Shown: positions 1 through 64,000 of the stretch, piece after piece
How positions within the stretch are numbered: the first letter of the stretch is position 1
Layout of the letters: each line of letters starts with the position of its first letter
From: Kiritimatiellia bacterium
Lineage (GTDB): Bacteria > Verrucomicrobiota > Kiritimatiellia > JAAZAB01
DNA: 64,000 bases
NCBI GenBank assembly: GCA_041653875.1
Contig: JBAZEM010000003.1
Location: 102,424 to 166,423 of the forward strand
Reading direction: 5' to 3'
Notes under the pieces: model-generated
What the model saw: only the letters and a program-made list of their open reading frames with translations
Databases searched by the model: none
What the model was told of the DNA's origin: nothing
Position numbers and translations under genes: made by a program

Positions 1-757
1 GGGCAATGACGTCGTCGCCGTACGATGTTTGTGGATTGATTTTCGCTTCCACGCCCATGTCCAGACCGGTCTTCAGGTTGACCAGCGTCCCCACGAGCGT
101 CGTCGTGCCGATATCCACGGCGATGCCGTAGCACTTGTCGGCGGTGTCGCCCGGTTCGAAGTCCACCAGGTCGCCATCCACAATGACCGCCGTGCCGCGG
201 AACCCCTGAGCGCGCAGAAGTCCGGGCAGGAGGCGCAGCAGGCGGATACCGACCGGATCGAAGTCGATCGGACGGATGGCCGCTCGCAGGCGTTCGACAT
301 CCGAACAGGCATCCGCCTGGCTGGGCATATCAAGTTCCACGTAGTGCTTGCTGATCGCCGGACACAGTTCCGGCTTGCCCGGGCGCAGCGCTTCGCCTTT
401 GGCGAGGCCCGGCCGGCGGGAGACGTCGGCGGCTTGGACCAGAATCTGCTGTTGCGATTCGAACAGCGAGGTGACCGGAACTTCCACGACGAGGTCGCCC
501 TGGATTCTGGCCTGGCAGGCCAGGCGATAACCTTGCGCCACGCTCTCCTCGCCCAAGACCGTCCGGCAGTTGGCGGAGGGCGGACACGCGCCGCTGACGA
601 CTTTCAGCCGGCATTTGCCGCACGTTCCGCCGCCGCCGCATGGAGTCTGCAGGATCAGGCCGGCCTGGGCGGCGGCCTCCAGCAGGATGGTGCCCGGGAG
701 GGCATACACCTGGCGGCCGGCGGGCTCAAAACCGATTTTGTATTCCTGGCGCTTCAT
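1..757 (-). CDS. Partial (N-terminal part; gene runs off window start) 2Fe-2S ferredoxin/ASKHA-domain protein, RACo-like (reductive activator of corrinoid enzymes) paralog
   Basis: Hand translation of the reverse strand from ATG at 757 gives MKRQEYKIGFEPAGRQVYALPGTILLEAAAQAGLILQTPCGGGGTCGKCRLKVV...YGIAVDIGTTTLVGTLVNLKTGLDMGVEAKINP. It carries a plant-type 2Fe-2S Cys motif and a DIGTTT ASKHA phosphate-1 motif, parallel to the RACo at 59845-61773. No stop codon before position 1. The ORF track shows only a shadow ORF (29..796 +) here. Confidence 0.6.
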   Translation of the reverse strand, partial: MKRQEYKIGFEPAGRQVYALPGTILLEAAAQAGLILQTPCGGGGTCGKCRLKVVSGACPPSANCRTVLGEESVAQGYRLACQARIQGDLVVEVPVTSLFESQQQILVQAADVSRRPGLAKGEALRPGKPELCPAISKHYVELDMPSQADACSDVERLRAAIRPIDFDPVGIRLLRLLPGLLRAQGFRGTAVIVDGDLVDFEPGDTADKCYGIAVDIGTTTLVGTLVNLKTGLDMGVEAKINPQTSYGDDVIA

Positions 758-761
758 AATC

Positions 762-835
762 GAATGAAGAATGTAGAATGTAGAATGCAAAATTAAAACG
801 CAATTTAGTTTCTGCATTCTGCATTCTTCATTCTG
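762..835. repeat. Imperfect inverted repeat/hairpin built from 'gaatgcagaatg' units (family G) between galU stop and the RACo-like start
   Basis: Left arm cgaatgaagaatgtagaatgtagaatgc (762-788). Right arm gcattctgcattcttcattctg (814-835) is its reverse complement with two G/T differences. Related motifs at 17385-17420 and 34640-34668. Confidence 0.6.
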
Positions 836-1697
836 CCTTTCCGGAAATCTCCCTCAAAAAAGCCGCCAACTCCGCGCGCATATCGTCGCGCTTGAGACCA
901 AAGATAACGTTGGTTTTGATAAAGTCCAGTTTGTTTCCGATGTCGTAACGGATGCCGTCGAACCGCAGGCCGTACACGGCGCGGGTTTTCACCATCAGGC
1001 GCAGGGCGTCGGTCAATTGGATTTCACCGTTTTTGCCGGGCGTCAGGCGGCCGATGCAGTCGAAAACATCCGGGGTAAGAATATAGCGGCCGGCAATGGC
1101 CAGGTTGGAAGGCGCCTCGTTCACGTCGGGTTTCTCGACAAAGTCCGAGACAAGATATAAATTTTTCGCGATCGCACTGCCCGCCATGATGCCATAACGG
1201 CCGACCTTGGCGCGCGCCACTTCCTCAAGGGCCACCACGGATTCCCGATAACGGTCGAACACAGCCATCAACTGGCTGGTGACGGAGGAGCCCGATTCCA
1301 GGAGTGTGTCGCCCAGCAGCAGGGCGAACGGTTCGTCGCCGACGTGGCAACGGGCGCAGGCCACGGCATCGCCGAGTCCGTTCAACTGTTTCTGCCAAAC
1401 AAAATGGACGTTGGCCATGTCGGAAATGCGCCGCAAGAGTTCGCGCTCGGCGGATTTGCCCTTGGCTTCCAGTTCCGCTTCCAGCTCGAAGTTGCGGTCG
1501 AAATGTTCCTCGATCGCGCGCTTGCCTTTGCCGATGATCATAAGAATATCGGTAATACCGGAGGCCACGGCCTCTTCCACCACACACTGGATAACGGGCG
1601 TATCCACGATGGGCAGCATTTCCTTGGGCTGGGACTTGGCCGCCGGCAGGAAACGGGTGCCGAAACCGGCGGCGGGAATAACGGCTTTACGAATCAT
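828..1697 (-). CDS. galU: UTP-glucose-1-phosphate uridylyltransferase
   Basis: [37 protein letters not shown]... classic GalU N-terminus. ATG at 1697 with GGGAGG 7 nt upstream. The longer ORF to 1916 is an upstream extension. Confidence 0.85.
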
Positions 1698-2709
1698 GGG
1701 CATCCTCCCGGGCGGGTGAATAATCCGGCTTGAAAACCTTGACATTGATTTTAGCCAACGCCCGTGCCAGGCGCTGGAACATGGCCTCGTCCGCGTAAGT
1801 CCCCACAATGGCGCCGCCGGATCCGGTGAACTTGGCGCTGGCCCCGGCCGAGCGCGCCGCTTCGACCATGGCGATGTTCCCGGCGCTGAGCTTGTAGATC
1901 TTGCGGCGCCGGTCAAAGCTGGTGTTCAGCAAGGGGCCAAGCGCGTGGCCGGCGCCCGCGAGCAGGAGCGCGCGCGCCTGCTCGGTTAAATCCGCCCAGA
2001 AAGACATGGCCGCGACCACATCCGGTTCGCCGCGCTCGAAACGACTGCGAATGTCGTTATGGAACACATCCGAGCTCTCGGACAAATCGGTGCGGTAGGC
2101 GATGAAAAGGGGCGGCAGGAGTTCCAAGCACAAGGGTTCGTAGTGTCCGTAACCCTGGCGCGCCAGGAGTTCCCGATCGAAATCCATATAGACCAAGCCC
2201 TCGTACACCTGGGCCACGCGGTCCTGCAGGCCGGCGGAAATACCCAGTTCGTGTTTTTCGACCGACAGGATCAGATTGGCCTGGATCGGTTTTGGAATGC
2301 GCACATTGTAGAACCGCATCAGGGCCCGCAGGCAGGCGGTGATAATAGCGCTGGACCCGGCCAGGCCGACCTGGGAGGGAATGCTCGTGTCGTACCGGAT
2401 GGTGAAATTACGGTCTTCCAAGGCAATGCCTTGATCGCGGCAATAATCGTAAAAGCGCTTGATGGCGGCTTTCAAAAGCCGGACGCCGCCGTAATAGCCA
2501 TAGAGGCGGACATCCTCCGCCAATCGGCCCATGTTTTCGAAGCGCGAGTGATCGCGGGTATTGGACAGGATTTCGATTTCCGGCGTTTCGTACAACACAA
2601 CCTCGGCCCGGAAATTGCGGAAGACAAAAGCCATTGTTTTGCCAAAATATCCGTCCGATGGGTTGCCAATCAACCCCGCCCGCGGATACGCTTGCGCCCG
2701 AATGATCAT
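1687..2709 (-). CDS. GHMP-family sugar kinase (glucuronokinase/galactokinase-like)
   Basis: [13 protein letters not shown]-loop-like GHMP motif and GLAGSSA motif. Start moved to the internal ATG at 2709 ([21 protein letters not shown]) because the upstream part of the ORF overlaps an intergenic inverted-repeat element. Confidence 0.6.
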
Positions 2710-2714
2710 ATGTA

Positions 2715-2870
2715 AACCAAAGGGAATGGTTGATGGTAAATGGTCAATGGTTAATGATCGGAAAAGAGCCTGAACTGGGAATGGTTGATGGTAAATGGTC
2801 AATGACCAGCGACATCACTAATTTTATTGGTCTTTTTCTTTCCCTCATCAACCATTAACCATCGACCATT
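2715..2870. repeat. Family F inverted-repeat element ('ggttgatggtaaatggtcaatgg' / 'ccattaaccatcgaccatt') between recJ stop and the kinase start
   Basis: Two direct copies of aatggttgatggtaaatggtcaatg, followed by the reverse-complement arm catcaaccattaaccatcgaccatt. The same family is at 32581-32615 and 33605-33735. Confidence 0.6.
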
Positions 2871-2873
2871 TCT

Positions 2874-4601
2874 TCATTCTGTCTTTCTGATATCCTGCAC
2901 GTTCAATTCCAGCGTCTCCCTGCCCATAAAACTATTCTTCTGAAAGGTGAATGCCACGTCCAACGGTCCCGCCGGGATGGCAATATCGGCCATCCGGAAG
3001 GCGATGGCCGGCCGGCTGGTCCGGCCGTCGCCGACCGTAAAACGCAGATGGTTGACGCCAACCCGGCGCGGCTCTCCCTGGATGCGCGCGCCGCGCACGG
3101 CCAATACCGGCGCGGGATTACTCTGCCCAAACGGATGGAGCGCCGCCATGGCCGCCAACAAAGCATCGTCCGCCTGGTCCAGCGTAATCCAGGCGTTAAT
3201 TCGCTGGGTCGGCCGCAGATCGCGGCCTTGGAGTTCGACCTTCACGGCTTCGCCAAAGGCCTTCTGAAAAGACTCATACTGATCCTTGTGTATATCGAGA
3301 CCGGCGGCCATCTCATGTCCGCCGTAAGTTAGCAGGTATTGCCGGCATTGCTCAAGCCCTTTTAGGATATGATAACCTTCGATGCTCCGGCAGGAACCCC
3401 GCCCCACCCCGTCCCGGCCTTTCGCAGAATCGGGACCGAATGCCACGACAACGACCGGACGGCGGTAACGCGCCGCCAAACGGGATGCCACGATCCCGAT
3501 AATCCCCGCATGCCAGCCGGTTTTGGCGATCACCAGGCCATAATGCTCGCGCGCGTTGAAAGTGGCGTCAATTTCACGCATGGCCTCCGCCACAATTTCG
3601 GATTCGATCTTCTGGCGCGCCCGGTTGGCGCCATCCAATTCCACGGCGATTTCATGGGCGCGCGCCATGTCGTCGGTCAGCAGTAATTCCAATGAAGTGT
3701 CCGCGTTACCCATCCGCCCGGCGGCATTGAGGCGCGGCGCCAGGCCGTAACCGATGTGATGGGCATCGATGGCGCCGCGGATGCCGGCGATATCCACCAG
3801 CGATTTCCAGCGGGGCGCCAGGGATTGATTCATACGGCTCAAACCATGCCGCACCAGAATCCGGTTTTCGCCGGTCAGCGGCACAATATCCGCCACCGTG
3901 CCGACCGCCACAAAGTCAAGGTACTCGCGCAAATCGACGGTCTGCGCGGCTCCCAGTCCCTGGTTGCGCCCGATCTTAAGCAGTCCGTGGCAAAGCTTGA
4001 ACACCACGCCGACGCCCGCCAGGATTTTGAGGTTATCGATCCGGCCCAGCTTGGGATTGACCACCGCCAGCGCTTCAACCTTCCGTCCGCCGCTTTCGTG
4101 GTGGTCGGTGACGACAACGTCAATGCCCGCCTTTTGCGCCAGGCCGATGGCTGCGGCATCGTTGGCGCCGCAATCCACGGTGATCAGCAGGCTCGGCTTG
4201 CATTGCGCTATGCAACGCTTGAGCGCCGCCGGGCTCAGGCCATAGCCTTCTCCTTGCCGGCTCGGCAAGCAAGGCGCAACCCGCCGAGCGCCCAGGCGAT
4301 GCAGAACCTGGACCAGCAACGCGGCGCCGACAATGCCGTCGACGTCGTAATCGCCATACACGGCGATGGATTCGTCCGCCAGGATGGCCTTTTGAATCCG
4401 CCGGGCCGCCGGGTCCATATCGGGGAGTAAAAACGGATCGGAAAGCTCGCTGAGCCGCGGATTTAAAAATCGCTCGATCTCGGTCATGTCGCGGTAACCG
4501 AGGCCCATCAAGATCTCCGCCACGGGCAAAGGCAGGTCGAGGGCGCCTGCAAGTTGAATCGCCAAAGGGCCATCGCCGGGAATGGTCTTCCAGACTTTCA
4601 A
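2874..4601 (-). CDS. recJ: Single-stranded-DNA-specific exonuclease RecJ
   Basis: DHH and DHHA1 region motifs (GDYDVDGIVGAALL, VVTDHHE, GGGHEMAAG). Proposed TTG start at 4601 (MKVWKTIPGDGPLAIQLAGALD...) overlapping the secDF stop as TTGA. The 869-aa ORF to 5483 is an antisense extension into secDF. Confidence 0.75.
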   Translation of the reverse strand: MKVWKTIPGDGPLAIQLAGALDLPLPVAEILMGLGYRDMTEIERFLNPRLSELSDPFLLPDMDPAARRIQKAILADESIAVYGDYDVDGIVGAALLVQVLHRLGARRVAPCLPSRQGEGYGLSPAALKRCIAQCKPSLLITVDCGANDAAAIGLAQKAGIDVVVTDHHESGGRKVEALAVVNPKLGRIDNLKILAGVGVVFKLCHGLLKIGRNQGLGAAQTVDLREYLDFVAVGTVADIVPLTGENRILVRHGLSRMNQSLAPRWKSLVDIAGIRGAIDAHHIGYGLAPRLNAAGRMGNADTSLELLLTDDMARAHEIAVELDGANRARQKIESEIVAEAMREIDATFNAREHYGLVIAKTGWHAGIIGIVASRLAARYRRPVVVVAFGPDSAKGRDGVGRGSCRSIEGYHILKGLEQCRQYLLTYGGHEMAAGLDIHKDQYESFQKAFGEAVKVELQGRDLRPTQRINAWITLDQADDALLAAMAALHPFGQSNPAPVLAVRGARIQGEPRRVGVNHLRFTVGDGRTSRPAIAFRMADIAIPAGPLDVAFTFQKNSFMGRETLELNVQDIRKTE

Positions 4602-7120
4602 CGCGCGAGCGCCCCCTTTTCCGTTTTCTTCAGCACCCGCCGCAGGAACAGCATTATCGGCGTGGCGATATAGATCGACGAGAAACAGCCTGTAATGGTG
4701 CCGATCGTGAACAGGAACGCAAAATCCCTGATGGCGCCGCCGCCGAAGATCAGGAGCATCATCACCGCCATGAAGACTGTGGCCGCCGTCAGGATGGTCC
4801 GGCTCAGGGTCTCGTTGACGCTCAGGTTGCAGACCTCGATTAGCGATCGGTCGGGGTACTTGCGCATATTCTCGCGAATCCGGTCGTAAACGACGATGGT
4901 GTCGTTGATCGAATAACCCACGATCGTCAGCAAGGCCGCGATGGTGGTCATGCCGAATTGCCCGCCAAACAAACAGTAAACACCCATGCTGATCATAATG
5001 TCGTGAATCAGCGCGACAATGCCGCCCACGGCGAACGAAAACTCGAACCGCCAGGCAATGTATATAATCATGCCAATGAAGGAATATAACAGCGCCTTCA
5101 GCGCGTTGAACGTCATTTCCCGGCCGATCTGCGGCCCGACGGTGTCTTCGTTGACAACCTTGAATTCCGATGCCGGGAATTTCGCGGACAGGGTTTCCTT
5201 GACCTTGTCGCCGGTGCCGTAAGCGGAACGGACCTGCAGGAATTCCGCGTTTTTGTTCAATTCCTTTTGGTATTGGATTTGGGTGTCCTTGATGCCGACG
5301 CCCGCCAAGGCGCCGCGGACGGATTCGACCTCCTGCTTTTGGGCGAACTGGAAGGTAATGGAGGAGCCGCCCGTGAAATCCGTTCCCAGCAAATTCCCCA
5401 TGCCTTGCATGCCGCGTTGCGCCATGAAAATCCACGTGACGATGACGATCGCGACCGAAATCCCGATGGCCACCTTGCGCCAACCGATGAAATCGATGTT
5501 GGTGGCCTTGATGATGGATAACATCCGGAGCTGAGGCATGGATGAGCGCGAGACAATGATGTTAAAGATCATGCGCGTCACGACCAGGGCCGTGTACATG
5601 CTGACCATGATGCCGGCGGTGAGCGTGATGCCGAACCCGCGCACCGAGCCCGAGCCCAGCATGAACAGGATCACGGCGGCCATCACGGTCGTCAGGTTGG
5701 AATCCAGGATCGTGGTGAAGGCCTTGGTGTAACCGGCCTCGATCGCCGGGCCGAGTCGTTTGCCAAGGGTCTGCTCCTCGCGCACGCGCTCGAAAATCAG
5801 GACGTTGGCGTCCACCGCCATACCGACGGTCAACGCAATGCCGGCAATACCCGGCAGAGTCAGCACGGGCAGTCCGATATGCGCGCCCGTGGCGCCCGTG
5901 AAAAGCCCCATAATCCCGGCCGTGATCATCATGCCCAAGGGCAACAACAGCATGTTGAATATGAGCGCAATGTTGGCCACCAGTCCGCCGACCATATAAT
6001 AGACGGCCATGAAAACCGCCACCAGGATGCAGGCGTAAATCGTGGCGCGGGCGCCGCTTTCGATCGAGTCGCGCCCCAGGGAGGGGTCGACGCTCCGCGA
6101 TTCGATGATCTGCACGGGCGCGGGCAGGGACCCGGCGCGCAGCACAATCGACAGGTCCTGGGCGTCCTTAAGCGTAAAATTGCCTTCGATGATCGCTTCG
6201 CCGCCGTAGATGGCGGTTTTGAGGAACGGCGCCGAATAGAGTTTGTCATCCATGATGATCGCCAGGTAGCGGCGTCCATCCGGGCTCGGGTTCTTGGCGC
6301 CGCCCGGGGCGTAATCGGCCGTAATGTTCGCGAACCGGCGGGCGCCTTGCGAATCGAACTTCAAAGTCACATAAGGTTGCCCTAATTGATCGAATTCGAT
6401 TCCAGCTTTCTTGAGCGTGTCGCCCCGCAGTTCGCAGCGTTTGTTGACAAAGTACGGGGTGAAAATCTTCTGGCCTTCCTCCTGTTTTTCTTCCAGCATG
6501 AACTTGTAGCCGGGCGGCGCCTGGAAGCGTTCCAGCTTGTCGCGGAATTCCTCGGTCATGGCTTCGTCGGGAACTTTTCGGGTGTCGCGCCGATAAACCT
6601 CGCGCCGGCCGCCGCTCACGGACGCCCCGATTTGAAAACCCTCCGGCGCCAAGCCCTTCTCGAAGAGCGCGCCCACGAGCTTGTCGTTATCCTTGTGGAC
6701 AATGCTGAACTGGAGGAACGCGGCGCTCTTGATCAGTTTGGCGGCGCGGTCACGGTCCGCATCCTTGAGGCCGGGAATCTGCACGACGATCCGGTCGTGC
6801 TTTTCCGGGTAAATCAACGGTTCGGCCACGCCGAGGGCATCCACGCGGTTGCGAATGATTTCGACCGCCTGCTCCTGGGCGTGCTGAACGGCGGCGTCCA
6901 CCAGACCGCGGATTTTCACGTCCGTGATGTCCTTGTTCTCCTTGTTCTCCTCGCGAATCTGTTTCTCGATTTCGCTTTCGTCGATTTGCACGGTGAAGCT
7001 CGTGCCGCCCTTGAGATCGAGTCCCAGTTTCACCTTGGAGCGAAACGGGATCACCAAGGCCAGCGACCAGGCCGTCAGCGCAATCAATATCAGCCATTTC
7101 CAAAGCGCATGTTTATCCAT
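4598..7120 (-). CDS. secDF: Protein translocase subunit SecDF (fused SecD-SecF)
   Basis: 840 aa. N-terminal TM followed by a large periplasmic domain and 12-TM RND-like core. SecD motifs GLDLKGG and SecF-like C-terminal half. Confidence 0.85.
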   Translation of the reverse strand: MDKHALWKWLILIALTAWSLALVIPFRSKVKLGLDLKGGTSFTVQIDESEIEKQIREENKENKDITDVKIRGLVDAAVQHAQEQAVEIIRNRVDALGVAEPLIYPEKHDRIVVQIPGLKDADRDRAAKLIKSAAFLQFSIVHKDNDKLVGALFEKGLAPEGFQIGASVSGGRREVYRRDTRKVPDEAMTEEFRDKLERFQAPPGYKFMLEEKQEEGQKIFTPYFVNKRCELRGDTLKKAGIEFDQLGQPYVTLKFDSQGARRFANITADYAPGGAKNPSPDGRRYLAIIMDDKLYSAPFLKTAIYGGEAIIEGNFTLKDAQDLSIVLRAGSLPAPVQIIESRSVDPSLGRDSIESGARATIYACILVAVFMAVYYMVGGLVANIALIFNMLLLPLGMMITAGIMGLFTGATGAHIGLPVLTLPGIAGIALTVGMAVDANVLIFERVREEQTLGKRLGPAIEAGYTKAFTTILDSNLTTVMAAVILFMLGSGSVRGFGITLTAGIMVSMYTALVVTRMIFNIIVSRSSMPQLRMLSIIKATNIDFIGWRKVAIGISVAIVIVTWIFMAQRGMQGMGNLLGTDFTGGSSITFQFAQKQEVESVRGALAGVGIKDTQIQYQKELNKNAEFLQVRSAYGTGDKVKETLSAKFPASEFKVVNEDTVGPQIGREMTFNALKALLYSFIGMIIYIAWRFEFSFAVGGIVALIHDIMISMGVYCLFGGQFGMTTIAALLTIVGYSINDTIVVYDRIRENMRKYPDRSLIEVCNLSVNETLSRTILTAATVFMAVMMLLIFGGGAIRDFAFLFTIGTITGCFSSIYIATPIMLFLRRVLKKTEKGALAR

Positions 7121-7126
7121 ATCGTC

Positions 7127-7492
7127 TTACTCCTTTGCGTTGGCGTCCAAATTCTCGTCTTTCTGAATGACCCGCGTCACGGAGGCGCGCAGGACTTCCA
7201 GCTTCGTGTTCTCGGCCACCTTGACGACCAGCACGTTCTCCCTGATATTGGACACCGTCCCGATGAGCCCGCCGCCGAACACCACGCGATCGCCCGATTT
7301 GACTCCGGCGATCAAGGCCCGCCGCTCTTTTTCCTTGCGCTGTTGCGGCCGGATCATCATGAAATAAAACAGCCCCACCATGATCGCCAGCCAGCCGATC
7401 ATCATGACCGGCGAAGATTGCTGGCCGCCCTGGCCGCCCTGCCCGCCAAACCCGCCCATGCCGATCGTCGTCCACGAAGCGATTACGTTCAT
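7127..7492 (-). CDS. yajC: Preprotein translocase subunit YajC
   Basis: 121 aa. Single TM (LAIMVGLFYFMMIRPQQRKEKE) typical of YajC. Located immediately upstream of secDF. Confidence 0.8.
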   Translation of the reverse strand: MNVIASWTTIGMGGFGGQGGQGGQQSSPVMMIGWLAIMVGLFYFMMIRPQQRKEKERRALIAGVKSGDRVVFGGGLIGTVSNIRENVLVVKVAENTKLEVLRASVTRVIQKDENLDANAKE

Positions 7493-7854
7493 TGTCTTCT
7501 CCCGTTTTGATGATTACTTGGCTTGCCGGCCACCGCAACTTGTTTGTGTTGACCAAGTCGGCCCTTCCCGCTGGCCCGTACCTCTCGCCAGTTGGAACAA
7601 ACAGGCGCTCATGTTAAGGCGCGTTCCATGGCTTGACAAGCATATTCGTGATTGCTGTTGCTTGGCGTATTGCGCCACAATAAATGTTGCCGGACAAGGA
7701 GCGCAAGAATCCTTCCCAAGGCGTCATGGCCATAGGCAACGGAATGGCGCCTTAAAAGTTGGGGGCCGCCAAGGAAAACAAGCGGACAAAGGATAGGAAA
7801 AGATTTTGCCCGCTAAACACGCGAAAAGGACGCGAAACAAGAATCGGAAGACGC

Positions 7855-7920
7855 AGGAAGTTTAAAAACGTCCAAGATTCAAGCATCAAAATACTTTCTG
7901 TTGCTGCGCAGTTGCTCCTT
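7855..7920. repeat. Family D intergenic repeat (aaacgtccaagattcaagcatcaaaatactttctgttgctgcgcagtt)
   Basis: Near-identical to 35918-36015 (aagcgtcaagatttaagcatcaaaatact...ctgttgctgagcagtt). Lies in the 640-bp gap between yajC and lptB. Confidence 0.55.
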
Positions 7921-8133
7921 ATTGAGCCCGCCGCGCGAGCGAAGAAAAGCCCCAACCCCGTCGGCGAACACAAGGGGCCGCAGGCAGACCTTAAAAACGA
8001 TCCGGTCGAATCCGCTGATGAGGCCCTTGATCTTGCCCGCGAATTTCCGTGCAAACGCGTCCGCGCGCCGTCAGCCTGTGGTGGGTTGTTTAAGCACGCA
8101 CAGCACAGGAGATCAACGGCGCGGTTTCCGCGC

Positions 8134-8859
8134 TCACATGCTGAAGCGCGAGCCCAGATACAGTTCCCGGCTTAAGGGGTCCTCGATGAGAAACTGGCTG
8201 GTCCCCTCGCGCAACACTTTGCCGTCGCAAATCAGGTAGGCGCGATCCACGATGGTCAGGGTTTCGCGCACATTGTGGTCCGTTATCAAAATACCCAGGC
8301 CGCGCTTTTTCAAGTCGCGGATGATTTCCTGTACGTCATACACGGCCAGCGGATCCACGCCGCTGAAGGGTTCGTCCAGCAGGATGGCGGCGGGATTCGT
8401 CACCAGGGCCCGTGTGATCTCCAGACGCCGCCGTTCCCCGCCGCTGAGCGTATAGGCCATCTGCTTTGCCAGGCGCTTGATGTTAAGCTGTTCCAACAAA
8501 CTGTCCATTCGCGCAAGACGTTCGTCCGCCGAGAGCGGCAACATTTCCAGGATCGCCATCACGTTCTGCTCCACGGTCAGTTTTCGGAAAATGGACGGCT
8601 CCTGGGAAAGATAACCCAGCCCGCGCCGCGCGCGCTGATGCATCGGCAGATGCGTCACATCATGCCCATCGAATATCACCTGCCCGCCGTTCGGCGCAAT
8701 AAGTCCCACGATCATGTAAAAACTGGTGGTCTTGCCGGCCCCGTTGGGACCCAACAGTCCGACCACTTCGCCCCGCCCCACCTGGATGCTGACCCCATCC
8801 ACCACATTGCGACCGTGATAGGTCTTAACCAAATTATGCGTCGTAATCAAGGGTTCCAT
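8134..8859 (-). CDS. lptB: LPS export ABC transporter ATP-binding protein LptB
   Basis: Walker A GPNGAGKTT, signature LSGGERRR, Walker B ILLDEP. 241 aa, adjacent to lptA/lptC. Confidence 0.85.
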   Translation of the reverse strand: MEPLITTHNLVKTYHGRNVVDGVSIQVGRGEVVGLLGPNGAGKTTSFYMIVGLIAPNGGQVIFDGHDVTHLPMHQRARRGLGYLSQEPSIFRKLTVEQNVMAILEMLPLSADERLARMDSLLEQLNIKRLAKQMAYTLSGGERRRLEITRALVTNPAAILLDEPFSGVDPLAVYDVQEIIRDLKKRGLGILITDHNVRETLTIVDRAYLICDGKVLREGTSQFLIEDPLSRELYLGSRFSM

Positions 8860-8871
8860 GTTTTGGCCTTG

Positions 8872-9396
8872 CTACTTAAAGGACCGGTTCATTTCCTGAT
8901 CCGAGGATATTATCAGCTTGGCATTCGGTTCGCATAAAATCCGCTTGGAATCCCGCCACATTGTCACGGTCTCCCCGGTCAGCATATCCTGGTCCCGCTG
9001 AATGCGGGGATTGCCCGTTAACTGCATCCTGCCATCTTTCATGTCATAGGTGGCTTTTTCGCCGGTGGCTTTCACGTCGTTGCGGATAATCGACACATGG
9101 CCTTCGGCCTCGATCCGATCCACCTTGTTGTCTTCCGTAAAAAACACATTCAGGCGGTCGGACAGAATCTTGACTTCACGGTCCGTCACCACCACATTGC
9201 CCTCGAACAGCGCCTGACGTTTCTGCTGATCGAAACTAAGTTGCGTCGAGGTGATCACCGTGCCGTTGGTGGCGTCCTCGCCGGCCTTTTCCAACTTGGC
9301 CGGGCCGCTTGCAGGCATGGCGGACGAGCGGGCCGGCTCGTCCGCGACCGCGCTCCACACCAGGCCAAATATCGCCAGGACTACAATCCGCTTCAT
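8872..9396 (-). CDS. lptA: LPS transport periplasmic protein LptA (OstA-like)
   Basis: Signal peptide MKRIVVLAIFGLVWSAVA then OstA-like beta-jellyroll repeats. ATG at 9396. The longer ORF to 9588 is an extension. Confidence 0.7.
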   Translation of the reverse strand: MKRIVVLAIFGLVWSAVADEPARSSAMPASGPAKLEKAGEDATNGTVITSTQLSFDQQKRQALFEGNVVVTDREVKILSDRLNVFFTEDNKVDRIEAEGHVSIIRNDVKATGEKATYDMKDGRMQLTGNPRIQRDQDMLTGETVTMWRDSKRILCEPNAKLIISSDQEMNRSFK

Positions 9397-9398
9397 GG

Positions 9399-9830
9399 TT
9401 ACGGCGCCCCTTCCACAACCGACTTCGCGCTCAGGTTCCGCAGAATCACACGCGTGTTCGACAAAATTTTCATGCGCCCGTCCTGCGCATCCCATGCGAA
9501 GCCGCGGCCGGTCAGCTCGATCTCCTTGCGGGACACACAAACGTCGGACGAGGATGCGGCCGACCGTTTTACGCGATCGAACAGGCACTGCGGCGTGGAT
9601 ACCCGCATCATGACCTTGCCCTGCTCATAAAACGTCATTTTAAGATTCTTGATTTGAATCAACCCGCTGGGTTGAACTTGCGCCTCGTCACCCGTAATCT
9701 CGAATCTTAACTGCCCTTTTTCATCGTAATCCGGATAGCGGAATCCTTTCAACACCTGCCCGACCGCCACGCCGGCCAACAGAAGGACAATCGTCGCGCC
9801 CAGCAGATTCCTTTTCCGCCTAAAATTCAT
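9399..9830 (-). CDS. lptC: LPS export protein LptC-like
   Basis: N-terminal TM anchor, 143 aa. Position immediately upstream of lptA-lptB. Confidence 0.6.
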   Translation of the reverse strand: MNFRRKRNLLGATIVLLLAGVAVGQVLKGFRYPDYDEKGQLRFEITGDEAQVQPSGLIQIKNLKMTFYEQGKVMMRVSTPQCLFDRVKRSAASSSDVCVSRKEIELTGRGFAWDAQDGRMKILSNTRVILRNLSAKSVVEGAP

Positions 9831-9949
9831 GACTCGTTTTTCCGGCTTGCCATTAATTATGCGGCAGGGTTACAGCTTTCGGCGGGACCGGCTTCCGGCT
9901 TGTCTTCACGAGCATCTTTTTCGGAAAGGTTCATCAAGCCAACCCGATC

Positions 9950-10786
9950 TCATGCGCATACATCCGTCCTCACCAGGCGGTCGATCCGGCTGAGCAGGCG
10001 CCACAATTTCCTTAGCTGCGCAAACGGCAACTGGGTGTCCTTGTCGGACAACGCCTCGGCCGGATTGAGATGCGTTTCGATAAAGACAGCGTCACAACCC
10101 GCCGCCACGGCGGCCCGCGCCAGGGTGGCCGCCAGCCGGGCGTCGCCGCCGCTCCGGTCGCCCGCCCCGCCCGGCAACTGCACGCTGTGGGTGGCGTCGA
10201 ACACCACGGGATAGCCGAACTCCCGCAGGAGCGGCAGACTGCGCATATCGGCGACGAGATTATTGTAGCCGAAACTTACGCCCCGTTCCGTCACCACGAT
10301 TTGGCGATTGCCGGTGCTTTCCAGCTTGGCCAGGATGTTGCGAACATCGCTGGGCGCTAAAAACTGCCCCTTCTTGATATTGACCGGTTTGCCGCTGTGG
10401 CCCAACGCCAGGATCAGATCGGTCTGCCGGCACAGAAAGGCCGGGCACTGCAGCATGTCGGCTACGCGCGCCGCCAGCGGAACCTCGGTTTCGTCATGCA
10501 CGTCCGTCAATATCGGCAAGCCGTAACGGGATTTCACCTCCGCCAGAATGTCCAGTCCGCGCACCAGGCCCGGCCCGCGAAACGAGGCATGCGAGGAACG
10601 GTTGGCCTTGTCGAAGGAGGCCTTGAAGATCAAGGGAATGCACTCGGCTTCCGCCAGACGCGCCAGCCGGCCGGCCAGTTCCAGGCACTGCTTGCGGCTT
10701 TCGATGACACAAGGGCCGGCCATCAGCGCCAGGGGCTGGCCGTCACCGATCTTGAGATTGCCGACTTTGACTGTGCGATGCTTCAT
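9950..10786 (-). CDS. kdsA: 3-deoxy-8-phosphooctulonate (KDO8P) synthase
   Basis: 278 aa. DAHP-synthase-like TIM barrel, KdsA-type sequence (LMAGPCVIES, FKASFDKANRSS). Confidence 0.85.
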   Translation of the reverse strand: MKHRTVKVGNLKIGDGQPLALMAGPCVIESRKQCLELAGRLARLAEAECIPLIFKASFDKANRSSHASFRGPGLVRGLDILAEVKSRYGLPILTDVHDETEVPLAARVADMLQCPAFLCRQTDLILALGHSGKPVNIKKGQFLAPSDVRNILAKLESTGNRQIVVTERGVSFGYNNLVADMRSLPLLREFGYPVVFDATHSVQLPGGAGDRSGGDARLAATLARAAVAAGCDAVFIETHLNPAEALSDKDTQLPFAQLRKLWRLLSRIDRLVRTDVCA

Positions 10787-10840
10787 TGATTAGTCCACCG
10801 GTTCATAAGTTCGCCAACGTATCAACCGAAACACGAGATT

Positions 10841-10907
10841 CCTCGACTTCGCTACGCTCCACTCGAAATGACAGACGAAAAGTTGTCATCCCGAGCGAAG
10901 TCGAGGG
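10841..10907. terminator. Nested hairpin between kdsB stop and kdsA start
   Basis: cctcgacttcgct...agcgaagtcgagg 13-bp stem enclosing a second small stem (tgaca...tgtca). Terminator- or attenuator-like on the minus-strand transcript. Confidence 0.4.
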
Positions 10908-10949
10908 ATATCCATGCCGACCCATATCTCACTGTATCTACGCCGTCGG

Positions 10950-11699
10950 TTACGATGCCAACCCCATCTTGCGCAATATTTTTTCCACCACGGGCACGTC
11001 GGCGGGCGTATCCACGCCAACGCTCGGATGCCGGGTTTTCTCGACCTTGATGCGGCCGCCCAGATACAACGCCCGCAACTGTTCCAGGCATTCCGCGCGC
11101 TCCAACAAGCACGGCGGCGCGGCCACCAGTTTGTTCAAAAAGGCGGCGCGATATAAATAAATGCCGATATGCCGCCAATAGACCGGCTCCGCGGCATGAA
11201 AATCGCGCTCCCGAATATGGGGAATGGGGGCGCGCGAAAAATAGAGCGCGCGATCTTCCGCGTCCATCACGATTTTGCAAATCGTGACACTGAGCGCCTC
11301 CTCCGCCGCCGCCAGAGGCGCGGCCGCCGTTGCCATATCCCAGCCGGAATTTTTTAGCATAACCGCAATCAGGCGGTCAATCAAGTCCGGATCGATGAGC
11401 GGCTCATCGCCTTGAATGTTGACGACCACGTCCGCCGGATTGTGTCGCAGGGCCTCGGCCACGCGGTCGGTGCCGGAGGGATGATCGCCGCGCGTCATGA
11501 CAACCCGGCCGCCGAACGATTCCACGGCCTTGCGGATGCGGTCATCGTCCGTCGCCACGACCAGGTCGTCCAAGCGGCGGGCTTGCCGGCACCGCTCCAC
11601 GACCCACTGGATCAAGGGCTTGCCGCAGATCGGCGCCAGGCTCTTGCCCGGAAACCGGGTGGATCCCCAGCGTGACGGAATGACACCTGCGACACGCAT
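10950..11699 (-). CDS. kdsB: 3-deoxy-manno-octulosonate cytidylyltransferase (CMP-KDO synthetase)
   Basis: 249 aa. VIPSRWGSTRFPGKSLAPICGKPLIQWV and NIQGDEPL motifs of KdsB. Confidence 0.85.
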   Translation of the reverse strand: MRVAGVIPSRWGSTRFPGKSLAPICGKPLIQWVVERCRQARRLDDLVVATDDDRIRKAVESFGGRVVMTRGDHPSGTDRVAEALRHNPADVVVNIQGDEPLIDPDLIDRLIAVMLKNSGWDMATAAAPLAAAEEALSVTICKIVMDAEDRALYFSRAPIPHIRERDFHAAEPVYWRHIGIYLYRAAFLNKLVAAPPCLLERAECLEQLRALYLGGRIKVEKTRHPSVGVDTPADVPVVEKILRKMGLAS

Positions 11700-11740
11700 A
11701 AATCAGGCACCAAGGAACGAGGCAATTTTCATGTAGCCGC

Positions 11741-11930
11741 GGCGGTGACGCCGTGGCCGCCCGTCGTCGCCCCGGGGGCTATGGTGGGCAGGCCGAAGAA
11801 TCCACGCCCTTACGGGCGCGGCTACAAAGATTAAAATTCCTTAACGTTAAAACAGGTCTGCGGCAACTTTGCCGTTCTTACGAACGGCCTCTATGACGAT
11901 CCGGTGTAGTCGCGGTTCGTTAGAACCGCT
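11741..11930. repeat. Composite intergenic repeat: 'gaatccacgcccttacgggcgcggctac' module plus family C hairpin element (ggcaactttgccgttct..gaacggc..gtgtagtcgcggttcg.tagaaccgct)
   Basis: First module repeated at 34770-34815. Family C copies at 28317-28374, 45055-45126, 46495-46580, 57741-57833. Confidence 0.65.
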
Positions 11931-11933
11931 ATT

Positions 11934-13139
11934 TTATTTCTTCAGCGCCTTTTTGAATTCGCGGGTGAGCAGCGGGACGATTTTAAAGAGGTCGCCGACC
12001 AGACCGTAAGTCGCCATCCGGAAGATGGGCGCATCGGGATCCTTGTTGATTGCCACGATAATGTCGGAACTGGACATGCCCGCCAGGTGCTGGATTTGCC
12101 CGCTGATGCCACAGGCAATATAAATCTTGGGACAAACGGTCTTGCCGGTCTGGCCGACCTGGTGCGAATATGGAATCCAGCCCGCGTCCACGGCGGCGCG
12201 CGAGGATCCGACCCCGGCCCCCAGCGCTTCGGCCAATTCGCGGACGATCGCAAAATTCTCCGGCGCCTGCAGGCCGCGGCCGCCGGACACGATAATGTTG
12301 GCCTCCGCGATGTTGGCCGTGGTTTCCGTTTCCGGCACAAACCGCACGCGTTGGGCGCGGGATTTCAAGACTTCGGCGGCCACCTTCTCGATGATGGTCT
12401 CGCCCTGGCGCTTGACGTCAATCCCGGCCTCTTTCATGACCTTGTGACGCACGGTGGCCATCTGGGGCCGGTGCCTGGGCGTGATAATGGTGGCCATGAT
12501 GTTGCCGCCAAAGGCCGGGCGGGTCTGCAACAGGTTCTTCGTTTCCGGGTCGATGGCCAGGCCGGTGCAGTCGGCCGTAAGCCCCGCCTTGACGCGCACG
12601 GCCACGCGCGCCACCAGACTGCGCCCGATCGTGGTGGCCCCGCAAAGCATGATGGCGGGCTTATGCCGCCGAACAAGCTCGATAAGCACGGCGGCATAAG
12701 GCTCGTCCTGAAAATAGGCCAGTTCGGGCGCGTCCACCAGATAGACTCGGTCGGCCCCGCGCCGGGTGAGTTCCGCCGTCTGATCCGCCATCCGGTGGCC
12801 CAGCAATGCCGCGCACAGCTTCATGCCAAGCTGATCGGCCAGCTTGCGCCCTTCTCCCAAAAGCTCATAGGTAATGCTTTGAATATGGCCGTCTTTCTGC
12901 TCGGCAAAAACCCAGACATCGCGGTAAGCGCTCAGGTCCGCCGCCGCGGCCGCCGGTTTACGCATCGCGATGGCCTTGAACTTGCAGACCTCGACGCAGG
13001 CCCCGCAGAGTGTGCACTTGGCAAGATCGATGACCGCCAGCTTGCCCTGCATGGTTATGGCGCCGAACGGACAGGACTTGATGCAGAGCCGGCAACCGAC
13101 GCACTTATCTTTATCGATCGCAATAGGTTCGTTTTCCAT
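11934..13139 (-). CDS. etfA: Electron transfer flavoprotein alpha subunit with N-terminal 2x[4Fe-4S] ferredoxin domain (Fd-EtfA)
   Basis: CVGCRLCIKSCP and CTLCGACVEVC ferredoxin motifs, followed by EtfA FAD-binding domain (PKIYIACGISGQIQHLAG). Confidence 0.8.
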   Translation of the reverse strand: MENEPIAIDKDKCVGCRLCIKSCPFGAITMQGKLAVIDLAKCTLCGACVEVCKFKAIAMRKPAAAAADLSAYRDVWVFAEQKDGHIQSITYELLGEGRKLADQLGMKLCAALLGHRMADQTAELTRRGADRVYLVDAPELAYFQDEPYAAVLIELVRRHKPAIMLCGATTIGRSLVARVAVRVKAGLTADCTGLAIDPETKNLLQTRPAFGGNIMATIITPRHRPQMATVRHKVMKEAGIDVKRQGETIIEKVAAEVLKSRAQRVRFVPETETTANIAEANIIVSGGRGLQAPENFAIVRELAEALGAGVGSSRAAVDAGWIPYSHQVGQTGKTVCPKIYIACGISGQIQHLAGMSSSDIIVAINKDPDAPIFRMATYGLVGDLFKIVPLLTREFKKALKK

Positions 13140-13200
13140 GAATACTCTCCTGGTAACTATTCAGCGATCATGCTCCACTGAACACCGAACACCTCCGTAA

Positions 13201-13995
13201 TTACGAGGCCGCGGCAATCACGGCATCCTTCAGTTTCGCGACCACCTGCGGCACAATTTCCTCGGGCTCCCCCTTGAAGATCTGCCCGCCCTGCCGGGCC
13301 GGCGGCGTGAAAATTTTAACTACTTTGGTCGGCGACCCGTCCAAGCCCATGCCGGCTTTTTCGCCCTGGAGATCGTCCGCTTTCCAATGCGTGATTTGCG
13401 CTTTCTTGGCGGCCAACTTGCCCTTGAGTGACGGCAAACGCGGCTCGTTGATTTCCTTGACAACCGTCAACATGCAAGGCACCGGCGCGCGGATCGCTTC
13501 GGAGCCCTCTTCCAGGAGCCGTTCGCCGATCACATACTCGGCGCTGACTTCCTCGATCTTGCGCACATAGGTGATTTGAGGCAGGTCCAGATGGGCGGCG
13601 ATGCCGGGGCCTACCTGGGCGGTGTCGCCGTCCGAGGCCTGTTTGCCGCACAGGATCAGGCCGTAATCGCCTATTTTTTTCAAGGCCAGGGCCAGCGTAT
13701 AGCTGGTGGCCCAGGTGTCACTGCCGGCGAACGCCCGATCGGAAACCAGGATGCCGGCATCCACGCCCATGGCAATGGCCTCGCGCAAGGCGTTCTCGGC
13801 CTGGGGCGGCCCCATGGTAATGGCCGTGACCTTGCCGCCCAGTTTCTCCTTCAGGCGCAGACTCTCTTCGATGGCGTACATATCGAAGGGATTGACGATC
13901 GAAACGACGCCTTCCCGGATCAGCGTATTGGTCTTGGGGTCAATCTTGACGTCCGCCGTATCCGGCACCTGCTTGATACAAACCACGATATGCAT
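13201..13995 (-). CDS. etfB: Electron transfer flavoprotein beta subunit
   Basis: MHIVVCIKQVPDT... canonical EtfB N-terminus. ATG at 13995 with GGGGAG upstream. The longer ORF to 14058 is an extension. Confidence 0.8.
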   Translation of the reverse strand: MHIVVCIKQVPDTADVKIDPKTNTLIREGVVSIVNPFDMYAIEESLRLKEKLGGKVTAITMGPPQAENALREAIAMGVDAGILVSDRAFAGSDTWATSYTLALALKKIGDYGLILCGKQASDGDTAQVGPGIAAHLDLPQITYVRKIEEVSAEYVIGERLLEEGSEAIRAPVPCMLTVVKEINEPRLPSLKGKLAAKKAQITHWKADDLQGEKAGMGLDGSPTKVVKIFTPPARQGGQIFKGEPEEIVPQVVAKLKDAVIAAAS

Positions 13996-14390
13996 AGGCT
14001 CCCCATTTCGATTTTTATGCGGGCATCGAATTTTAAATTTCCGATCGGAAATCGGCAATTAAAGATCACTCGCTGAATCGCTCGATGAATCAACCCTACC
14101 GGCTTGGCGCATACTTGTCAAGCGCCCCCAAATCATCGCCTAAGACCGGCGGACTGTTTTGCGAACGCGCTTTTCACCCTGTGCCCGCGCGGCGGTCGAG
14201 GCCGTCCGCCTTCCATGAGAAGGCATCGCGTGAATCGCGATAATGGTTCATGGAGGGCGACGGGCTCCGTCGCCGTACGGACGCGTGGTTCACGCCGGGT
14301 TCTTGGCAAGATGGCTCATCCTTAGGCGAGGATCAGGGGAAGCGGCAGACAATTGACATCGGACCGTGACACTCTACAATATATTCCGTT

Positions 14391-15731
14391 ATGCACAACC
14401 CCCGTCACCGTGTGCCGCTGATCCTTGTCGCCGGGTCGGCCATCCTGTTGATTGCCGGCGTGGCTGTCGGCAACCTTTGGCTGCTCGTCAGCCTGTATAA
14501 AAGCACGGCGCGCTCATCCGCGACGCTCTCCGCCATCCAATACGGGCTCCTGGTGACAAAGAACCTGGAGCAACAGACGTTTTTCAGCGGAAACTCCATC
14601 GGCAAGGAAGACGCCGAGCAGTTCGGACAAATAGTGGCGGCCTTGCAAATGGTGGACCCCGGCTTGGAATATGTGTCGGTCAGCGAGGACGGCGTCATTG
14701 TCTATCAAAAGCAAGCGCGCCTTGCATTGGAACCGGGGATATTTAACGACGCAACCGCCAATCGTCCGGCAACGATAAGCATGGGACGGAAAAAACTATT
14801 GGTTGGCACAAACATGATTCCCGTAATCACGTTCACCCGCGCCGTCCGCTCTCCCGAAGGCCGTGTGCGCGACCTGCAGGTGGCCTTCCGCAAAGACATA
14901 TTTGAGCGCGAACATGCGGGCGCCGCCACGGCTGTGGCCACGATGTTTAAGATGTCGATCCTGACTTTGCTGATTTCGTTCGGCCTTTGCCTGCTGGCGG
15001 TCATCGGTCTGGTCCGGCGCGAGCTGATCTGGCAGAAACGCCAACAACTGAACGAGCACCTCTCCTTTGCGGGCGCCATGGCCGGCAGTATTATTCACGA
15101 TTTTCGGAATCCCATGTCGGCCATGCGGCTGGATGCCCAACTCCTCCAGCATGAAATCGCCAAGGGCGCCGCCGGGCGCCCCGAGCGGCTGTTGGACCTG
15201 GCCGGCCGCATTACGCAAACGATCGACCGGATGGACACCCTGCTGGGAGAATTTCTGGTGATTTACAAGCCGGATGCCGCAACCCATGAACGATTTGACC
15301 TTAACGCCGGCGTGCAGGATTGCATTGAGCTGGTCAAACACCGGTTTGCCAAAGCCCGCATCCAAGTTGTCCTTGAACTCGCGCCAACGCCGCTTTACGT
15401 CCAAGGCTATCCCGTGCAATTCAAACGGGCGCTGTCGAATGTGTTGAATAACGCCGAGCACTTTTCGCCCGTGGACAGCACCGTTACGGTGCAAACCCGG
15501 CAGGAGCAGAAGCAAGCGATTGTGACCGTCACCGACGAGGGTCCCGGCATTCCCGCGGCCGACCGCAAGCGCATCTTCGAGATTTTCTTTTCCAGGCGTC
15601 CCGGCGGCACGGGCATCGGCCTGGCCCTGGCCAAAACCGCCGTGGAAAACTGCGGCGGCACGATCGATGTGGCAACGCCGGACTCCGCCAAAGGCAGCCG
15701 GTTTGTCATCCGGATTCCGATGCAGGCATGA
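14391..15731 (+). CDS. Sensor histidine kinase (TM sensor + HisKA + HATPase_c)
   Basis: H-box HDFRNPMSAMRL. G-boxes GTGIGLALAK...GGTIDV. Two TM segments flank a periplasmic region. Confidence 0.8.
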   Translation: MHNPRHRVPLILVAGSAILLIAGVAVGNLWLLVSLYKSTARSSATLSAIQYGLLVTKNLEQQTFFSGNSIGKEDAEQFGQIVAALQMVDPGLEYVSVSEDGVIVYQKQARLALEPGIFNDATANRPATISMGRKKLLVGTNMIPVITFTRAVRSPEGRVRDLQVAFRKDIFEREHAGAATAVATMFKMSILTLLISFGLCLLAVIGLVRRELIWQKRQQLNEHLSFAGAMAGSIIHDFRNPMSAMRLDAQLLQHEIAKGAAGRPERLLDLAGRITQTIDRMDTLLGEFLVIYKPDAATHERFDLNAGVQDCIELVKHRFAKARIQVVLELAPTPLYVQGYPVQFKRALSNVLNNAEHFSPVDSTVTVQTRQEQKQAIVTVTDEGPGIPAADRKRIFEIFFSRRPGGTGIGLALAKTAVENCGGTIDVATPDSAKGSRFVIRIPMQA

Positions 15732-15856
15732 CCGGCGGCCCTGCTGTCAAAATTCAAATTGCTTTGCGACAGCAGTGATATTTGAAGCGCGCACAAAGAA
15801 GGATTGCGTTTTGGCGGCGGTCATATTATGGTTCCGGCCTTGCGAAAGGATGATAT

Positions 15857-16420
15857 ATGGCCGGCATTTGGAAGCAGTTCGCCCAGCGGGAAGCATCGTC
15901 CCTGATTCAGTTCGTTAAATACGCGATTTGCGGCGGGGCGGCGGTAACGGTGCACGTCATCGTTTTCTTCCTGCTCTCCTGGCTGATCATCCCCGCGCTC
16001 AACGACAAGGATATCCTTGTCCGGCTGTTGCATCTCGCGGCGGTCGACATCAGCGACGCCCTGCGCGCGCGCAACGCCATGATCAACAACATCCTGGCTT
16101 TTCTGTTCTCCAACCTGGCGGCCTACATCCTGAATATCCTCTGGGTTTTCGAATCCGGCCGTCGTTACCAGTTGTTGGATTCGGTCTTGCGCAAACTGGG
16201 GCTTATTCGGCGCGCGCGACTGAGCGCCTGGGCCCACCGCGCGGCGGAGGTGGCCCTGTTTTACGCCGTATCGGGTATTTCCATCGCGATCGGCACATTC
16301 CTGATGGGCGTAATGATCAACCAGTGGCATTGCACGACCACGGTGGCCTTCGGCGCGGAATGCGTGGTCGCGGCCCTGATCAATTTCGCCCTGCGGAAGT
16401 TCATGATCTTCAAGGGCTGA
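15857..16420 (+). CDS. GtrA-family membrane protein
   Basis: 187 aa, four predicted TM helices, VKYAICGGAAVTVHVIVFFLL GtrA-like N-terminus. Confidence 0.55.
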   Translation: MAGIWKQFAQREASSLIQFVKYAICGGAAVTVHVIVFFLLSWLIIPALNDKDILVRLLHLAAVDISDALRARNAMINNILAFLFSNLAAYILNILWVFESGRRYQLLDSVLRKLGLIRRARLSAWAHRAAEVALFYAVSGISIAIGTFLMGVMINQWHCTTTVAFGAECVVAALINFALRKFMIFKG

Positions 16421-17309
16421 TCCGCGTTCGCAGGATCGAGAGCGCCGTGGCCCGCGCCGGATTGCCGATTTCGAGGTGGTATTGCATAAAAAGTCCCAGG
16501 ATCCTCTCAAGTTCCTTCGTTTGCCGGGGCGTGCAGGCCGCGCTTTGCGCCGAGCGCCAGGAGCGCGACGACTGCCAGAAGCGGAGCATCCCCAGAATGT
16601 CAGGCGCGATCGGCAGCGCCTCTGCGCCGGCCGCCGGCGCGCACGTTTTGCAAAGAACGCCTCCGCGCCCACAGGAGAACACGGCCGCCTCACGCGCGCC
16701 GGCGGCAGTCTCCCGGCGGCCATTTGTCGTCCCGCCTGCCGCGCCCGCAACGCTGTCGCGTAGCGACTGCGGGCAGGCAACACCGGGCGCAGCGCTGCGG
16801 GCAGGCTGCCATCTGCCGTCTGTCTTCAGCGGATGGCGGCAGATCAGGCATTCGTTGAGTTGCGGAGAAAAGCCCATGAGCTGCATGAGTTTAAATTCGA
16901 ACCAGAACATGCCGATCTCCAGGGCCGATTGATCGGAGAAATAATCGAGGGCCATATCCAGCAGACGGAAGAGTTCCGGATGCGGCGCATATAGCGGCGA
17001 AATCCGCGCGACCAGTTCGGCAAAGTAGGAGGCACACGCCGTCGAGCGCCAACGCGACCGCAAGGGCGTGCGCGGCTTGAGCGGCGAGCATTCCTTGACG
17101 ATGTGCAGTCCCCGGAACAGGCGCAGGTAAACCAGCAGTTCGCAGGTATAGAACAAGTCCACCTGACCAACGAACGGACTGCGGCGGCGATGGGCGCCCT
17201 TGATGATCGTGGCGATCTTGCCGTGGTCGCTGGTCAACCACAGAACCACACGGGAGGTTTCCGAGAAAGGAATCATCCGCAAGACAATGGCCTGGGTTTT
17301 GACGATCAT
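16410..17309 (-). CDS. recO: DNA repair protein RecO
   Basis: N-terminal OB fold (MIVKTQAIVLRMIPFSETSRVV). C-terminal Cys4 zinc finger (CLICRH...C..C). Confidence 0.7.
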   Translation of the reverse strand: MIVKTQAIVLRMIPFSETSRVVLWLTSDHGKIATIIKGAHRRRSPFVGQVDLFYTCELLVYLRLFRGLHIVKECSPLKPRTPLRSRWRSTACASYFAELVARISPLYAPHPELFRLLDMALDYFSDQSALEIGMFWFEFKLMQLMGFSPQLNECLICRHPLKTDGRWQPARSAAPGVACPQSLRDSVAGAAGGTTNGRRETAAGAREAAVFSCGRGGVLCKTCAPAAGAEALPIAPDILGMLRFWQSSRSWRSAQSAACTPRQTKELERILGLFMQYHLEIGNPARATALSILRTRISP

Positions 17310-17404
17310 AGGCTGAAGGCTGCGGACTGTAAGCGGTTGTGAAAATCAGGGCAAAGAGATACTGGTTCCTCGTTCTTCGTTCCGACTTCTGCATTCTGCA
17401 TTCT

Positions 17405-17887
17405 TCATTCTGCATTTCTTCCCAAGAGTTCCGTCATAAGACCGGCCCGCCGGGCTTGGGCCAGCCAGCGCAATTCCCGCCGGCGCATGCGGCGCCGTTG
17501 CGCGCGCGTGCGATCGTCGGCCCCGGCCAGGTGGTCGCAGCCATGCGCCAGGTAGAGGGCCAATTCATCGGACACCTTGCCTGCGGCGCGCGCGCCTTCC
17601 TCCAGCGCCCGTTGAACATTGAGATGAATCTCGCCGCAGGCGCCCGCGCCGCCGCCGGGCATGGGCGCGAGCGTGAATGTAATGACATCCGTTGCGCGCG
17701 CGTGGTCGAGAAAAGTCCGGTTGACCGGGGTGATCCCGGCGTCATCGGTCAGCACCACGGACACCCCGGCCCACGCACATTCAGGACGCAGGCGGCCGGC
17801 CCGGAGCATGAAAAAACGCGCCAGCGCCGTCAACTTACGAACGTTCGGGCGGCGTTTCGTCTGCCGATTGTGAACGAATATTTTCAT
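17405..17887 (-). CDS. ybeY: rRNA maturation endoribonuclease YbeY
   Basis: HGCDHLAGADD metal-binding motif (H..H.....D). ATG at 17887. Confidence 0.75.
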   Translation of the reverse strand: MKIFVHNRQTKRRPNVRKLTALARFFMLRAGRLRPECAWAGVSVVLTDDAGITPVNRTFLDHARATDVITFTLAPMPGGGAGACGEIHLNVQRALEEGARAAGKVSDELALYLAHGCDHLAGADDRTRAQRRRMRRRELRWLAQARRAGLMTELLGRNAE

Positions 17888-19643
17888 TGCTGGGATAGGC
17901 CACACGCCCATGCAGGATGTTGCTCAAGGTTAAAATCAGCGCGCGCCGGATGGCATTGATTTCCGCCAGGGTCAGGTCGCAGGCATCCAGTTGGCCGTCC
18001 CGAAGCTTGGAATCCATTACATCGCGCACCAGGTCTTCCATGTTGCCGGGCGTAATCTTTTCCAACGACCGCGAGGCGGCCTCGATTGCGTCCGCCAAAC
18101 TCAACACGGCAATTTCACGGGACTGCGGCTTGGGACCGGGATAGCGGAAGTCCTCTTCCTTCACACCGGACGAGGCCGTATCGGGCGCGGCTTCGCCGCG
18201 CTGGACATTGGCCTTATGATAGAAATAAAACACCAGGCCCGAGCCGTGGTGCTGTTGAATGGCCTCGACCACCGCCCGGGGCAACTTGTAACGCAAGGCC
18301 AGGTTGACGCCCTCCTTGACGTGGGAAATGATGAGCAAAGTACTCATGCTGGGCGACAAATCGTCATGCGGATTTTGGCCGTACTGGATATTTTCGGAAA
18401 AGAAGGCGGGCTTGACCAGCTTGCCGATGTCATGGAAATAGGCGCAGATTCCGGCGCGCAGCGCATTGCCGCCGATGGCGGTCACGGCGGCCTGTGTCAG
18501 GTTGGCCACCATCAGGCTGTGGTGATAGGTGCCGGGGGCCTCGATCGCCAGGCGTTTCAACAAGGGATGTTCGAGATCCGAAAGCTCCAGGAGCGAAATA
18601 TCCGTGGAAATCCCGAAGATGAGTTCCAGGAGCGGAAGCAGGAGCATGGCGGCCAAAGCCGAGAACACGCCGCCGGCTATGCTCGCCAGGCACAAGGGAA
18701 TCACGGCTTCGAAGCCGGGCATCCTGATGGCGGCGAATCCGGCGACGCCGGCGGCGCCCGCCAGTCCGGCCCACAGTCCGATCCGGAAAATCTTCGAACG
18801 TGTTCTTACCGCCTGCGCAAAACGGACCGTAACGGCGGTCACGATCAGCCCCGTCACAAACACACTGATCCGGTAATCGGCCAGCCCGGCGGCGACAAAA
18901 CTAACCCAGAAACCCACCACAACACCGGCCAATGGACCGACCAATATTGACATCAAGAGCGGCGCCAGCGCCAAGGGCATAAGCGCCTCCACCAATGGGG
19001 TGAGCCAAGGCAGGCGATCGAACTCCATCCACAACAACCATTTGACTGGCGCCAGGCTCAGGAGCGAAACCAAAAGGAACAGGAGGATCATCGAGTTCGA
19101 CGAGATGACCCGCGGCGGAAGCCGGGCTTTGCCGGACGCGCCGAGCTCCGCGGTGCGTCCGAATTCGCCAAAGTCCGGAGCGCTTCCCGCACCGTCAAGG
19201 CAAACAAAGCGAAAGACAATGGCCGTGACCATTACGCCAAGCAAGAGAAGAAGTCCGTCGCCGGCCAGCTTTTGCAGTCGGTTCGAAAACGGTTCGTTCT
19301 CCTTGGCGAGCGCCTGGTAGCGCCGGATTTTTGCGAGCGCGACCGCATCCCCCATCTGCCCGCGCGGCACAAGCTCGGCGCCGGCGGACACGCCCCTTGC
19401 AGACAATACGCGCCCGGGTGTAAGCCGGCTTGCCCGCCCCGCGCCAAGGCCTTGGTCGGCAGGCCCGCCGCTGTTAGCCACCATTTGCAGGAGAAACGCC
19501 GTTAACCATACCAAAAACCAGCATCCCAAGCCCATGGCCGGTTTGTTGACAAAGGCCAAAACACCTTTGTCGGGCGCCTGACCGGATGGGCGCAGACGCT
19601 TTTTGGCGCCTTTAAGGAACAGTTTGGAAAACGCAAAGATCAT
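17835..19643 (-). CDS. 7TM receptor with intracellular HD hydrolase domain (PgpH/YqfF-like)
   Basis: Seven predicted TM helices followed by HD domain (HHSLMVANL...FHDIGK). Conserved position upstream of ybeY. ATG at 19643 overlaps the aminotransferase stop as ATGA. The first 153 codons of the listed ORF are extension. Confidence 0.7.
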   Translation of the reverse strand: MIFAFSKLFLKGAKKRLRPSGQAPDKGVLAFVNKPAMGLGCWFLVWLTAFLLQMVANSGGPADQGLGAGRASRLTPGRVLSARGVSAGAELVPRGQMGDAVALAKIRRYQALAKENEPFSNRLQKLAGDGLLLLLGVMVTAIVFRFVCLDGAGSAPDFGEFGRTAELGASGKARLPPRVISSNSMILLFLLVSLLSLAPVKWLLWMEFDRLPWLTPLVEALMPLALAPLLMSILVGPLAGVVVGFWVSFVAAGLADYRISVFVTGLIVTAVTVRFAQAVRTRSKIFRIGLWAGLAGAAGVAGFAAIRMPGFEAVIPLCLASIAGGVFSALAAMLLLPLLELIFGISTDISLLELSDLEHPLLKRLAIEAPGTYHHSLMVANLTQAAVTAIGGNALRAGICAYFHDIGKLVKPAFFSENIQYGQNPHDDLSPSMSTLLIISHVKEGVNLALRYKLPRAVVEAIQQHHGSGLVFYFYHKANVQRGEAAPDTASSGVKEEDFRYPGPKPQSREIAVLSLADAIEAASRSLEKITPGNMEDLVRDVMDSKLRDGQLDACDLTLAEINAIRRALILTLSNILHGRVAYPSNENIRSQSADETPPERS

Positions 19644-20962
19644 GATGCCAGATAGCGTCGAACGGCCGCCGCCAACGTACGGTAAACACGGTCCCGGCGC
19701 GATCGATTGCGTTCGAGGGTCGTGATGCGGAAACCCGGGTAAGGCGATGTAAAATCGCTGGCCGGCACCACGCAGATGCCCGTGGCCGCCAGGAGATAAT
19801 ATGCGAACCGTTTGTCCAGCGGTAGATGGGGCTTCGCGACCGTTTTGCGGATAAAGGCGCGCGCGGCGGAAGATGAAATCGGCAGGGTCTGCCGGGCGTT
19901 GAGCGTTTTGGGCGCGAACAAGGCCGTCATATAAAAAGCGCCCTGGATTGGCGAAACACGCAGGCCTGGTGTGCGGCTTAGGACGCGAAAAATAGCCTGA
20001 CCGTTGCGTTCCAGTTCGGACGTGTAACGCGCATTCCAACGCTGGTATTCGGGATGATCGTAGATCAGCGGCAGGGCCGTCTGGGGCAACGTCGTGGAAC
20101 ACACTTCCAGCATGAGCGGGCGTTTGATGCTTTCGAAAAAACGGGCATAATCGGCGTCGAGATCGGTGTTATGGAATTCCATCCAGCCGCAACGGGCGCC
20201 CGGCCAGGGCAAATCCTTTGACATCCCGCGCATAACGACCAGCGGAACACGCCGGCCGACCAGCTCGGTCAGTTGGACATATTGACAGCTCTTATAAACC
20301 AGCCGAAAATAGACCTCGTCGCTGAGCAGCATGAGCCGGTAGCGCTCCGCCAGCCGGATGATCGCTTCGAGCGTCGGGGCGTCATACACGGCGCCGGTGG
20401 GATTATTGGGGTTAATCAACAGAATGCCGGCGATCTCCGGGTGCTTGCGAATCTGGCGTTCCAGATGTTCCAAGTCCGGATACCAGCGGTTGTCGGGATC
20501 GAGCCGATAACCGATGGAGGCGGCGCCGGCGCAAAAGCTTTCCGTGGAACTATGCGAGGGATAGCCAGGGGCGGGCTGAATGACACGGGCGCCCGGTCGA
20601 AGCATCCGATAAAAGACACTAATGGCGCCGCCAAGTCCGTTGGTAAAAACGACATGCTCGCCATCCAAGCGACTGCCGGGCGAAAAACGCCGGGCATAAT
20701 CCGCCACCCACTGGCGGGTTGCGATACGACCGCGGGAATGGGTATAGCCGAAAACAGAACTATCGCGGGAGGAAACCAGCCCGGTCACAATACGTTTTAC
20801 AAAACCGGGCACTTCCCAGCCCTTGGCCACGGGGTCGCCGATATTCTCGCCAATAAAGGTGAAGTTCGGATCGAGCGCCCCTACCCGCGCGGCCAAATCC
20901 ACCATCTCGCGGATGCCATAAGTCAGGCGCTCGGTATTAGGATAAAAAATAGTTCTGCGCAT
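19640..20962 (-). CDS. PLP-dependent aminotransferase (class I/II, alanine aminotransferase-like)
   Basis: Fold-type I motifs (NPNNPTG, SKD..PGARCGW with Lys). ATG at 20962 chosen because the upstream 10 codons read into a family B repeat. Confidence 0.7.
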   Translation of the reverse strand: MRRTIFYPNTERLTYGIREMVDLAARVGALDPNFTFIGENIGDPVAKGWEVPGFVKRIVTGLVSSRDSSVFGYTHSRGRIATRQWVADYARRFSPGSRLDGEHVVFTNGLGGAISVFYRMLRPGARVIQPAPGYPSHSSTESFCAGAASIGYRLDPDNRWYPDLEHLERQIRKHPEIAGILLINPNNPTGAVYDAPTLEAIIRLAERYRLMLLSDEVYFRLVYKSCQYVQLTELVGRRVPLVVMRGMSKDLPWPGARCGWMEFHNTDLDADYARFFESIKRPLMLEVCSTTLPQTALPLIYDHPEYQRWNARYTSELERNGQAIFRVLSRTPGLRVSPIQGAFYMTALFAPKTLNARQTLPISSSAARAFIRKTVAKPHLPLDKRFAYYLLAATGICVVPASDFTSPYPGFRITTLERNRSRRDRVYRTLAAAVRRYLAS

Positions 20963-20989
20963 AACATGCCCTGCACAAGTTAGGCCCCG

Positions 20990-21330
20990 CAAAGCGGGGC
21001 GACTTTTTTATGTAGAGCCGACTTTATGTCGGCTATCTTCGGCACAGGATAGCCGGTATTCCGCCGGAGGCGGATCCGCCTATGGAGGAAAAACCGGCTC
21101 TACATCGGATTGAAATTCCTTAACATCGAGTTAGGCCCCGCAAAGCGGGGCGACTTTATCATGTAGAGCCGACTTTACGTCGGCTATCTTCTGACAGAAT
21201 AGCCGGTATTCCGCCGGAGGCGGATCCGCCTATGGAGGAAAAACCGGCTCTACCCGGATTGTCATGCCATAGGCGGATCCGCCTCCCGCCGTCGCATAAA
21301 GCTATGGCGGGCAGGCTGGCAGAAAATTCC
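20990..21330. repeat. Tandem composite MITE-like repeats (families A+B): two ~135-bp units, each with a hairpin 'gttaggccccgcaaagcggggcgactt', then 'tgtagagccgactttatgtcggctatcttcgg..agccggtattccgcc..ggcggatccgcc..tatggaggaaaaaccggctctaca', plus a third partial unit
   Basis: Seen in sequence. Outer inverted termini tgtagagccgg/ccggctctaca and inner palindrome ggcggatccgcc. Further copies at 27285-27350, 40040-40140, 42160-42250, 46740-46925, 47850-48040, 59245-59810. Confidence 0.75.
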
Positions 21331-21477
21331 TGTACATCAAGTCAGGCCGCCGAAAGCGGCGACTGTTCCATAGGTAGGGCGGTTTCGCCGAAACCGCCGT
21401 TCTCGATCCAGCACGGCGCGCTTGGCGAGCGCGCCCTACCCAAAACACAATTTTCCATTAATGCAATTAGCCGCCGG

Positions 21478-21954
21478 TCATCGAAAGGCGCCATGCAGTT
21501 GTTCCCAAAGTTCCAAGAGCGGCTGGGGAATGACTTTGACATCGGCCAGAACCGGCATGAAATTCGTGTCCCCTTCCCAGCGCGGCACAATGTGCAGGTG
21601 AACATGGTCTTTCAGACCCGCGCCCGCCGCTGTGCCCTGATTGATCCCCAGGTTAAATCCCTGCGCATGGACAACCTCCCGGAGCCGCACACAGGCCGTG
21701 GCTGCCAAAGCCATCATGTCGGCTTGTTCCTCCGGCCGCAAGCCTTCCAGACTATCGACGTGCCGGTACGGAATTGCCATCAAATGGCCGTTGTTATACG
21801 GGTACCGGTTCATAATGAGCGCGCACGCAGAGCTCCGCTTGATAATCAGATACTCGCGGTCGGACTCGGATTGAAATGCATCGCAGAGAAAACACCCCGG
21901 CTGACGGCACTTCAAAATATATTCCATGCGCCACGGCGCCCATAAGCGTTCCAT
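21478..21954 (-). CDS. HIT-family (histidine triad) nucleotide hydrolase
   Basis: HVHLHIVPR histidine-triad motif. ATG at 21954. The upstream part of the listed ORF is extension. Confidence 0.75.
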   Translation of the reverse strand: MERLWAPWRMEYILKCRQPGCFLCDAFQSESDREYLIIKRSSACALIMNRYPYNNGHLMAIPYRHVDSLEGLRPEEQADMMALAATACVRLREVVHAQGFNLGINQGTAAGAGLKDHVHLHIVPRWEGDTNFMPVLADVKVIPQPLLELWEQLHGAFR

Positions 21955-22162
21955 GTCCGTTGATCCTCGCTTGCCTGCGGCCGCTGATTTTGAAATACTA
22001 CTCCTCTTCCGATGCATGTATAGCAAGGTTTGAGCGCGCCAGCAAGCGGGAAGTGCAGATGAAGAACGGCTGATGTTTAATGGTTGAGTTCCGATTGGCA
22101 ATGGAAGATAAAAAATGGGCGCCGCATAGTTTGCCAGCCACCATGAATTTCAGGATTTCGAT

Positions 22163-23290
22163 ATGCCCAAACAAAACCAAGCCAAATCAACGCGCGTCTG
22201 CCTGATCGTCGGCGAAGATGAGTTCAGCGCCACGGCGGCCGCGCGGGAAAAGATCGATCGTTTTGTCCCGCCCGCCGACCAGACCCTGGGCCTGGAAATC
22301 ATCGACGGCCAGGCGGATGTCATCGACCAGGCGCTCGCTTGTCTGCGCCAGTGCCTGGAGGCCATCCGGACGATCGGTTTCCTCGGCGGGCGCAAAGTTG
22401 TCTGGCTGCGCGGGGTTGACTTCCTGAGCGACCCGATCATCGGCCGGAACAAGGACGTCCAGGAAACATTGCAGATTCTGGCCGACACCATGGCCGGCGG
22501 GATTCCCGAAGGGCACTTGCTGATTATCACCGCCCTGAAAGCGGATGCGCGCACTTCCTTTTATAAAGCCTGCATTGCCCAGGGCGAACTGATCGAGTTC
22601 GATCTTGCCGAGAAACCCTGGCAGAGGGAACGCGGCGCAATGGCCTTCGCCATGCATGCGTTTAAAGACGCCGGGCTGCAGGCCGGCAACGAAGCGGTCG
22701 AGCGCTTCGTGCGGAAAGTCGGGGACGATACCCGGCAGATTGTGCAGGAGACCGCCAAGCTGGCAACCTATCTGGGAGGGCGCCGCGAGGTCCGGGCCGC
22801 GGATATCGAAGCCATAACCGCGACTTCACGCGACCTGTCCGCCTGGGACCTGGAAGACGCCGTGGGCAGGCGGGACCTGCGCCAATCCCTGACGGTGCTC
22901 CGCCAGTTGCTGTTCCAGCGCATGGAACCAATCCGCCTGATTTCCGGATTGGAAGGACGTTTCCGCCACTTGCTCATTTTACGGGAAGCGCTGGATAATC
23001 GCCGGATCGCGCTCCAGCCAATGGGGCATGACAATTTCAAATTGACCATGGCGGATTTGCCGGAAGAACTGGCGGAGCAATTCAAGCAGGCGCTGGCTTC
23101 GGAGAAAGGAACGCCCCTGCATCCGTTTGTGGTCGGGAAATTAGCCGGGCAGGCGGCCCAGTTCACCCGCCTGGAAATCGATCGACGCCGCGACTGGCTC
23201 CTGGCCTCCCGCCGCCAACTGGTTTCCAGCGCCATACCGGGCCCCTTGCTCCTCGAATACCTGATTTTGAAACTGTGCCGATCCAAGTAA
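22163..23290 (+). CDS. holA: DNA polymerase III delta subunit
   Basis: 375 aa. N-terminal clamp-loader delta fold (VCLIVGEDEF, LRGVDFL) and delta C-terminal helical domain. Confidence 0.65.
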   Translation: MPKQNQAKSTRVCLIVGEDEFSATAAAREKIDRFVPPADQTLGLEIIDGQADVIDQALACLRQCLEAIRTIGFLGGRKVVWLRGVDFLSDPIIGRNKDVQETLQILADTMAGGIPEGHLLIITALKADARTSFYKACIAQGELIEFDLAEKPWQRERGAMAFAMHAFKDAGLQAGNEAVERFVRKVGDDTRQIVQETAKLATYLGGRREVRAADIEAITATSRDLSAWDLEDAVGRRDLRQSLTVLRQLLFQRMEPIRLISGLEGRFRHLLILREALDNRRIALQPMGHDNFKLTMADLPEELAEQFKQALASEKGTPLHPFVVGKLAGQAAQFTRLEIDRRRDWLLASRRQLVSSAIPGPLLLEYLILKLCRSK

Positions 23291-23320
23291 CCATCGACAA
23301 AACGAGAAAGGAACGATTGC

Positions 23321-24400
23321 ATGAAAATCGAATTGCGAAAAAACTGCGCCTGGGCCCTGCTTGTGCCCACCAGCATGGGCGTGCGGATCACCCCGGCCGA
23401 CGGCCAGCCGGTGCACTGCGGCGGGACATTCTCGATGCAGGCCACCAGCGCGGAAACGAATGTGGCCAGTGTTGCGGCTTATCTCGGCCTGCCGGTCAAA
23501 GTCCTGACGACCTTTGTCAAAGACAGCCCCATTGCCCGTTTCATCAAGGACGACCTCGCGAGCCGGCACATGGCTTATGAAGGCAAGGAAGTCGCGCAAG
23601 GCGGACCGTGGGGTTATCGCCACCAGTTCAATATTGCCGACAGCGGTTATGGCTCGCGCGGTCCGCGGGTGCATAACGATCGCGCCGGCGAGGTGGGCCG
23701 GACCCTGAACGTGAAGGATTTCGACCTGGAACGAATATTCGCCAGGGAGGGCGTGCAAATCGCGCACCTTTCGGGCCTGATCGCGGCGCTGTCGCCCGAG
23801 ACCGGGGTCTTTTGCCTTGAACTCGCGCGCGCCGCAAAAAAACACGGGACCCGGATTTCATTCGATCTTAATTATCGCGCCTCTTTCTGGAAGGATCGTG
23901 AAGCCGAGTTGCATCGGATTTTCACGGAGATCGCGGGGGTGGCCGACATTCTGGTCGGAAACGAGGAAGACTTCCAGCTTTGCCTGGGAATCGAAGGGCC
24001 CGAAGCCGGAGGCAAGGACATTGCCGCCAAGATCGAAAGTTTCAAAGGCATGATTGAACGGGTGCAGGAAGCCTACCCGCATGCTTCCGCCTTCGCCACC
24101 ACCTTGCGCGAGGTCATCAGCGCCAACCGCCACCTTTGGGGGGCCATCATGGCCGCAGGCGCCGATTGGCATGTTGTGGAACCCCGCGAAATAACGGTGC
24201 TCGACCGGATTGGGGGCGGCGACGGCTTTGTGGGCGGCATGCTCTATGCGATTTTGAAAGGCTGGGCGCCGGAGCAATGGATTCAATTCGGCTGGGCCGG
24301 CGGCGCATTGGCCACCACGCTCACGACCGATTACGGCCAGCCCGCGGATGAAGATCAGGTTTGGAGCATCTGGAAAGGCAATGCGCGGGTAAGGCGCTGA
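23321..24400 (+). CDS. PfkB-family carbohydrate kinase (ketodeoxygluconokinase-like)
   Basis: Ribokinase-like fold with C-terminal GGGDGFVGG anion-hole motif. AAAGGA RBS. Confidence 0.7.
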   Translation: MKIELRKNCAWALLVPTSMGVRITPADGQPVHCGGTFSMQATSAETNVASVAAYLGLPVKVLTTFVKDSPIARFIKDDLASRHMAYEGKEVAQGGPWGYRHQFNIADSGYGSRGPRVHNDRAGEVGRTLNVKDFDLERIFAREGVQIAHLSGLIAALSPETGVFCLELARAAKKHGTRISFDLNYRASFWKDREAELHRIFTEIAGVADILVGNEEDFQLCLGIEGPEAGGKDIAAKIESFKGMIERVQEAYPHASAFATTLREVISANRHLWGAIMAAGADWHVVEPREITVLDRIGGGDGFVGGMLYAILKGWAPEQWIQFGWAGGALATTLTTDYGQPADEDQVWSIWKGNARVRR

Positions 24401-24614
24401 CGCGGCGCAAGCCTGCAGCTGTTTAGGCTGTAGGCTGCAAGTCGGAATCGAAAAACACATTGGCAAAAAACCGGAGCTGAAGTTTACATAACATCAGTAA
24501 AGTTTTCGCTTTTTCCGTGATTTTACCACAGTCGACCTGTCCGCAGCGCTTCGCTCAGCGATGCAGGCGGGCAGCCTACAGTCTGAGCATCCTATGGGAT
24601 GCGATTGAGCCCCG

Positions 24615-25964
24615 ATGAATAAAGAGATCGCCGCCAAAATCCTGATCATCGAAGACGATCCCGACGGGCGCCGCTCCGTGGCGGAAGCCATGGAAGACGC
24701 GGGCTATGCCGCCGTCACAGCGGCCACCGGCGAAACCGGCATTCGCCTGTTCCAGGAACAAACCTTCGACGCCGTGCTCTCGGATATCCGGCTCCCGGAC
24801 CTTGACGGTCAAAAGGTTCAGGAACGCCTGAAGGCGATCCATGCCGAAGTTCCCGTCCTGCTGATGACGGCCTATGGAACCGTGGCGGACGCCGTGGCCG
24901 CGCTCAAAGCCGGCGCCTACGATTACATTCTCAAGCCGCTCAATCTGGCCGATATCCAGTCCAAAGTGGCGCACGCCATCGAAAACCGGCGCCTGCGCTT
25001 GCAACTATCATCGCTTAAAAGAGCGCTCTATGGCCGCGAGATCATCGCCGTTTCGCCCGGCATGGCCGCAGTGCTCCGGCAGGTAAAATCCGTCGCCGCC
25101 GCCCAGGCCACGGTGCTGATCCTGGGGGAAAGCGGCGTCGGCAAGGAATTGATTGCCCGCGCCCTGCACGATGGCAGTGCCCGCGCCGATGGACCGTTTG
25201 TGGCCGTTAATTGCGGGGCTTTTTCGGAATCTTTGCTCGAATCGGAACTCTTCGGCCATGAAAAAGGCGCTTTCACCGGCGCCGGCAATCGACACGCCGG
25301 CGCTTTCGAGCGCGCCCAGGGCGGCACCTTGTTCCTGGATGAAATCGGCATCGCGCCCCCCGCCGTGCAGATCAGGCTGCTGCGGGTTCTGGAAGAACGC
25401 GAAATAATCAGGGTGGGCGGGATCCGCCCGGTTCCCATCGACTTGCGCGTGATTTCGGCCTCCAATCGCAACCTGGATGACCTCGTCGCCGAACGCACCT
25501 TCCGCCACGATTTGCTTTACCGCCTGCAGGTGGTCACTCTCCGCGTTCCTCCGTTGCGGGAACGGCGGGAAGACATTCGACCTTTGGCGGATTTTTTTGT
25601 CGCCGCCGCGTGCAAACTGCATGGCCGGCACATTGACGAGATCGAGGCTGGTTTTTACAACACTTTGGAGCGGCATCCCTGGAGCGGCAATGTCCGCGAG
25701 TTGAAAAACGCGGTCGAGTCTGCGGTCATTTTGGCAACCGCATCCCGGTTGACCGCCGCCAATCTGAACCTGGCCCCACCTGGGGAGCGCAGTCCATCGG
25801 AAATCGTCATACCCCCGCAGACGACCCTGGCGGAGATCGAACGTCAAGCGCTTCTGCAATCTCTGAGCCGGCATACAGGCAGTCGCAATCTGGCGGCCGA
25901 TGAACTGGGGCTTTCCACCCGCACCATCCAGCGCAAGATCAAGGAATACGACCTGCCGTTCTAA
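24615..25964 (+). CDS. Sigma-54-dependent response regulator (NtrC family: REC + AAA+ + Fis HTH)
   Basis: REC domain with phospho-Asp (AVLSDIRLPDLDG). Walker A GESGVGKE. GAFTGA sigma-54 contact motif. C-terminal HTH. Confidence 0.85.
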   Translation: MNKEIAAKILIIEDDPDGRRSVAEAMEDAGYAAVTAATGETGIRLFQEQTFDAVLSDIRLPDLDGQKVQERLKAIHAEVPVLLMTAYGTVADAVAALKAGAYDYILKPLNLADIQSKVAHAIENRRLRLQLSSLKRALYGREIIAVSPGMAAVLRQVKSVAAAQATVLILGESGVGKELIARALHDGSARADGPFVAVNCGAFSESLLESELFGHEKGAFTGAGNRHAGAFERAQGGTLFLDEIGIAPPAVQIRLLRVLEEREIIRVGGIRPVPIDLRVISASNRNLDDLVAERTFRHDLLYRLQVVTLRVPPLRERREDIRPLADFFVAAACKLHGRHIDEIEAGFYNTLERHPWSGNVRELKNAVESAVILATASRLTAANLNLAPPGERSPSEIVIPPQTTLAEIERQALLQSLSRHTGSRNLAADELGLSTRTIQRKIKEYDLPF

Positions 25965-26295
25965 CAAAACGGCAAAGCCGCGTTCATTGTTCTTCGTTCC
26001 TCGTTCTTCGTTCCAGAAACGACAAAATGTCCACGGAGCGGACAGATTGTCAGATCAGTAAAGTCAGACGACAAACCGGAACTAACAAAAGAACGGCCAG
26101 TGAACGCCGGTGATTTCGACAACGCCCCATGTATGCGTGGTTTCAAGAGCGTCGGCCGACGTCCGACGGCTACAGAAGAATTCAGCACGTCGTTTTGGCG
26201 TTTTTGCAGCCGCGAGACGGCAGGCTCGCGTTCCGTAGCCGCGGCGGGCCGCCGTGGCTCTAATTCGAGACACATCGCCGTGAAGCAGGCAGTCT

Positions 26296-26311
26296 TGGCA
26301 CGATTAGTGCT
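26296..26311 (+). promoter_or_regulatory. Candidate sigma-54 (-24/-12) promoter TGGCAC-N5-GTGCT upstream of the hsp20 gene
   Basis: tTGGCACgattaGTGCtac. GG and GC separated by exactly 12 nt. -12 element about 30 nt upstream of ATG 26340. An NtrC-family activator is encoded immediately upstream. Confidence 0.5.
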
Positions 26312-26339
26312 ACATAAGGTAACAACTCCTTTTTATATC

Positions 26340-27203
26340 ATGGAAACAAACATTCCAGATTATGACAGCGCGCCCAAGCGGAAAGTCAGGACCAACTGGT
26401 TTTTGATTGCCGTGATTATCCTGTTGGGCATTGTGACCCTTGTGCAGAGCGTCATCCTATATGGAACATCCGAGCGAAGCGACTGGTCATTGGTCCGTGC
26501 CTTGCGTGAACGATTGCAAAAAGTTTGGCCGGGCATAGGCGATAAATCCCGTCAAACGGTCTTAAACCCTTCGGATAACCAGGTCGTTTTTTGGGAAACC
26601 ACGGACGATCTCGATCAAATCCACGATCAGATCAACCGGCTGTTGCGGAACATGACCACGACATTAGGCTCGCACATGACGGGAGGGCCGTTCCCCGGCA
26701 CGCCGTTCTCTGGCGTCGCCATTCGGCGCGAAAGCGGGAATCGCCCGCCGGTCATGTCGCCCGACCGCGATCTCGACCGGCTCCAGCGGGAAATCGAACG
26801 AATTTTCGAGCATGCCTACAACGAAAGCCAACAGAGCAGTTTGTTGTCGCGGATCGACCGCGGGTGGAACATGGTCGCGCCGGCCGCGGCCATGAACATC
26901 GAGGATCAGGGCAGTAATTATGTGGTCACGGTCGCCATGCCGGGGTTCGAAAAACAAGGTATCGCGATCAGCCTGGAAGGCCGTTTATTGATCATCGAGG
27001 CCAACCAGCCGACGCGCGCGCCGGCCGCGGCCGGCCGGAACGCCCCCATCGCGCGCCAGGGCCGGTTCCACACCCGGATCGTGCTGCCGGACAATATCGA
27101 AGGCGCCGGCGCCCAAGCCGCCTACGAGCATGATGTGCTCTGCGTGCGCGTTCCCAAGGCGGCCCAGACCAATTCGCTTGTCAGGTCCATCGCAATCCGA
27201 TAA
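26340..27203 (+). CDS. Membrane-anchored small heat shock protein (N-terminal TM + C-terminal Hsp20/alpha-crystallin domain)
   Basis: TM segment NWFLIAVIILLGIVTLVQSVILY. ACD from ~aa 190 (MNIEDQGSNYVVTVAMPGFEKQGIAISLEGRLLIIEA...VLCVRVPK). The listed ORF start at 26100 would overlap the promoter. Confidence 0.65.
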   Translation: METNIPDYDSAPKRKVRTNWFLIAVIILLGIVTLVQSVILYGTSERSDWSLVRALRERLQKVWPGIGDKSRQTVLNPSDNQVVFWETTDDLDQIHDQINRLLRNMTTTLGSHMTGGPFPGTPFSGVAIRRESGNRPPVMSPDRDLDRLQREIERIFEHAYNESQQSSLLSRIDRGWNMVAPAAAMNIEDQGSNYVVTVAMPGFEKQGIAISLEGRLLIIEANQPTRAPAAAGRNAPIARQGRFHTRIVLPDNIEGAGAQAAYEHDVLCVRVPKAAQTNSLVRSIAIR

Positions 27204-27362
27204 TTTGTCATTTTTTTATGGAAGCACAAAAGTAGCGATTAGCGTCGCCAAAAAGGATTGAGTGTGATGCATAAGACAGCCGGTATTAAACCGGCTCTAC
27301 CTGTGTGGTGTATAATGTAAAGCCGACTTTACGTCGGCTATTTTCAGGAGAGGAGAGACCTG

Positions 27363-28298
27363 ATGCTGGCAGTCAAGCGGCTCCAAAAAACATTCGGCTT
27401 GATCCATGCGGTCCGGGATGTGTCTTTCCAGGTTGCCAAGGGCGAAGTCCTTGGGTTCCTGGGTCCCAACGGCGCGGGCAAGACCACCACCATGCGCATG
27501 ATCACGGGCTTCCTGCCGCCCACGGCGGGCACAGCCAGCGTCATGGGGCACGATATTATCCAGGATCCCATTTCCGCCAAGAAGCTGATCGGGTACCTGC
27601 CGGAAAATGCTCCGGTCTATGCCGACATGACCGTCTGGAACTACTTGGGATTCATCGCCGAAATCCGCGGCTTCACCGGACGCCTGCGCGACGAGCGCGT
27701 CCGGCAAACCCTTTCAACCTGCCGGTTGGACAGCGTCAAGCATCAGGGCATCGGAACGCTATCGAAGGGCTATAAACAGCGCGTGTGCTTCGCCCAGGCC
27801 CTCCTGCACGATCCGCCGGCGCTCATCATGGATGAACCCACCGATGGACTGGACCCGAACCAGAAACATATTGTCCGCGCCATGATTCGCGACATGGCCG
27901 CGCGCAAGGCCATCGTGATTTCCACCCATATCCTCGAGGAAGTGGACGCCATTTGCTCGCGCGTCATTATTATCCGCAACGGTTCGATCGTCGCCAACGC
28001 CACACCGGCCGAACTGAAGGCCAAAAGCCGCACGCACGGCGCGGTGGAACTGACGGTCAAGTCGGCGCCCGGCGACCTGGCGGCCAAACTGGAACGCCTG
28101 GCCTCCGCCGAACGTGTGGAAATCCGGATGCCCCGCGTAGTGATCTATCCCCGTTCTTCGGCCGATGGGGCGGCGCGGCTGGCCGCGGACATCCTGGCGT
28201 TGGTCAAGGCCAACCCAGGCTGGGAATTGGCCGCGATGAAAACCCTGGAAGGGCGGCTGGACGACGTTTTTCGCGAACTGACGGAATCCGGAAATTAG
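27363..28298 (+). CDS. ABC transporter ATP-binding protein (ABC-2/GldA-like)
   Basis: Walker A GPNGAGKTT, signature LSKGYKQR, Walker B LIMDEP. Confidence 0.85.
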   Translation: MLAVKRLQKTFGLIHAVRDVSFQVAKGEVLGFLGPNGAGKTTTMRMITGFLPPTAGTASVMGHDIIQDPISAKKLIGYLPENAPVYADMTVWNYLGFIAEIRGFTGRLRDERVRQTLSTCRLDSVKHQGIGTLSKGYKQRVCFAQALLHDPPALIMDEPTDGLDPNQKHIVRAMIRDMAARKAIVISTHILEEVDAICSRVIIIRNGSIVANATPAELKAKSRTHGAVELTVKSAPGDLAAKLERLASAERVEIRMPRVVIYPRSSADGAARLAADILALVKANPGWELAAMKTLEGRLDDVFRELTESGN

Positions 28299-28412
28299 GC
28301 GACTAACGCCGCAATCATGCCGTTCTATCGAACGGCTACTACACCAGGTGTAGCCGCGGTTCGCAAGAACCGCTCTTTTTGAAATTCAATATTGAAACAA
28401 GGAGCGTGATCT

Positions 28413-29156
28413 ATGGATTCCATACGCAACACCAAGGCGATTATCAAACGCGAGTTGGCATCCTACTTCGAGTCGCCGGTGGCTTACGTGTTTATGGTCG
28501 TATTTCTGGTATTGATCGGATTCCTGACTTTTTTCGTGTCCAAATTTTATGAAAACGGCCAAGCCGACTTGCGCGGCTTTTTCTTCTGGCACCCATGGAT
28601 GTTTCTCATCCTCGTGCCGGCCGCCGCCATGCGGCTCTGGGCCGAGGAGCGCCGCGCCGGAACCATTGAAACCCTGCTGACTTTGCCTGTGACGCTCACC
28701 CAGGTGATCCTCGGCAAATTTCTGGCGGCCTGGATTTTTATCGGGCTTATCGTGGCGTTGACCTTCCCCATTGTTCTGACCACGGTCTATCTGGGCGCTC
28801 CGGACCGCGGCGCCATCGTGGGCGGCTACATCGGGAGCCTCCTGTTGGCGGGCGCTTATCTTTCGGTCGGCATGCTGACCTCGGCCCTGACGCGCAATCA
28901 GGTCATCAGCTTCGTGCTGTCGCTGGTAATCTGTCTCTTTCTCCTGCTGGCCGGCTGGCCGCCCGTAACGGACCTCATGGTGCGCTGGGCGCCGGAATGG
29001 CTGGTGCGCGGCGTGGCGGCTTTCGGCTTCATGCCGCACTACGATGCTTTCCAGAAAGGGGTGCTGGACCTGCGCGATTTCGCGTATTATTTCAGCGTGA
29101 TGATCTTCATGCTGTTCGGCGCCCACCTGGTGCTGGAAAACCGGAAGGCGGCCTGA
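28413..29156 (+). CDS. ABC-2 family transporter permease
   Basis: 247 aa, six TM helices, ABC-2 type. Confidence 0.75.
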   Translation: MDSIRNTKAIIKRELASYFESPVAYVFMVVFLVLIGFLTFFVSKFYENGQADLRGFFFWHPWMFLILVPAAAMRLWAEERRAGTIETLLTLPVTLTQVILGKFLAAWIFIGLIVALTFPIVLTTVYLGAPDRGAIVGGYIGSLLLAGAYLSVGMLTSALTRNQVISFVLSLVICLFLLLAGWPPVTDLMVRWAPEWLVRGVAAFGFMPHYDAFQKGVLDLRDFAYYFSVMIFMLFGAHLVLENRKAA

Positions 29157-29244
29157 TCTCATTGCGGTTTTGGGATTTGAGGTTGCGGATTTCCAATCGG
29201 AAATCGAAAATCCCAAATCCGAAATAATACAAAGGAACATCAAT

Positions 29245-31170
29245 ATGGCGACACGGCGACTTTTGAAATTTACCGGCAGTCTGGTCGGTTTGCTGGCCCT
29301 GCTGGCCATCCTGATCGCGGCCAATATTCTTATCGGCCGGGCAAGGGTGCGCGTGGACCTGACGGAAGAAAAACTCTACACTCTCTCGGAAGGCACGCGC
29401 GCCGTTTTAAAGTCGCTGGATGGCCCCGTGACCTTGAAGTTTTTTTTCTCCGGCAGCGCCGCGGAAGTTCCCATGCCGCTCAAGAATTTCGCGCGGCAGG
29501 TGGAGGACTTGCTGAAAGAATATGCCTTGACCTCCGGCGGCAAGGTGCTGGTTGAAACCTACGATCCCCAACCGGACTCGGACGCGGAGGAATGGGCTCA
29601 GCGTTACGGACTCGCCGGCGAACAGTTGGGAATCTCGGATTCCGCCCTTTACATGGGAATAGTGACCGTGAAAGGCGACGCCTATGCGGCCATTCCTTTC
29701 ATCGACCCGCGCAACGAGGAAATGCTGGAATACAACATCACCCGCGCGATCGCCCGGATGGCCACCCCTAAAAAACCGGCGATCGGCATTCTGAGCAGTC
29801 TGCCGGTCATGGGCGCGCGCTCGTTCCCTTATGCCATGCCGGGCCAGCCGCCCCCCAAGAACCAGCCGCCCTGGGTGGCGTTCCAAGACTTGAACAAGGA
29901 CTACGAGGTGCGCCAATTACCCGTCGCGGCGGAAACCATCGATCCGGCCATCGATGTCCTGGTCGTCGTCCATCCCAAGGCGATCTCCGAGAAAACGCAG
30001 TATGCCATTGACCAGTTTGTCCTGCGCGGCGGACGTTTGCTGGCGTTCATCGACCCCCTGTGCATCGCCGACAGCATGAGCCAGGAAGCGGCCATGGGAC
30101 TGGCGCGCCCGATGTCCGACCTCGGGGTCTTGCCCGCCGCGTGGGGGATCGCCTATGAACCCGACAAGGTCGTTGCCGACCCCTCGGCGAGCACTCGCGT
30201 GCGGCGCGGCGATAATACGGTCGAGGATAATCCCGTGTTTCTCAGTCTGCGGAAGTCGAATCTCGATGACAAGGACCTCATCACGTCCTCGCTGGAATCG
30301 TTGTGCCTGCCCGCCGCCGGCGCGTTTTCCGGAACCGGCACGGAAGGCTTGAGCGTCGGCGCCTTGCTGGTGTCCTCGGAGCAGTCCGCGCTCATCAGCG
30401 CTATGGCCGCCCAAATGGGCACGGAAATCGTTAGCCGCAATTTCAAGAGCGGTCAAAAGCGCCTGAACATGGGCATCCGCCTGCAGGGCAAGTTCAAGAC
30501 CGCTTTCCCGCAAGGCAAGCCCAAAACGGCGCCGGATCAGGATAAGAAGGATCCGGCCGCGAACGAAAAGGAACCGGCGCAGACGGAAGACACGACCCCA
30601 TCCTTGAAGGAAAGCGCCAAAACAAGCACGGTGATCCTGGTGGCGGATGTTGACATGCTTTACGACGCTTTTGCCGTACAGGAAATGCCGATTTTCGGCC
30701 AGCGCATTTTCCAGCCGCTGAACGATAACGTCAATTTCTTCGCCAACGCGCTGGAGCAACTTTCCGGCAGCGCGGATCTGGCGAAGATCCGCGCGCGCGG
30801 CCGGCTCGACCGTCCGTTCAAGCGCGTCCAAGCACTCCAGAGTGAAGCGCAACAACGCTGGATGGCGCAGGAACGCACGCTCCAGGAACAGTTGGCCGCC
30901 ACTCAGGAACGATTGGAAAGCCTGCAGTCCAAGAAGGACACCAGCCAGCGCTATATTCTCAGCGCCGAGCAGGAACAGGAGATCGCCAAGTTCAAAATGG
31001 AGCAGATCAAGACCCAGCATGAACTCAAACAGGTGCGCAAGAATCTGCGGGAAGGCATCGAAAAACTGGGCGTGAAGGTCAAGGCTGTCAACATCCTGGC
31101 CATCCCCATGCTGATTTGCCTGGCGGGACTGGTCTTCGGTTGGCGCCGGCGGCAGAACGCGCGGCGCTGA
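29245..31170 (+). CDS. GldG-family ABC transporter auxiliary protein
   Basis: N- and C-terminal TM anchors with a large periplasmic domain. Follows the ABC-2 ATPase and permease. ATG 29245 with AAAGGA RBS. Confidence 0.7.
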   Translation: MATRRLLKFTGSLVGLLALLAILIAANILIGRARVRVDLTEEKLYTLSEGTRAVLKSLDGPVTLKFFFSGSAAEVPMPLKNFARQVEDLLKEYALTSGGKVLVETYDPQPDSDAEEWAQRYGLAGEQLGISDSALYMGIVTVKGDAYAAIPFIDPRNEEMLEYNITRAIARMATPKKPAIGILSSLPVMGARSFPYAMPGQPPPKNQPPWVAFQDLNKDYEVRQLPVAAETIDPAIDVLVVVHPKAISEKTQYAIDQFVLRGGRLLAFIDPLCIADSMSQEAAMGLARPMSDLGVLPAAWGIAYEPDKVVADPSASTRVRRGDNTVEDNPVFLSLRKSNLDDKDLITSSLESLCLPAAGAFSGTGTEGLSVGALLVSSEQSALISAMAAQMGTEIVSRNFKSGQKRLNMGIRLQGKFKTAFPQGKPKTAPDQDKKDPAANEKEPAQTEDTTPSLKESAKTSTVILVADVDMLYDAFAVQEMPIFGQRIFQPLNDNVNFFANALEQLSGSADLAKIRARGRLDRPFKRVQALQSEAQQRWMAQERTLQEQLAATQERLESLQSKKDTSQRYILSAEQEQEIAKFKMEQIKTQHELKQVRKNLREGIEKLGVKVKAVNILAIPMLICLAGLVFGWRRRQNARR

Positions 31171-31272
31171 ACGTAAAACAGACGACAGAGGACGGACGCC
31201 GGACGACAGACGGCATTAATCGCTGGATCGCAAAATCACCGAATAAATACAGGGAGGCGGGAGACATAGACC

Positions 31273-32580
31273 ATGAAGATCCGTAATCTGATTCTGCTCG
31301 TTGTGTTGGCCGGAACCCTGATTGGCTGGGCGGCCTGGACCATGCGGCCGCACCCTCAATCGGGAATCGCCCTGATCGGCACGAAAGTCCTGCCCAACCT
31401 GCCCATCAACCAAGTGAATAAAATCGTGCTGACCACCACAAGCAACACCATTACCCTGGCCAAGGTTAAAGGCACATGGGCCGTGGCGAACCGCTTCGAT
31501 TATCCCGCCGCCTTCGACAAGATCGCCGATTGTCTGCTGCAACTCGGCGAGATGAAAGTGGGTCAGGTCATGGCCGCCAGTGAATCACAGAAAGGCGCCT
31601 TCAACCTGCTGGATCCCGCCGCGATGACCGTGGGACTCAAAGAACAGGCCGGTATGCGCGTGGAACTGCGGGATGAAAACGACGGACTCATCGCCACCCT
31701 GATAGTCGGCAAACCCTTTATGCGCGCCTACCCGGATGGCGGCCTGCAAGGGTCGCTTTCTTCCGGCGCTTATCCGGACGGCCAATACGTGCAGACCGCC
31801 GATGGCCGCGTAATTTTGGTCGGCCAAACCCTCGACCGCCTGACCGGGGACTTGAAAAACTGGCTGGCCAACGAGTTTATCGATGTCGCCGCCAACGATA
31901 TCCGTAATATTACGATCAGCGCGCCCGACCGCGCGCCGATCAAGCTGACGCGGCCTAAAAACGGCGAGCCTTTTGCGCTCGAAGGCCTGAAGAAAGAGGA
32001 AGGCGCTTTGGATGCCGCCAAGGTCAACCAGATCGGCGGCGCGCTGAACATGCTGGGGTTCGACGATATCGCCGCCCCCACCCTGTCCCTCAAGGAGACC
32101 GGCTTGGAGCATCCGGTGGTATTCGAAGCCGAAACACGCCAAGGCCGGATTTACACCTTGCGCATCGGCAACACTCTGACCAACGACACCTTTGACCGCT
32201 ACATTCAGGTGGCCGTGGCTTGGAAGGGGGCGGCGGGCGAAGAATCAGACAGCGGACGGCAGACGACGGACGACGGCTCGCAGAAGGCCGATACAAACGC
32301 GCTGGAGACGGCCAAGGCCAACCAGCAGGAGGCGGACAAATCCAAGGCGTTGAACGACCGCTTGGCGACCTGGACGTTCATCGTCAAGTCTTATCGGGCG
32401 GAGCCGTTCCTGCTCAAGCGCACGGACCTGATCAAGAAACCGGAGCCGCCCAAGGCGGACGACGGAGGACGGACGACGGACCCTCCTACGCCAGGGCGCT
32501 ATGGAGGGCAGGCGCCAGACGGCGACGACCAGACCGGAGATCGAAAAATCAGCGATCAGCAATCCGAAATCAGCAATTAG
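31273..32580 (+). CDS. DUF4340-like protein (partner of GldG-type ABC systems)
   Basis: N-terminal TM. Conserved gene order ATPase-permease-GldG-DUF4340. Acidic low-complexity C-terminus. Confidence 0.55.
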   Translation: MKIRNLILLVVLAGTLIGWAAWTMRPHPQSGIALIGTKVLPNLPINQVNKIVLTTTSNTITLAKVKGTWAVANRFDYPAAFDKIADCLLQLGEMKVGQVMAASESQKGAFNLLDPAAMTVGLKEQAGMRVELRDENDGLIATLIVGKPFMRAYPDGGLQGSLSSGAYPDGQYVQTADGRVILVGQTLDRLTGDLKNWLANEFIDVAANDIRNITISAPDRAPIKLTRPKNGEPFALEGLKKEEGALDAAKVNQIGGALNMLGFDDIAAPTLSLKETGLEHPVVFEAETRQGRIYTLRIGNTLTNDTFDRYIQVAVAWKGAAGEESDSGRQTTDDGSQKADTNALETAKANQQEADKSKALNDRLATWTFIVKSYRAEPFLLKRTDLIKKPEPPKADDGGRTTDPPTPGRYGGQAPDGDDQTGDRKISDQQSEISN

Positions 32581-32619
32581 ATTGACCATTAACCATTCGT
32601 TAGCATAGGAGCCTCACAC

Positions 32620-33609
32620 ATGGACCATACTGAAATTACCAAGACCACCGACCTGATTCACGCGCAGACCAAGGCCATCGATTCCGTGCGCCAGGAAGTA
32701 ATGAAAGTCATCGTGGGCCAGGAGCACATGCTGGACCGCATGTTGATTGCGCTCATCACCGGCGGCCACATCCTCCTGGAAGGCGTGCCGGGATTGGCTA
32801 AAACCACGGCGGTCAAGACACTGGCCCAGACCCTGGGTCTCAAGTTCCAGCGAATCAGTTTCACGCCGGACCTGCTGCCGGCCGATCTGATCGGCACGAT
32901 GATTTACGATCCGCGCGCCGGAACATTTTCGGTCAAGAAAGGGCCGGTTTTCACCAACCTCCTGCTGGCGGATGAAATCAACCGGGCCCCGGCCAAGGTG
33001 CAGTCGGCCCTTTTGGAGGCCATGCAGGAACACCAGGTGACGATCGGCGATCATACCTATCCCCTGCCGGAGCCGTTCATGGTCATGGCCACGCAGAACC
33101 CCATCGAACAGGAAGGCACCTACCCCCTGCCCGAGGCCCAGATTGACCGCTTCATGCTCAAATGCAAGGTGAGCTATCCATCCAAGGACGACGAACGCCG
33201 CATTATGAACCGATTCACACGCAAACGGGAGACGCAAGTCAACGCGGTCATGTCGGCCGAGCAGATCTTCCTGTTGCGCGATTTATTGGATCAGGTCTAT
33301 TGCGACGAAAAAGTGGGCGAATATATCCTCGACCTCGTATTCGCCACGCGCAAACCTTCGGCTTACAACATCCCGGCGGATCACCAGATCGAGTATGGCG
33401 CTTCGCCGCGGGCGACGCTTTACCTGAATCTGGCTTCCCGCGCCAACGCCATGTTGCACGGCCGCGGTTACGCCACTCCCCAGGACGTCAAGGAAATCGC
33501 CCATGACGTGCTCCGTCACCGCATCATGCTGACCTACGAGGCGGAGGCGGAAGAAGTCACCAGCGAGGACCTGATCGCGCGCCTTTTGAACGATATGCCG
33601 GTGCCATGA
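32620..33609 (+). CDS. MoxR-family AAA+ ATPase
   Basis: Walker A GVPGLAKT, Walker B LLADEINR, MoxR-type C-terminal domain. Confidence 0.9.
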   Translation: MDHTEITKTTDLIHAQTKAIDSVRQEVMKVIVGQEHMLDRMLIALITGGHILLEGVPGLAKTTAVKTLAQTLGLKFQRISFTPDLLPADLIGTMIYDPRAGTFSVKKGPVFTNLLLADEINRAPAKVQSALLEAMQEHQVTIGDHTYPLPEPFMVMATQNPIEQEGTYPLPEAQIDRFMLKCKVSYPSKDDERRIMNRFTRKRETQVNAVMSAEQIFLLRDLLDQVYCDEKVGEYILDLVFATRKPSAYNIPADHQIEYGASPRATLYLNLASRANAMLHGRGYATPQDVKEIAHDVLRHRIMLTYEAEAEEVTSEDLIARLLNDMPVP

Positions 33610-33735
33610 AAGCATGGTTAATGGAAAATGGTCAATGGCTAATGAATCGGAATCAACATGCTATCAAACATCAGCCATTCCCCATCAACCATTAACCATT
33701 GACCATTAACCATTCCCCTTCAACCATTCTTCCCC
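33605..33735. repeat. Family F inverted-repeat element between moxR and the DUF58 gene
   Basis: ggttaatggaaaatggtcaatggctaatg ... ccattaaccattgaccattaaccatt (reverse-complement arms). Confidence 0.6.
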
Positions 33736-33736
33736 A

Positions 33737-34627
33737 ATGCCCATCGACACCAAAGAATTGATGAAGCACGTCCGCCGGATCAAAGTGGTCACGGCCAAAC
33801 TTGTGGACGAACACATTTCCGGCGAGTATCACTCCGTCTTCAAGGGACGGGGCATGGAATTCGACGAGGTGCGCGCCTACGTGCCCGGCGACGACGTGCG
33901 CGCCATCGATTGGAACGTTACGGCCCGCATGGGCCACCCCTATGTCAAGCGCTTTTGCGAAGAGCGGGAATTGACGATTATTTTCCTGGTGGATATTTCC
34001 GGCTCCATGATTTTCGGGTCCGGCCTGCGTTCCAAGGCCGAGGTGGCCGCCGAACTTACCAGTCTCCTGGCACTCTCGGCCATTAAGAACCAGGACAAGG
34101 TCGGCATGATCCTGTTCTCCGACCGGATCGAGCGCTATCTCCCGCCGCGCAAGGGCCGAACGGCCGCGATGCGCTTAGTGCGGGAAGTTTTGGCGGCCGG
34201 GGAAACGCGCCGCGAAACCAACCTGGGCGCGGCCCTGCAGTTCCTGAACAAGGTCCAGAAACGCCGGGCCGTGGTGTTCCTGATTTCCGATTTTCTGGCA
34301 ACGGGATATGAAAAAGAATTACGGGTCCTGGCGCGCCACCACGACCTGATCGCCTGTCCGATTTGCGATCCGCGCGAGCAAAGCCTTCCCAATATCGGGC
34401 TCTTGGAAGTGGTCAACCCGGAAACAGGCGGCCTGATCATGGCGGACACCGGCTCCCGTCGTCTATTGCAGTCGTTCCAGGCTCAAGCCGCGGCCGAAGA
34501 ACTCGCGCGCGACAAACAATTTCAGCGGCTCAAAGTGGACCGCCTGGGGCTGACCACCGACCGGCCCTTTGTGGACGACGTGCGCCGGCTTTTCCACCTT
34601 CGCCAGCACCGCCGACAGCGGGGATGA
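33737..34627 (+). CDS. DUF58 domain protein (vWA-like, MoxR partner)
   Basis: Conserved DUF58 core (YVPGDDVRAIDWNVTAR..., VDISGSM). Confidence 0.8.
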   Translation: MPIDTKELMKHVRRIKVVTAKLVDEHISGEYHSVFKGRGMEFDEVRAYVPGDDVRAIDWNVTARMGHPYVKRFCEERELTIIFLVDISGSMIFGSGLRSKAEVAAELTSLLALSAIKNQDKVGMILFSDRIERYLPPRKGRTAAMRLVREVLAAGETRRETNLGAALQFLNKVQKRRAVVFLISDFLATGYEKELRVLARHHDLIACPICDPREQSLPNIGLLEVVNPETGGLIMADTGSRRLLQSFQAQAAAEELARDKQFQRLKVDRLGLTTDRPFVDDVRRLFHLRQHRRQRG

Positions 34628-34851
34628 AGAAAATGCGGAAGGCAGAATGTAGAATGCAGAATAGAAGACCAGACGGACGCGAGCGGGGCCCCTATGCGGC
34701 GCGTTTGCTTGGCGGCATGTTGGGCCGCCAAGGGCGGCGACTGTTTCCCGTGGCCGCGGCGGTGACGCCGTGGCTGCCGAAGGAATCCACGCCCTTACGG
34801 GCGCGGCTACGAAGATTGGCCGCCCAAGGCGGAAATTCCCTCAAGTTGACC

Positions 34852-35856
34852 ATGGCCCTGGCGGTTGCCGTTTCGTTCATGGGCCTGGCCGCCACAGCGG
34901 CGGTTGCCGCCGCGCCGGAATCCACGCCGGCGACCCGCGTGGAAAAAACGATCTCGGGGGACGTGGAAGTCATCGTCACCGCCGACCCGGCCCAGGTTCA
35001 TTTGGACCGTGACATCCTGCTTTCCATCGCGACAATCGCGCCATCCAACATCGCCGTCCGATTGCCGCCAATAGACAATCGACTTGCCGGTTTCACACTG
35101 AACGGCGCGTTCGACCGCGAGCCGACAACTCGCAACGGGACCATTACGCGCGAACATTGTTTCCGGCTGACGCCGCTTGTGGCCGCCGAATACCGGCTGG
35201 CGCCCATGGCGGTGACCTATGCCGATACAAACCTCTCGAACGCGCCGGAAAATTGGTTTGCCACGCGCGCTTTGCTTTTCGACGTCGCCCCGATCGGCAA
35301 CGAGCATCCGGGCGCCATCCGCGATATCCGCGGGCCGGTCTGGATTTACCCGGCTTTCAAGACCGTCGCCGGCTGGCTGGCAATTCTGGCGCTGATGGCC
35401 GCGGCGGGCTGGGCGCTCTACCGGCTCAGCCGCCGGGTTCACCGCGCCGTCCGGTTGCGGCGGATGTCGCCCCGCGAACGCGCCCTCGATCAACTCGTCG
35501 AGCTTCTTAAGCAGGATTTGGTTGGGAAAGGCAGGATCAAGGAATTCTACATCGGATTAACCACGATCGTTCGCTGTTATATCGAGGGCGCGCATGCCAT
35601 AAGAGCGCCGGAACAGACCACCGAAGAATTTCTTGAAACAGCGGCGCGCAATCCCTCCTTCAATCCCGAGGTCTTAAAAAAACTGAAGATCTTTTTACAG
35701 ACCGGCGATCTCGTTAAATTCGCCGTTTATCACCCTGGCAAGGAAATTATCGATCAAACTCTTGCCACTGCCGGCGATTACATAGATACCGACGAACAAT
35801 TCCAACAGAAGGCCAACGCCGGGCCGCCGGCCACGCGGGACGCACGGCCAGCGTAA
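34852..35856 (+). CDS. Hypothetical exported/membrane protein of the Bat operon
   Basis: Signal-peptide-like start MALAVAVSFMGLAATAAVAAA. Internal TM segment. Start placed downstream of a family-C/G repeat that occupies the front of the listed 497-aa ORF. Confidence 0.45.
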   Translation: MALAVAVSFMGLAATAAVAAAPESTPATRVEKTISGDVEVIVTADPAQVHLDRDILLSIATIAPSNIAVRLPPIDNRLAGFTLNGAFDREPTTRNGTITREHCFRLTPLVAAEYRLAPMAVTYADTNLSNAPENWFATRALLFDVAPIGNEHPGAIRDIRGPVWIYPAFKTVAGWLAILALMAAAGWALYRLSRRVHRAVRLRRMSPRERALDQLVELLKQDLVGKGRIKEFYIGLTTIVRCYIEGAHAIRAPEQTTEEFLETAARNPSFNPEVLKKLKIFLQTGDLVKFAVYHPGKEIIDQTLATAGDYIDTDEQFQQKANAGPPATRDARPA

Positions 35857-35869
35857 AACGAAGGCAACT

Positions 35870-36020
35870 ACTCAGCAAAAAACTTTTTTAACTACGAAAC
35901 ACACGAAATTAATTAAAAGCGTCAAGATTTAAGCATCAAAATACTTGTTTTCTTCTCTGATTTTCGCGTTTTTTGCGTGTTTCGTAGTTAGTCCTTTCTG
36001 TTGCTGAGCAGTTACAAACG
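35870..36020. repeat. Family D inverted-repeat element
   Basis: aactactcagcaa...aactacgaaacacacgaaa / ttttcgcgttttttgcgtgtttcgtagtt...ttgctgagcagtt arms flank aagcgtcaagatttaagcatcaaaatact. Related to 7855-7920. Confidence 0.6.
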
Positions 36021-36051
36021 AAGAACAAAGAACTGTTTACAGGTTATAGCA

Positions 36052-37086
36052 ATGTTTCGACTTGCCGATCCATATTACCTGTTTCTGCTGGTCCCGCTTT
36101 GTGTCGCAGGCTGGGCCATGCTCGCGCGACGAAGAAACAGCGCCATTCTATTCGCGCCCACGCATCGACTGCCGGCCGCGGCCTTCACTTGGCGGACAGC
36201 GACCATCGCCCTGGCGCCGTTTCTGTTTCTGGCGGGCGCCGGACTCGCGATTATCGCCCTGGCGCGCCCGCAAACCGTGTTCTCGAAGACCGCCCATCAA
36301 ACCGACGCCATCGCCATCCAAATGGTGGTGGACGTCTCCGGCTCGATGGAAGCGCTGGATTTCTCGACGCGCGACACAATGCGCACCCGCCTGGACATGG
36401 TCAAGGAAACATTCGCCCGGTTTATCGAAAAGCGCCCCGACGATTTGATCGGCCTGGTGACCTTCGGCGGCTATGCCAACAGCCGTGTGCCGCTGACCAT
36501 CGATCACGGCGCGCTCCGGCACGTCCTCAAAGGAGTTCAGATCCCCAAGCCCGCCCTGGATGCCAACGGACAATTGACCAACCAGGAGGAATTGCTGACC
36601 GCCATCGGCGACGCCTTGGCCACGGCTTGCGCCCGGCTGGAAAAGTCCGAGATCAAGTCGAAAATCATCGTGCTCCTCACCGACGGCGAATCCAACACCG
36701 GCATCATCCAGCCTGACCAGGCCGTCAAGGCGGCCAAGGCGCTGGGGATCAAGGTCTATGCCATCGGCGTGGGCTCCAACGGGCGCGCCCCATTTATGGC
36801 CCATGATGTTTTCGGCCGCGAAGTCATCCAATACGCCGAAGTCAAGATCGACGAGGATTTGCTCCGCCGCGTCGCCTCGACGACCGGCGGTCAATATTTC
36901 AACGTCAAGGATCCCAAGGGGCTTGCCCGGGCGCTAACCGACATCGACAAGCTGGAAAGAACCAATATCCGCAAAGAGATTTACAACCAGTACACGGAAT
37001 TGTTTCCCCGCTGCCTCTGGCCGGGGGTTCTCTTGCTGGCGCTGGCAAGCTCGTTGAACATGATGGTGAGGAAAGAAATCATCTGA
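36052..37086 (+). CDS. batA: BatA-like vWA-domain membrane protein
   Basis: N-terminal TM pair, vWA MIDAS (VVDVSGSM, LLTDGESNTG), C-terminal TM. Confidence 0.8.
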   Translation: MFRLADPYYLFLLVPLCVAGWAMLARRRNSAILFAPTHRLPAAAFTWRTATIALAPFLFLAGAGLAIIALARPQTVFSKTAHQTDAIAIQMVVDVSGSMEALDFSTRDTMRTRLDMVKETFARFIEKRPDDLIGLVTFGGYANSRVPLTIDHGALRHVLKGVQIPKPALDANGQLTNQEELLTAIGDALATACARLEKSEIKSKIIVLLTDGESNTGIIQPDQAVKAAKALGIKVYAIGVGSNGRAPFMAHDVFGREVIQYAEVKIDEDLLRRVASTTGGQYFNVKDPKGLARALTDIDKLERTNIRKEIYNQYTELFPRCLWPGVLLLALASSLNMMVRKEII

Positions 37087-37143
37087 ATTGCGGAAATGGC
37101 GTAAAATTAAAAATCAAACATCCGAAATCGGAAATTATTAATC

Positions 37144-39939
37144 ATGCACGTTCAGTTCGCAAATCCCTGGGCTTTGATCCTACTCTGGCTGGCGCCGGTC
37201 ATCGGCATCGTCTGGCTGGCGGCCTGGCGCCTGAAGGCCCGCGCCCTGGAGCGCTTCCTGGCGCCGGCCATGCGCGCGAAATTGTGCCCTCCGCCCCAGC
37301 CCCAGCGCTTCTACTGGCAATGGGCGCTGGTATTGCTCGGGCTCCTCCTGGCGCTTATCGCCGCGGCCCGGCCGCAATGGGGCCTGCGCGAGGAAATTGT
37401 CAGGCAACGCGGACGCGACCTGATCGTTGCGCTCGACGTCTCGCGCTCCATGCTGGCGCAGGATGTTCGCCCCAATCGGCTCCAACGCTCCAAGGCGGAT
37501 ATCCAGGACCTGCTCCGCGAATTGCGGGGCGACCGGGTTGCGCTGATCGTTTTCAGCGGCAAGGCCCTCCAGCTATGCCCGCTGACCACCGACTATGCTT
37601 ATCTCGAGCAAGTCCTGGCCGACGTTTCCCCGGAATCGGCGCCGCGAGGCGAAACCGACATAGGCGACGCCATCGTCAAAGCCATGGACGCTTTTGAGAA
37701 CGATGCCGGCGCTTATCAAGCCGTCATTCTCGTCTCCGATGGCGAAGATCTGGCCGGCAAAGCCAAGGCCGCGGCCGAAAACGCCAGGAAAAAAGGCGTC
37801 GTTATTTTTACAGTCGGCTTGGGCGACCCGCAAGGCGCCAAAATACCAAGCGCGACACGCCCCAATGAATTCATGTCCTACCAGGGCAAGGATGTGGTCA
37901 GCAAGCTGCAGCATGAGACGCTGAAATCCATCGCCGAAATCACAGGCGGCGCCTATGTGCCCGTCGGCACGGCCAACGTCAGGTTGGATACACTGTACCG
38001 CGACCGTTTGAGCAAGCTGACGACGCGCGACATCGAGGAATCCATCCAGCGCCGCCGTATCGAACGCTACCAATGGTTCCTCTTGCCGGCCGTGCTGGCC
38101 TTGTTGGCCGGCGCCTTGCTGAGCCGCGGACGCCTGGGTAAAAAAGCGAAGGCGCCGCAATCCGTCCCGGCTACGGCTGTGCGCGTTTGGCCGTTGCTGT
38201 TCCCGCTCGCCCTCGTTGCCGGACTGGTTCAGGCCCAGGCTCCGCAGCAGACCACGACCGAGTCCCCGAGCACAAACACACCGTCGATTGCCGGCTCCTC
38301 GACAAATGTTTCCGTAGCCGATACGTCCGCCGGCACCGGCCGTGACGGGGCGCGGCGCGCTCAACGCTTGTACCGGATGGGCGCCTACCATGCGGCGGCC
38401 AAAACATACCTGGCGGCCATGCCGGGCCAGACGGCGGCGCTTCAGAACGATTGCCTTTACAACGCGGGTAACGCGCTCTACCGGGCCGGGCAGTATCAGG
38501 CTGCCGCCGCGAAATATGCCGAACTAACTACGCGCCGGCCGGTCGATCCCGCGGCCGCGTTTTACAATTTGGGTTGCGCCGAATTCCAACTGGCCGAACA
38601 GGCCAAATCCGCCGGGACCAACGTTCCGCCTGGAGGCGACATCTCGCCCGATACGCGGCCATCTTTGTTGGAGCGTTCCGGGCTGGCATTCCTGCAAGCA
38701 TTGCGTCATCGGAACGACGACGAGGCGGCGCGCGCGAACATTGGGGTGGTCACGAACCTCCTGCCGGAAGCCCGCGAACAAGCCAAACTCAAGACACTCC
38801 TGGCCCGCTACCAAGGCATACCGCCGCCGCAATTAGCCGATACAATGCTCGAAAACCAGCGTAAAATCGGCGCGAATCTGCCCGCCGCCATGACCAACGC
38901 CACACCCGCCCGGATCGACCAGATGGAAGCGCTAAGCGCGCAACAGCGCGACAATGCGGATTTATTGATTCCACTGAAAATATCCATGGCTTCGGCGCCG
39001 GCCCAGATGGCCGCTTCATCCACCTCCGGCGTGCCCCAGGGACCCCAAGTGGAACAGCACATCGAGGCTGTGCGCAACACCATGCAACAGGCGACGGAAT
39101 CCCTGCGTAACCTGGAAAACGAAGCCTATCGCCCGGTTATGACGGCCGAATCCGGCGTTTACAACCTGTGGAAAGGCATGGCTCAATTCCCCCAATTGCT
39201 CCGCGAGGACATATTCCGCCAAACCAACGCGATCAATCTGACGACCTCCGTCCTGACCCATGCCGCCGAGGCGGAATTGCGGGGCATCCGCCACCAGCAG
39301 AACGAAGCCCGGGAGCTGACCGGCTTGTTCGCCGAACGCTTCTCGCAGGCTGTGCCGCCCGGCGGAACGCCGGTCCCGGCCTCTAACGCCGTGACGACCG
39401 CCGCCACGGCAACCAATGCGCCGGAAGAAAAACAGGCGATTACCGCGGAAACGCGCGCGAATATTCTCGCCCTGGCCCAGCAGGCGCGGACCTTGCAAGG
39501 CCAGGCGCTCGCTCAAATCGAATCCACCAATCTCACCGCCGCCTTGCCCAACCAGCGCCAAGCCTGCGAACTCCTGAAAGAAATCGAAAAGCTTCTGCCC
39601 AAAAACAAGGACCAGAACCGGCAACAACCGAACCAACAGCAGGATCAAAACAAACAGGATCAGCCGAAACAAGACAAGCAGAAGCAGGATCAGTCGAAGC
39701 AGGACCAGCCGAAACAAGACCAACAAAAGCAGGAACCGCCGCCGCAAGACAAACAACAAGAGCAACAACCGCAACCGGAAGCGGAGAAGAAACTGGAGCA
39801 ACAGGATAAGGACAAGGAAATGACCCCCACCCAAGCCAAGGCGCTCTTGGAAAAAGCCCAACAGCGGGAAAAGGACCACCGCGAGGAGCGCGAACGCGAC
39901 ACCTATATTCCTCCCTCCCCGGTGGAAAAGGACTGGTGA
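37144..39939 (+). CDS. batB: BatB/BatC-like fusion: vWA domain + TPR repeats + Q/K-rich low-complexity C-terminus
   Basis: vWA MIDAS (ALDVSRSM, LVSDGED). TPR region (YRMGAYHAAAKTYLAA..., YNAGNALYRAGQY). Tail of QDQ/KQD repeats. Confidence 0.75.
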   Translation: MHVQFANPWALILLWLAPVIGIVWLAAWRLKARALERFLAPAMRAKLCPPPQPQRFYWQWALVLLGLLLALIAAARPQWGLREEIVRQRGRDLIVALDVSRSMLAQDVRPNRLQRSKADIQDLLRELRGDRVALIVFSGKALQLCPLTTDYAYLEQVLADVSPESAPRGETDIGDAIVKAMDAFENDAGAYQAVILVSDGEDLAGKAKAAAENARKKGVVIFTVGLGDPQGAKIPSATRPNEFMSYQGKDVVSKLQHETLKSIAEITGGAYVPVGTANVRLDTLYRDRLSKLTTRDIEESIQRRRIERYQWFLLPAVLALLAGALLSRGRLGKKAKAPQSVPATAVRVWPLLFPLALVAGLVQAQAPQQTTTESPSTNTPSIAGSSTNVSVADTSAGTGRDGARRAQRLYRMGAYHAAAKTYLAAMPGQTAALQNDCLYNAGNALYRAGQYQAAAAKYAELTTRRPVDPAAAFYNLGCAEFQLAEQAKSAGTNVPPGGDISPDTRPSLLERSGLAFLQALRHRNDDEAARANIGVVTNLLPEAREQAKLKTLLARYQGIPPPQLADTMLENQRKIGANLPAAMTNATPARIDQMEALSAQQRDNADLLIPLKISMASAPAQMAASSTSGVPQGPQVEQHIEAVRNTMQQATESLRNLENEAYRPVMTAESGVYNLWKGMAQFPQLLREDIFRQTNAINLTTSVLTHAAEAELRGIRHQQNEARELTGLFAERFSQAVPPGGTPVPASNAVTTAATATNAPEEKQAITAETRANILALAQQARTLQGQALAQIESTNLTAALPNQRQACELLKEIEKLLPKNKDQNRQQPNQQQDQNKQDQPKQDKQKQDQSKQDQPKQDQQKQEPPPQDKQQEQQPQPEAEKKLEQQDKDKEMTPTQAKALLEKAQQREKDHREERERDTYIPPSPVEKDW

Positions 39940-40151
39940 TTAAGTTGCCCCGCAAAGCGGGGTAACTTTTTCATAACGCCCGGTGATGGGCGCCGGGCCT
40001 GCAATATCTTTGTAGGCCGGGTCCCCTGACCCGGCGGGATTGTCATGCCATAGGCAGATCCGCCTCCCGCCGTCGCATAAAGCTATGGCGGGCAGGCTGG
40101 CGGAAAATTCCTTAACGTTTAATCAGGCGGCCAAAGGTCGCAACTGTTTCT

Positions 40152-42098
40152 ATGCGCTTACTTTCAACAATAGTCCTTATGGCATTCCTCTGGCTGGCCG
40201 CGGCCCTGCCGCTTTTGGCCGATGACGTGACGATCAACGTCGAGGCCAACCGCAACCAGCTCTATTTGGGCGAGTCGTTTATTCTGCAAGTCAACGTCTC
40301 CGGGACCGGTGAAGCCGAGCCCGATCTCTCCCAGATCAAGAACAGCAAGGTCCGCAGTCTGGGCAAACAAAACATCAGCAACTTCAGCATCAGTTTTGTG
40401 AACGGCCAGATGACCCGGCAAGGTTTTTCAGGCCTGATCGTCAGTTATGAGATCACGCCCCTGGCCGCCGGCGCTTTTCAGGCCGGGCCGGTCATCGTCA
40501 GCGTGAACGGCAAAAGTTATACGGCGCAAGGTCCGTCCCTTTCCGTCACCGATATCGCCAAGCAGGACTTGGTCAAGCTGGCCATAACATCCTCCAGCGA
40601 AACGGCGTTGATCGATGAGCCGTTCGAAATCACGCTCACGGTGCTGATCAAACGGCTTGCGGGCAGGTTCGCCGATGCCGAGCCGATCTTCCCTGACAAG
40701 CCCCCCGTCCTGATCGTCCCCTGGTTGAACCCATCCGGCATCCCGGGCCTGAATGGGCCCGATATCGGCCAGCTCCTGAATAAGTTGCTGATCCAAAACA
40801 ACCGGCCCGGATTCGCCATCAACGACTATACATGCCAGGCCGATCCGTTCGACTTCAGCAGTTTCATGGCCGGCGGCAGACGGCGGGCGTCGTTTGCGCT
40901 GGACCATCGGCAGAGCACGCAGGACGGCAAAGATTATGCGGTCTATTCCCTCACGCTCCCCTACTCGGCCAGAGATGAGGGCAACTATGTGTTCGGCCCC
41001 GTGGAATTCAAAGGTTCCGTGCCGGTCGAGGCCGACGACACGGGCAAAGCCAACGGCACAGCCATCTTTGCGGCGGGCCCCGCCTGCACGGTGCGGGTCA
41101 TCCCGCCCCCCGAACTGAATCGGCCCGCGTGCTTCAGCGGGGCCGTTGGCAGCAACCTGGCGGTCAAGGCCAGCCTGGATGCGACCACATGTTCCGTGGG
41201 CGATCCGCTGAAATTTACCCTGGAATTAACCGGGCGGGTGCGCTTTGACAAAATGTTGCCGCCCAAATTGGCCCTGCAAACCAATCTGCTGGCGCATTTC
41301 ACCATCTATGACAACACCGTGCAAACGGTCAAGCAGGATGGCGCCTGCCGGTATATCTATACTCTGCGGCCAAAACATGCCGGGGCATTCCAGGTTCCGC
41401 CGGTTGAAGTGGCCTATTACGATGTCAAAAGCCGCGCCTATAAAACCATCGCCACCCAGATGATCCCGCTGGCCGTTAAAAAAGGCTCGGAAGTCACGGT
41501 GTCCCAAATTCAGGGTAATACCAACCGCTTGCAGGCCGCGGCCGGAACGGAGGATGACCGGACCCAGCCGATCGCGCCCGCCCGCGCGGATGCGGCCGGC
41601 GCCGACTCCATACCCCTATTGGGCGCCTCCGTCTGGCTGGCGGTGGCCGGCACCGGCCCCGCCCTGTTTCTCATTGGTTTGATGGTCCAATTCTACAGGG
41701 CGCACAACGCCATGCGCCGCGCCGCCCTGCGGCGGCAACGGGCCATGCCGCGCGCGTTGCGGCGTCTGGACAGGGCGATCAAGCTAAGCGCTTCAGATTT
41801 ATCCCGGCGGGGCTCGTCGTCCGCCGCCGATGAACTGTGCGCCGCCATGCGCCATTACATAGCCGAGCGCATGGACGTTCCAGCGGCGGGCCTCACGCCG
41901 AAGGACGCCTGTCATTTGCTGGCGACAGCCGGGGCGCCCGACGATCCTTCCAAGGAGCTATGCCGCCTTTTTGAGCATTATTTTAATGCCGGCTTTTCGA
42001 ACCGGACGGAACTCAAGGATCTCGCCGCCGATTGCCGTAAACTCAAAAAATCGATCCGGGAAATCGACAAGGACATTCACTCTCGCAAAAGACGGTGA
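40152..42098 (+). CDS. batD: BatD-like oxygen-tolerance protein
   Basis: Signal peptide followed by BatD-family beta-rich domain and C-terminal TM. Confidence 0.7.
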   Translation: MRLLSTIVLMAFLWLAAALPLLADDVTINVEANRNQLYLGESFILQVNVSGTGEAEPDLSQIKNSKVRSLGKQNISNFSISFVNGQMTRQGFSGLIVSYEITPLAAGAFQAGPVIVSVNGKSYTAQGPSLSVTDIAKQDLVKLAITSSSETALIDEPFEITLTVLIKRLAGRFADAEPIFPDKPPVLIVPWLNPSGIPGLNGPDIGQLLNKLLIQNNRPGFAINDYTCQADPFDFSSFMAGGRRRASFALDHRQSTQDGKDYAVYSLTLPYSARDEGNYVFGPVEFKGSVPVEADDTGKANGTAIFAAGPACTVRVIPPPELNRPACFSGAVGSNLAVKASLDATTCSVGDPLKFTLELTGRVRFDKMLPPKLALQTNLLAHFTIYDNTVQTVKQDGACRYIYTLRPKHAGAFQVPPVEVAYYDVKSRAYKTIATQMIPLAVKKGSEVTVSQIQGNTNRLQAAAGTEDDRTQPIAPARADAAGADSIPLLGASVWLAVAGTGPALFLIGLMVQFYRAHNAMRRAALRRQRAMPRALRRLDRAIKLSASDLSRRGSSSAADELCAAMRHYIAERMDVPAAGLTPKDACHLLATAGAPDDPSKELCRLFEHYFNAGFSNRTELKDLAADCRKLKKSIREIDKDIHSRKRR

Positions 42099-42265
42099 TC
42101 GCCATGAAAACGCCGGAAAACAAAAACAGCGCATCGAATCTTAACCGGTGTTCCGCCAAAAGCGGATCCGCCTATGAAGGAAAAACCGGCTCTACTTTCG
42201 GAATGCCTTGTCTATGTAGAGCCGATTTTATATCGGCTATTCTTGGGCCCGGACCTATTTGGCGA

Positions 42266-42877
42266 TTGGCATTGATCGTGAGTATCGCCCTGTCGGCGGC
42301 CATGTCCGCATCCGCCTTGAGCGCGTCCGAACGGGCCTTCATCTGGAATGAGGGCCAGGCACACATGGCAAGCGCCCGCACACCGGAGGCCTACCTGCGC
42401 GCCGCACAGTCGTATCGAAAACTGGTGGACGACGGCGTGCGCAACGGCCCCCTGTTTTATAATCTGGGCACGGCCCTCCTGCAGGCCGGACAGATTGAGC
42501 CGGCGATTAACGCCTTTCTGCGCGCCGAACAGTTTCTGGGCGCCCAGAGCGACATCCGCCAAAACCTTAAAATCGCCATGGCGCGCAAGGCCAATAACGA
42601 AACCGCGGAATGGCCCTGGTATCGCCTGGTGCTGTTCTGGCATTTCTATCTGTCCGCCGCCACGCGCGCACTGGCGGCCGCGATCGCGTTTTTTATCTTT
42701 TGGGCCGTATTGACCCTGCGGCTGGCGGCAATTCGACAAAGCTGGGTAAATGTCATCCTGATCATGGCCGCCGTTGCCGTGATCCTGTGCGGATCGAGCG
42801 TGGCCGCCTCATGGTGGCAGCAGGAAGCCGAGGCCAGCGCTTCCCAACTTATTCAGACACCGATGGCAAGCAAATAA
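42266..42877 (+). CDS. TPR-repeat protein of the Bat operon (BatC/BatE-like); start uncertain (TTG 42266 / GTG 42278 / ATG ~42300)
   Basis: TPR-like segment (AYLRAAQSYRKLVDDGVRNGPLFYNLGTALLQAGQIEPAINAF). N-terminal hydrophobic segment. The listed ORF start at 42095 reads through a family A repeat. Confidence 0.5.
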   Translation: MALIVSIALSAAMSASALSASERAFIWNEGQAHMASARTPEAYLRAAQSYRKLVDDGVRNGPLFYNLGTALLQAGQIEPAINAFLRAEQFLGAQSDIRQNLKIAMARKANNETAEWPWYRLVLFWHFYLSAATRALAAAIAFFIFWAVLTLRLAAIRQSWVNVILIMAAVAVILCGSSVAASWWQQEAEASASQLIQTPMASK

Positions 42878-42950
42878 ATACGCCCGGGCGCCCCTTTTCT
42901 GTCATTATAATCTTTACCTTCGCCGCATAAGATGATAAATTAATTTTGTA

Positions 42951-43286
42951 ATGCAAACGGAACCTGCCATAACTACGACTATGACCCAAATGGAACTGGC
43001 GGAGGAGTTCCGCCGTCTGTTTTGGGATCGCCCCTTGGAAGCGAGCGATATTGACGCCTATCCTCAGTGGGTGGTTAAACGCGTGCTGGACTATGGCGAT
43101 TTGCCGGATGTTCAGGCGGCCCTGCGTTATTTTGGGCGGGATCGCTTTTTCGCCTTGGTAAACGGGATCCGTTTTGACTCCATTCGAACGGAGCGCTTCT
43201 GGCAACAACTCATGACCCATGAAGGATTGACGCCATGCACACAGAAACCCTGCCCCGGGGAAGCCGGCAAACTCTGGATTGGTTAG
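42951..43286 (+). CDS. Small protein immediately upstream of and overlapping the AbiEii-like gene; candidate cognate partner/antitoxin
   Basis: 111 aa, no recognisable domain. 52-nt overlap with the downstream NTase gene. Confidence 0.4.
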   Translation: MQTEPAITTTMTQMELAEEFRRLFWDRPLEASDIDAYPQWVVKRVLDYGDLPDVQAALRYFGRDRFFALVNGIRFDSIRTERFWQQLMTHEGLTPCTQKPCPGEAGKLWIG

Positions 43287-44011
43287 ACCGCCTAAGCGCA
43301 CCCGCCCTACGGAATTGGATATTAGCCGGCGGCACAGGGTTGGCCCTCCAGATCGGCCATCGTATTTCGGAGGACTTCGACTTTTTTCGAACGGACGACA
43401 TGGACGCGCGCGCGCTCCACGACGTTTTCAAAGCCTATGGGGCGTATGAAACCCTGCAGGAAGCCGAGCATACGCTGACGGTCCGTTTGGACCGGACCAA
43501 GCTTTCATTTTTTTGCGTCCGCGATCCGTTCCTGTTCGGCAGTCTGCCTTACCGATTTTTCACGATCGCGGACATAACCGACATTGCCCTGATGAAAATT
43601 GCCGCCATTTCGGGACGTGGCAGCCGCAAGGATTTTATAGACCTTTTTTTTATTCTCTCCGGGCCGCCTTTTTTAGCCGAAAAGTCCGGTGGCTTGTCCC
43701 GGGAAGCATCCTCCGCCGCCGAAGCGGCTATGGAGGACAGGATGGCGTTCTTGGCTTCCCAGGGTTCCGCGAAGATGCTCCGCGGCAAGCCGCAGAGCGC
43801 TTCGCTTTTCTTGCGTCAAATCCTGGAACTCACCATAAAAAAATACGGCGCCAGCCGCGCCAATCGCTACCACCTCTTGAAAAGCCTCACTTATTTTGAC
43901 GACGCCGAACGGGAGCCTATGCCGCAAATGCTTCGCGCCGTTGATTGGAACGCCTGCAAACGTTTTTTTATCCAAGCGGCGCAAGACGTGATTATGCAAC
44001 TCGAATCCTGA
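43235..44011 (+). CDS. AbiEii/DUF1814-family nucleotidyltransferase (type IV toxin-like)
   Basis: LAGGTGLALQIGHRISEDFDFF. Matches the GGTAL..HR.SEDLDF signature of AbiEii/AbiGii NTases. Confidence 0.65.
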   Translation: MHTETLPRGSRQTLDWLDRLSAPALRNWILAGGTGLALQIGHRISEDFDFFRTDDMDARALHDVFKAYGAYETLQEAEHTLTVRLDRTKLSFFCVRDPFLFGSLPYRFFTIADITDIALMKIAAISGRGSRKDFIDLFFILSGPPFLAEKSGGLSREASSAAEAAMEDRMAFLASQGSAKMLRGKPQSASLFLRQILELTIKKYGASRANRYHLLKSLTYFDDAEREPMPQMLRAVDWNACKRFFIQAAQDVIMQLES

Positions 44012-44021
44012 GGGCAAACCA

Positions 44022-45026
44022 ATTTCCGCATCCGTTGCCATCAACGACCGACCGGCTTTCCCGGCGAAGACGGGGCAATCCCTGCTGGCCGCGCTGAAGG
44101 CGCAGTCCATCTTCGTGCCTTCCGCCTGCGGCGGGCACGGGATGTGCGGGCTGTGCCAAGTCAAGGTGCTTGCGGGCGCCGGGCCCTGCACAGACCGGGA
44201 GCAGGCGCTCCTGAGCGAGACGGCGCGCCGGGCGGGCATGCGCCTGGCCTGCCAGGTTCCGGTGGAGCGCGATTTGCGCCTCGCCATTCCCAACGATTAT
44301 TTTACCGCGCGCGAATACAAGGCGGAAGTCGCCGCGCTCCGCGACCTGACCCCGGACATCCGCGAGATCACACTCCGGCTTCGATCGCCGCCCGCCATCG
44401 ATTTCAAGGCCGGCCAATATATCCAATTGCGCATTCCGCCTTACGAACAGTCCCGCCGCACAATCTACCGCGCTTACTCCATCGCCTCGCCGCCCTCGGA
44501 CCACGGCCGGCTGGAACTGGAAGTCCGCCGCGTTTTGAACGGCGTGGGCACAACCTATCTTTTCAAGCATCTGTCCTTGAACACCCCCGTGGTTTTCAAC
44601 GGACCTTATGGCGAATTTTACCTGCGCGAAAACGACCGGGCCGTCGTTCTGATTGCCGGCGGCGCGGGCATGGCGCCCATGAAAGCCATGCTGGACGATA
44701 TGCGGGAGCGTAAAATTCGCCGCGAGGTCCGCTATTTTTTCGGCGCCCGCGCGCGCCGCGATCTTTTCCTGATGCCCGAGATGCAGGCGCTGGAGCAAAG
44801 CCTGGCGGATTTCAGGTTTATCCCCGCGCTCTCCAAGCCATTGCCGGAGGATGATTGGACCGGCGAAACGGGACTGATCACCGAGGTGCTGTGCCGGCAA
44901 TTGGAAAACCCATATTCCGGGGAAGCCTATCTTTGCGGCAGCCCGGCCATGATCCAGGCCTGTATCAAGATACTGCGGGAAAAAGGCGTAGCCAAGGATC
45001 GCATATTTTACGACGCCTTCGCGTGA
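44022..45026 (+). CDS. NqrF-like oxidoreductase: 2Fe-2S ferredoxin domain + FAD/NAD(P)-binding ferredoxin reductase domain; start codon uncertain (ATT 44022 or GTG 44115)
   Basis: SACGGHGMCGLCQV...LACQ Cys4 motif. RAYSIAS FAD motif. GGAGMAPM NAD motif. The in-frame ferredoxin domain extends 31 codons upstream of the GTG used by the ORF track, with no ATG/GTG/TTG. Confidence 0.6.
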   Translation: MSASVAINDRPAFPAKTGQSLLAALKAQSIFVPSACGGHGMCGLCQVKVLAGAGPCTDREQALLSETARRAGMRLACQVPVERDLRLAIPNDYFTAREYKAEVAALRDLTPDIREITLRLRSPPAIDFKAGQYIQLRIPPYEQSRRTIYRAYSIASPPSDHGRLELEVRRVLNGVGTTYLFKHLSLNTPVVFNGPYGEFYLRENDRAVVLIAGGAGMAPMKAMLDDMRERKIRREVRYFFGARARRDLFLMPEMQALEQSLADFRFIPALSKPLPEDDWTGETGLITEVLCRQLENPYSGEAYLCGSPAMIQACIKILREKGVAKDRIFYDAFA

Positions 45027-45163
45027 TTTTGGTCTCAATCGCTAAATTAAGTCTTGGGCAACTTTGCCGTTCTCACGAACGGCGACTACACCGATCAAGT
45101 GTAGTCGCGCTTCGAGAGAACCGCTATGTTTTTAAAATTCCCATGCATTGAACCGAGGTAATT

Positions 45164-45646
45164 ATGCAAAAAAAATCCATGGACGCCCTTGAACGGACCC
45201 TGCGCCAGGCGAGCGCCGCCGGCGCGGGATTTCTGGGACAAGACGAGCGGCGCCTGGCGGTCATTCTCCGGGCCGATGGCGGGGCCGTCCGGCGGCGCGG
45301 ATTGACCAATGCGCGCATCGCCCGGCGTCTGCTGGCCTTGCGCCAGGCCGGATGGGAAGGACTGGGCGAGCCGGTGTCCGCCCCCCCCCATTGCGAGGTA
45401 TGCGTGGATGCCGCGCGCGGCACACTGCCCTGTCCGTTTGGCGATCGGGGCTCGTTCGCCAAAGTCAACACAACGGTCCGCAACCTTGCAAGCGGGCAGA
45501 AGATCACGTTCAGCGATTTAAATATCCACCTGATTGCCGCTCATGGGTTTTACGAGGGCCGCGGCGCCCAATTTCGCCTCGACCCGGAGCAATTGATGGA
45601 CACGCTGGAAATGGGGACAATAAAAAAACATGATGGAATACATTGA
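45164..45646 (+). CDS. Hypothetical protein with HCEVC...LPCPFGD cysteine motif
   Basis: 160 aa, no family recognised. Confidence 0.35.
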   Translation: MQKKSMDALERTLRQASAAGAGFLGQDERRLAVILRADGGAVRRRGLTNARIARRLLALRQAGWEGLGEPVSAPPHCEVCVDAARGTLPCPFGDRGSFAKVNTTVRNLASGQKITFSDLNIHLIAAHGFYEGRGAQFRLDPEQLMDTLEMGTIKKHDGIH

Positions 45647-45726
45647 TTTCGCGCAAAGACGATGATAATGGTTATAGTGCACACGACCCGTCATGGAAAC
45701 GACGCAACAAGGGAGGAGCCGGCGTT

Positions 45727-46056
45727 ATGCAGATCGAAACCGTCAAGATCGATCAGACAATCGTCATGGAAATCAAAGGCCGCATGGATGTCATTGCCGC
45801 AATGGAATACGAAAAAGAGATCATGGCGTGTCTCCAGCGCGGCGAACGAAAATTCGTCGTGGACCTTAATGCCTTGGACTATATCAGCAGCGCCGGTCTG
45901 CGCAGCCTGCTGACCACCGCCAAGAAAATCAAGGAGGCCAAGGGCACAGCCAACTTCTGCAATGTCAAAGGCGTCGTCAAGGAAGTCTTTGCCATGTCCG
46001 GCTTCGACTCGATCTTGCCGATCTTCAAGTCGGTGAAGGATGCCTTGCCGCGTTAG
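45727..46056 (+). CDS. STAS-domain protein (anti-sigma-factor antagonist-like)
   Basis: SpoIIAA-like: LDYISSAGLRSLL with conserved Ser. GGAGG RBS and ATG at 45727. Confidence 0.7.
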   Translation: MQIETVKIDQTIVMEIKGRMDVIAAMEYEKEIMACLQRGERKFVVDLNALDYISSAGLRSLLTTAKKIKEAKGTANFCNVKGVVKEVFAMSGFDSILPIFKSVKDALPR

Positions 46057-46060
46057 ACCT

Positions 46061-46393
46061 ATGCAAATCATCGTCAAAAAGAGGGACTCCGCCGCCGTCT
46101 TGAGCATCCATGGCCATTTTAACGCCGCCGCTGTCCCGGAATTCGAGCGGATTTTCAACCAGCATCTGGATGCCGGCGAACGCCGTTTCGTCTTGAACCT
46201 GGCCGAACTGACCTTCATCAGCAGTGCGAGCCTGTGTAGTATTCTTGCGACCGCCAAAAAAATCAAGGAGCGGGGCGGAAACATGGTGGTCTGCGCCCTG
46301 CAAGGCGAAGCGCGCAAAGTTTTCGATATCTCCGGGTTCGCCGCCTTGTTTTCCATTTATCCTACGGAAGCGGAGGCGCTCAAACAGGTATGA
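46061..46393 (+). CDS. STAS-domain protein, second tandem paralog
   Basis: LTFISSASLCSIL STAS motif. Immediately follows the first. Confidence 0.7.
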   Translation: MQIIVKKRDSAAVLSIHGHFNAAAVPEFERIFNQHLDAGERRFVLNLAELTFISSASLCSILATAKKIKERGGNMVVCALQGEARKVFDISGFAALFSIYPTEAEALKQV

Positions 46394-46479
46394 TCTCTGT
46401 CCGACGACCATGAACCAGCCCCCCCCTCATCCCCGCAGTCTCCCGCTCTTGTTCGGCGCAATGATTCGTTTTTTTAACT

Positions 46480-46925
46480 TCTACATCGAGTTAGGCGGCC
46501 AAAGGCCGCGACTTTGCCGTTCTCTCGAACGGCGCTACAACGATCCGGTGTAGTTGCGGTTCGATAGAACCGCTTGCCGCCGTGTGGATTGAAATTCCTT
46601 AGCATCAAGTTAGGCCCCGCAGCGGGGCGGCTTTTCATAACGCCCGGTGAGGGCACCGGGCCTACAGTATTGTAGGCCGGGTCCCCTGACCCGGCGGGTT
46701 TGGATTTCCTATACATCAAGTTAGACCCCGAGGAAGGGGGCAACTTTTTCATGTAGAGCCGACTTTATGTCGGCTATCTTCGGACAGAATAGCCGGTATT
46801 CCGCCAAAAGCGGATCCGCCTATGGAGGAAAAACCGGCTCTACATCGGATTGTTATGCCATAGGCATATCCGCCACCCGCCGTCGCATAAAGCTATGGCG
46901 GGCAGGCTGGCGGAAAATTCCTGTA
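46480..46925. repeat. Repeat cluster: family C, family B/E hairpins (gttaggccccgc..., ataacgcccggtgagggcaccgggcc...gtaggccgggtcccctgacccggcggg), family A units
   Basis: Seen in sequence. Modules match copies at 39945-40140 and 20990-21330. Confidence 0.7.
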
Positions 46926-47124
46926 CATGCACTAATCGCCGAGCGCATAAAATCGCGCTTTGCCGACTTCTTGCGGCACAAAATTACCAAAATCAAACAT
47001 GAAATTGCTATAAAGTCACGGCGGCAAATGGCACGATACGGGCCGTTTTAATAAAAGGATTCAATAAGGTCTATGGCGGCTTCCATACAAAAGCCGAAAC
47101 CGTATCGGATGAAAGAATAGCGCC

Positions 47125-47826
47125 ATGTGCGAAAAATGTGGATGTTCAGATCGTGCGAGCCATCACCGTGCGTCAGACCATGACCGCGCGGACCTGCGCC
47201 ATCTGGACCACCTTGCGGAACAGAATCGAATGTTTTTCCAATCCAAGCGCGTGCTGGCCATCAATGTGCTGTCGTTTTCCTCATCCAGCGCCCGTCCGTT
47301 GCTCCGGCAAACGGTGGCCGAATGGGGCCGGCATCGTCATGTGGCTGTGGTGGACAGCGTCTTTTTGGAGTCCATTCATGCGGCCCATGATCATGAGTCC
47401 AGCCATTGCCATGCCCACGACGAGGCCGGGGAGGATCTGGGGTTGCTGGATGCGCACAAAATCAGCCATGCATTGCACGCCCTGGATTTGGACGGGGTGG
47501 ATGTTCTTCTCCTGGAAAACGGCGGAAGCGCCGCCTGCCAGGCGCTGAACGATTTGGGCGAAGTCCTCCGCGTAGCGGTCTTTTCCGTCCGGGATGGCGA
47601 ACTGAAACCGCTCAAGTTTCCTCCATTTTTCCAGAAGGCCGACGCTGTCGTTATCCAGGACATGGATCAGGCGGACGCGCTCGGCTTTGACCTGAGCAAG
47701 GCCCGCGCAAACGTCCGGAGCGTGGCGCCCCAGGCCGCGTTACTGGAGGCCTCGGCTCGCACGGGAACGGGGCTTGGCGAATGGTATGCGTTTTTGGAAG
47801 CGGGTTTGAAACGGTTCGAGGCGTAA
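47125..47826 (+). CDS. HypB-like (G3E family) metallochaperone homolog with degenerate Walker A / G4 motifs
   Basis: N-terminal MCEKCGC (HypB high-affinity Ni CxxCGC). His-rich stretch. Region aligns to HypB NLVSSPGSGKTTLL but reads NVLSFSSSSARPLL. CH and ENxG..C metal motifs are retained. The NKxD position reads QDMD. Confidence 0.6.
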   Translation: MCEKCGCSDRASHHRASDHDRADLRHLDHLAEQNRMFFQSKRVLAINVLSFSSSSARPLLRQTVAEWGRHRHVAVVDSVFLESIHAAHDHESSHCHAHDEAGEDLGLLDAHKISHALHALDLDGVDVLLLENGGSAACQALNDLGEVLRVAVFSVRDGELKPLKFPPFFQKADAVVIQDMDQADALGFDLSKARANVRSVAPQAALLEASARTGTGLGEWYAFLEAGLKRFEA

Positions 47827-47844
47827 GGTAGTCTCCGAGGAATG

Positions 47845-48040
47845 GAGTGACTTTTTCATGTAGAGCCGATTTTATGTCGGCTATCTTCGGGGCATAATAG
47901 CCGGTATTCCGCCAAAAGCGGATCCGCCTATGGAGGAAAAACCGGCTCTACATCGGATTGTCCGCCCCAGGCTGATCCGCCTCCCGCCGCCGCATAAAGC
48001 CATGGCTGGCAGGCTGGCGAAAAATTCCTTAACATCAACG
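47845..48040. repeat. Family A MITE-like repeat copy upstream of the HMT gene
   Basis: tgtagagccgattttatgtcggctatcttcgg...ggcggatccgcctatggaggaaaaaccggctctacatcggattg. Confidence 0.7.
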
Positions 48041-48079
48041 CGGATGGAAAACACAAACGGCAACAAGGAGAAAGTCGGC

Positions 48080-48976
48080 ATGGCAAAGAATACAATCGCG
48101 AATGAAGTCCACAAGGGGCGCGTTCTGGTATCCGACGGGGCATGGGGAACGTTTTTGCAGAAGAAAGGCTTGAAGACGGGCGAATGCCCTGAACTCTGGT
48201 GCGTAACGCACCAACCGGATGTGCTCGACATTGCCAGGAGCTATATCGCCGCCGGCGCCGACATGATCGAATCCGACAGCTTCGGCGGCACACGCTACAA
48301 ACTGGAGCATTTTGGCCTGGCGGACCGCACCGCGGAAATCAATAAAGCCGCCGCCGCCATTTCCCGGGAAGCGGCCGGCGCCGACAAGTGGGTGATCGCC
48401 TCTGTCGGCCCAACCGGACGGATGACGGCCATGGGCGACGTGACGGAGCAGGATTTGTATGACGCGTTCAAGGAACAAGCCCTGGCCCTGGCCGCCGGCG
48501 GCGCGGATGCGTTGTGCATCGAAACCATGAGCGCCCTGGACGAAGCCTCCGCCGCGATCCGCGCCACGCGCGAAAACACAAAATGCGAAGTCATCTGCAC
48601 GTTCACGTTCGATCGCACCCTGCAGGGCGGATATCGAACCATGATGGGCGTATCGCCGACTGAGGCGGCCCGCGCGGCCGTGGCCGCCGGCGCCCATGCG
48701 ATCGGCGCCAACTGCGGCAACGGCATGGAACGGATGATCGAGATCGTGAAAGAAATGCGCGCGGCGGCGCCCAAGACCCCGATCCTGGTGCATGCCAATG
48801 CCGGCCTGCCGAAGAACGTGAACGGCGTGGACGTCTTTCCGGAAACTCCGGCTGACATGGCCGGCCGCGTGGCGCCCCTGGTGGCGGCCGGCGCAAACAT
48901 TATTGGCGGATGTTGCGGCACCACGCCGGCGCATATCGCGGCCATCCGCAAAGCAGTGGACGGATTAAAACGTTAA
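48080..48976 (+). CDS. Homocysteine S-methyltransferase-domain protein (MetH Hcy-binding/MmuM-like, Zn-dependent)
   Basis: GGCCGTTPAHI zinc motif, GANCGNG, TIM-barrel Hcy-domain pattern. AAGGAG RBS and ATG at 48080. The listed ORF start lies in a repeat. Confidence 0.75.
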   Translation: MAKNTIANEVHKGRVLVSDGAWGTFLQKKGLKTGECPELWCVTHQPDVLDIARSYIAAGADMIESDSFGGTRYKLEHFGLADRTAEINKAAAAISREAAGADKWVIASVGPTGRMTAMGDVTEQDLYDAFKEQALALAAGGADALCIETMSALDEASAAIRATRENTKCEVICTFTFDRTLQGGYRTMMGVSPTEAARAAVAAGAHAIGANCGNGMERMIEIVKEMRAAAPKTPILVHANAGLPKNVNGVDVFPETPADMAGRVAPLVAAGANIIGGCCGTTPAHIAAIRKAVDGLKR

Positions 48977-48997
48977 CCTGGAACGAAAGGAGCCCGT

Positions 48998-50059
48998 ATG
49001 AGCTTTCAACCGAAATTTTTGGCCTCGGCCATCGGCAGCATGCCCTTCGATAACGCGGATTACGCCGTGGAAGTTTCACTGAAGAACCTGCCGCAGGCGC
49101 CGATTTGGCCGCAGCTTCCCAAATTCGGCATGAACGAACAGATGGAGATTCAGTATTCCGAAGGCATGCCCTGCGCCGTGATCGACCGGGACAAGCAGCG
49201 CCTCTATTTCAACACGTCCGGCGATTACTCCGAGTCCTTTGCCGCGTTTTACGAGACGTATATGGCCGCGACCGAAGGCGGCGATCTCTCCGCCCTGGCC
49301 ATCAGCCCCGCTTTTTCGCGCGGCATTTACGCCTTGGAAAAGCGTCTCCAGGCCGGCGGCAAAAAGCTGCCCTACGTAAAAGTGCAGACCACCGGGCCGT
49401 GCAGTTTTGCCCTGACGATCGTGGACGAAAACAAGCGGGCGATCTATTACAACGAGGAATTCCTCGACATGATCGTAAAGACCCTGGCGCTGAAATGCCG
49501 CTGGCAAATCCGCAAGTTCAAGCCGTTTGCGGAACGCATCATTTGTTTCGTTGACGAGCCCATTCTCTCCGCCTTCGGCAGTTCGACCTATGTATCGGTC
49601 AAACGCGAAGACGTGGTCGCCCGAATCGGCGAAGTGGTCGAGGCGATTCATGCGGAAGGCGGACTCGCCGGCATTCATTGCTGCGGCAACACGGAGTGGA
49701 GCATCCTGATCGACGCGGGTGTGGACATCGTGAATTTTGACGCCTTCGGTTTCGGCGAGACGATCGCCATGTATGCCGACGCGGTCAAAAGCCACCTCGC
49801 CCGGGGCGGCGTCCTGGCCTGGGGGATCGTGCCGACTTCCACGGCCATCCGGGAACAAACCGCGGATACGCTGGCCGCCAAACTGGAGCAGACCATGCAA
49901 CACCTCGCCGGCAAGGGGATCGATCCGGCCTTGATTGCGCAACAAGCCATGCTGACGCCGTCATGCGGCACGGGTTCGCTGGAGCCGGCCGACGCGCTCA
50001 AGGTCTTCGAAACGCTGGCGGCGCTGTCCGTGAAAATGCGGGCGCAATACCGGTTTTAA
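48998..50059 (+). CDS. Core-MetE-like (cobalamin-independent methionine synthase catalytic-domain family; UroD-like fold) methyltransferase
   Basis: FVDEPIL (MetE IQIDEPA-type motif). HCCGN and SCGTGS Zn-ligand motifs. 353 aa. Confidence 0.6.
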   Translation: MSFQPKFLASAIGSMPFDNADYAVEVSLKNLPQAPIWPQLPKFGMNEQMEIQYSEGMPCAVIDRDKQRLYFNTSGDYSESFAAFYETYMAATEGGDLSALAISPAFSRGIYALEKRLQAGGKKLPYVKVQTTGPCSFALTIVDENKRAIYYNEEFLDMIVKTLALKCRWQIRKFKPFAERIICFVDEPILSAFGSSTYVSVKREDVVARIGEVVEAIHAEGGLAGIHCCGNTEWSILIDAGVDIVNFDAFGFGETIAMYADAVKSHLARGGVLAWGIVPTSTAIREQTADTLAAKLEQTMQHLAGKGIDPALIAQQAMLTPSCGTGSLEPADALKVFETLAALSVKMRAQYRF

Positions 50060-50095
50060 CCGCAAAGCGCGCGAACTCCGGCGGAGGAGGCGACC

Positions 50096-50311
50096 ATGAG
50101 CGACATCCGGTGTCCGGGACAGGACCAGCGCTATTGGAAGCCGGGCGATATTTTTTACGCCGGCTGTCCCTGGTGCGGCGCGGAAATCGAATTTTGGAAG
50201 GACGAGCCGGTTCGGATTTGTTCGAAATGCAGGCGCGAAGTGCGGAATCCACGAATGGACCTTGGATGCGCCAAGTGGTGCAAAGAGGCGGACAAATGCC
50301 TGGGACGCTGA
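50096..50311 (+). CDS. Small 8-Cys zinc-ribbon-like protein
   Basis: 71 aa. CPGQ...CPWC...CSKC...C..C...C pattern. Strong GGAGGAGG RBS 5-6 nt upstream. Confidence 0.5.
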   Translation: MSDIRCPGQDQRYWKPGDIFYAGCPWCGAEIEFWKDEPVRICSKCRREVRNPRMDLGCAKWCKEADKCLGR

Positions 50312-50321
50312 AAACGACTTC

Positions 50322-51095
50322 ATGAAAATAGCCATTTCAGGCAAGGGCGGGGTCGGAAAGTCAACCTTGGCGGCGGCGCTGTCCTTGCTTCTGGCGCGCA
50401 AGGGCCGGCAAGTGCTGGCCGTGGATGCCGATCCGGACTCCAATCTCGGGGCATCCCTGGGCATCCCGGCGGCGGACCGCCGGGCGATCGTGTCCATTGC
50501 CCGCCAAGTCGCCTTGATCGAGGAGCGCACGGGCGCGAAAGTCAGCCAGTTCGGCCAGGTCTTTAAGATGAATCCGGATGTCGCGGATATCGCGGATACT
50601 TTTGCCTGGCGGCACAACGGCGTGGCCTTGCTGGTGCTGGGCGCGGTGAAACGGGGCGGAGGCGGATGCGCTTGTCCGGAGAATGTGCTGCTCAAGGCGC
50701 TGGTGACCGAGTTGGTGTTGCGGCGGGACGAGGCCCTGGTGATGGACATGGAAGCCGGCATCGAGCATCTCGGACGGGGCACGACCCGGGGCGTGGATCT
50801 GATGCTGGTTGTGGTGGAGCCCGGCCAGCGGTCTCTGGATACCGCCCGCCGTGTGTTCGAGTTGGGCAGGCAACTGGGCTTGCGCCGTTTCCGGGTCGTG
50901 GCGAATAAAATCGCGAGCCCAGCCGACGAAACCTTCGTCCGTTCGGCCTTTAACGAGGAAGAATTGATCGGCGCGATTCCGTATTCCGAGGCCTTGCGCG
51001 GAGCGGACCGGGATGGCCGTTCCGTGTTGGACGGCATCCCCCCGGACATCCTGGCCAGGTTCGAAACAATTTTACGGCAAGTTGAACAAACGTAA
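50322..51095 (+). CDS. cooC: CO dehydrogenase nickel-insertion ATPase CooC
   Basis: P-loop SGKGGVGKST. CACPE Ni-binding CxC motif. Confidence 0.85.
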   Translation: MKIAISGKGGVGKSTLAAALSLLLARKGRQVLAVDADPDSNLGASLGIPAADRRAIVSIARQVALIEERTGAKVSQFGQVFKMNPDVADIADTFAWRHNGVALLVLGAVKRGGGGCACPENVLLKALVTELVLRRDEALVMDMEAGIEHLGRGTTRGVDLMLVVVEPGQRSLDTARRVFELGRQLGLRRFRVVANKIASPADETFVRSAFNEEELIGAIPYSEALRGADRDGRSVLDGIPPDILARFETILRQVEQT

Positions 51096-51141
51096 GCGCA
51101 AACACTTACAATCGACAATTTGTTAGGAACAGGAGCCAAGA

Positions 51142-51375
51142 ATGAGCATCACGGATATTGAGCGTCAGAAATATGTCCGCCTGATCGCGCGCGTGGAAGA
51201 GTTGGAAGCCCGCGTGGCGGAACTGGAAGACGAAATCGCCTTCGATAAAGACTCCGGCCAATCCCAGGATGGGGCCTTGGTGGCAGACGAACTGCGGGCG
51301 GCGCAGAACAAATTGGCCGCGGCGCGCACCGAGCTGGCGCGCGTCAGCGACGGTTGCGGAAAACCCCACGGATGA
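51142..51375 (+). CDS. Small coiled-coil protein between the two cooC genes
   Basis: 77 aa, heptad-like EELEARVAELEDE. AGGAG RBS. Confidence 0.4.
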   Translation: MSITDIERQKYVRLIARVEELEARVAELEDEIAFDKDSGQSQDGALVADELRAAQNKLAAARTELARVSDGCGKPHG

Positions 51376-51418
51376 CCGGCAACGATTTTTTCAACCACGA
51401 GCGAAGAAATTGACGCGT

Positions 51419-52198
51419 ATGAGTTTCACGATTGCCATAACGGGCAAAGGGGGGGTCGGCAAAACGACGCTCGCGGGTCTTCTGGTGAAACGCCTGATCG
51501 CCTCCGGACGCCGGCCCGTCCTGGCCGTGGACGCGGACCCCAACACCTGTTTGGACGCCGCGCTGGGCGTAAAAATCCGGCAGACGGTCGGCGGCGGCCG
51601 GGAAGAGGCCCGTCAAATCGCCGGCAAGGGGCTGGCGTCCGGCATTTCCAAACAGCAACTGTTGGAGCTGAAAATCGAGGAAAGCTTGGTGGAGGCCGAG
51701 GCTTTCGATTATCTCGCCATGGGACGGCCCGAGGGGCCGGGCTGTTATTGCTATGCCAATAATGTATTGAAATCGGCCTTGGAGACGCTGGCCGGCCATT
51801 ACCCCTATGTGGTGCTCGATAACGAGGCCGGATTGGAAAACCTCTCGCGCCGGATCGTGCGCAAAGTGGATCTTTTGATCATGGTGTCGGACCCGTCCCG
51901 CCGCGGCTTGGAAACGGTGCGGCGCTTGCACGCGCTGGCGCGGGAAATGGGCGTGGCCTTCGACCGTCTGGCTTTGGTGGTCAACCGCCTGCGGCAGGAA
52001 ACGCTGCCCGCGGAGGTCGAGGCCGTCCGCGCTGAAACCGGCGCCCAGGCGGTCTGGGGTTTGCCGGATCTCGCGGCGGTGGCGGAGCGAGCGGAGCGCG
52101 GCGAGTATGGATGCGACCTTCCGGCGGACAACGCGCTGGTGCGAAAAGTGGATGAGTTGCTGCGGGTTTTAGTGCCTGGCCGCGAAACTGGAGGATGA
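51419..52198 (+). CDS. acsF: CooC/AcsF-type Ni-insertion ATPase (second paralog)
   Basis: P-loop TGKGGVGKTT. CYCYAN CxC motif. Confidence 0.8.
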   Translation: MSFTIAITGKGGVGKTTLAGLLVKRLIASGRRPVLAVDADPNTCLDAALGVKIRQTVGGGREEARQIAGKGLASGISKQQLLELKIEESLVEAEAFDYLAMGRPEGPGCYCYANNVLKSALETLAGHYPYVVLDNEAGLENLSRRIVRKVDLLIMVSDPSRRGLETVRRLHALAREMGVAFDRLALVVNRLRQETLPAEVEAVRAETGAQAVWGLPDLAAVAERAERGEYGCDLPADNALVRKVDELLRVLVPGRETGG

Positions 52199-54159
52199 TC
52201 AACGATATGACAACGGAGACGAAACCAACCAAAAAAGCGGAAGATCGCGCCTGGGATGCGGCCTCCGTTGCGGTGTTGAACAAGGCCGCGGCGGAGTGTA
52301 TCGACACCTGCTTCAGCCGCATGGACACCCAGCAGAACCAATGCGCCTTCGGCAAACAAGGCATCTGTTGCCGGATTTGCTATATGGGGCCTTGCCGCAT
52401 CACGGCGAAAGCCCCCCGCGGGGTGTGCGGCGCGGATGCCGACACCATTGTGGCCCGCAATTTGCTCCGCGAAGTGGCCGGCGGCACCGCGGCGCATTCC
52501 GACCACGGACGCCACCTGGCGCTGCTGCTCAAGCGCGTCGCCGAAGGGCAAGGCGGCGATTACCGGATCAAGGATGAAGCCGTCTTGCGCCAGGCGGCCC
52601 GCTGGTACCAGGTCGAAGAAAGCGGCCGGGCGGCGAACGCCGTGGCGCTGGATCTGGCCAAATTGTTCTTGAACGAGTTTGCCTCGCAGGAAGAGACGCT
52701 CCGGACTTTGGCGCTGGCGCCGCAGAAACGGCGGAGCGTCTGGGAAAAAGAAGGCATCCAGCCGCAGGGGATCGACCGCATGTGCGTGGAAGCCCTGCAC
52801 CGCTCGACCATGGGCGTGGATCACGATTACGCGCATCTGCTGAGCCATGCGTTCCGAACCGCCTTGGCCGATGGCTGGGGCGGATCGCGGATTGCCACAA
52901 TCGTGTCCGATATTCTCTTCGGTTCGCCCGCGCCGGTGCGCAGCGAGGCGAATCTCGGCGTGCTGGGCGCCAAAACCGTGAACGTGGTGGTCCATGGCCA
53001 TGAACCCGCGCTTTCCGAAATGCTGGCCATTGCGTCGCAGGATGCGGACATGCTGGCGCTGGCGCGCGCGGCGGGGGCGGAAGGCATCACGCTGGCGGGC
53101 ATTTGTTGCACCGCCAACGAAATTTTGATTCGCCGCGGCATTCCGATCGCCGGGAATTTGCTGCAACAGGAATTGGCGATCGTCACCGGCGCCGTCGAGA
53201 TGATGGTGGTGGATGTGCAGTGCTGCATGCCCAGCTTGCCGACCGTGGCCGCGGCTTATCACACGGAAGTCGTTTCCACCAGCGCGATCGCCAAGACCCT
53301 TGGCACCACGCAGGCGGCCTTTGACGAGGAAAAGGCCCTGGCCTGCGCCAAGGACCTGCTCCGCCGCGCCATTGCCAACTTCAAGAACCGCCAGAGCGCC
53401 AAAGTCGCGATTCCGCCCTTGCGCTCGCCGCTGGTGGCCGGCTTTGGCGTCGAGGCAATCAAATATATGCTCGGCGGCCGTTACCGCGCCTCGTTTCGTC
53501 CGTTGAACGACGCCATCATGCAGGGCCGCATCCACGGCGTGGTGGGAATTGTCGGTTGCAACAACCCCAAGACGCGGGTCGATGAATACATCAACACCCT
53601 GACCAAGGCCTTGATCCAACGCAATGTGCTGGTGCTTAAGACCGGTTGCGCGGCGATTGCCTCGGCCAAGGAGGGACTCTTGACGCCCGAGGCGGCCTTG
53701 GAAGCGGCCGGGCCCGGCCTGCGCGAAGTGTGCGAAGCCATCGGCATCCCGCCGGTCTTGCACATGGGCAGTTGCGTGGACAATTCCCGCATCCTCGAGG
53801 CCGCCACGGAGGTCGTGCGGGAAGGAGGCTTGGGCGACGATCTTTCCATGATCCCGGCCGTGGGGGTGGCGCCGGAATGGATGAGCGAGAAAGCCGTGGC
53901 CATCGGCTTCTATTTTGTCGCCTCGGGCGTGGACGTCATCCTCGGGCATCCTTTCCGCATCGCCGGTTCGGCCAAGGCAACCCAATTCCTGAACACGGAT
54001 GTCCGTGAATCGTTCGGCGCAAGCTTCCACGTTTGCGAAGACGCGCCCGCCGCCGTCGAGCGGATTTTCGAACTGCTCGACCAGCGCCGCGAAAAATTGG
54101 GAATCAACCGCAAGATGGAGCGCAAGCTCTTTGACATGAAAGACAGGAGAGGCGTATAA
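52195..54159 (+). CDS. cooS: Anaerobic Ni-Fe-S carbon monoxide dehydrogenase catalytic subunit (CooS/AcsA)
   Basis: GICCRICYMGPCRI B/D-cluster motif. C-cluster ligand regions (HGH, GICCTANE, GCNN..., MGSCVDN). Alternative start ATG 52207. Confidence 0.85.
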   Translation: MINDMTTETKPTKKAEDRAWDAASVAVLNKAAAECIDTCFSRMDTQQNQCAFGKQGICCRICYMGPCRITAKAPRGVCGADADTIVARNLLREVAGGTAAHSDHGRHLALLLKRVAEGQGGDYRIKDEAVLRQAARWYQVEESGRAANAVALDLAKLFLNEFASQEETLRTLALAPQKRRSVWEKEGIQPQGIDRMCVEALHRSTMGVDHDYAHLLSHAFRTALADGWGGSRIATIVSDILFGSPAPVRSEANLGVLGAKTVNVVVHGHEPALSEMLAIASQDADMLALARAAGAEGITLAGICCTANEILIRRGIPIAGNLLQQELAIVTGAVEMMVVDVQCCMPSLPTVAAAYHTEVVSTSAIAKTLGTTQAAFDEEKALACAKDLLRRAIANFKNRQSAKVAIPPLRSPLVAGFGVEAIKYMLGGRYRASFRPLNDAIMQGRIHGVVGIVGCNNPKTRVDEYINTLTKALIQRNVLVLKTGCAAIASAKEGLLTPEAALEAAGPGLREVCEAIGIPPVLHMGSCVDNSRILEAATEVVREGGLGDDLSMIPAVGVAPEWMSEKAVAIGFYFVASGVDVILGHPFRIAGSAKATQFLNTDVRESFGASFHVCEDAPAAVERIFELLDQRREKLGINRKMERKLFDMKDRRGV

Positions 54160-57100
54160 TGTCTAAACTCATCTGCAGCAACGCCATCGATGGCGCCATC
54201 GAATGGGTGGCCCGGGCCGAAGCAAAACTGGCGGAGGCAATCCGCTCCAAAGGCGAAGCGTGTCCGGCGGCCTTTCCATCCACCGCGTATTTCCTGCCCA
54301 TCATCTATTCGTTCCTGGGCCAAAAGGTCGCCACCCTCGGAGACATGCGGAGCATTCTGCGCCGCGCCAAGGAACTGCTCCCGGCGCGGCCGTCCCGGCA
54401 GGTCTGGCTGCCGTATTTGGGCAATACGCTGGATGCCGGCGTGGCCGCGCTTTTTGCGTGCGAGATTCTGGAAGCCTGCAAGTATGTCATCGGCCCCAAC
54501 CCGGTGGAAGGCATTTGGCTGGGCGCGGCCAACGACGTGATCATGCGCGAGCGCGGCATCGAGTTCGTGGATGGAACGGCGCCGGGATTCGCCGCCATTG
54601 TCGGCGCGGCGCCGAACAAGGAAATCGCCGTGCAGATCGCCCGGGAATTACAGCAAAAGAATTTGTACGTGTTCATGGCCGGTTGCACGAATGGCGTGCA
54701 GTTCGCCGAACAGCTCGCCGAGGCCGGCGTGCAGCTGGGTTGGGAAACCCGACTGGTACCGTTCGGCCGCGATGTTTCGGCGGCGGTTTACGCCCTGGGG
54801 TTCGCCAACCGCGCGGCCCTTTCGTTCGGCGGCGTCAAGCCCGGCGATTACGAAGCCAACCTGAAGTATAACAAGAACCGTATCTTTGCCTTTGTGCTGG
54901 CGCTGGGCGAAGTGACGGCCGACAAATATGCCGTGGCGGCCGGCGCGATCAATTACGGCTTCCCGGTCATCGCGGACACCAACATCCCGCAGATCCTTCC
55001 CACGGGGGTGTGCACCTACGAGCATGTGGTATCCAACGTCCCCTACGAGAGCATGGTGGAACGCGCCCTGGAAGTCCGCGGCTGTAAAATCAAGATCGCC
55101 AAGGTGCCGATTCCCGTGCCCTATGGCCCGGCCTTCGAGGGCGAGCGCATCCGCAAGGCGGATGTTCATGCGGAGTTCGGCGGCAACCTGACGCCCGCGT
55201 TCGAATTCGCCACCTCCGTGGGCCTGGACCAGATCAATGACGGCGAGGTGGAAATCATCGGGCCGGATATCGACCAGGCGCCGGCCGGAACGGCGCTGCC
55301 TTTGGCCATCTGGGTGGAAGCGGCCGGGCGGAAAATGCAGCCGGATTTCGAGCCCATTCTGGAACGCCAGATCCATCACATGCTTAACGGCGCGGAAGGC
55401 ATCTGGCACATGGGCCAGCGCGACATCGTCTGGACGCGCGTCTCCAAGGCCGGGTTTGCCAAAGGCCTGCGTCTGCGCCATTACGGCGATATCCTCCATG
55501 CCAAATTGTTGTCCGACTATCCCGCCATCGTGGACAAGGTCAAGGTGACGCTGGTGACGGACCGGGCGGAAGTCGAGAAGCGCCTGGCCGTGGCCCGCAA
55601 AGTGTATGACGAGCGCAACCGCCGGCTGGAGACCATGACCGACGATTCCGTGGATACGTTTTACTCCTGTCTGCTGTGCCAGTCCTTTGCCCCCAACCAC
55701 GTCTGCATCATCACGCCCGAACGCCTGGGCTTGTGCGGCGCCTACAACTGGCTGGACGGCAAGGCGGCCTATGAAATCGACGAGACTGGCCCAAACCAGC
55801 CGGTGAAAAAAGGCGAATGCCTGGATCCGGTCAAGGGCGTGTGGAAGGGCATCGATGACTTCGTCTATGTGAACAGCCACAAGACCGTCCCTTCGTTCTG
55901 CGCCTATTCGATCATGGACAAGCCCATGACCAGTTGCGGCTGCTTCGAAGCGATTGTGGCCTATGTGCCGGAATGCAACGGCGTCATGGTGGTGAACCGG
56001 GAATTCCTGGGCGAAACGCCCGCCGGCATGACGTTCTCGTCCCTCGCCGGAAATGTGGGCGGCGGTCAGCAAACCCCTGGTTTCATGGGATGCGGCAAAG
56101 TGTTCCTGACATCGCGAAAATTCATGTTTGCCGAAGGCGGACACAAGCGCCTGGTCTGGATGCCCAAGGCGCTTAAAAAACTGCTGGCCGACGACCTGAA
56201 AAGACGGTTTACGGAACAGGGCGCCCCGGATCTCATGGACAAGATTGCCGACGAATCGGTCGGCAGCGATGGACAGACCGTCCGCGCCTTCATGGAAAAG
56301 GTGGACCACCCCGCGCTGCGCATGGACGACATGGCCACCTATGCCGAAGCGGCGCCCAAGGCGGAGGCGGCTCCCAGCACGCCGGCGCCCGCGGCGACAC
56401 TCATGGAAACGGCGGCGGCAAAATCCCTTGCGCCAGAACTCACGCCCGGAAAACCGGACGAGGCCCCGGCATTGACGCCGGACCTGATCGCCCAGATCAA
56501 GGCGCAGGTGGCGCATGAAGTCAAGACGACACTCACACAAGAGATCGTCCGCGACATCATCGGCTCCTTGAGCCGTCAATTTCTGGGCGGCTCGAGTCCT
56601 GTTTTGCCGGCAACCGCTCCCGCGGCAATGCCCGCGGCGCCGGCGCCCGTTGCCGCCCGCGCGCCGGAGTCAAAAAAGCCAGGCGTTGCGGAGCGCCTGG
56701 CCGCTGTCCGGACATTTACCATCAAGAAAGAGGCCTGCGAAGTCCCGGTGTGGACCGTGAAACTCGGGGCCACCAAGGCCGAAGGCGGAACGCGCGGCCG
56801 CACCTATATGATCGGCGGCGCCAAAGCGTTGCCGTTTCACGGCTGGGAAGGCAAGGCCGCCAATCCGCCGCGCATTGCCATGGAAGTTTACGATGTGGTG
56901 AGTGAAAAGTATCCGGCCGTGTTGCGCGCGATTTACGGCGACCTGTTAAACGATCCGGCGGCCATGGCGCGTGAATGCGTGACCAAGCACGGGGCCGATT
57001 TGATTTCCGTGCGCTTGGACGGCACCCACCCGGAGCGCGGCAACCGCTCGCCGGAACAAGCCGTCGAAGTCGTCCAGTCCGTGCTCCGGGCCGTGGATGT

Positions 57101-57674
57101 GCCGTTGATTGTCACCGGCCACAACAATTTCGACCGGAACAATGAGGTCATGAAGGCGGTGGCCCAGGCGTGCGCCGGTGAAAACCTGCTCTTGAACTGG
57201 GTGGAACAGAACAATTACCGGACGATCGCCGGCGCGGCCATTGCCTACAACCATGCCGTCGTTGCGCAGGCGCCCATCGACGTGAACATCGCCAAGCAAT
57301 TGAACATTCTGCTGACGAATATGGATTTGAAACCCGAGCGGATTGTCATGGACCCCATGACCGGCGCGCTGGGCTATGGCATCGAATACACCTATTCGGT
57401 CATGGAGCGCATTCGGCTGACCGGACTCGGCGGCGACAAGATGCTGGCCGGCCCGCTGATGGTCGCGCCCGGACCGGAATGCGTCAAAGTCAAGGAATGC
57501 AAGGCCGCGGAACGGGATTTCCCGGCCTGGGGTAATCTGGCCCAGCGCGCCGCGCTCTGGGAGCTGACCACCGCGCTCAGCCTGCTGTATGCCGGCGCCG
57601 ACCTGCTTGTCCTGAACCATCCGGATGCCGTTCGGGAACTGAAGTCGGCCATCGCACAGTTGATGGAGGAATAA
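54159..57674 (+). CDS. acsB: Acetyl-CoA synthase AcsB fused through an Ala/Pro-rich linker to a CFeSP small-subunit (AcsD/CdhD-like) TIM-barrel domain
   Basis: AcsB A-cluster motif CGCFE plus CLLCQSFAPNHVC. C-terminal ~330 aa match AcsD (GGTRGRTYMIGG, IAMEVYD, MDPMTGALGYGIEY). 1171 aa in total. Confidence 0.8.
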   Translation: MSKLICSNAIDGAIEWVARAEAKLAEAIRSKGEACPAAFPSTAYFLPIIYSFLGQKVATLGDMRSILRRAKELLPARPSRQVWLPYLGNTLDAGVAALFACEILEACKYVIGPNPVEGIWLGAANDVIMRERGIEFVDGTAPGFAAIVGAAPNKEIAVQIARELQQKNLYVFMAGCTNGVQFAEQLAEAGVQLGWETRLVPFGRDVSAAVYALGFANRAALSFGGVKPGDYEANLKYNKNRIFAFVLALGEVTADKYAVAAGAINYGFPVIADTNIPQILPTGVCTYEHVVSNVPYESMVERALEVRGCKIKIAKVPIPVPYGPAFEGERIRKADVHAEFGGNLTPAFEFATSVGLDQINDGEVEIIGPDIDQAPAGTALPLAIWVEAAGRKMQPDFEPILERQIHHMLNGAEGIWHMGQRDIVWTRVSKAGFAKGLRLRHYGDILHAKLLSDYPAIVDKVKVTLVTDRAEVEKRLAVARKVYDERNRRLETMTDDSVDTFYSCLLCQSFAPNHVCIITPERLGLCGAYNWLDGKAAYEIDETGPNQPVKKGECLDPVKGVWKGIDDFVYVNSHKTVPSFCAYSIMDKPMTSCGCFEAIVAYVPECNGVMVVNREFLGETPAGMTFSSLAGNVGGGQQTPGFMGCGKVFLTSRKFMFAEGGHKRLVWMPKALKKLLADDLKRRFTEQGAPDLMDKIADESVGSDGQTVRAFMEKVDHPALRMDDMATYAEAAPKAEAAPSTPAPAATLMETAAAKSLAPELTPGKPDEAPALTPDLIAQIKAQVAHEVKTTLTQEIVRDIIGSLSRQFLGGSSPVLPATAPAAMPAAPAPVAARAPESKKPGVAERLAAVRTFTIKKEACEVPVWTVKLGATKAEGGTRGRTYMIGGAKALPFHGWEGKAANPPRIAMEVYDVVSEKYPAVLRAIYGDLLNDPAAMARECVTKHGADLISVRLDGTHPERGNRSPEQAVEVVQSVLRAVDVPLIVTGHNNFDRNNEVMKAVAQACAGENLLLNWVEQNNYRTIAGAAIAYNHAVVAQAPIDVNIAKQLNILLTNMDLKPERIVMDPMTGALGYGIEYTYSVMERIRLTGLGGDKMLAGPLMVAPGPECVKVKECKAAERDFPAWGNLAQRAALWELTTALSLLYAGADLLVLNHPDAVRELKSAIAQLMEE

Positions 57675-57740
57675 GGCGCGGCTAATCCGTTTTGCCAAAA
57701 CCAAGAACCAATTTTTTTGGGCTAATTTAATCAAGCCTTC

Positions 57741-57833
57741 GGTTATTTTGCCGTTCTATCGAACGGCCACTACGCCGAATGGCCTGTCTGAACTCGGCCA
57801 GGGGTGTAGCTGCGGTTCGACAGAACCGCTGTG
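57741..57833. repeat. Family C hairpin repeat between acsB-D and acsC
   Basis: ttttgccgttctatcgaacggc...gtgtagctgcggttcgacagaaccgct. Confidence 0.65.
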
Positions 57834-57896
57834 TTTTGAATTCACTTAACATCGAGAACGGAACAATATCCAATTCGACAACCAACGAGGTGACGC

Positions 57897-59234
57897 ATGG
57901 CGCTTACCGGTTTGCAAATCCAAAAACTGCTCCCAAAAACCAACTGCAAGGAATGCGGCTCCAACACCTGCCTGGCCTTTGCCATGAAACTGGCGGCGAA
58001 AAAGGCGGACTTGTCCGCATGCCCTTACGCATCGGAAGAAGCCAAGCGCGTGCTCGGCGCGGCGAGCGAACCGCCGGTCCGGGAGATCGCGCTCGGCGGC
58101 GGCCGCCGGCTCAAACTGGGCGCGGAAACCGTCCTGTTTCGCCATGAAAAAACGTTCGTGAACCAGACCGCGCTCGCGGTGAATGTGAACGACACCGATG
58201 AACCCGCGGCGCTGGCAAAGACGTTGCAGGCCATTCGCGATTACGTGCTGGTGCGCGTGGGTGAAACCCTGCTGGTGGAGTTGGTTTGCGTGACCCAAAA
58301 AGGGAATAGCCCGGCCCGCTTTGCCGCGCTCGCCAAACAGGCGTGGGAGACCGTTAAGCGGCCGCTCATTCTGCGCAGCGCCGACGCGGACGCCCTGCGC
58401 GAAGCGGCGGCGGCCGTCAAAGGCTCCGGCAGCGTGCTGGCCCCCGCCACGCCGGAAGCCGCCCGCGCGCTGGCGGCGGTCGCCAAAGAAAACGGTCATG
58501 CCCTGGCCGTCACCGCGCCGGATTTGAACGATTTGACGGCGCTGGCCGCCGGCTTGAGAGCAGAGGGGTTCGGCGATCTGATCCTGCAGTTTCAGACGCA
58601 TTCGCTGGCCGAACAATTCCAGACCAATACGATTGCCCGGCGCGCCGCGCTCAAGGACAATTACAAACCGCTCGGCTATCCCAGCCTCCGGTTCGTGGAA
58701 GGCGCCGAACTGCTCGCCTGCGCCACCCAGGCTGTCACGGAAATCTGCAAGTATGGCGGCATCTGCGTTCTGCCGGTTTTCGATCCGGCGCTCTTGGCCG
58801 TCCTTATGACCCTGCGCTTGAATCTTTATACTGACCCTCAAAAACCGATCCAGGTGGAGCCCAGGATTTACCCCGTGGGCGAACCCAAACCGGATTCGCC
58901 GGTGTTTGTGACCACGAACTTCTCGCTGACCTATTTCATTGTGTCCGGCGAAATCGAAAACAGCGGCACAAGCGCCTGGCTGGTGGTCCCGGAATGCGAA
59001 GGCATGAGCGTGCTCACCGCCTGGGCGGCCGGGAAATTCTCCGGCGCCTCGATCGGGAAATTTATCAAGGAGTCCGGTCTGGAACAACAAGTCACGACGC
59101 GTCACATCGTGATCCCCGGATATGTCGCGCAAATCAGCGGCGAACTGGAAGAAAGTCTCCCCGGCTGGAAAGTGCTCGTGGGGCCGCAGGAAGCCGCCGA
59201 TATCGAGAGCTTTGTCAAGGCGCGGCTGGCATAG
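57897..59234 (+). CDS. acsC: Corrinoid iron-sulfur protein large subunit (AcsC/CdhE)
   Basis: N-terminal CKECGSNTC...CPY [4Fe-4S] motif. TIM-barrel and C-terminal corrinoid-binding region. Confidence 0.85.
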   Translation: MALTGLQIQKLLPKTNCKECGSNTCLAFAMKLAAKKADLSACPYASEEAKRVLGAASEPPVREIALGGGRRLKLGAETVLFRHEKTFVNQTALAVNVNDTDEPAALAKTLQAIRDYVLVRVGETLLVELVCVTQKGNSPARFAALAKQAWETVKRPLILRSADADALREAAAAVKGSGSVLAPATPEAARALAAVAKENGHALAVTAPDLNDLTALAAGLRAEGFGDLILQFQTHSLAEQFQTNTIARRAALKDNYKPLGYPSLRFVEGAELLACATQAVTEICKYGGICVLPVFDPALLAVLMTLRLNLYTDPQKPIQVEPRIYPVGEPKPDSPVFVTTNFSLTYFIVSGEIENSGTSAWLVVPECEGMSVLTAWAAGKFSGASIGKFIKESGLEQQVTTRHIVIPGYVAQISGELEESLPGWKVLVGPQEAADIESFVKARLA

Positions 59235-59244
59235 GTCCGCCCGG

Positions 59245-59810
59245 CCCCGAATTCGGGCGCGGCACGGCCGCTGCACATTCTGTGCTGAAGATAACCGACG
59301 TGAAGTCGGCTCTACATGAAATAGTTGTGGAATTAGCCGCATAATTTAATTTAATAGGAAATTGCTCTCGGGTAGGGCCGGACTGCCAGTCCGGCCTCAG
59401 TCACGGAAGAACGGCGGGAAGCGGATATGCCTATGGCATGACAATCGGTGTAGAGCCGGTTTTTCCGCCATAGGCGGATCCGCTTTTGGCGGAATACCGG
59501 CTATTCTGTCCGAAGATAGCCGACATAAAGTCAGCTCTACATGAAAAAGTTGTGGAGTTAGCCGCACAATTTAATCTAATAGGAAATTGCTCTTGGGTAG
59601 GGCCGGACTGCCAGTCCGGCTTCAGTCACGGAAGAACGGCGGGAAGCGGATATGCCTATGGCATGACAATCGGTGTAGAGCCGGTTTTTCCGCCAGAGGC
59701 GGATCCGCCTCCGGTGGAATACCGGCTATTCCGTCCGAAGATAGCCGACATAAAGTCGGCTCTACATGAAAAAGTCGCCCCGTTCCTCGGGGCCTAACTT
59801 GAACAGGTTG
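59245..59810. repeat. Two tandem ~245-bp composite MITE-like units (family A in inverse orientation + additional module) ending in a family B hairpin
   Basis: Unit 1 ~59290-59535, unit 2 ~59536-59775, >90% identical. aagtcgccccgttcctcggggcctaac hairpin at 59774-59800. Confidence 0.75.
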
Positions 59811-59844
59811 TTTATTGACGGCTCCTAAAGAAACCCTCCAAACA

Positions 59845-61773
59845 ATGCCGCTTGTCACATTCCAACCTTCGGGCCGGACCGTACAAATTCCCCCCAAAAC
59901 CGAGTTGCTGGATGCGATCCGGGCCGCCGGCGTTTCCATCGATTCGCCCTGCGGAGGACGCGGCACCTGCGGCAAGTGCATCGTCCGCATTGTCGCCGGC
60001 GCCGTGGATGCCGGCCAGAGCCTCGGGATGCTGCCCTCCGCCACGGTGGCGGATGGTTACGTGCTTGCCTGCAAGACCAAGGTGCAGGATTCCAACCTGA
60101 CCGTGGAAATCCCAGCAATACAGGCGCGGGAAGGCGCGCAAATCGCCGCGGGCGATGAAACCATCCTGGTCCGCGGCGAGCTGCTCCCAAAAAACTGGGA
60201 ATACGATTCCCTTTCCGTCAAGTGGTGCGTGGACGTGCCGCCGCCCCGGCTGGAAGACGGACTTTCCGACTTGGACCGGCTCACCCGCCGCATTCAGCGG
60301 GAATGGGGCGCCGTGGAATTGCATTACCCCTTGACGGTTATCCGCGAGGTGGCGAACGCGCTTCGCGCCCAGCAGGGCGTGGTGACCGCCACCTTGATCC
60401 GGACCCCGGAACGGATTTATGTGGTCCGCCTGGAAGCGGGCGACCAAACCACCAGCCATTATGGCATTGCCGTGGACATCGGCACCACCACGGTTTCGGT
60501 CCAGCTCGTGAATCTGGCGCTGGCGGAAATCGTGGGGACGCGCAGCGATTACAACGACCAAATCGCCTGCGGCCTCGATGTGATCGGCCGGATCAATTAC
60601 GCCCGGCGGCCGGACCGGCTCCGGGAATTGCGCGAACGAATTCTGGCCACGATCAATCGCCTGATTTGCCAGGTAACGGAGCAGCAGGGGATCGCCCCGC
60701 ATCTCGTCAGCAACGCCGTGCTCTCCGGCAACACCACGATGGTGCATTTGCTGCTGGGCCTGAACCCGGAATATATCCGGCTGAAACCCTACACCCCCAC
60801 GGTTCTGGAAGTTCCCTACCTGACCGCCGCGGAAGTCGGCATCGATATCGCCCCGGATTCCTGGATTTATATTTCCCCGAGTGTCGGCAGCTATGTCGGC
60901 GGCGACATCACCGCCGGCGTGCTCTGCACGGATTTGGCGATGGACACCGCGGACGTTAACCTCTTTATCGATATCGGCACCAACGGCGAACTGGTGGTGG
61001 GCAACAACGAGTTTCTCCTTACCTGCGCCTGTTCCGCGGGCCCGGCATTCGAAGGCGGCGGGGTCGATTGCGGCATGCGCGCGGCCCTCGGCGCCATCGA
61101 GCGCGCGGAGGTGAACCCCGAGGATGGCGCCGCCCGCTATTGGACCATCGGCAATGTCCCGCCCAAGGGTATTTGCGGTTCCGGCATGATTTCCCTGCTG
61201 GCCGATCTGATCAAAACCGGCTGGCTCGATTTCGCCGGAAAACTTAACCGTGCTCGCCCGTCGCCCGCCATTAAAATCGAAGGACGCCACGCTCACTATA
61301 TCATTGCGCCGGCCGGCCGCGACGGATTGACACACCCCGTTGTCATCAGCGAACCGGATATCGAAAATATCGTCCGCGCCAAGGCCGCCATCTATGCCGC
61401 TTGTTCGCTTTTGGTTCAGCACGCGGGCCTGACGTTCGGGGATTTGAAAAACGTTTACATCGGCGGTGGATTCGGACGGTTCCTCGATTTGGAGAAGGCC
61501 ATGACAATCGGCCTGATCCCGGAACTGCCGCGGGAAAAATACCACTACATCGGCAATTCCTCCCTGCTGGGTTCCTATATTGTGCTGGTTTCGCAGGATT
61601 ACCGCCAACGCCAATTGGAACTCGCCCGGCGCATGACGTATGTGGATCTCAGCTCGGATCCCCAATATATGGACCAGTACACCGGCGCGTTATTTCTGCC
61701 GCATACGGACCCGGCCCTGTTTCCCGGAGTTCATGCCGCGCTTCGTTCCAGCGGCATAACGCGTCCGGGATGA
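59845..61773 (+). CDS. Reductive activator of corrinoid enzyme (RACo-like: 2Fe-2S ferredoxin + ASKHA ATPase)
   Basis: MPLVTFQPSGRTV...CGGRGTCGKC 2Fe-2S motif. GIAVDIGTTT ASKHA phosphate-1. ~640 aa. Confidence 0.8.
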   Translation: MPLVTFQPSGRTVQIPPKTELLDAIRAAGVSIDSPCGGRGTCGKCIVRIVAGAVDAGQSLGMLPSATVADGYVLACKTKVQDSNLTVEIPAIQAREGAQIAAGDETILVRGELLPKNWEYDSLSVKWCVDVPPPRLEDGLSDLDRLTRRIQREWGAVELHYPLTVIREVANALRAQQGVVTATLIRTPERIYVVRLEAGDQTTSHYGIAVDIGTTTVSVQLVNLALAEIVGTRSDYNDQIACGLDVIGRINYARRPDRLRELRERILATINRLICQVTEQQGIAPHLVSNAVLSGNTTMVHLLLGLNPEYIRLKPYTPTVLEVPYLTAAEVGIDIAPDSWIYISPSVGSYVGGDITAGVLCTDLAMDTADVNLFIDIGTNGELVVGNNEFLLTCACSAGPAFEGGGVDCGMRAALGAIERAEVNPEDGAARYWTIGNVPPKGICGSGMISLLADLIKTGWLDFAGKLNRARPSPAIKIEGRHAHYIIAPAGRDGLTHPVVISEPDIENIVRAKAAIYAACSLLVQHAGLTFGDLKNVYIGGGFGRFLDLEKAMTIGLIPELPREKYHYIGNSSLLGSYIVLVSQDYRQRQLELARRMTYVDLSSDPQYMDQYTGALFLPHTDPALFPGVHAALRSSGITRPG

Positions 61774-61876
61774 GCCGGCCTGAAAGAATTACGTCCGATC
61801 CAAAGCAAGGGCTCGGTTGCGATCCAAAGACATTCCCGCGTGACAGACCGGCGCCGGATGGATAGAATCCCGTGCC

Positions 61877-63040
61877 ATGCAAGCCTCTGTTTTAAGACCG
61901 CACCCCGGCATAAACACCTTGGCTGTTCGCCGGGAGTACGAGCGCCGGTTCGGTTTCCGCACAGCCTTCACGGACACCGAAGGCCGGATCGGCGCCGGCG
62001 CCATCGATTGCGATTGTCGCGCCGCCCATGAACGCCAAGCCTTATGCCGCCGGATCGTGGCGGAATCGCTCCGCTGGGGCGAGCCGTTTATGGATCTATG
62101 CGCGTGCGAGCACATGCTATGGGGCATTCCGGTGATGGTCAACCAGCAGGTGCTCGGAGGGCTGGTCGCCTCGGCCAGCGCCGGCGATGGAAAACGCATG
62201 ACGCATCTGCGCAAAGCCGCGGATGCGTTATTAACCCTGGCGGTTGAAAACAACCTGACCAACGCCGCCCTGCTGACCGCGAACAGAGCCAAGGCGGACC
62301 GGGAACGGCAGAAAGCCGAGGCGATTCACGATTCCAAGACCGTGGATTACGATTATATCCGCTCCGTATATCTGCAGGAAGAGCCCGCCCTGATCGCCGC
62401 CATCCGCGAAGGCGAGCGCGGCGCGGCGCGCGCCATCATCAATCGTGTATTGGTCGGCATTTATTTTCTCGGCCGGCGCCGGCTCGATCTTTTGAAAAGC
62501 CTTGTATTGGAACTCGTGGTCATGATGTCGCGCGCCGCGGTCGAAACAGGCGCGGATCCCGCGGAAATACTCGGCAGTCATTATCGCAGTCTGGTGGAAT
62601 TGGACACAATCCTGGACGATGAAACCCTAACCCGCTGGCTGGCCGGCATCCTGGAACGAATCATGGATGCCATCCGCGACAAGCGGCGTTACCCCAGCAC
62701 CATCTTGCTGGGCCATGCGCTTCGGCATATGCGGGAGCATCTCGCCGGCGATATTAACCGCGACCAGGTGGCCAAGGTGGCGGGACTTTCGCCAAGCGTG
62801 TTTTCCCATCTCATGCGCGAACAACTCAACACTTCCTTTACCGAGTTGCTCACGCAATACCGGGTGGATCGCGCCGCCGAACTCCTGGCCCGGGCCACGG
62901 ACCCCATCTCGGAAGTGGCCTTGACTTGCGGCTTCCCGGATCAAAGTTATTTCACCAAAGTCTTTAAGAAGCGCATGGGAAAAACCCCGTTCGTTTACCG
63001 CCACGAACATGCTCCGGCCCTGACGGTCCCCGCAAAATGA
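61877..63040 (+). CDS. AraC-family transcriptional regulator with N-terminal PocR-like sensory domain
   Basis: C-terminal double HTH (VAKVAGLSPSVFSHLMREQ..., TCGFPDQSYFTKVFKKRMGKTP). Confidence 0.7.
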   Translation: MQASVLRPHPGINTLAVRREYERRFGFRTAFTDTEGRIGAGAIDCDCRAAHERQALCRRIVAESLRWGEPFMDLCACEHMLWGIPVMVNQQVLGGLVASASAGDGKRMTHLRKAADALLTLAVENNLTNAALLTANRAKADRERQKAEAIHDSKTVDYDYIRSVYLQEEPALIAAIREGERGAARAIINRVLVGIYFLGRRRLDLLKSLVLELVVMMSRAAVETGADPAEILGSHYRSLVELDTILDDETLTRWLAGILERIMDAIRDKRRYPSTILLGHALRHMREHLAGDINRDQVAKVAGLSPSVFSHLMREQLNTSFTELLTQYRVDRAAELLARATDPISEVALTCGFPDQSYFTKVFKKRMGKTPFVYRHEHAPALTVPAK

Positions 63041-63080
63041 ATTTCCACCCAAGTTTGCGCGCGCGGTCTCGCGAGGAAAG

Positions 63081-63157
63081 TGGTACCCCGGAGAGGATTT
63101 GAACCTCCGACCTGCCGATTAGGAATCGGCTGCTCTGTCCAGCTGAGCTACCGGAGT
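63081..63157 (-). tRNA. tRNA-Arg (anticodon CCT)
   Basis: Reverse complement folds as a cloverleaf: acceptor ACTCCGG/CCGGGGT (one G-U), D-arm GCTCAGCTGGACAGAGC, anticodon arm GCCGA-TTCCTAA-TCGGC, T-arm GGAGGTTCAAATCCTCT. CCA is encoded. Confidence 0.8.
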
Positions 63158-63220
63158 ATAAACGCCTTACGGCAACGGCAAGCTACCATAGCGCACGGGT
63201 AATTGACAATCACGCAGAAA

Positions 63221-64000
63221 TCAGATTTTCCGGCGGGATTCGAGGAAATCGGTTTCGTCACGGCGGGTCCAGGTTTTGACGCGCAACAGTTCCATCGAGG
63301 AAATCTGCGGATAGAGCACGATCTTGCCCTCCACGGCGGCGGCCTTGATCAGCTCAAGGGCCTTGGGAAACCGGTCAAGACTGCCGACCATGTCCAAGTG
63401 CAGGCCGGGATCGAACTCGCCGGCCGCCACCATGCGCAGGGCCTCGGCAACATCCGCCGGACTGCCCCCACTCGACCCGCACAGGCGGATTTCATCGTAG
63501 TGCACGCGGAGGGTATCGAGTTCGATCGTGTGTTCGCCGCGCTTCAATCCGCCAAAGAGATTCAACACGCCGCCCTTGGCCAGCCACTGCTGGCTCGCTT
63601 GCTGTACGTTGCGGATTCCCACGGCGGCGATGATATCGTCGGCGCCCTTGCCGTTACTGACCTGCTTGATGAGCGCCAACCCTTCGGCCGAGAGCACGGC
63701 ATGCAGTTGGGTGCCGGCCTGTCTGGCTTTGGCCGTCAAGCTCGCGCGGACGCACGCCAGGCGTTGCTCGATGACATCCATGACGATCAGGTGGCGCGGC
63801 GCAAAGCGCAAGGCGGCCTCGGCATGCATCCGGCCCATGGGCCCCGCGCCAATGACCACGGCGACGCCGTCGCGCAAAAGACCCAACTGCGGGACGCGCG
63901 GCGCGGTCGGCGATTGCTGGTGGATATGGATGTGCCGGTCCTGGGCTGAAATCACGCAGGAAAGCGGCTCGCACAAGGCCCCGGCAAAGAAGGGAATGGC
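63221..64000 (-). CDS. Partial (C-terminal part; 5' end beyond window) zinc-type medium-chain dehydrogenase/reductase
   Basis: Rossmann motif VIGAGPMGRM and MDR C-terminal region. The ORF continues past 64000. Confidence 0.6.
   Translation of the reverse strand, partial: AIPFFAGALCEPLSCVISAQDRHIHIHQQSPTAPRVPQLGLLRDGVAVVIGAGPMGRMHAEAALRFAPRHLIVMDVIEQRLACVRASLTAKARQAGTQLHAVLSAEGLALIKQVSNGKGADDIIAAVGIRNVQQASQQWLAKGGVLNLFGGLKRGEHTIELDTLRVHYDEIRLCGSSGGSPADVAEALRMVAAGEFDPGLHLDMVGSLDRFPKALELIKAAAVEGKIVLYPQISSMELLRVKTWTRRDETDFLESRRKI

Follow-up and report, generated by a model that had tools for sequence, protein, structure and literature searches.

The shuttling of CoFeSP among methyltransferase, activator and acetyl-CoA synthase (ACS) is an active structural question, addressed by cryo-EM and cross-linking in 2024-2026. 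In ACS-CoFeSP complexes, the small subunit makes direct contacts with ACS, and in archaea CoFeSP is described as the scaffold that tethers ACS via disordered termini (bioRxiv 10.64898/2026.07.07.736967). According to the same preprint, the N-terminal region of archaeal CdhD forms a coiled coil and oligomerises CoFeSP, and bacterial AcsD lacks an N-terminal region of this type. Fusions of pathway partners are also on record. An MTHFR/AcsD fusion was described in Desulfurivibrio alkaliphilus (PMC5016858), and AcsA-AcsB and Pyr_redox_2-AcsB fusions are found among database representatives. None of the papers retrieved by full-text literature searches describes an AcsB-AcsD fusion.

Here, we describe such a fusion in a 64-kb window, the whole stretch of DNA that was analysed; all coordinates are positions within it. 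One gene carries AcsB, a long flexible linker and the CoFeSP small subunit AcsD, and it is confirmed to be a true fusion. AcsB::AcsD is a tethered variant of known CODH/ACS parts, in which the fusion itself is what the literature searched leaves undescribed.

One reading frame for AcsB and AcsD

The acsB::acsD gene (54159..57674, + strand) is a single uninterrupted reading frame with an ATG start, encoding 1171 aa (~125 kDa), in which four Pfam domains are found and two NCBIfam models exceed their cut-offs. Its start codon overlaps the stop codon of acsA (TAATG), with AGGAGAGG upstream of the start, so that acsA is translationally coupled to the fusion gene. The initial annotation had read from this stretch one 1171-aa frame with a complete AcsB and its CGCFE motif, a full AcsD-like domain and a separate acsC downstream. 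The sequence, the profiles and the structure alignments bear out the first of these points; the TIM barrel of the AcsD domain is likewise complete, as judged from its profile and its alignment to a solved chain, and acsC has its own gene at 57897..59234.

The AcsB part (residues 1-725; 54159..56333, +) scores 1031.8 bits with the bacterial AcsB model NF040764 over residues 10-725 (cut-off 800) and 1017 bits with NF007078 (cut-off 809). It aligns over its full length with PDB chains 7zkj_B, 1oao_C and 1ru3_A; residues 7-725 match 22-727 of the 730-residue 7zkj_B, and the scores against 7zkj_B and 9fr0_A are ~728 bits. Its Pfam domains are CODH_A_N, CdhC and ACS_CODH_B_C, and its subdomains are A1 (residues 1 to ~310), PF03598 CdhC (318-472) and PF19436 ACS_CODH_B_C (483-725, the A2-A3 region). 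The N-terminal A1 domain is the trait that separates bacterial AcsB from archaeal CdhC. This CODH-docking domain is present here, with PF18537 CODH_A_N at residues 21-110 and the alignment to solved ACS starting at residue 7. The cysteines C504, C507, C516 and C526 (55668..55736, +) and the Cys593-Gly594-Cys595 of the 'SCGCFE' motif (55935..55943, +), all read from the translation, are invariant among the relatives in both alignments (A1 and A2). From knowledge of the Moorella enzyme, we take the former to hold the [4Fe-4S] cluster of the A-cluster and the latter to form its distal Ni site. Profile, A1 domain and ligands together predict a bacterial-type member of the acetyl-CoA synthase family.

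The AcsD part (residues 851-1171; 56709..57671, +) is the TIM barrel of the CoFeSP small subunit. NF003376 matches residues 856-1169 of the fusion at 381.2 bits (cut-off 280), and residues 858-1169 align to 8-318 of the 323-residue Moorella AcsD chain 4djd_D (E = 2.6e-93, 317 bits). The acetogen-type AcsD model NF040759 (WLP_AcsD) gives 260.8 bits against a cut-off of 430. By these profile scores, the domain is assigned to a subfamily other than the acetogen type, and so are the other fused forms. AcsD is not a stand-alone polypeptide of ~310-325 aa here but is joined to AcsB. An internal translation start for AcsD was considered and appears unlikely: the distal linker has a single Met, residue 824, which, as read from the alignment, the homologues do not share. 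A stand-alone AcsD bearing the linker was also sought as a possible ancestor; all candidates (P0147, P0238, P0148, P0149 and P0182) turned out to be fragments of fused proteins, as shown by a missing Met start, by sequence from the AcsB C-terminus or by clustering with a member of 1248 aa. Both fused halves look functional: they pass curated cut-offs and can be aligned over their whole length with solved structures, and no A-cluster ligand varies.

The linker and its helix

The two domains are joined by about 116-125 aa (residues 726-~850) composed of 25% A, 15% P and 9% T. This agrees with the Ala/Pro-rich linker originally reported; the linker is longer than the ~110 residues then given, and it is not of uniformly low complexity. 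A conserved amphipathic helix of ~40 residues lies between two disordered stretches rich in Ala and Pro. The first stretch (residues 726-771; 56334..56471, +) is 35% A and 17% P, poorly conserved and gappy, and the second (residues 813-850; 56595..56708, +) is 34% A and 28% P. Between them, residues ~772-812 (56472..56594, +; LTPDLIAQIKAQVAHEVKTTLTQEIVRDIIGSLSRQFLGG) stand out as a conserved island among 120 homologues; polar and hydrophobic positions are kept there, in a linker that is otherwise poorly conserved. The GC content of the helix by codon position (0.59/0.39/0.80) is the same as in the coding flanks, an ordinary coding composition. Across the linker, stops are absent from the fusion frame alone, with 1-6 in each of the other five.

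AlphaFold2 (AF2) modelling gives pLDDT <50 for residues 729-773 and 809-842 and a single helix at 774-808, with a pLDDT of only about 53-60. The full-length model, built from a 50-sequence alignment, is poor (mean pLDDT 64.5, pTM 0.39); its domain folds are plausible, and it places neither the domains relative to one another nor the helix on a docking site with confidence.

A linker is present in every fused member and the conserved helix in most. In 60 complete ORFs the linker spans 48-257 aa (median 119), varying in sequence while keeping an A/P/E-rich composition, a pattern that points to selection on the tether. The anchored helix alignment comprises 33 of the 39 sequences (38 loci plus the window) that fall outside the type B, type C and short or aberrant groups. 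Types B and C are further linker types of related clades, in which one short helix-less linker is also found. Syntrophales members with 48-54-aa linkers do not have the helix, and the helix is therefore not essential to the fusion. In the Acidobacteriota/Armatimonadota clade, the position of the helix is occupied by a partial duplicate of the C-terminal segment of AcsD (z = 4-6, 8/13 loci). The three linker types have no detectable similarity: with an HMM of the type A helix, linkers of types B and C do not rise above shuffled sequences, and a common origin of the three is unsupported by this comparison.

Spread of the fusion and its operon

The window is a single one derived from a metagenome-assembled genome (MAG), and the frame changes in or before the linker at two related loci (L055 and L056). 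Both facts would suit a sequencing or assembly artefact, in which a lost stop codon or a frameshift merged adjacent acsB and acsD genes, and the initial annotation had named an erroneous stop or frame in the linker as what could overturn its reading. Independent assemblies and relatives exclude it. The identical 1171-aa protein recurs on 3 contigs, which come from at least 2 samples, and the best 120 database relatives are all fused, each 1148-1220 aa long and sharing the four Pfam domains. Of 80 species-representative genomes, 71 have AcsB continuing in frame into AcsD; the ORF is complete from start to stop in 60, and the linkers differ in length and sequence. Some fused loci lie on megabase-scale contigs or closed chromosomes, with lengths of 2.5, 3.8 and 8.6 Mb among them. 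The alignment retains neither the canonical stop of AcsB nor a spacer between the genes nor a start for AcsD. An artefact thus has practically no chance of being the explanation; the fusion is a naturally occurring, tethered form of a classic carbon-fixation enzyme.

The search for other AcsB-AcsD fusions, which the initial annotation had called for together with their taxonomic spread, found them to be widespread. All fused members found are MAGs; they are labelled as roughly 15 phyla, with AcsB identities of 45-88%. The fusion is a family trait, not a peculiarity of the source genome. Three close relatives at 61-62% identity (L078, L079 and L080) are unfused, and unfused AcsD is nested within the Anaerolineae-type clade, which shows that the fusion is dispensable or reversible. 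In neighbour-joining trees of both AcsB and AcsD, unfused lineages split the Anaerolineae-type fused clade from the main fused clade, and P0128 is a third, differently built AcsB-AcsD fusion. From these sequence trees, the fusion probably arose more than once, with at least one independent origin. Pipelines name the fused proteins only 'subunit alpha/beta' or 'acetyl-CoA synthase'. Where a metabolic reconstruction seeks a separate acsD gene, the carbonyl branch of the Wood-Ljungdahl pathway may be scored incomplete in many uncultured lineages, among them Kiritimatiellia, Victivallales, Phycisphaerae, Aminicenantes, Syntrophales, Spirochaetota and Acidobacteriota.

The fusion gene is part of a conserved operon, cooC-cooC-acsA-acsB::acsD-acsC-acsV; ahead of this operon come genes for a MesB-like core methionine synthase and for a homocysteine methyltransferase. 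The two CooC/AcsF-like P-loop ATPases (50262..51095 and 51269..52198, +; CbiA, ParA and ArsA-type Pfam matches) are presumed to be Ni-insertion factors, and the pair keeps its position in related loci. Ahead of the fusion gene lies acsA, the Ni-CODH catalytic subunit (52195..54159, +; PF03063, 529 bits; TIGR01702, 609 bits). The acsC gene on the + strand encodes the partner of the AcsD domain, the CoFeSP large subunit with its FeS domain, barrel and corrinoid-binding domain (NF003195, 500 bits; PF04060 and PF03599), and adjoins the fusion gene in nearly all related loci. The acsV gene for a RACo-type reductive activator (59815..61773, +) has RACo_C_ter, Raco_middle, RACo_linker and Fer2 domains; it scores 646 bits with NF040756, below the cut-off of 800. 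In related loci, the fusion gene lies between acsA and acsC, with acsV next after acsC.

Upstream, a stand-alone homocysteine S-methyltransferase-domain protein (47930..48976, +; PF02574, 236 bits, with NCBIfam matches) recurs in related clusters, either upstream or after acsV. The 353-aa protein encoded next to it (48998..50059, +) is annotated 'hypothetical'. It has no match in a Pfam scan and a weak match to the PRK00957 methionine synthase. Its AF2 model (pLDDT 87) has MetE and MtaA as top folds, and its invariant residues S14, D186, H227, C229, D248 and C323 fit the Zn/homocysteine residue pattern of MesB (PMC7857596). This MesB-like gene is found in nearly all related loci, and on the basis of fold and residues its product could take methyl groups from CoFeSP. 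Another 20 genes of the window were scanned with Pfam, and tblastn was run with the AcsE of a related locus (L072); no acsE was found in the 64-kb window or in any main-clade locus. An operon without acsE but with a MesB-like synthase hints that the enzyme is used as a methyl-group hub, beyond acetogenesis alone. The initial annotation had passed over these two operon features, as well as the linker helix, the breadth of the fusion and its probable repeated origin.

A probable covalent tether among known systems

We consider it likely that the linker acts as a covalent tether, keeping CoFeSP near ACS at about 1:1 in one real ~125-kDa polypeptide. Since the small subunit and ACS touch directly in ACS-CoFeSP complexes, the fusion joins physical partners. 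AcsC would bind the AcsD domain as in ordinary CoFeSP, AcsB and AcsD would be held at a 1:1 stoichiometry, and the methyl carrier would be permanently leashed to the enzyme that uses or produces its methyl group. By a polymer estimate, the effective local concentration of CoFeSP near the A-cluster would be roughly 0.2-2 mM, and the linker contour length of about 32 nm would give the carrier enough slack to swing out to AcsV as well as to its methyl-transfer partner. From such estimates, we infer a kinetic benefit of the tether. The fixed AcsB:AcsD stoichiometry and the close methyl-corrinoid carrier suggested in the initial annotation are reasonable expectations, as long as they are understood as proximity, which falls short of strict channelling.

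The fusion might instead be near-neutral, of the Rosetta-stone kind, or a precursor that is cleaved, so that the two halves act as ordinary AcsB and AcsD and nothing in the mechanism depends on the linker. Fusions of operon neighbours are common, and this enzyme family has many others besides, such as AcsA-AcsB and Pyr_redox_2-AcsB. Poor conservation of the linker outside the helix, the very short helix-less linkers of some lineages and unfused relatives that function without the fusion would all fit. We nevertheless find this improbable, because the fusion is kept across the MAGs of ~15 phylum labels at 45-88% AcsB identity and was probably gained more than once. In addition, the ~40-residue helix with its conserved polar and hydrophobic positions is maintained within the linker, and Ala/Pro-rich linkers are generally known as the classic solution for mobile carriers, as in 2-oxoacid dehydrogenase E2.

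The helix is probably a docking or self-association element with a putative partner. That it builds an ACDS-like higher-order complex is compatible with the tether explanation and extends it, but we regard this as doubtful, if conceivable. (AcsA)2(AcsB::AcsD)2(AcsC)2 units might be joined by the helices, or the helix might dock the MesB-like protein or homocysteine methyltransferase, AcsE or AcsV. Conserved and amphipathic between disordered segments, it shares the layout of the coiled-coil region that oligomerises archaeal CoFeSP, and the copied AcsD segment of Acidobacteriota/Armatimonadota is another potential protein-protein interface. However, the helix has no similarity to other operon proteins, and its only match among PDB chains is a designed helical protein. 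Against residues 43-88 of Methanosarcina acetivorans CdhD, the type A helix HMM scores -2.1, at least equalled by 55 shuffles, and local alignments with the CdhD peptide give z of 1.2 or less. The hydrophobic spacing, read from the alignment, is mostly i, i+4 without a clean heptad, the AF2 confidence is low, and some Syntrophales lost the helix but kept all operon genes. With a similarly low chance, a bacterial counterpart of the ACDS supercomplex may be envisaged, in which the helix or the duplicated AcsD segment drives self-association or docking, convergently at least twice. The tethered CoFeSP would then visit several active sites as a swinging arm. These would be ACS, either the MesB-like synthase or the homocysteine methyltransferase, AcsV, and a methyl-THF methyltransferase whose gene lies elsewhere.

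As a natural covalent tether between ACS and CoFeSP, the fusion offers a ready-made stable complex for structural and kinetic work on the methyl-transfer state. Through gene fusion, bacteria would arrive at the 'keep it close but mobile' principle that has been put forward for the archaeal supercomplex. Like the archaeal ACDS, the modelled fusion protein appears to have a disordered region with one helix directly N-terminal to the CdhD/AcsD barrel, and the apparent purpose is also to have ACS and CoFeSP locally concentrated yet mobile. The tether is covalent here, whereas the tethering proposed for archaea is non-covalent, via disordered regions, and the linker has no detectable sequence similarity to the archaeal CdhD N-terminal region. 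Archaeal ACS, without A1, binds CODH only transiently; because the ACS here is of the bacterial A1-containing type, its binding to CODH should be stable.

The acetogen CODH/ACS and CoFeSP systems (AcsA-E of Moorella thermoacetica, Carboxydothermus hydrogenoformans and Clostridium autoethanogenum) have the same catalytic parts, and as in those systems AcsA, AcsC and a RACo-type activator share the operon. Unlike in acetogens, AcsB and AcsD form one polypeptide with a ~120-aa linker, and in place of acsE a MesB-like synthase and a homocysteine methyltransferase are clustered with them. The MTHFR/AcsD, AcsA-AcsB and Pyr_redox_2-AcsB proteins likewise fuse pathway partners, but in none of them is ACS linked to the protein that donates its methyl group. 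Swinging-arm carriers on Ala/Pro-rich linkers are known from the lipoyl domains of 2-oxoacid dehydrogenase E2. By analogy, AcsB::AcsD would place a cofactor carrier on a flexible Ala/Pro-rich tether beside active sites. Unlike the lipoyl arm, this carrier has two subunits, of which only the one without the cofactor is tethered, and the corrinoid-bearing AcsC is held indirectly.

One chain with an acetyl-CoA synthase and a CoFeSP subunit

The fusion gene acsB::acsD (54159..57674, + strand) is one ORF of 1171 codons, with an ATG start and zero internal stops. Its AcsB half contains the Pfam domains CODH_A_N (residues 21-110), CdhC (318-472), and ACS_CODH_B_C (483-725), all within residues 1-725, and its AcsD half contains CdhD at residues 877-1104. 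With the NCBIfam models, residues 10-725 score 1031.8 bits for the bacterial ACS 'alpha/beta' equivalog NF040764 (cut-off 800), and residues 856-1169 score 381 bits for the AcsD subfamily NF003376 (cut-off 280). Among solved structures, Carboxydothermus ACS (7zkj_B, 730 residues) matches residues 7-725 with its residues 22-727, and the Moorella ACS aligns too; therefore, the AcsB part stops where a canonical ACS does. Residues 858-1169 correspond to positions 8-318 in the AcsD of Moorella (4djd_D). The A-cluster cysteines C504, C507, C516, C526, and C593-G-C595 are all present and invariant among relatives. The single 1171-aa ORF containing AcsB and AcsD and its 'CGCFE' A-cluster motif, both reported in the initial annotation, are thus borne out. 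Each half is an ordinary family member, AcsB on one side and an AcsD of subfamily NF003376 on the other. Public annotation calls the fused proteins 'subunit alpha/beta' or 'acetyl-CoA synthase', and nothing more.

A missed stop or a frameshift from sequencing or assembly is ruled out as the origin of this ORF by the recurrence of the same protein and by its fused relatives. The exact 1171-aa protein is found on three contigs, in ENA assembly, JGI metagenome, and NCBI MAG records. We searched a database of 5.8 billion proteins and took the best 120 matches, which are 72-100% identical, all 1148-1220 aa long, and all equipped with the four Pfam domains listed above. When each GTDB species was represented by a single genome, a scan gave 566 relatives, and the best 80 loci were examined. 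In 71 of these 80, the AcsB frame runs stop-free into the AcsD match, as complete start-to-stop ORFs (60/71) or cut at a contig end (11/71), and some of the read-through loci lie on long contigs or chromosomes (2.5, 3.8, and 8.6 Mb). In four of the other nine, the contig ends short of the junction; in two, the frame changes; the last three (L078, L079, and L080; 61-62% identity) are genuinely unfused. The linker in the window is stop-free in the fusion frame only, with 1-6 stops in each of the other five frames, and the GC1/2/3 of its helix segment (0.59/0.39/0.80) equals that of the flanking domains. The chance of one 125-codon stretch without stops is ~0.08, and it is not credible that chance would keep the frame open in dozens of genomes whose linker sequences are unrelated. 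Judged from the gene and its relatives, these data show that ACS and the CoFeSP small subunit, each complete, form one translated chain with a long disordered linker between them, and that the linker is kept in frame by selection.

Linker anatomy and variants

Between the halves, ~116-125 residues (726 to ~850) lie outside both canonical proteins. A linker of ~110 low-complexity residues had been proposed here; it exists, but it is slightly longer and not uniformly of low complexity. Across the 120 aligned homologues, conservation is ~0.9 in the domains and 0.28-0.5 over residues 726-840, with a conserved island inside the linker at residues ~772-812. Alanine and proline make up 35% and 17% of residues 726-771, and 34% and 28% of residues 813-850. 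The linker helix has the consensus ..LT.E.I..IK..(0-8 residue indel)..E.K..LT.EIV..II..LS.KFLG. AlphaFold2 with a 50-sequence alignment gives a pLDDT below 50 for 729-773 and 809-842 and predicts one helix at 774-808 (pLDDT ~53-60), in a weak model (mean pLDDT 64.5, pTM 0.39) that holds nothing reliable on domain or helix packing.

The 60 complete fusions from species-level genomes have linkers of 48-257 aa (median 119), whose pooled composition is A 19%, P 12%, and E 10%. We sorted the linkers into four variants, taking their occurrence from MAG labels. Type A, found in this window and most members, has a disordered stretch, the conserved helix, and another disordered stretch. Type B, in Acidobacteriota, Armatimonadota, and NC10 (loci L036, L040, L064, L067, L069, L073, L074, and relatives), has a central element resembling the C-terminal ~50 residues of its own AcsD. 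Type C, in Anaerolineae, has a helix unlike that of type A, and the short linker of three Syntrophales genomes has only 48-54 residues, with the helix absent. In 8 of 13 loci, the type B element matches its own AcsD C-terminus with z = 4-6 (0-1 of 200 shuffles), in a segment of the form ..QQMAALQASTAxHLLHAGANMLLM.. (for example, residues 114-138 of the L061 linker). By this similarity, the element is a partial internal duplication of an AcsD segment. The type A helix profile does not rise above shuffled controls in type B and C linkers, and the helix has no match among the other operon proteins, PDB chains, or the published N-terminal peptide of CdhD, the archaeal AcsD counterpart.

Operon and methyltransferase genes

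The operon lies on the + strand in the order of a homocysteine methyltransferase gene (47930..48976, a stand-alone PF02574 domain), a 353-aa gene (48998..50059, annotated 'hypothetical', without a Pfam domain), two cooC-like ATPase genes (50262..51095 and 51269..52198), acsA (52195..54159), acsB::acsD, acsC (57897..59234), and acsV/RACo (59815..61773), and an AraC-type regulator gene comes next. acsC is a separate downstream gene, as initially described. This order is kept in nearly all loci of the main clade, which comprises the fused proteins with type A, type B, and short linkers. The second cooC gene overlaps acsA by 4 nt. acsA overlaps the fusion gene by 1 nt (TAATG) with AGGAGAGG upstream, which indicates that the two genes are translationally coupled.

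A perfect 12/12 sigma-70 consensus (TTGACA, 18 nt, TATAAT) is located at 54131..54160 (+), inside the acsA end, and its -10 box shares nucleotides with the start codon of acsB::acsD. The region has no more promoter-like sites than chance would give, and transcription from this one would begin within the acsB::acsD ORF; the match is probably coincidental. acsB::acsD and acsC are separated by a 222-bp gap (57675..57896), whereas the upstream genes overlap. The gap contains a GC-rich hairpin at 57812..57829 (+) followed by a T-rich tract, which could be a partial termination or processing site tuning the AcsC level. Gene callers also place a putative small ORF (71 and 77 aa, no Pfam domain) before each cooC-like gene, at 5938..6153 and 6984..7217 of locus L081 (window approx. 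50096..50311 and 51142..51375).

The 353-aa protein has thousands of homologues. Almost every related CODH/ACS locus encodes it, with sequence identities of 55-78%, or 37% for the copies in the unfused L079 and L080. Its predicted fold (pLDDT 87, pTM 0.89) resembles the MetE catalytic barrel and MtaA (TM 0.53-0.60), and its invariant residues S14, D186, H227, C229, D248, and C323 correspond, at a near-constant offset, to those given for MesB as ligands of homocysteine and zinc (PMC7857596). MesB is a core methionine synthase with CoFeSP as the predicted methyl source (PMC7857596). Because of this fold and residue match, the 353-aa protein is probably a CoFeSP-dependent, MesB-like methionine synthase. 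The stand-alone PF02574 protein, a second zinc-thiol methyltransferase beside the MesB-like gene, recurs in these operons and follows acsV in L003, L034, L040, and L060-L074. The pterin-binding methyltransferase gene acsE was not found in the 64-kb window, nor, across loci L001-L077, in the 6 kb around any fusion gene of the main clade; it does occur in L066, L072, and L075, which are type C fused loci, and in the unfused L079 and L080.

Evolution, proposed mechanism, and known systems

The window is from a Kiritimatiellia MAG. According to MAG record titles, fused genes occur in Verrucomicrobiota (Kiritimatiellia, Victivallales), Planctomycetota (Phycisphaerae), Zhuqueibacterota, Bacteroidota, Chitinivibrionales, Chitinispirillaceae, Syntrophales, Spirochaetota (Leptospiraceae, Treponema), Synergistaceae, Clostridia, Hydrogenedentota, Sumerlaeota, Armatimonadota, NC10, Anaerolineae, and Acidobacteriota (Terriglobia, Aminicenantes, Korobacteraceae), with no cultured organism among the matches. 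Horizontal spread of the operon is suggested by the 65-88% AcsB identity between phyla this far apart. At 50% clustering the family reduces to very few representatives (P0121 and P0122), which makes the main clade compact. Every fused AcsD domain tested fits NF003376 and scores under the cut-off of the acetogen-type NF040759. Neighbour-joining trees of the AcsB and AcsD parts, built separately, are concordant. In both, types A, B, and short form one clade, with L078-L080 and P0124 (AcsB tree) or P0178 and P0230 (AcsD tree) as unfused sisters, and the type C Anaerolineae clade branches apart, among unfused sequences. P0233, a stand-alone AcsD with a proper Met start, is nested within the type C clade, and P0128 has a third design, with a ~35-50 aa linker and an AcsD truncated at the N-terminus. 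On the most economical reading, fusion arose independently at least twice, with occasional fission; this count is provisional because the distance trees carry no support values.

CoFeSP has to visit the methyltransferase, ACS, and, once oxidised, its reductive activator; direct contacts form between its small subunit and ACS in ACS-CoFeSP complexes, and in archaea CoFeSP is proposed to be a scaffold tethering ACS through disordered termini (bioRxiv 10.64898/2026.07.07.736967). If AcsC binds the AcsD domain as usual, the whole carrier would be leashed to ACS at 1:1. The window linker has ~75 disordered residues and a ~35-residue helix; with an estimated contour length of ~32 nm and a coil end-to-end distance of ~6 nm, it would hold the carrier within a volume that corresponds to roughly 0.2-2 mM. 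Methyl transfer would then be largely independent of the cellular CoFeSP concentration, with the other partners still within reach. By analogy, the fused protein would work as swinging-arm carriers on Ala/Pro-rich linkers do. The conservation of the linker helix suggests an extra docking or self-association function, and some lineages are without the helix. A helix-organised bacterial supercomplex resembling the archaeal ACDS, with a multi-partner swinging CoFeSP, seems unlikely. The interpretation in the initial annotation is supported overall, and its functional part is an inference.

Among the papers retrieved by full-text search, none described an AcsB::AcsD fusion. An MTHFR/AcsD fusion is reported in Desulfurivibrio (PMC5016858). 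Other fusions in the family (database representatives P0133, P0129, P0254, P0265, P0268, and P0128) include AcsA-AcsB (1375 aa), Pyr_redox_2-AcsB (1024 aa), an AcsD extended at its C-terminus by ~220 unannotated residues, and AcsB with an N-terminally truncated AcsD on a short linker. Two unfused AcsB homologues, P0126 (1276 aa) and P0139 (1155 aa), carry a ~520-530-residue insertion in the A-cluster motif (..SCTL | C...N | CQSFAP..); by its sequence, it resembles an intein that includes a homing-endonuclease domain.

The AcsB::AcsD fusion is real, widespread, and mechanistically suggestive, and its parts are known ones. It departs from the textbook acsABCDE arrangement in the covalent AcsB-AcsD link, as originally proposed, in the architecture of the linker, and in the clustering of MesB-like and homocysteine methyltransferase genes but not acsE. 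It is like the archaeal ACDS in principle, but two tests of membership were negative: the fused protein has A1, the N-terminal CODH-docking domain of AcsB, and its disordered region shows no detectable sequence similarity to the archaeal one.
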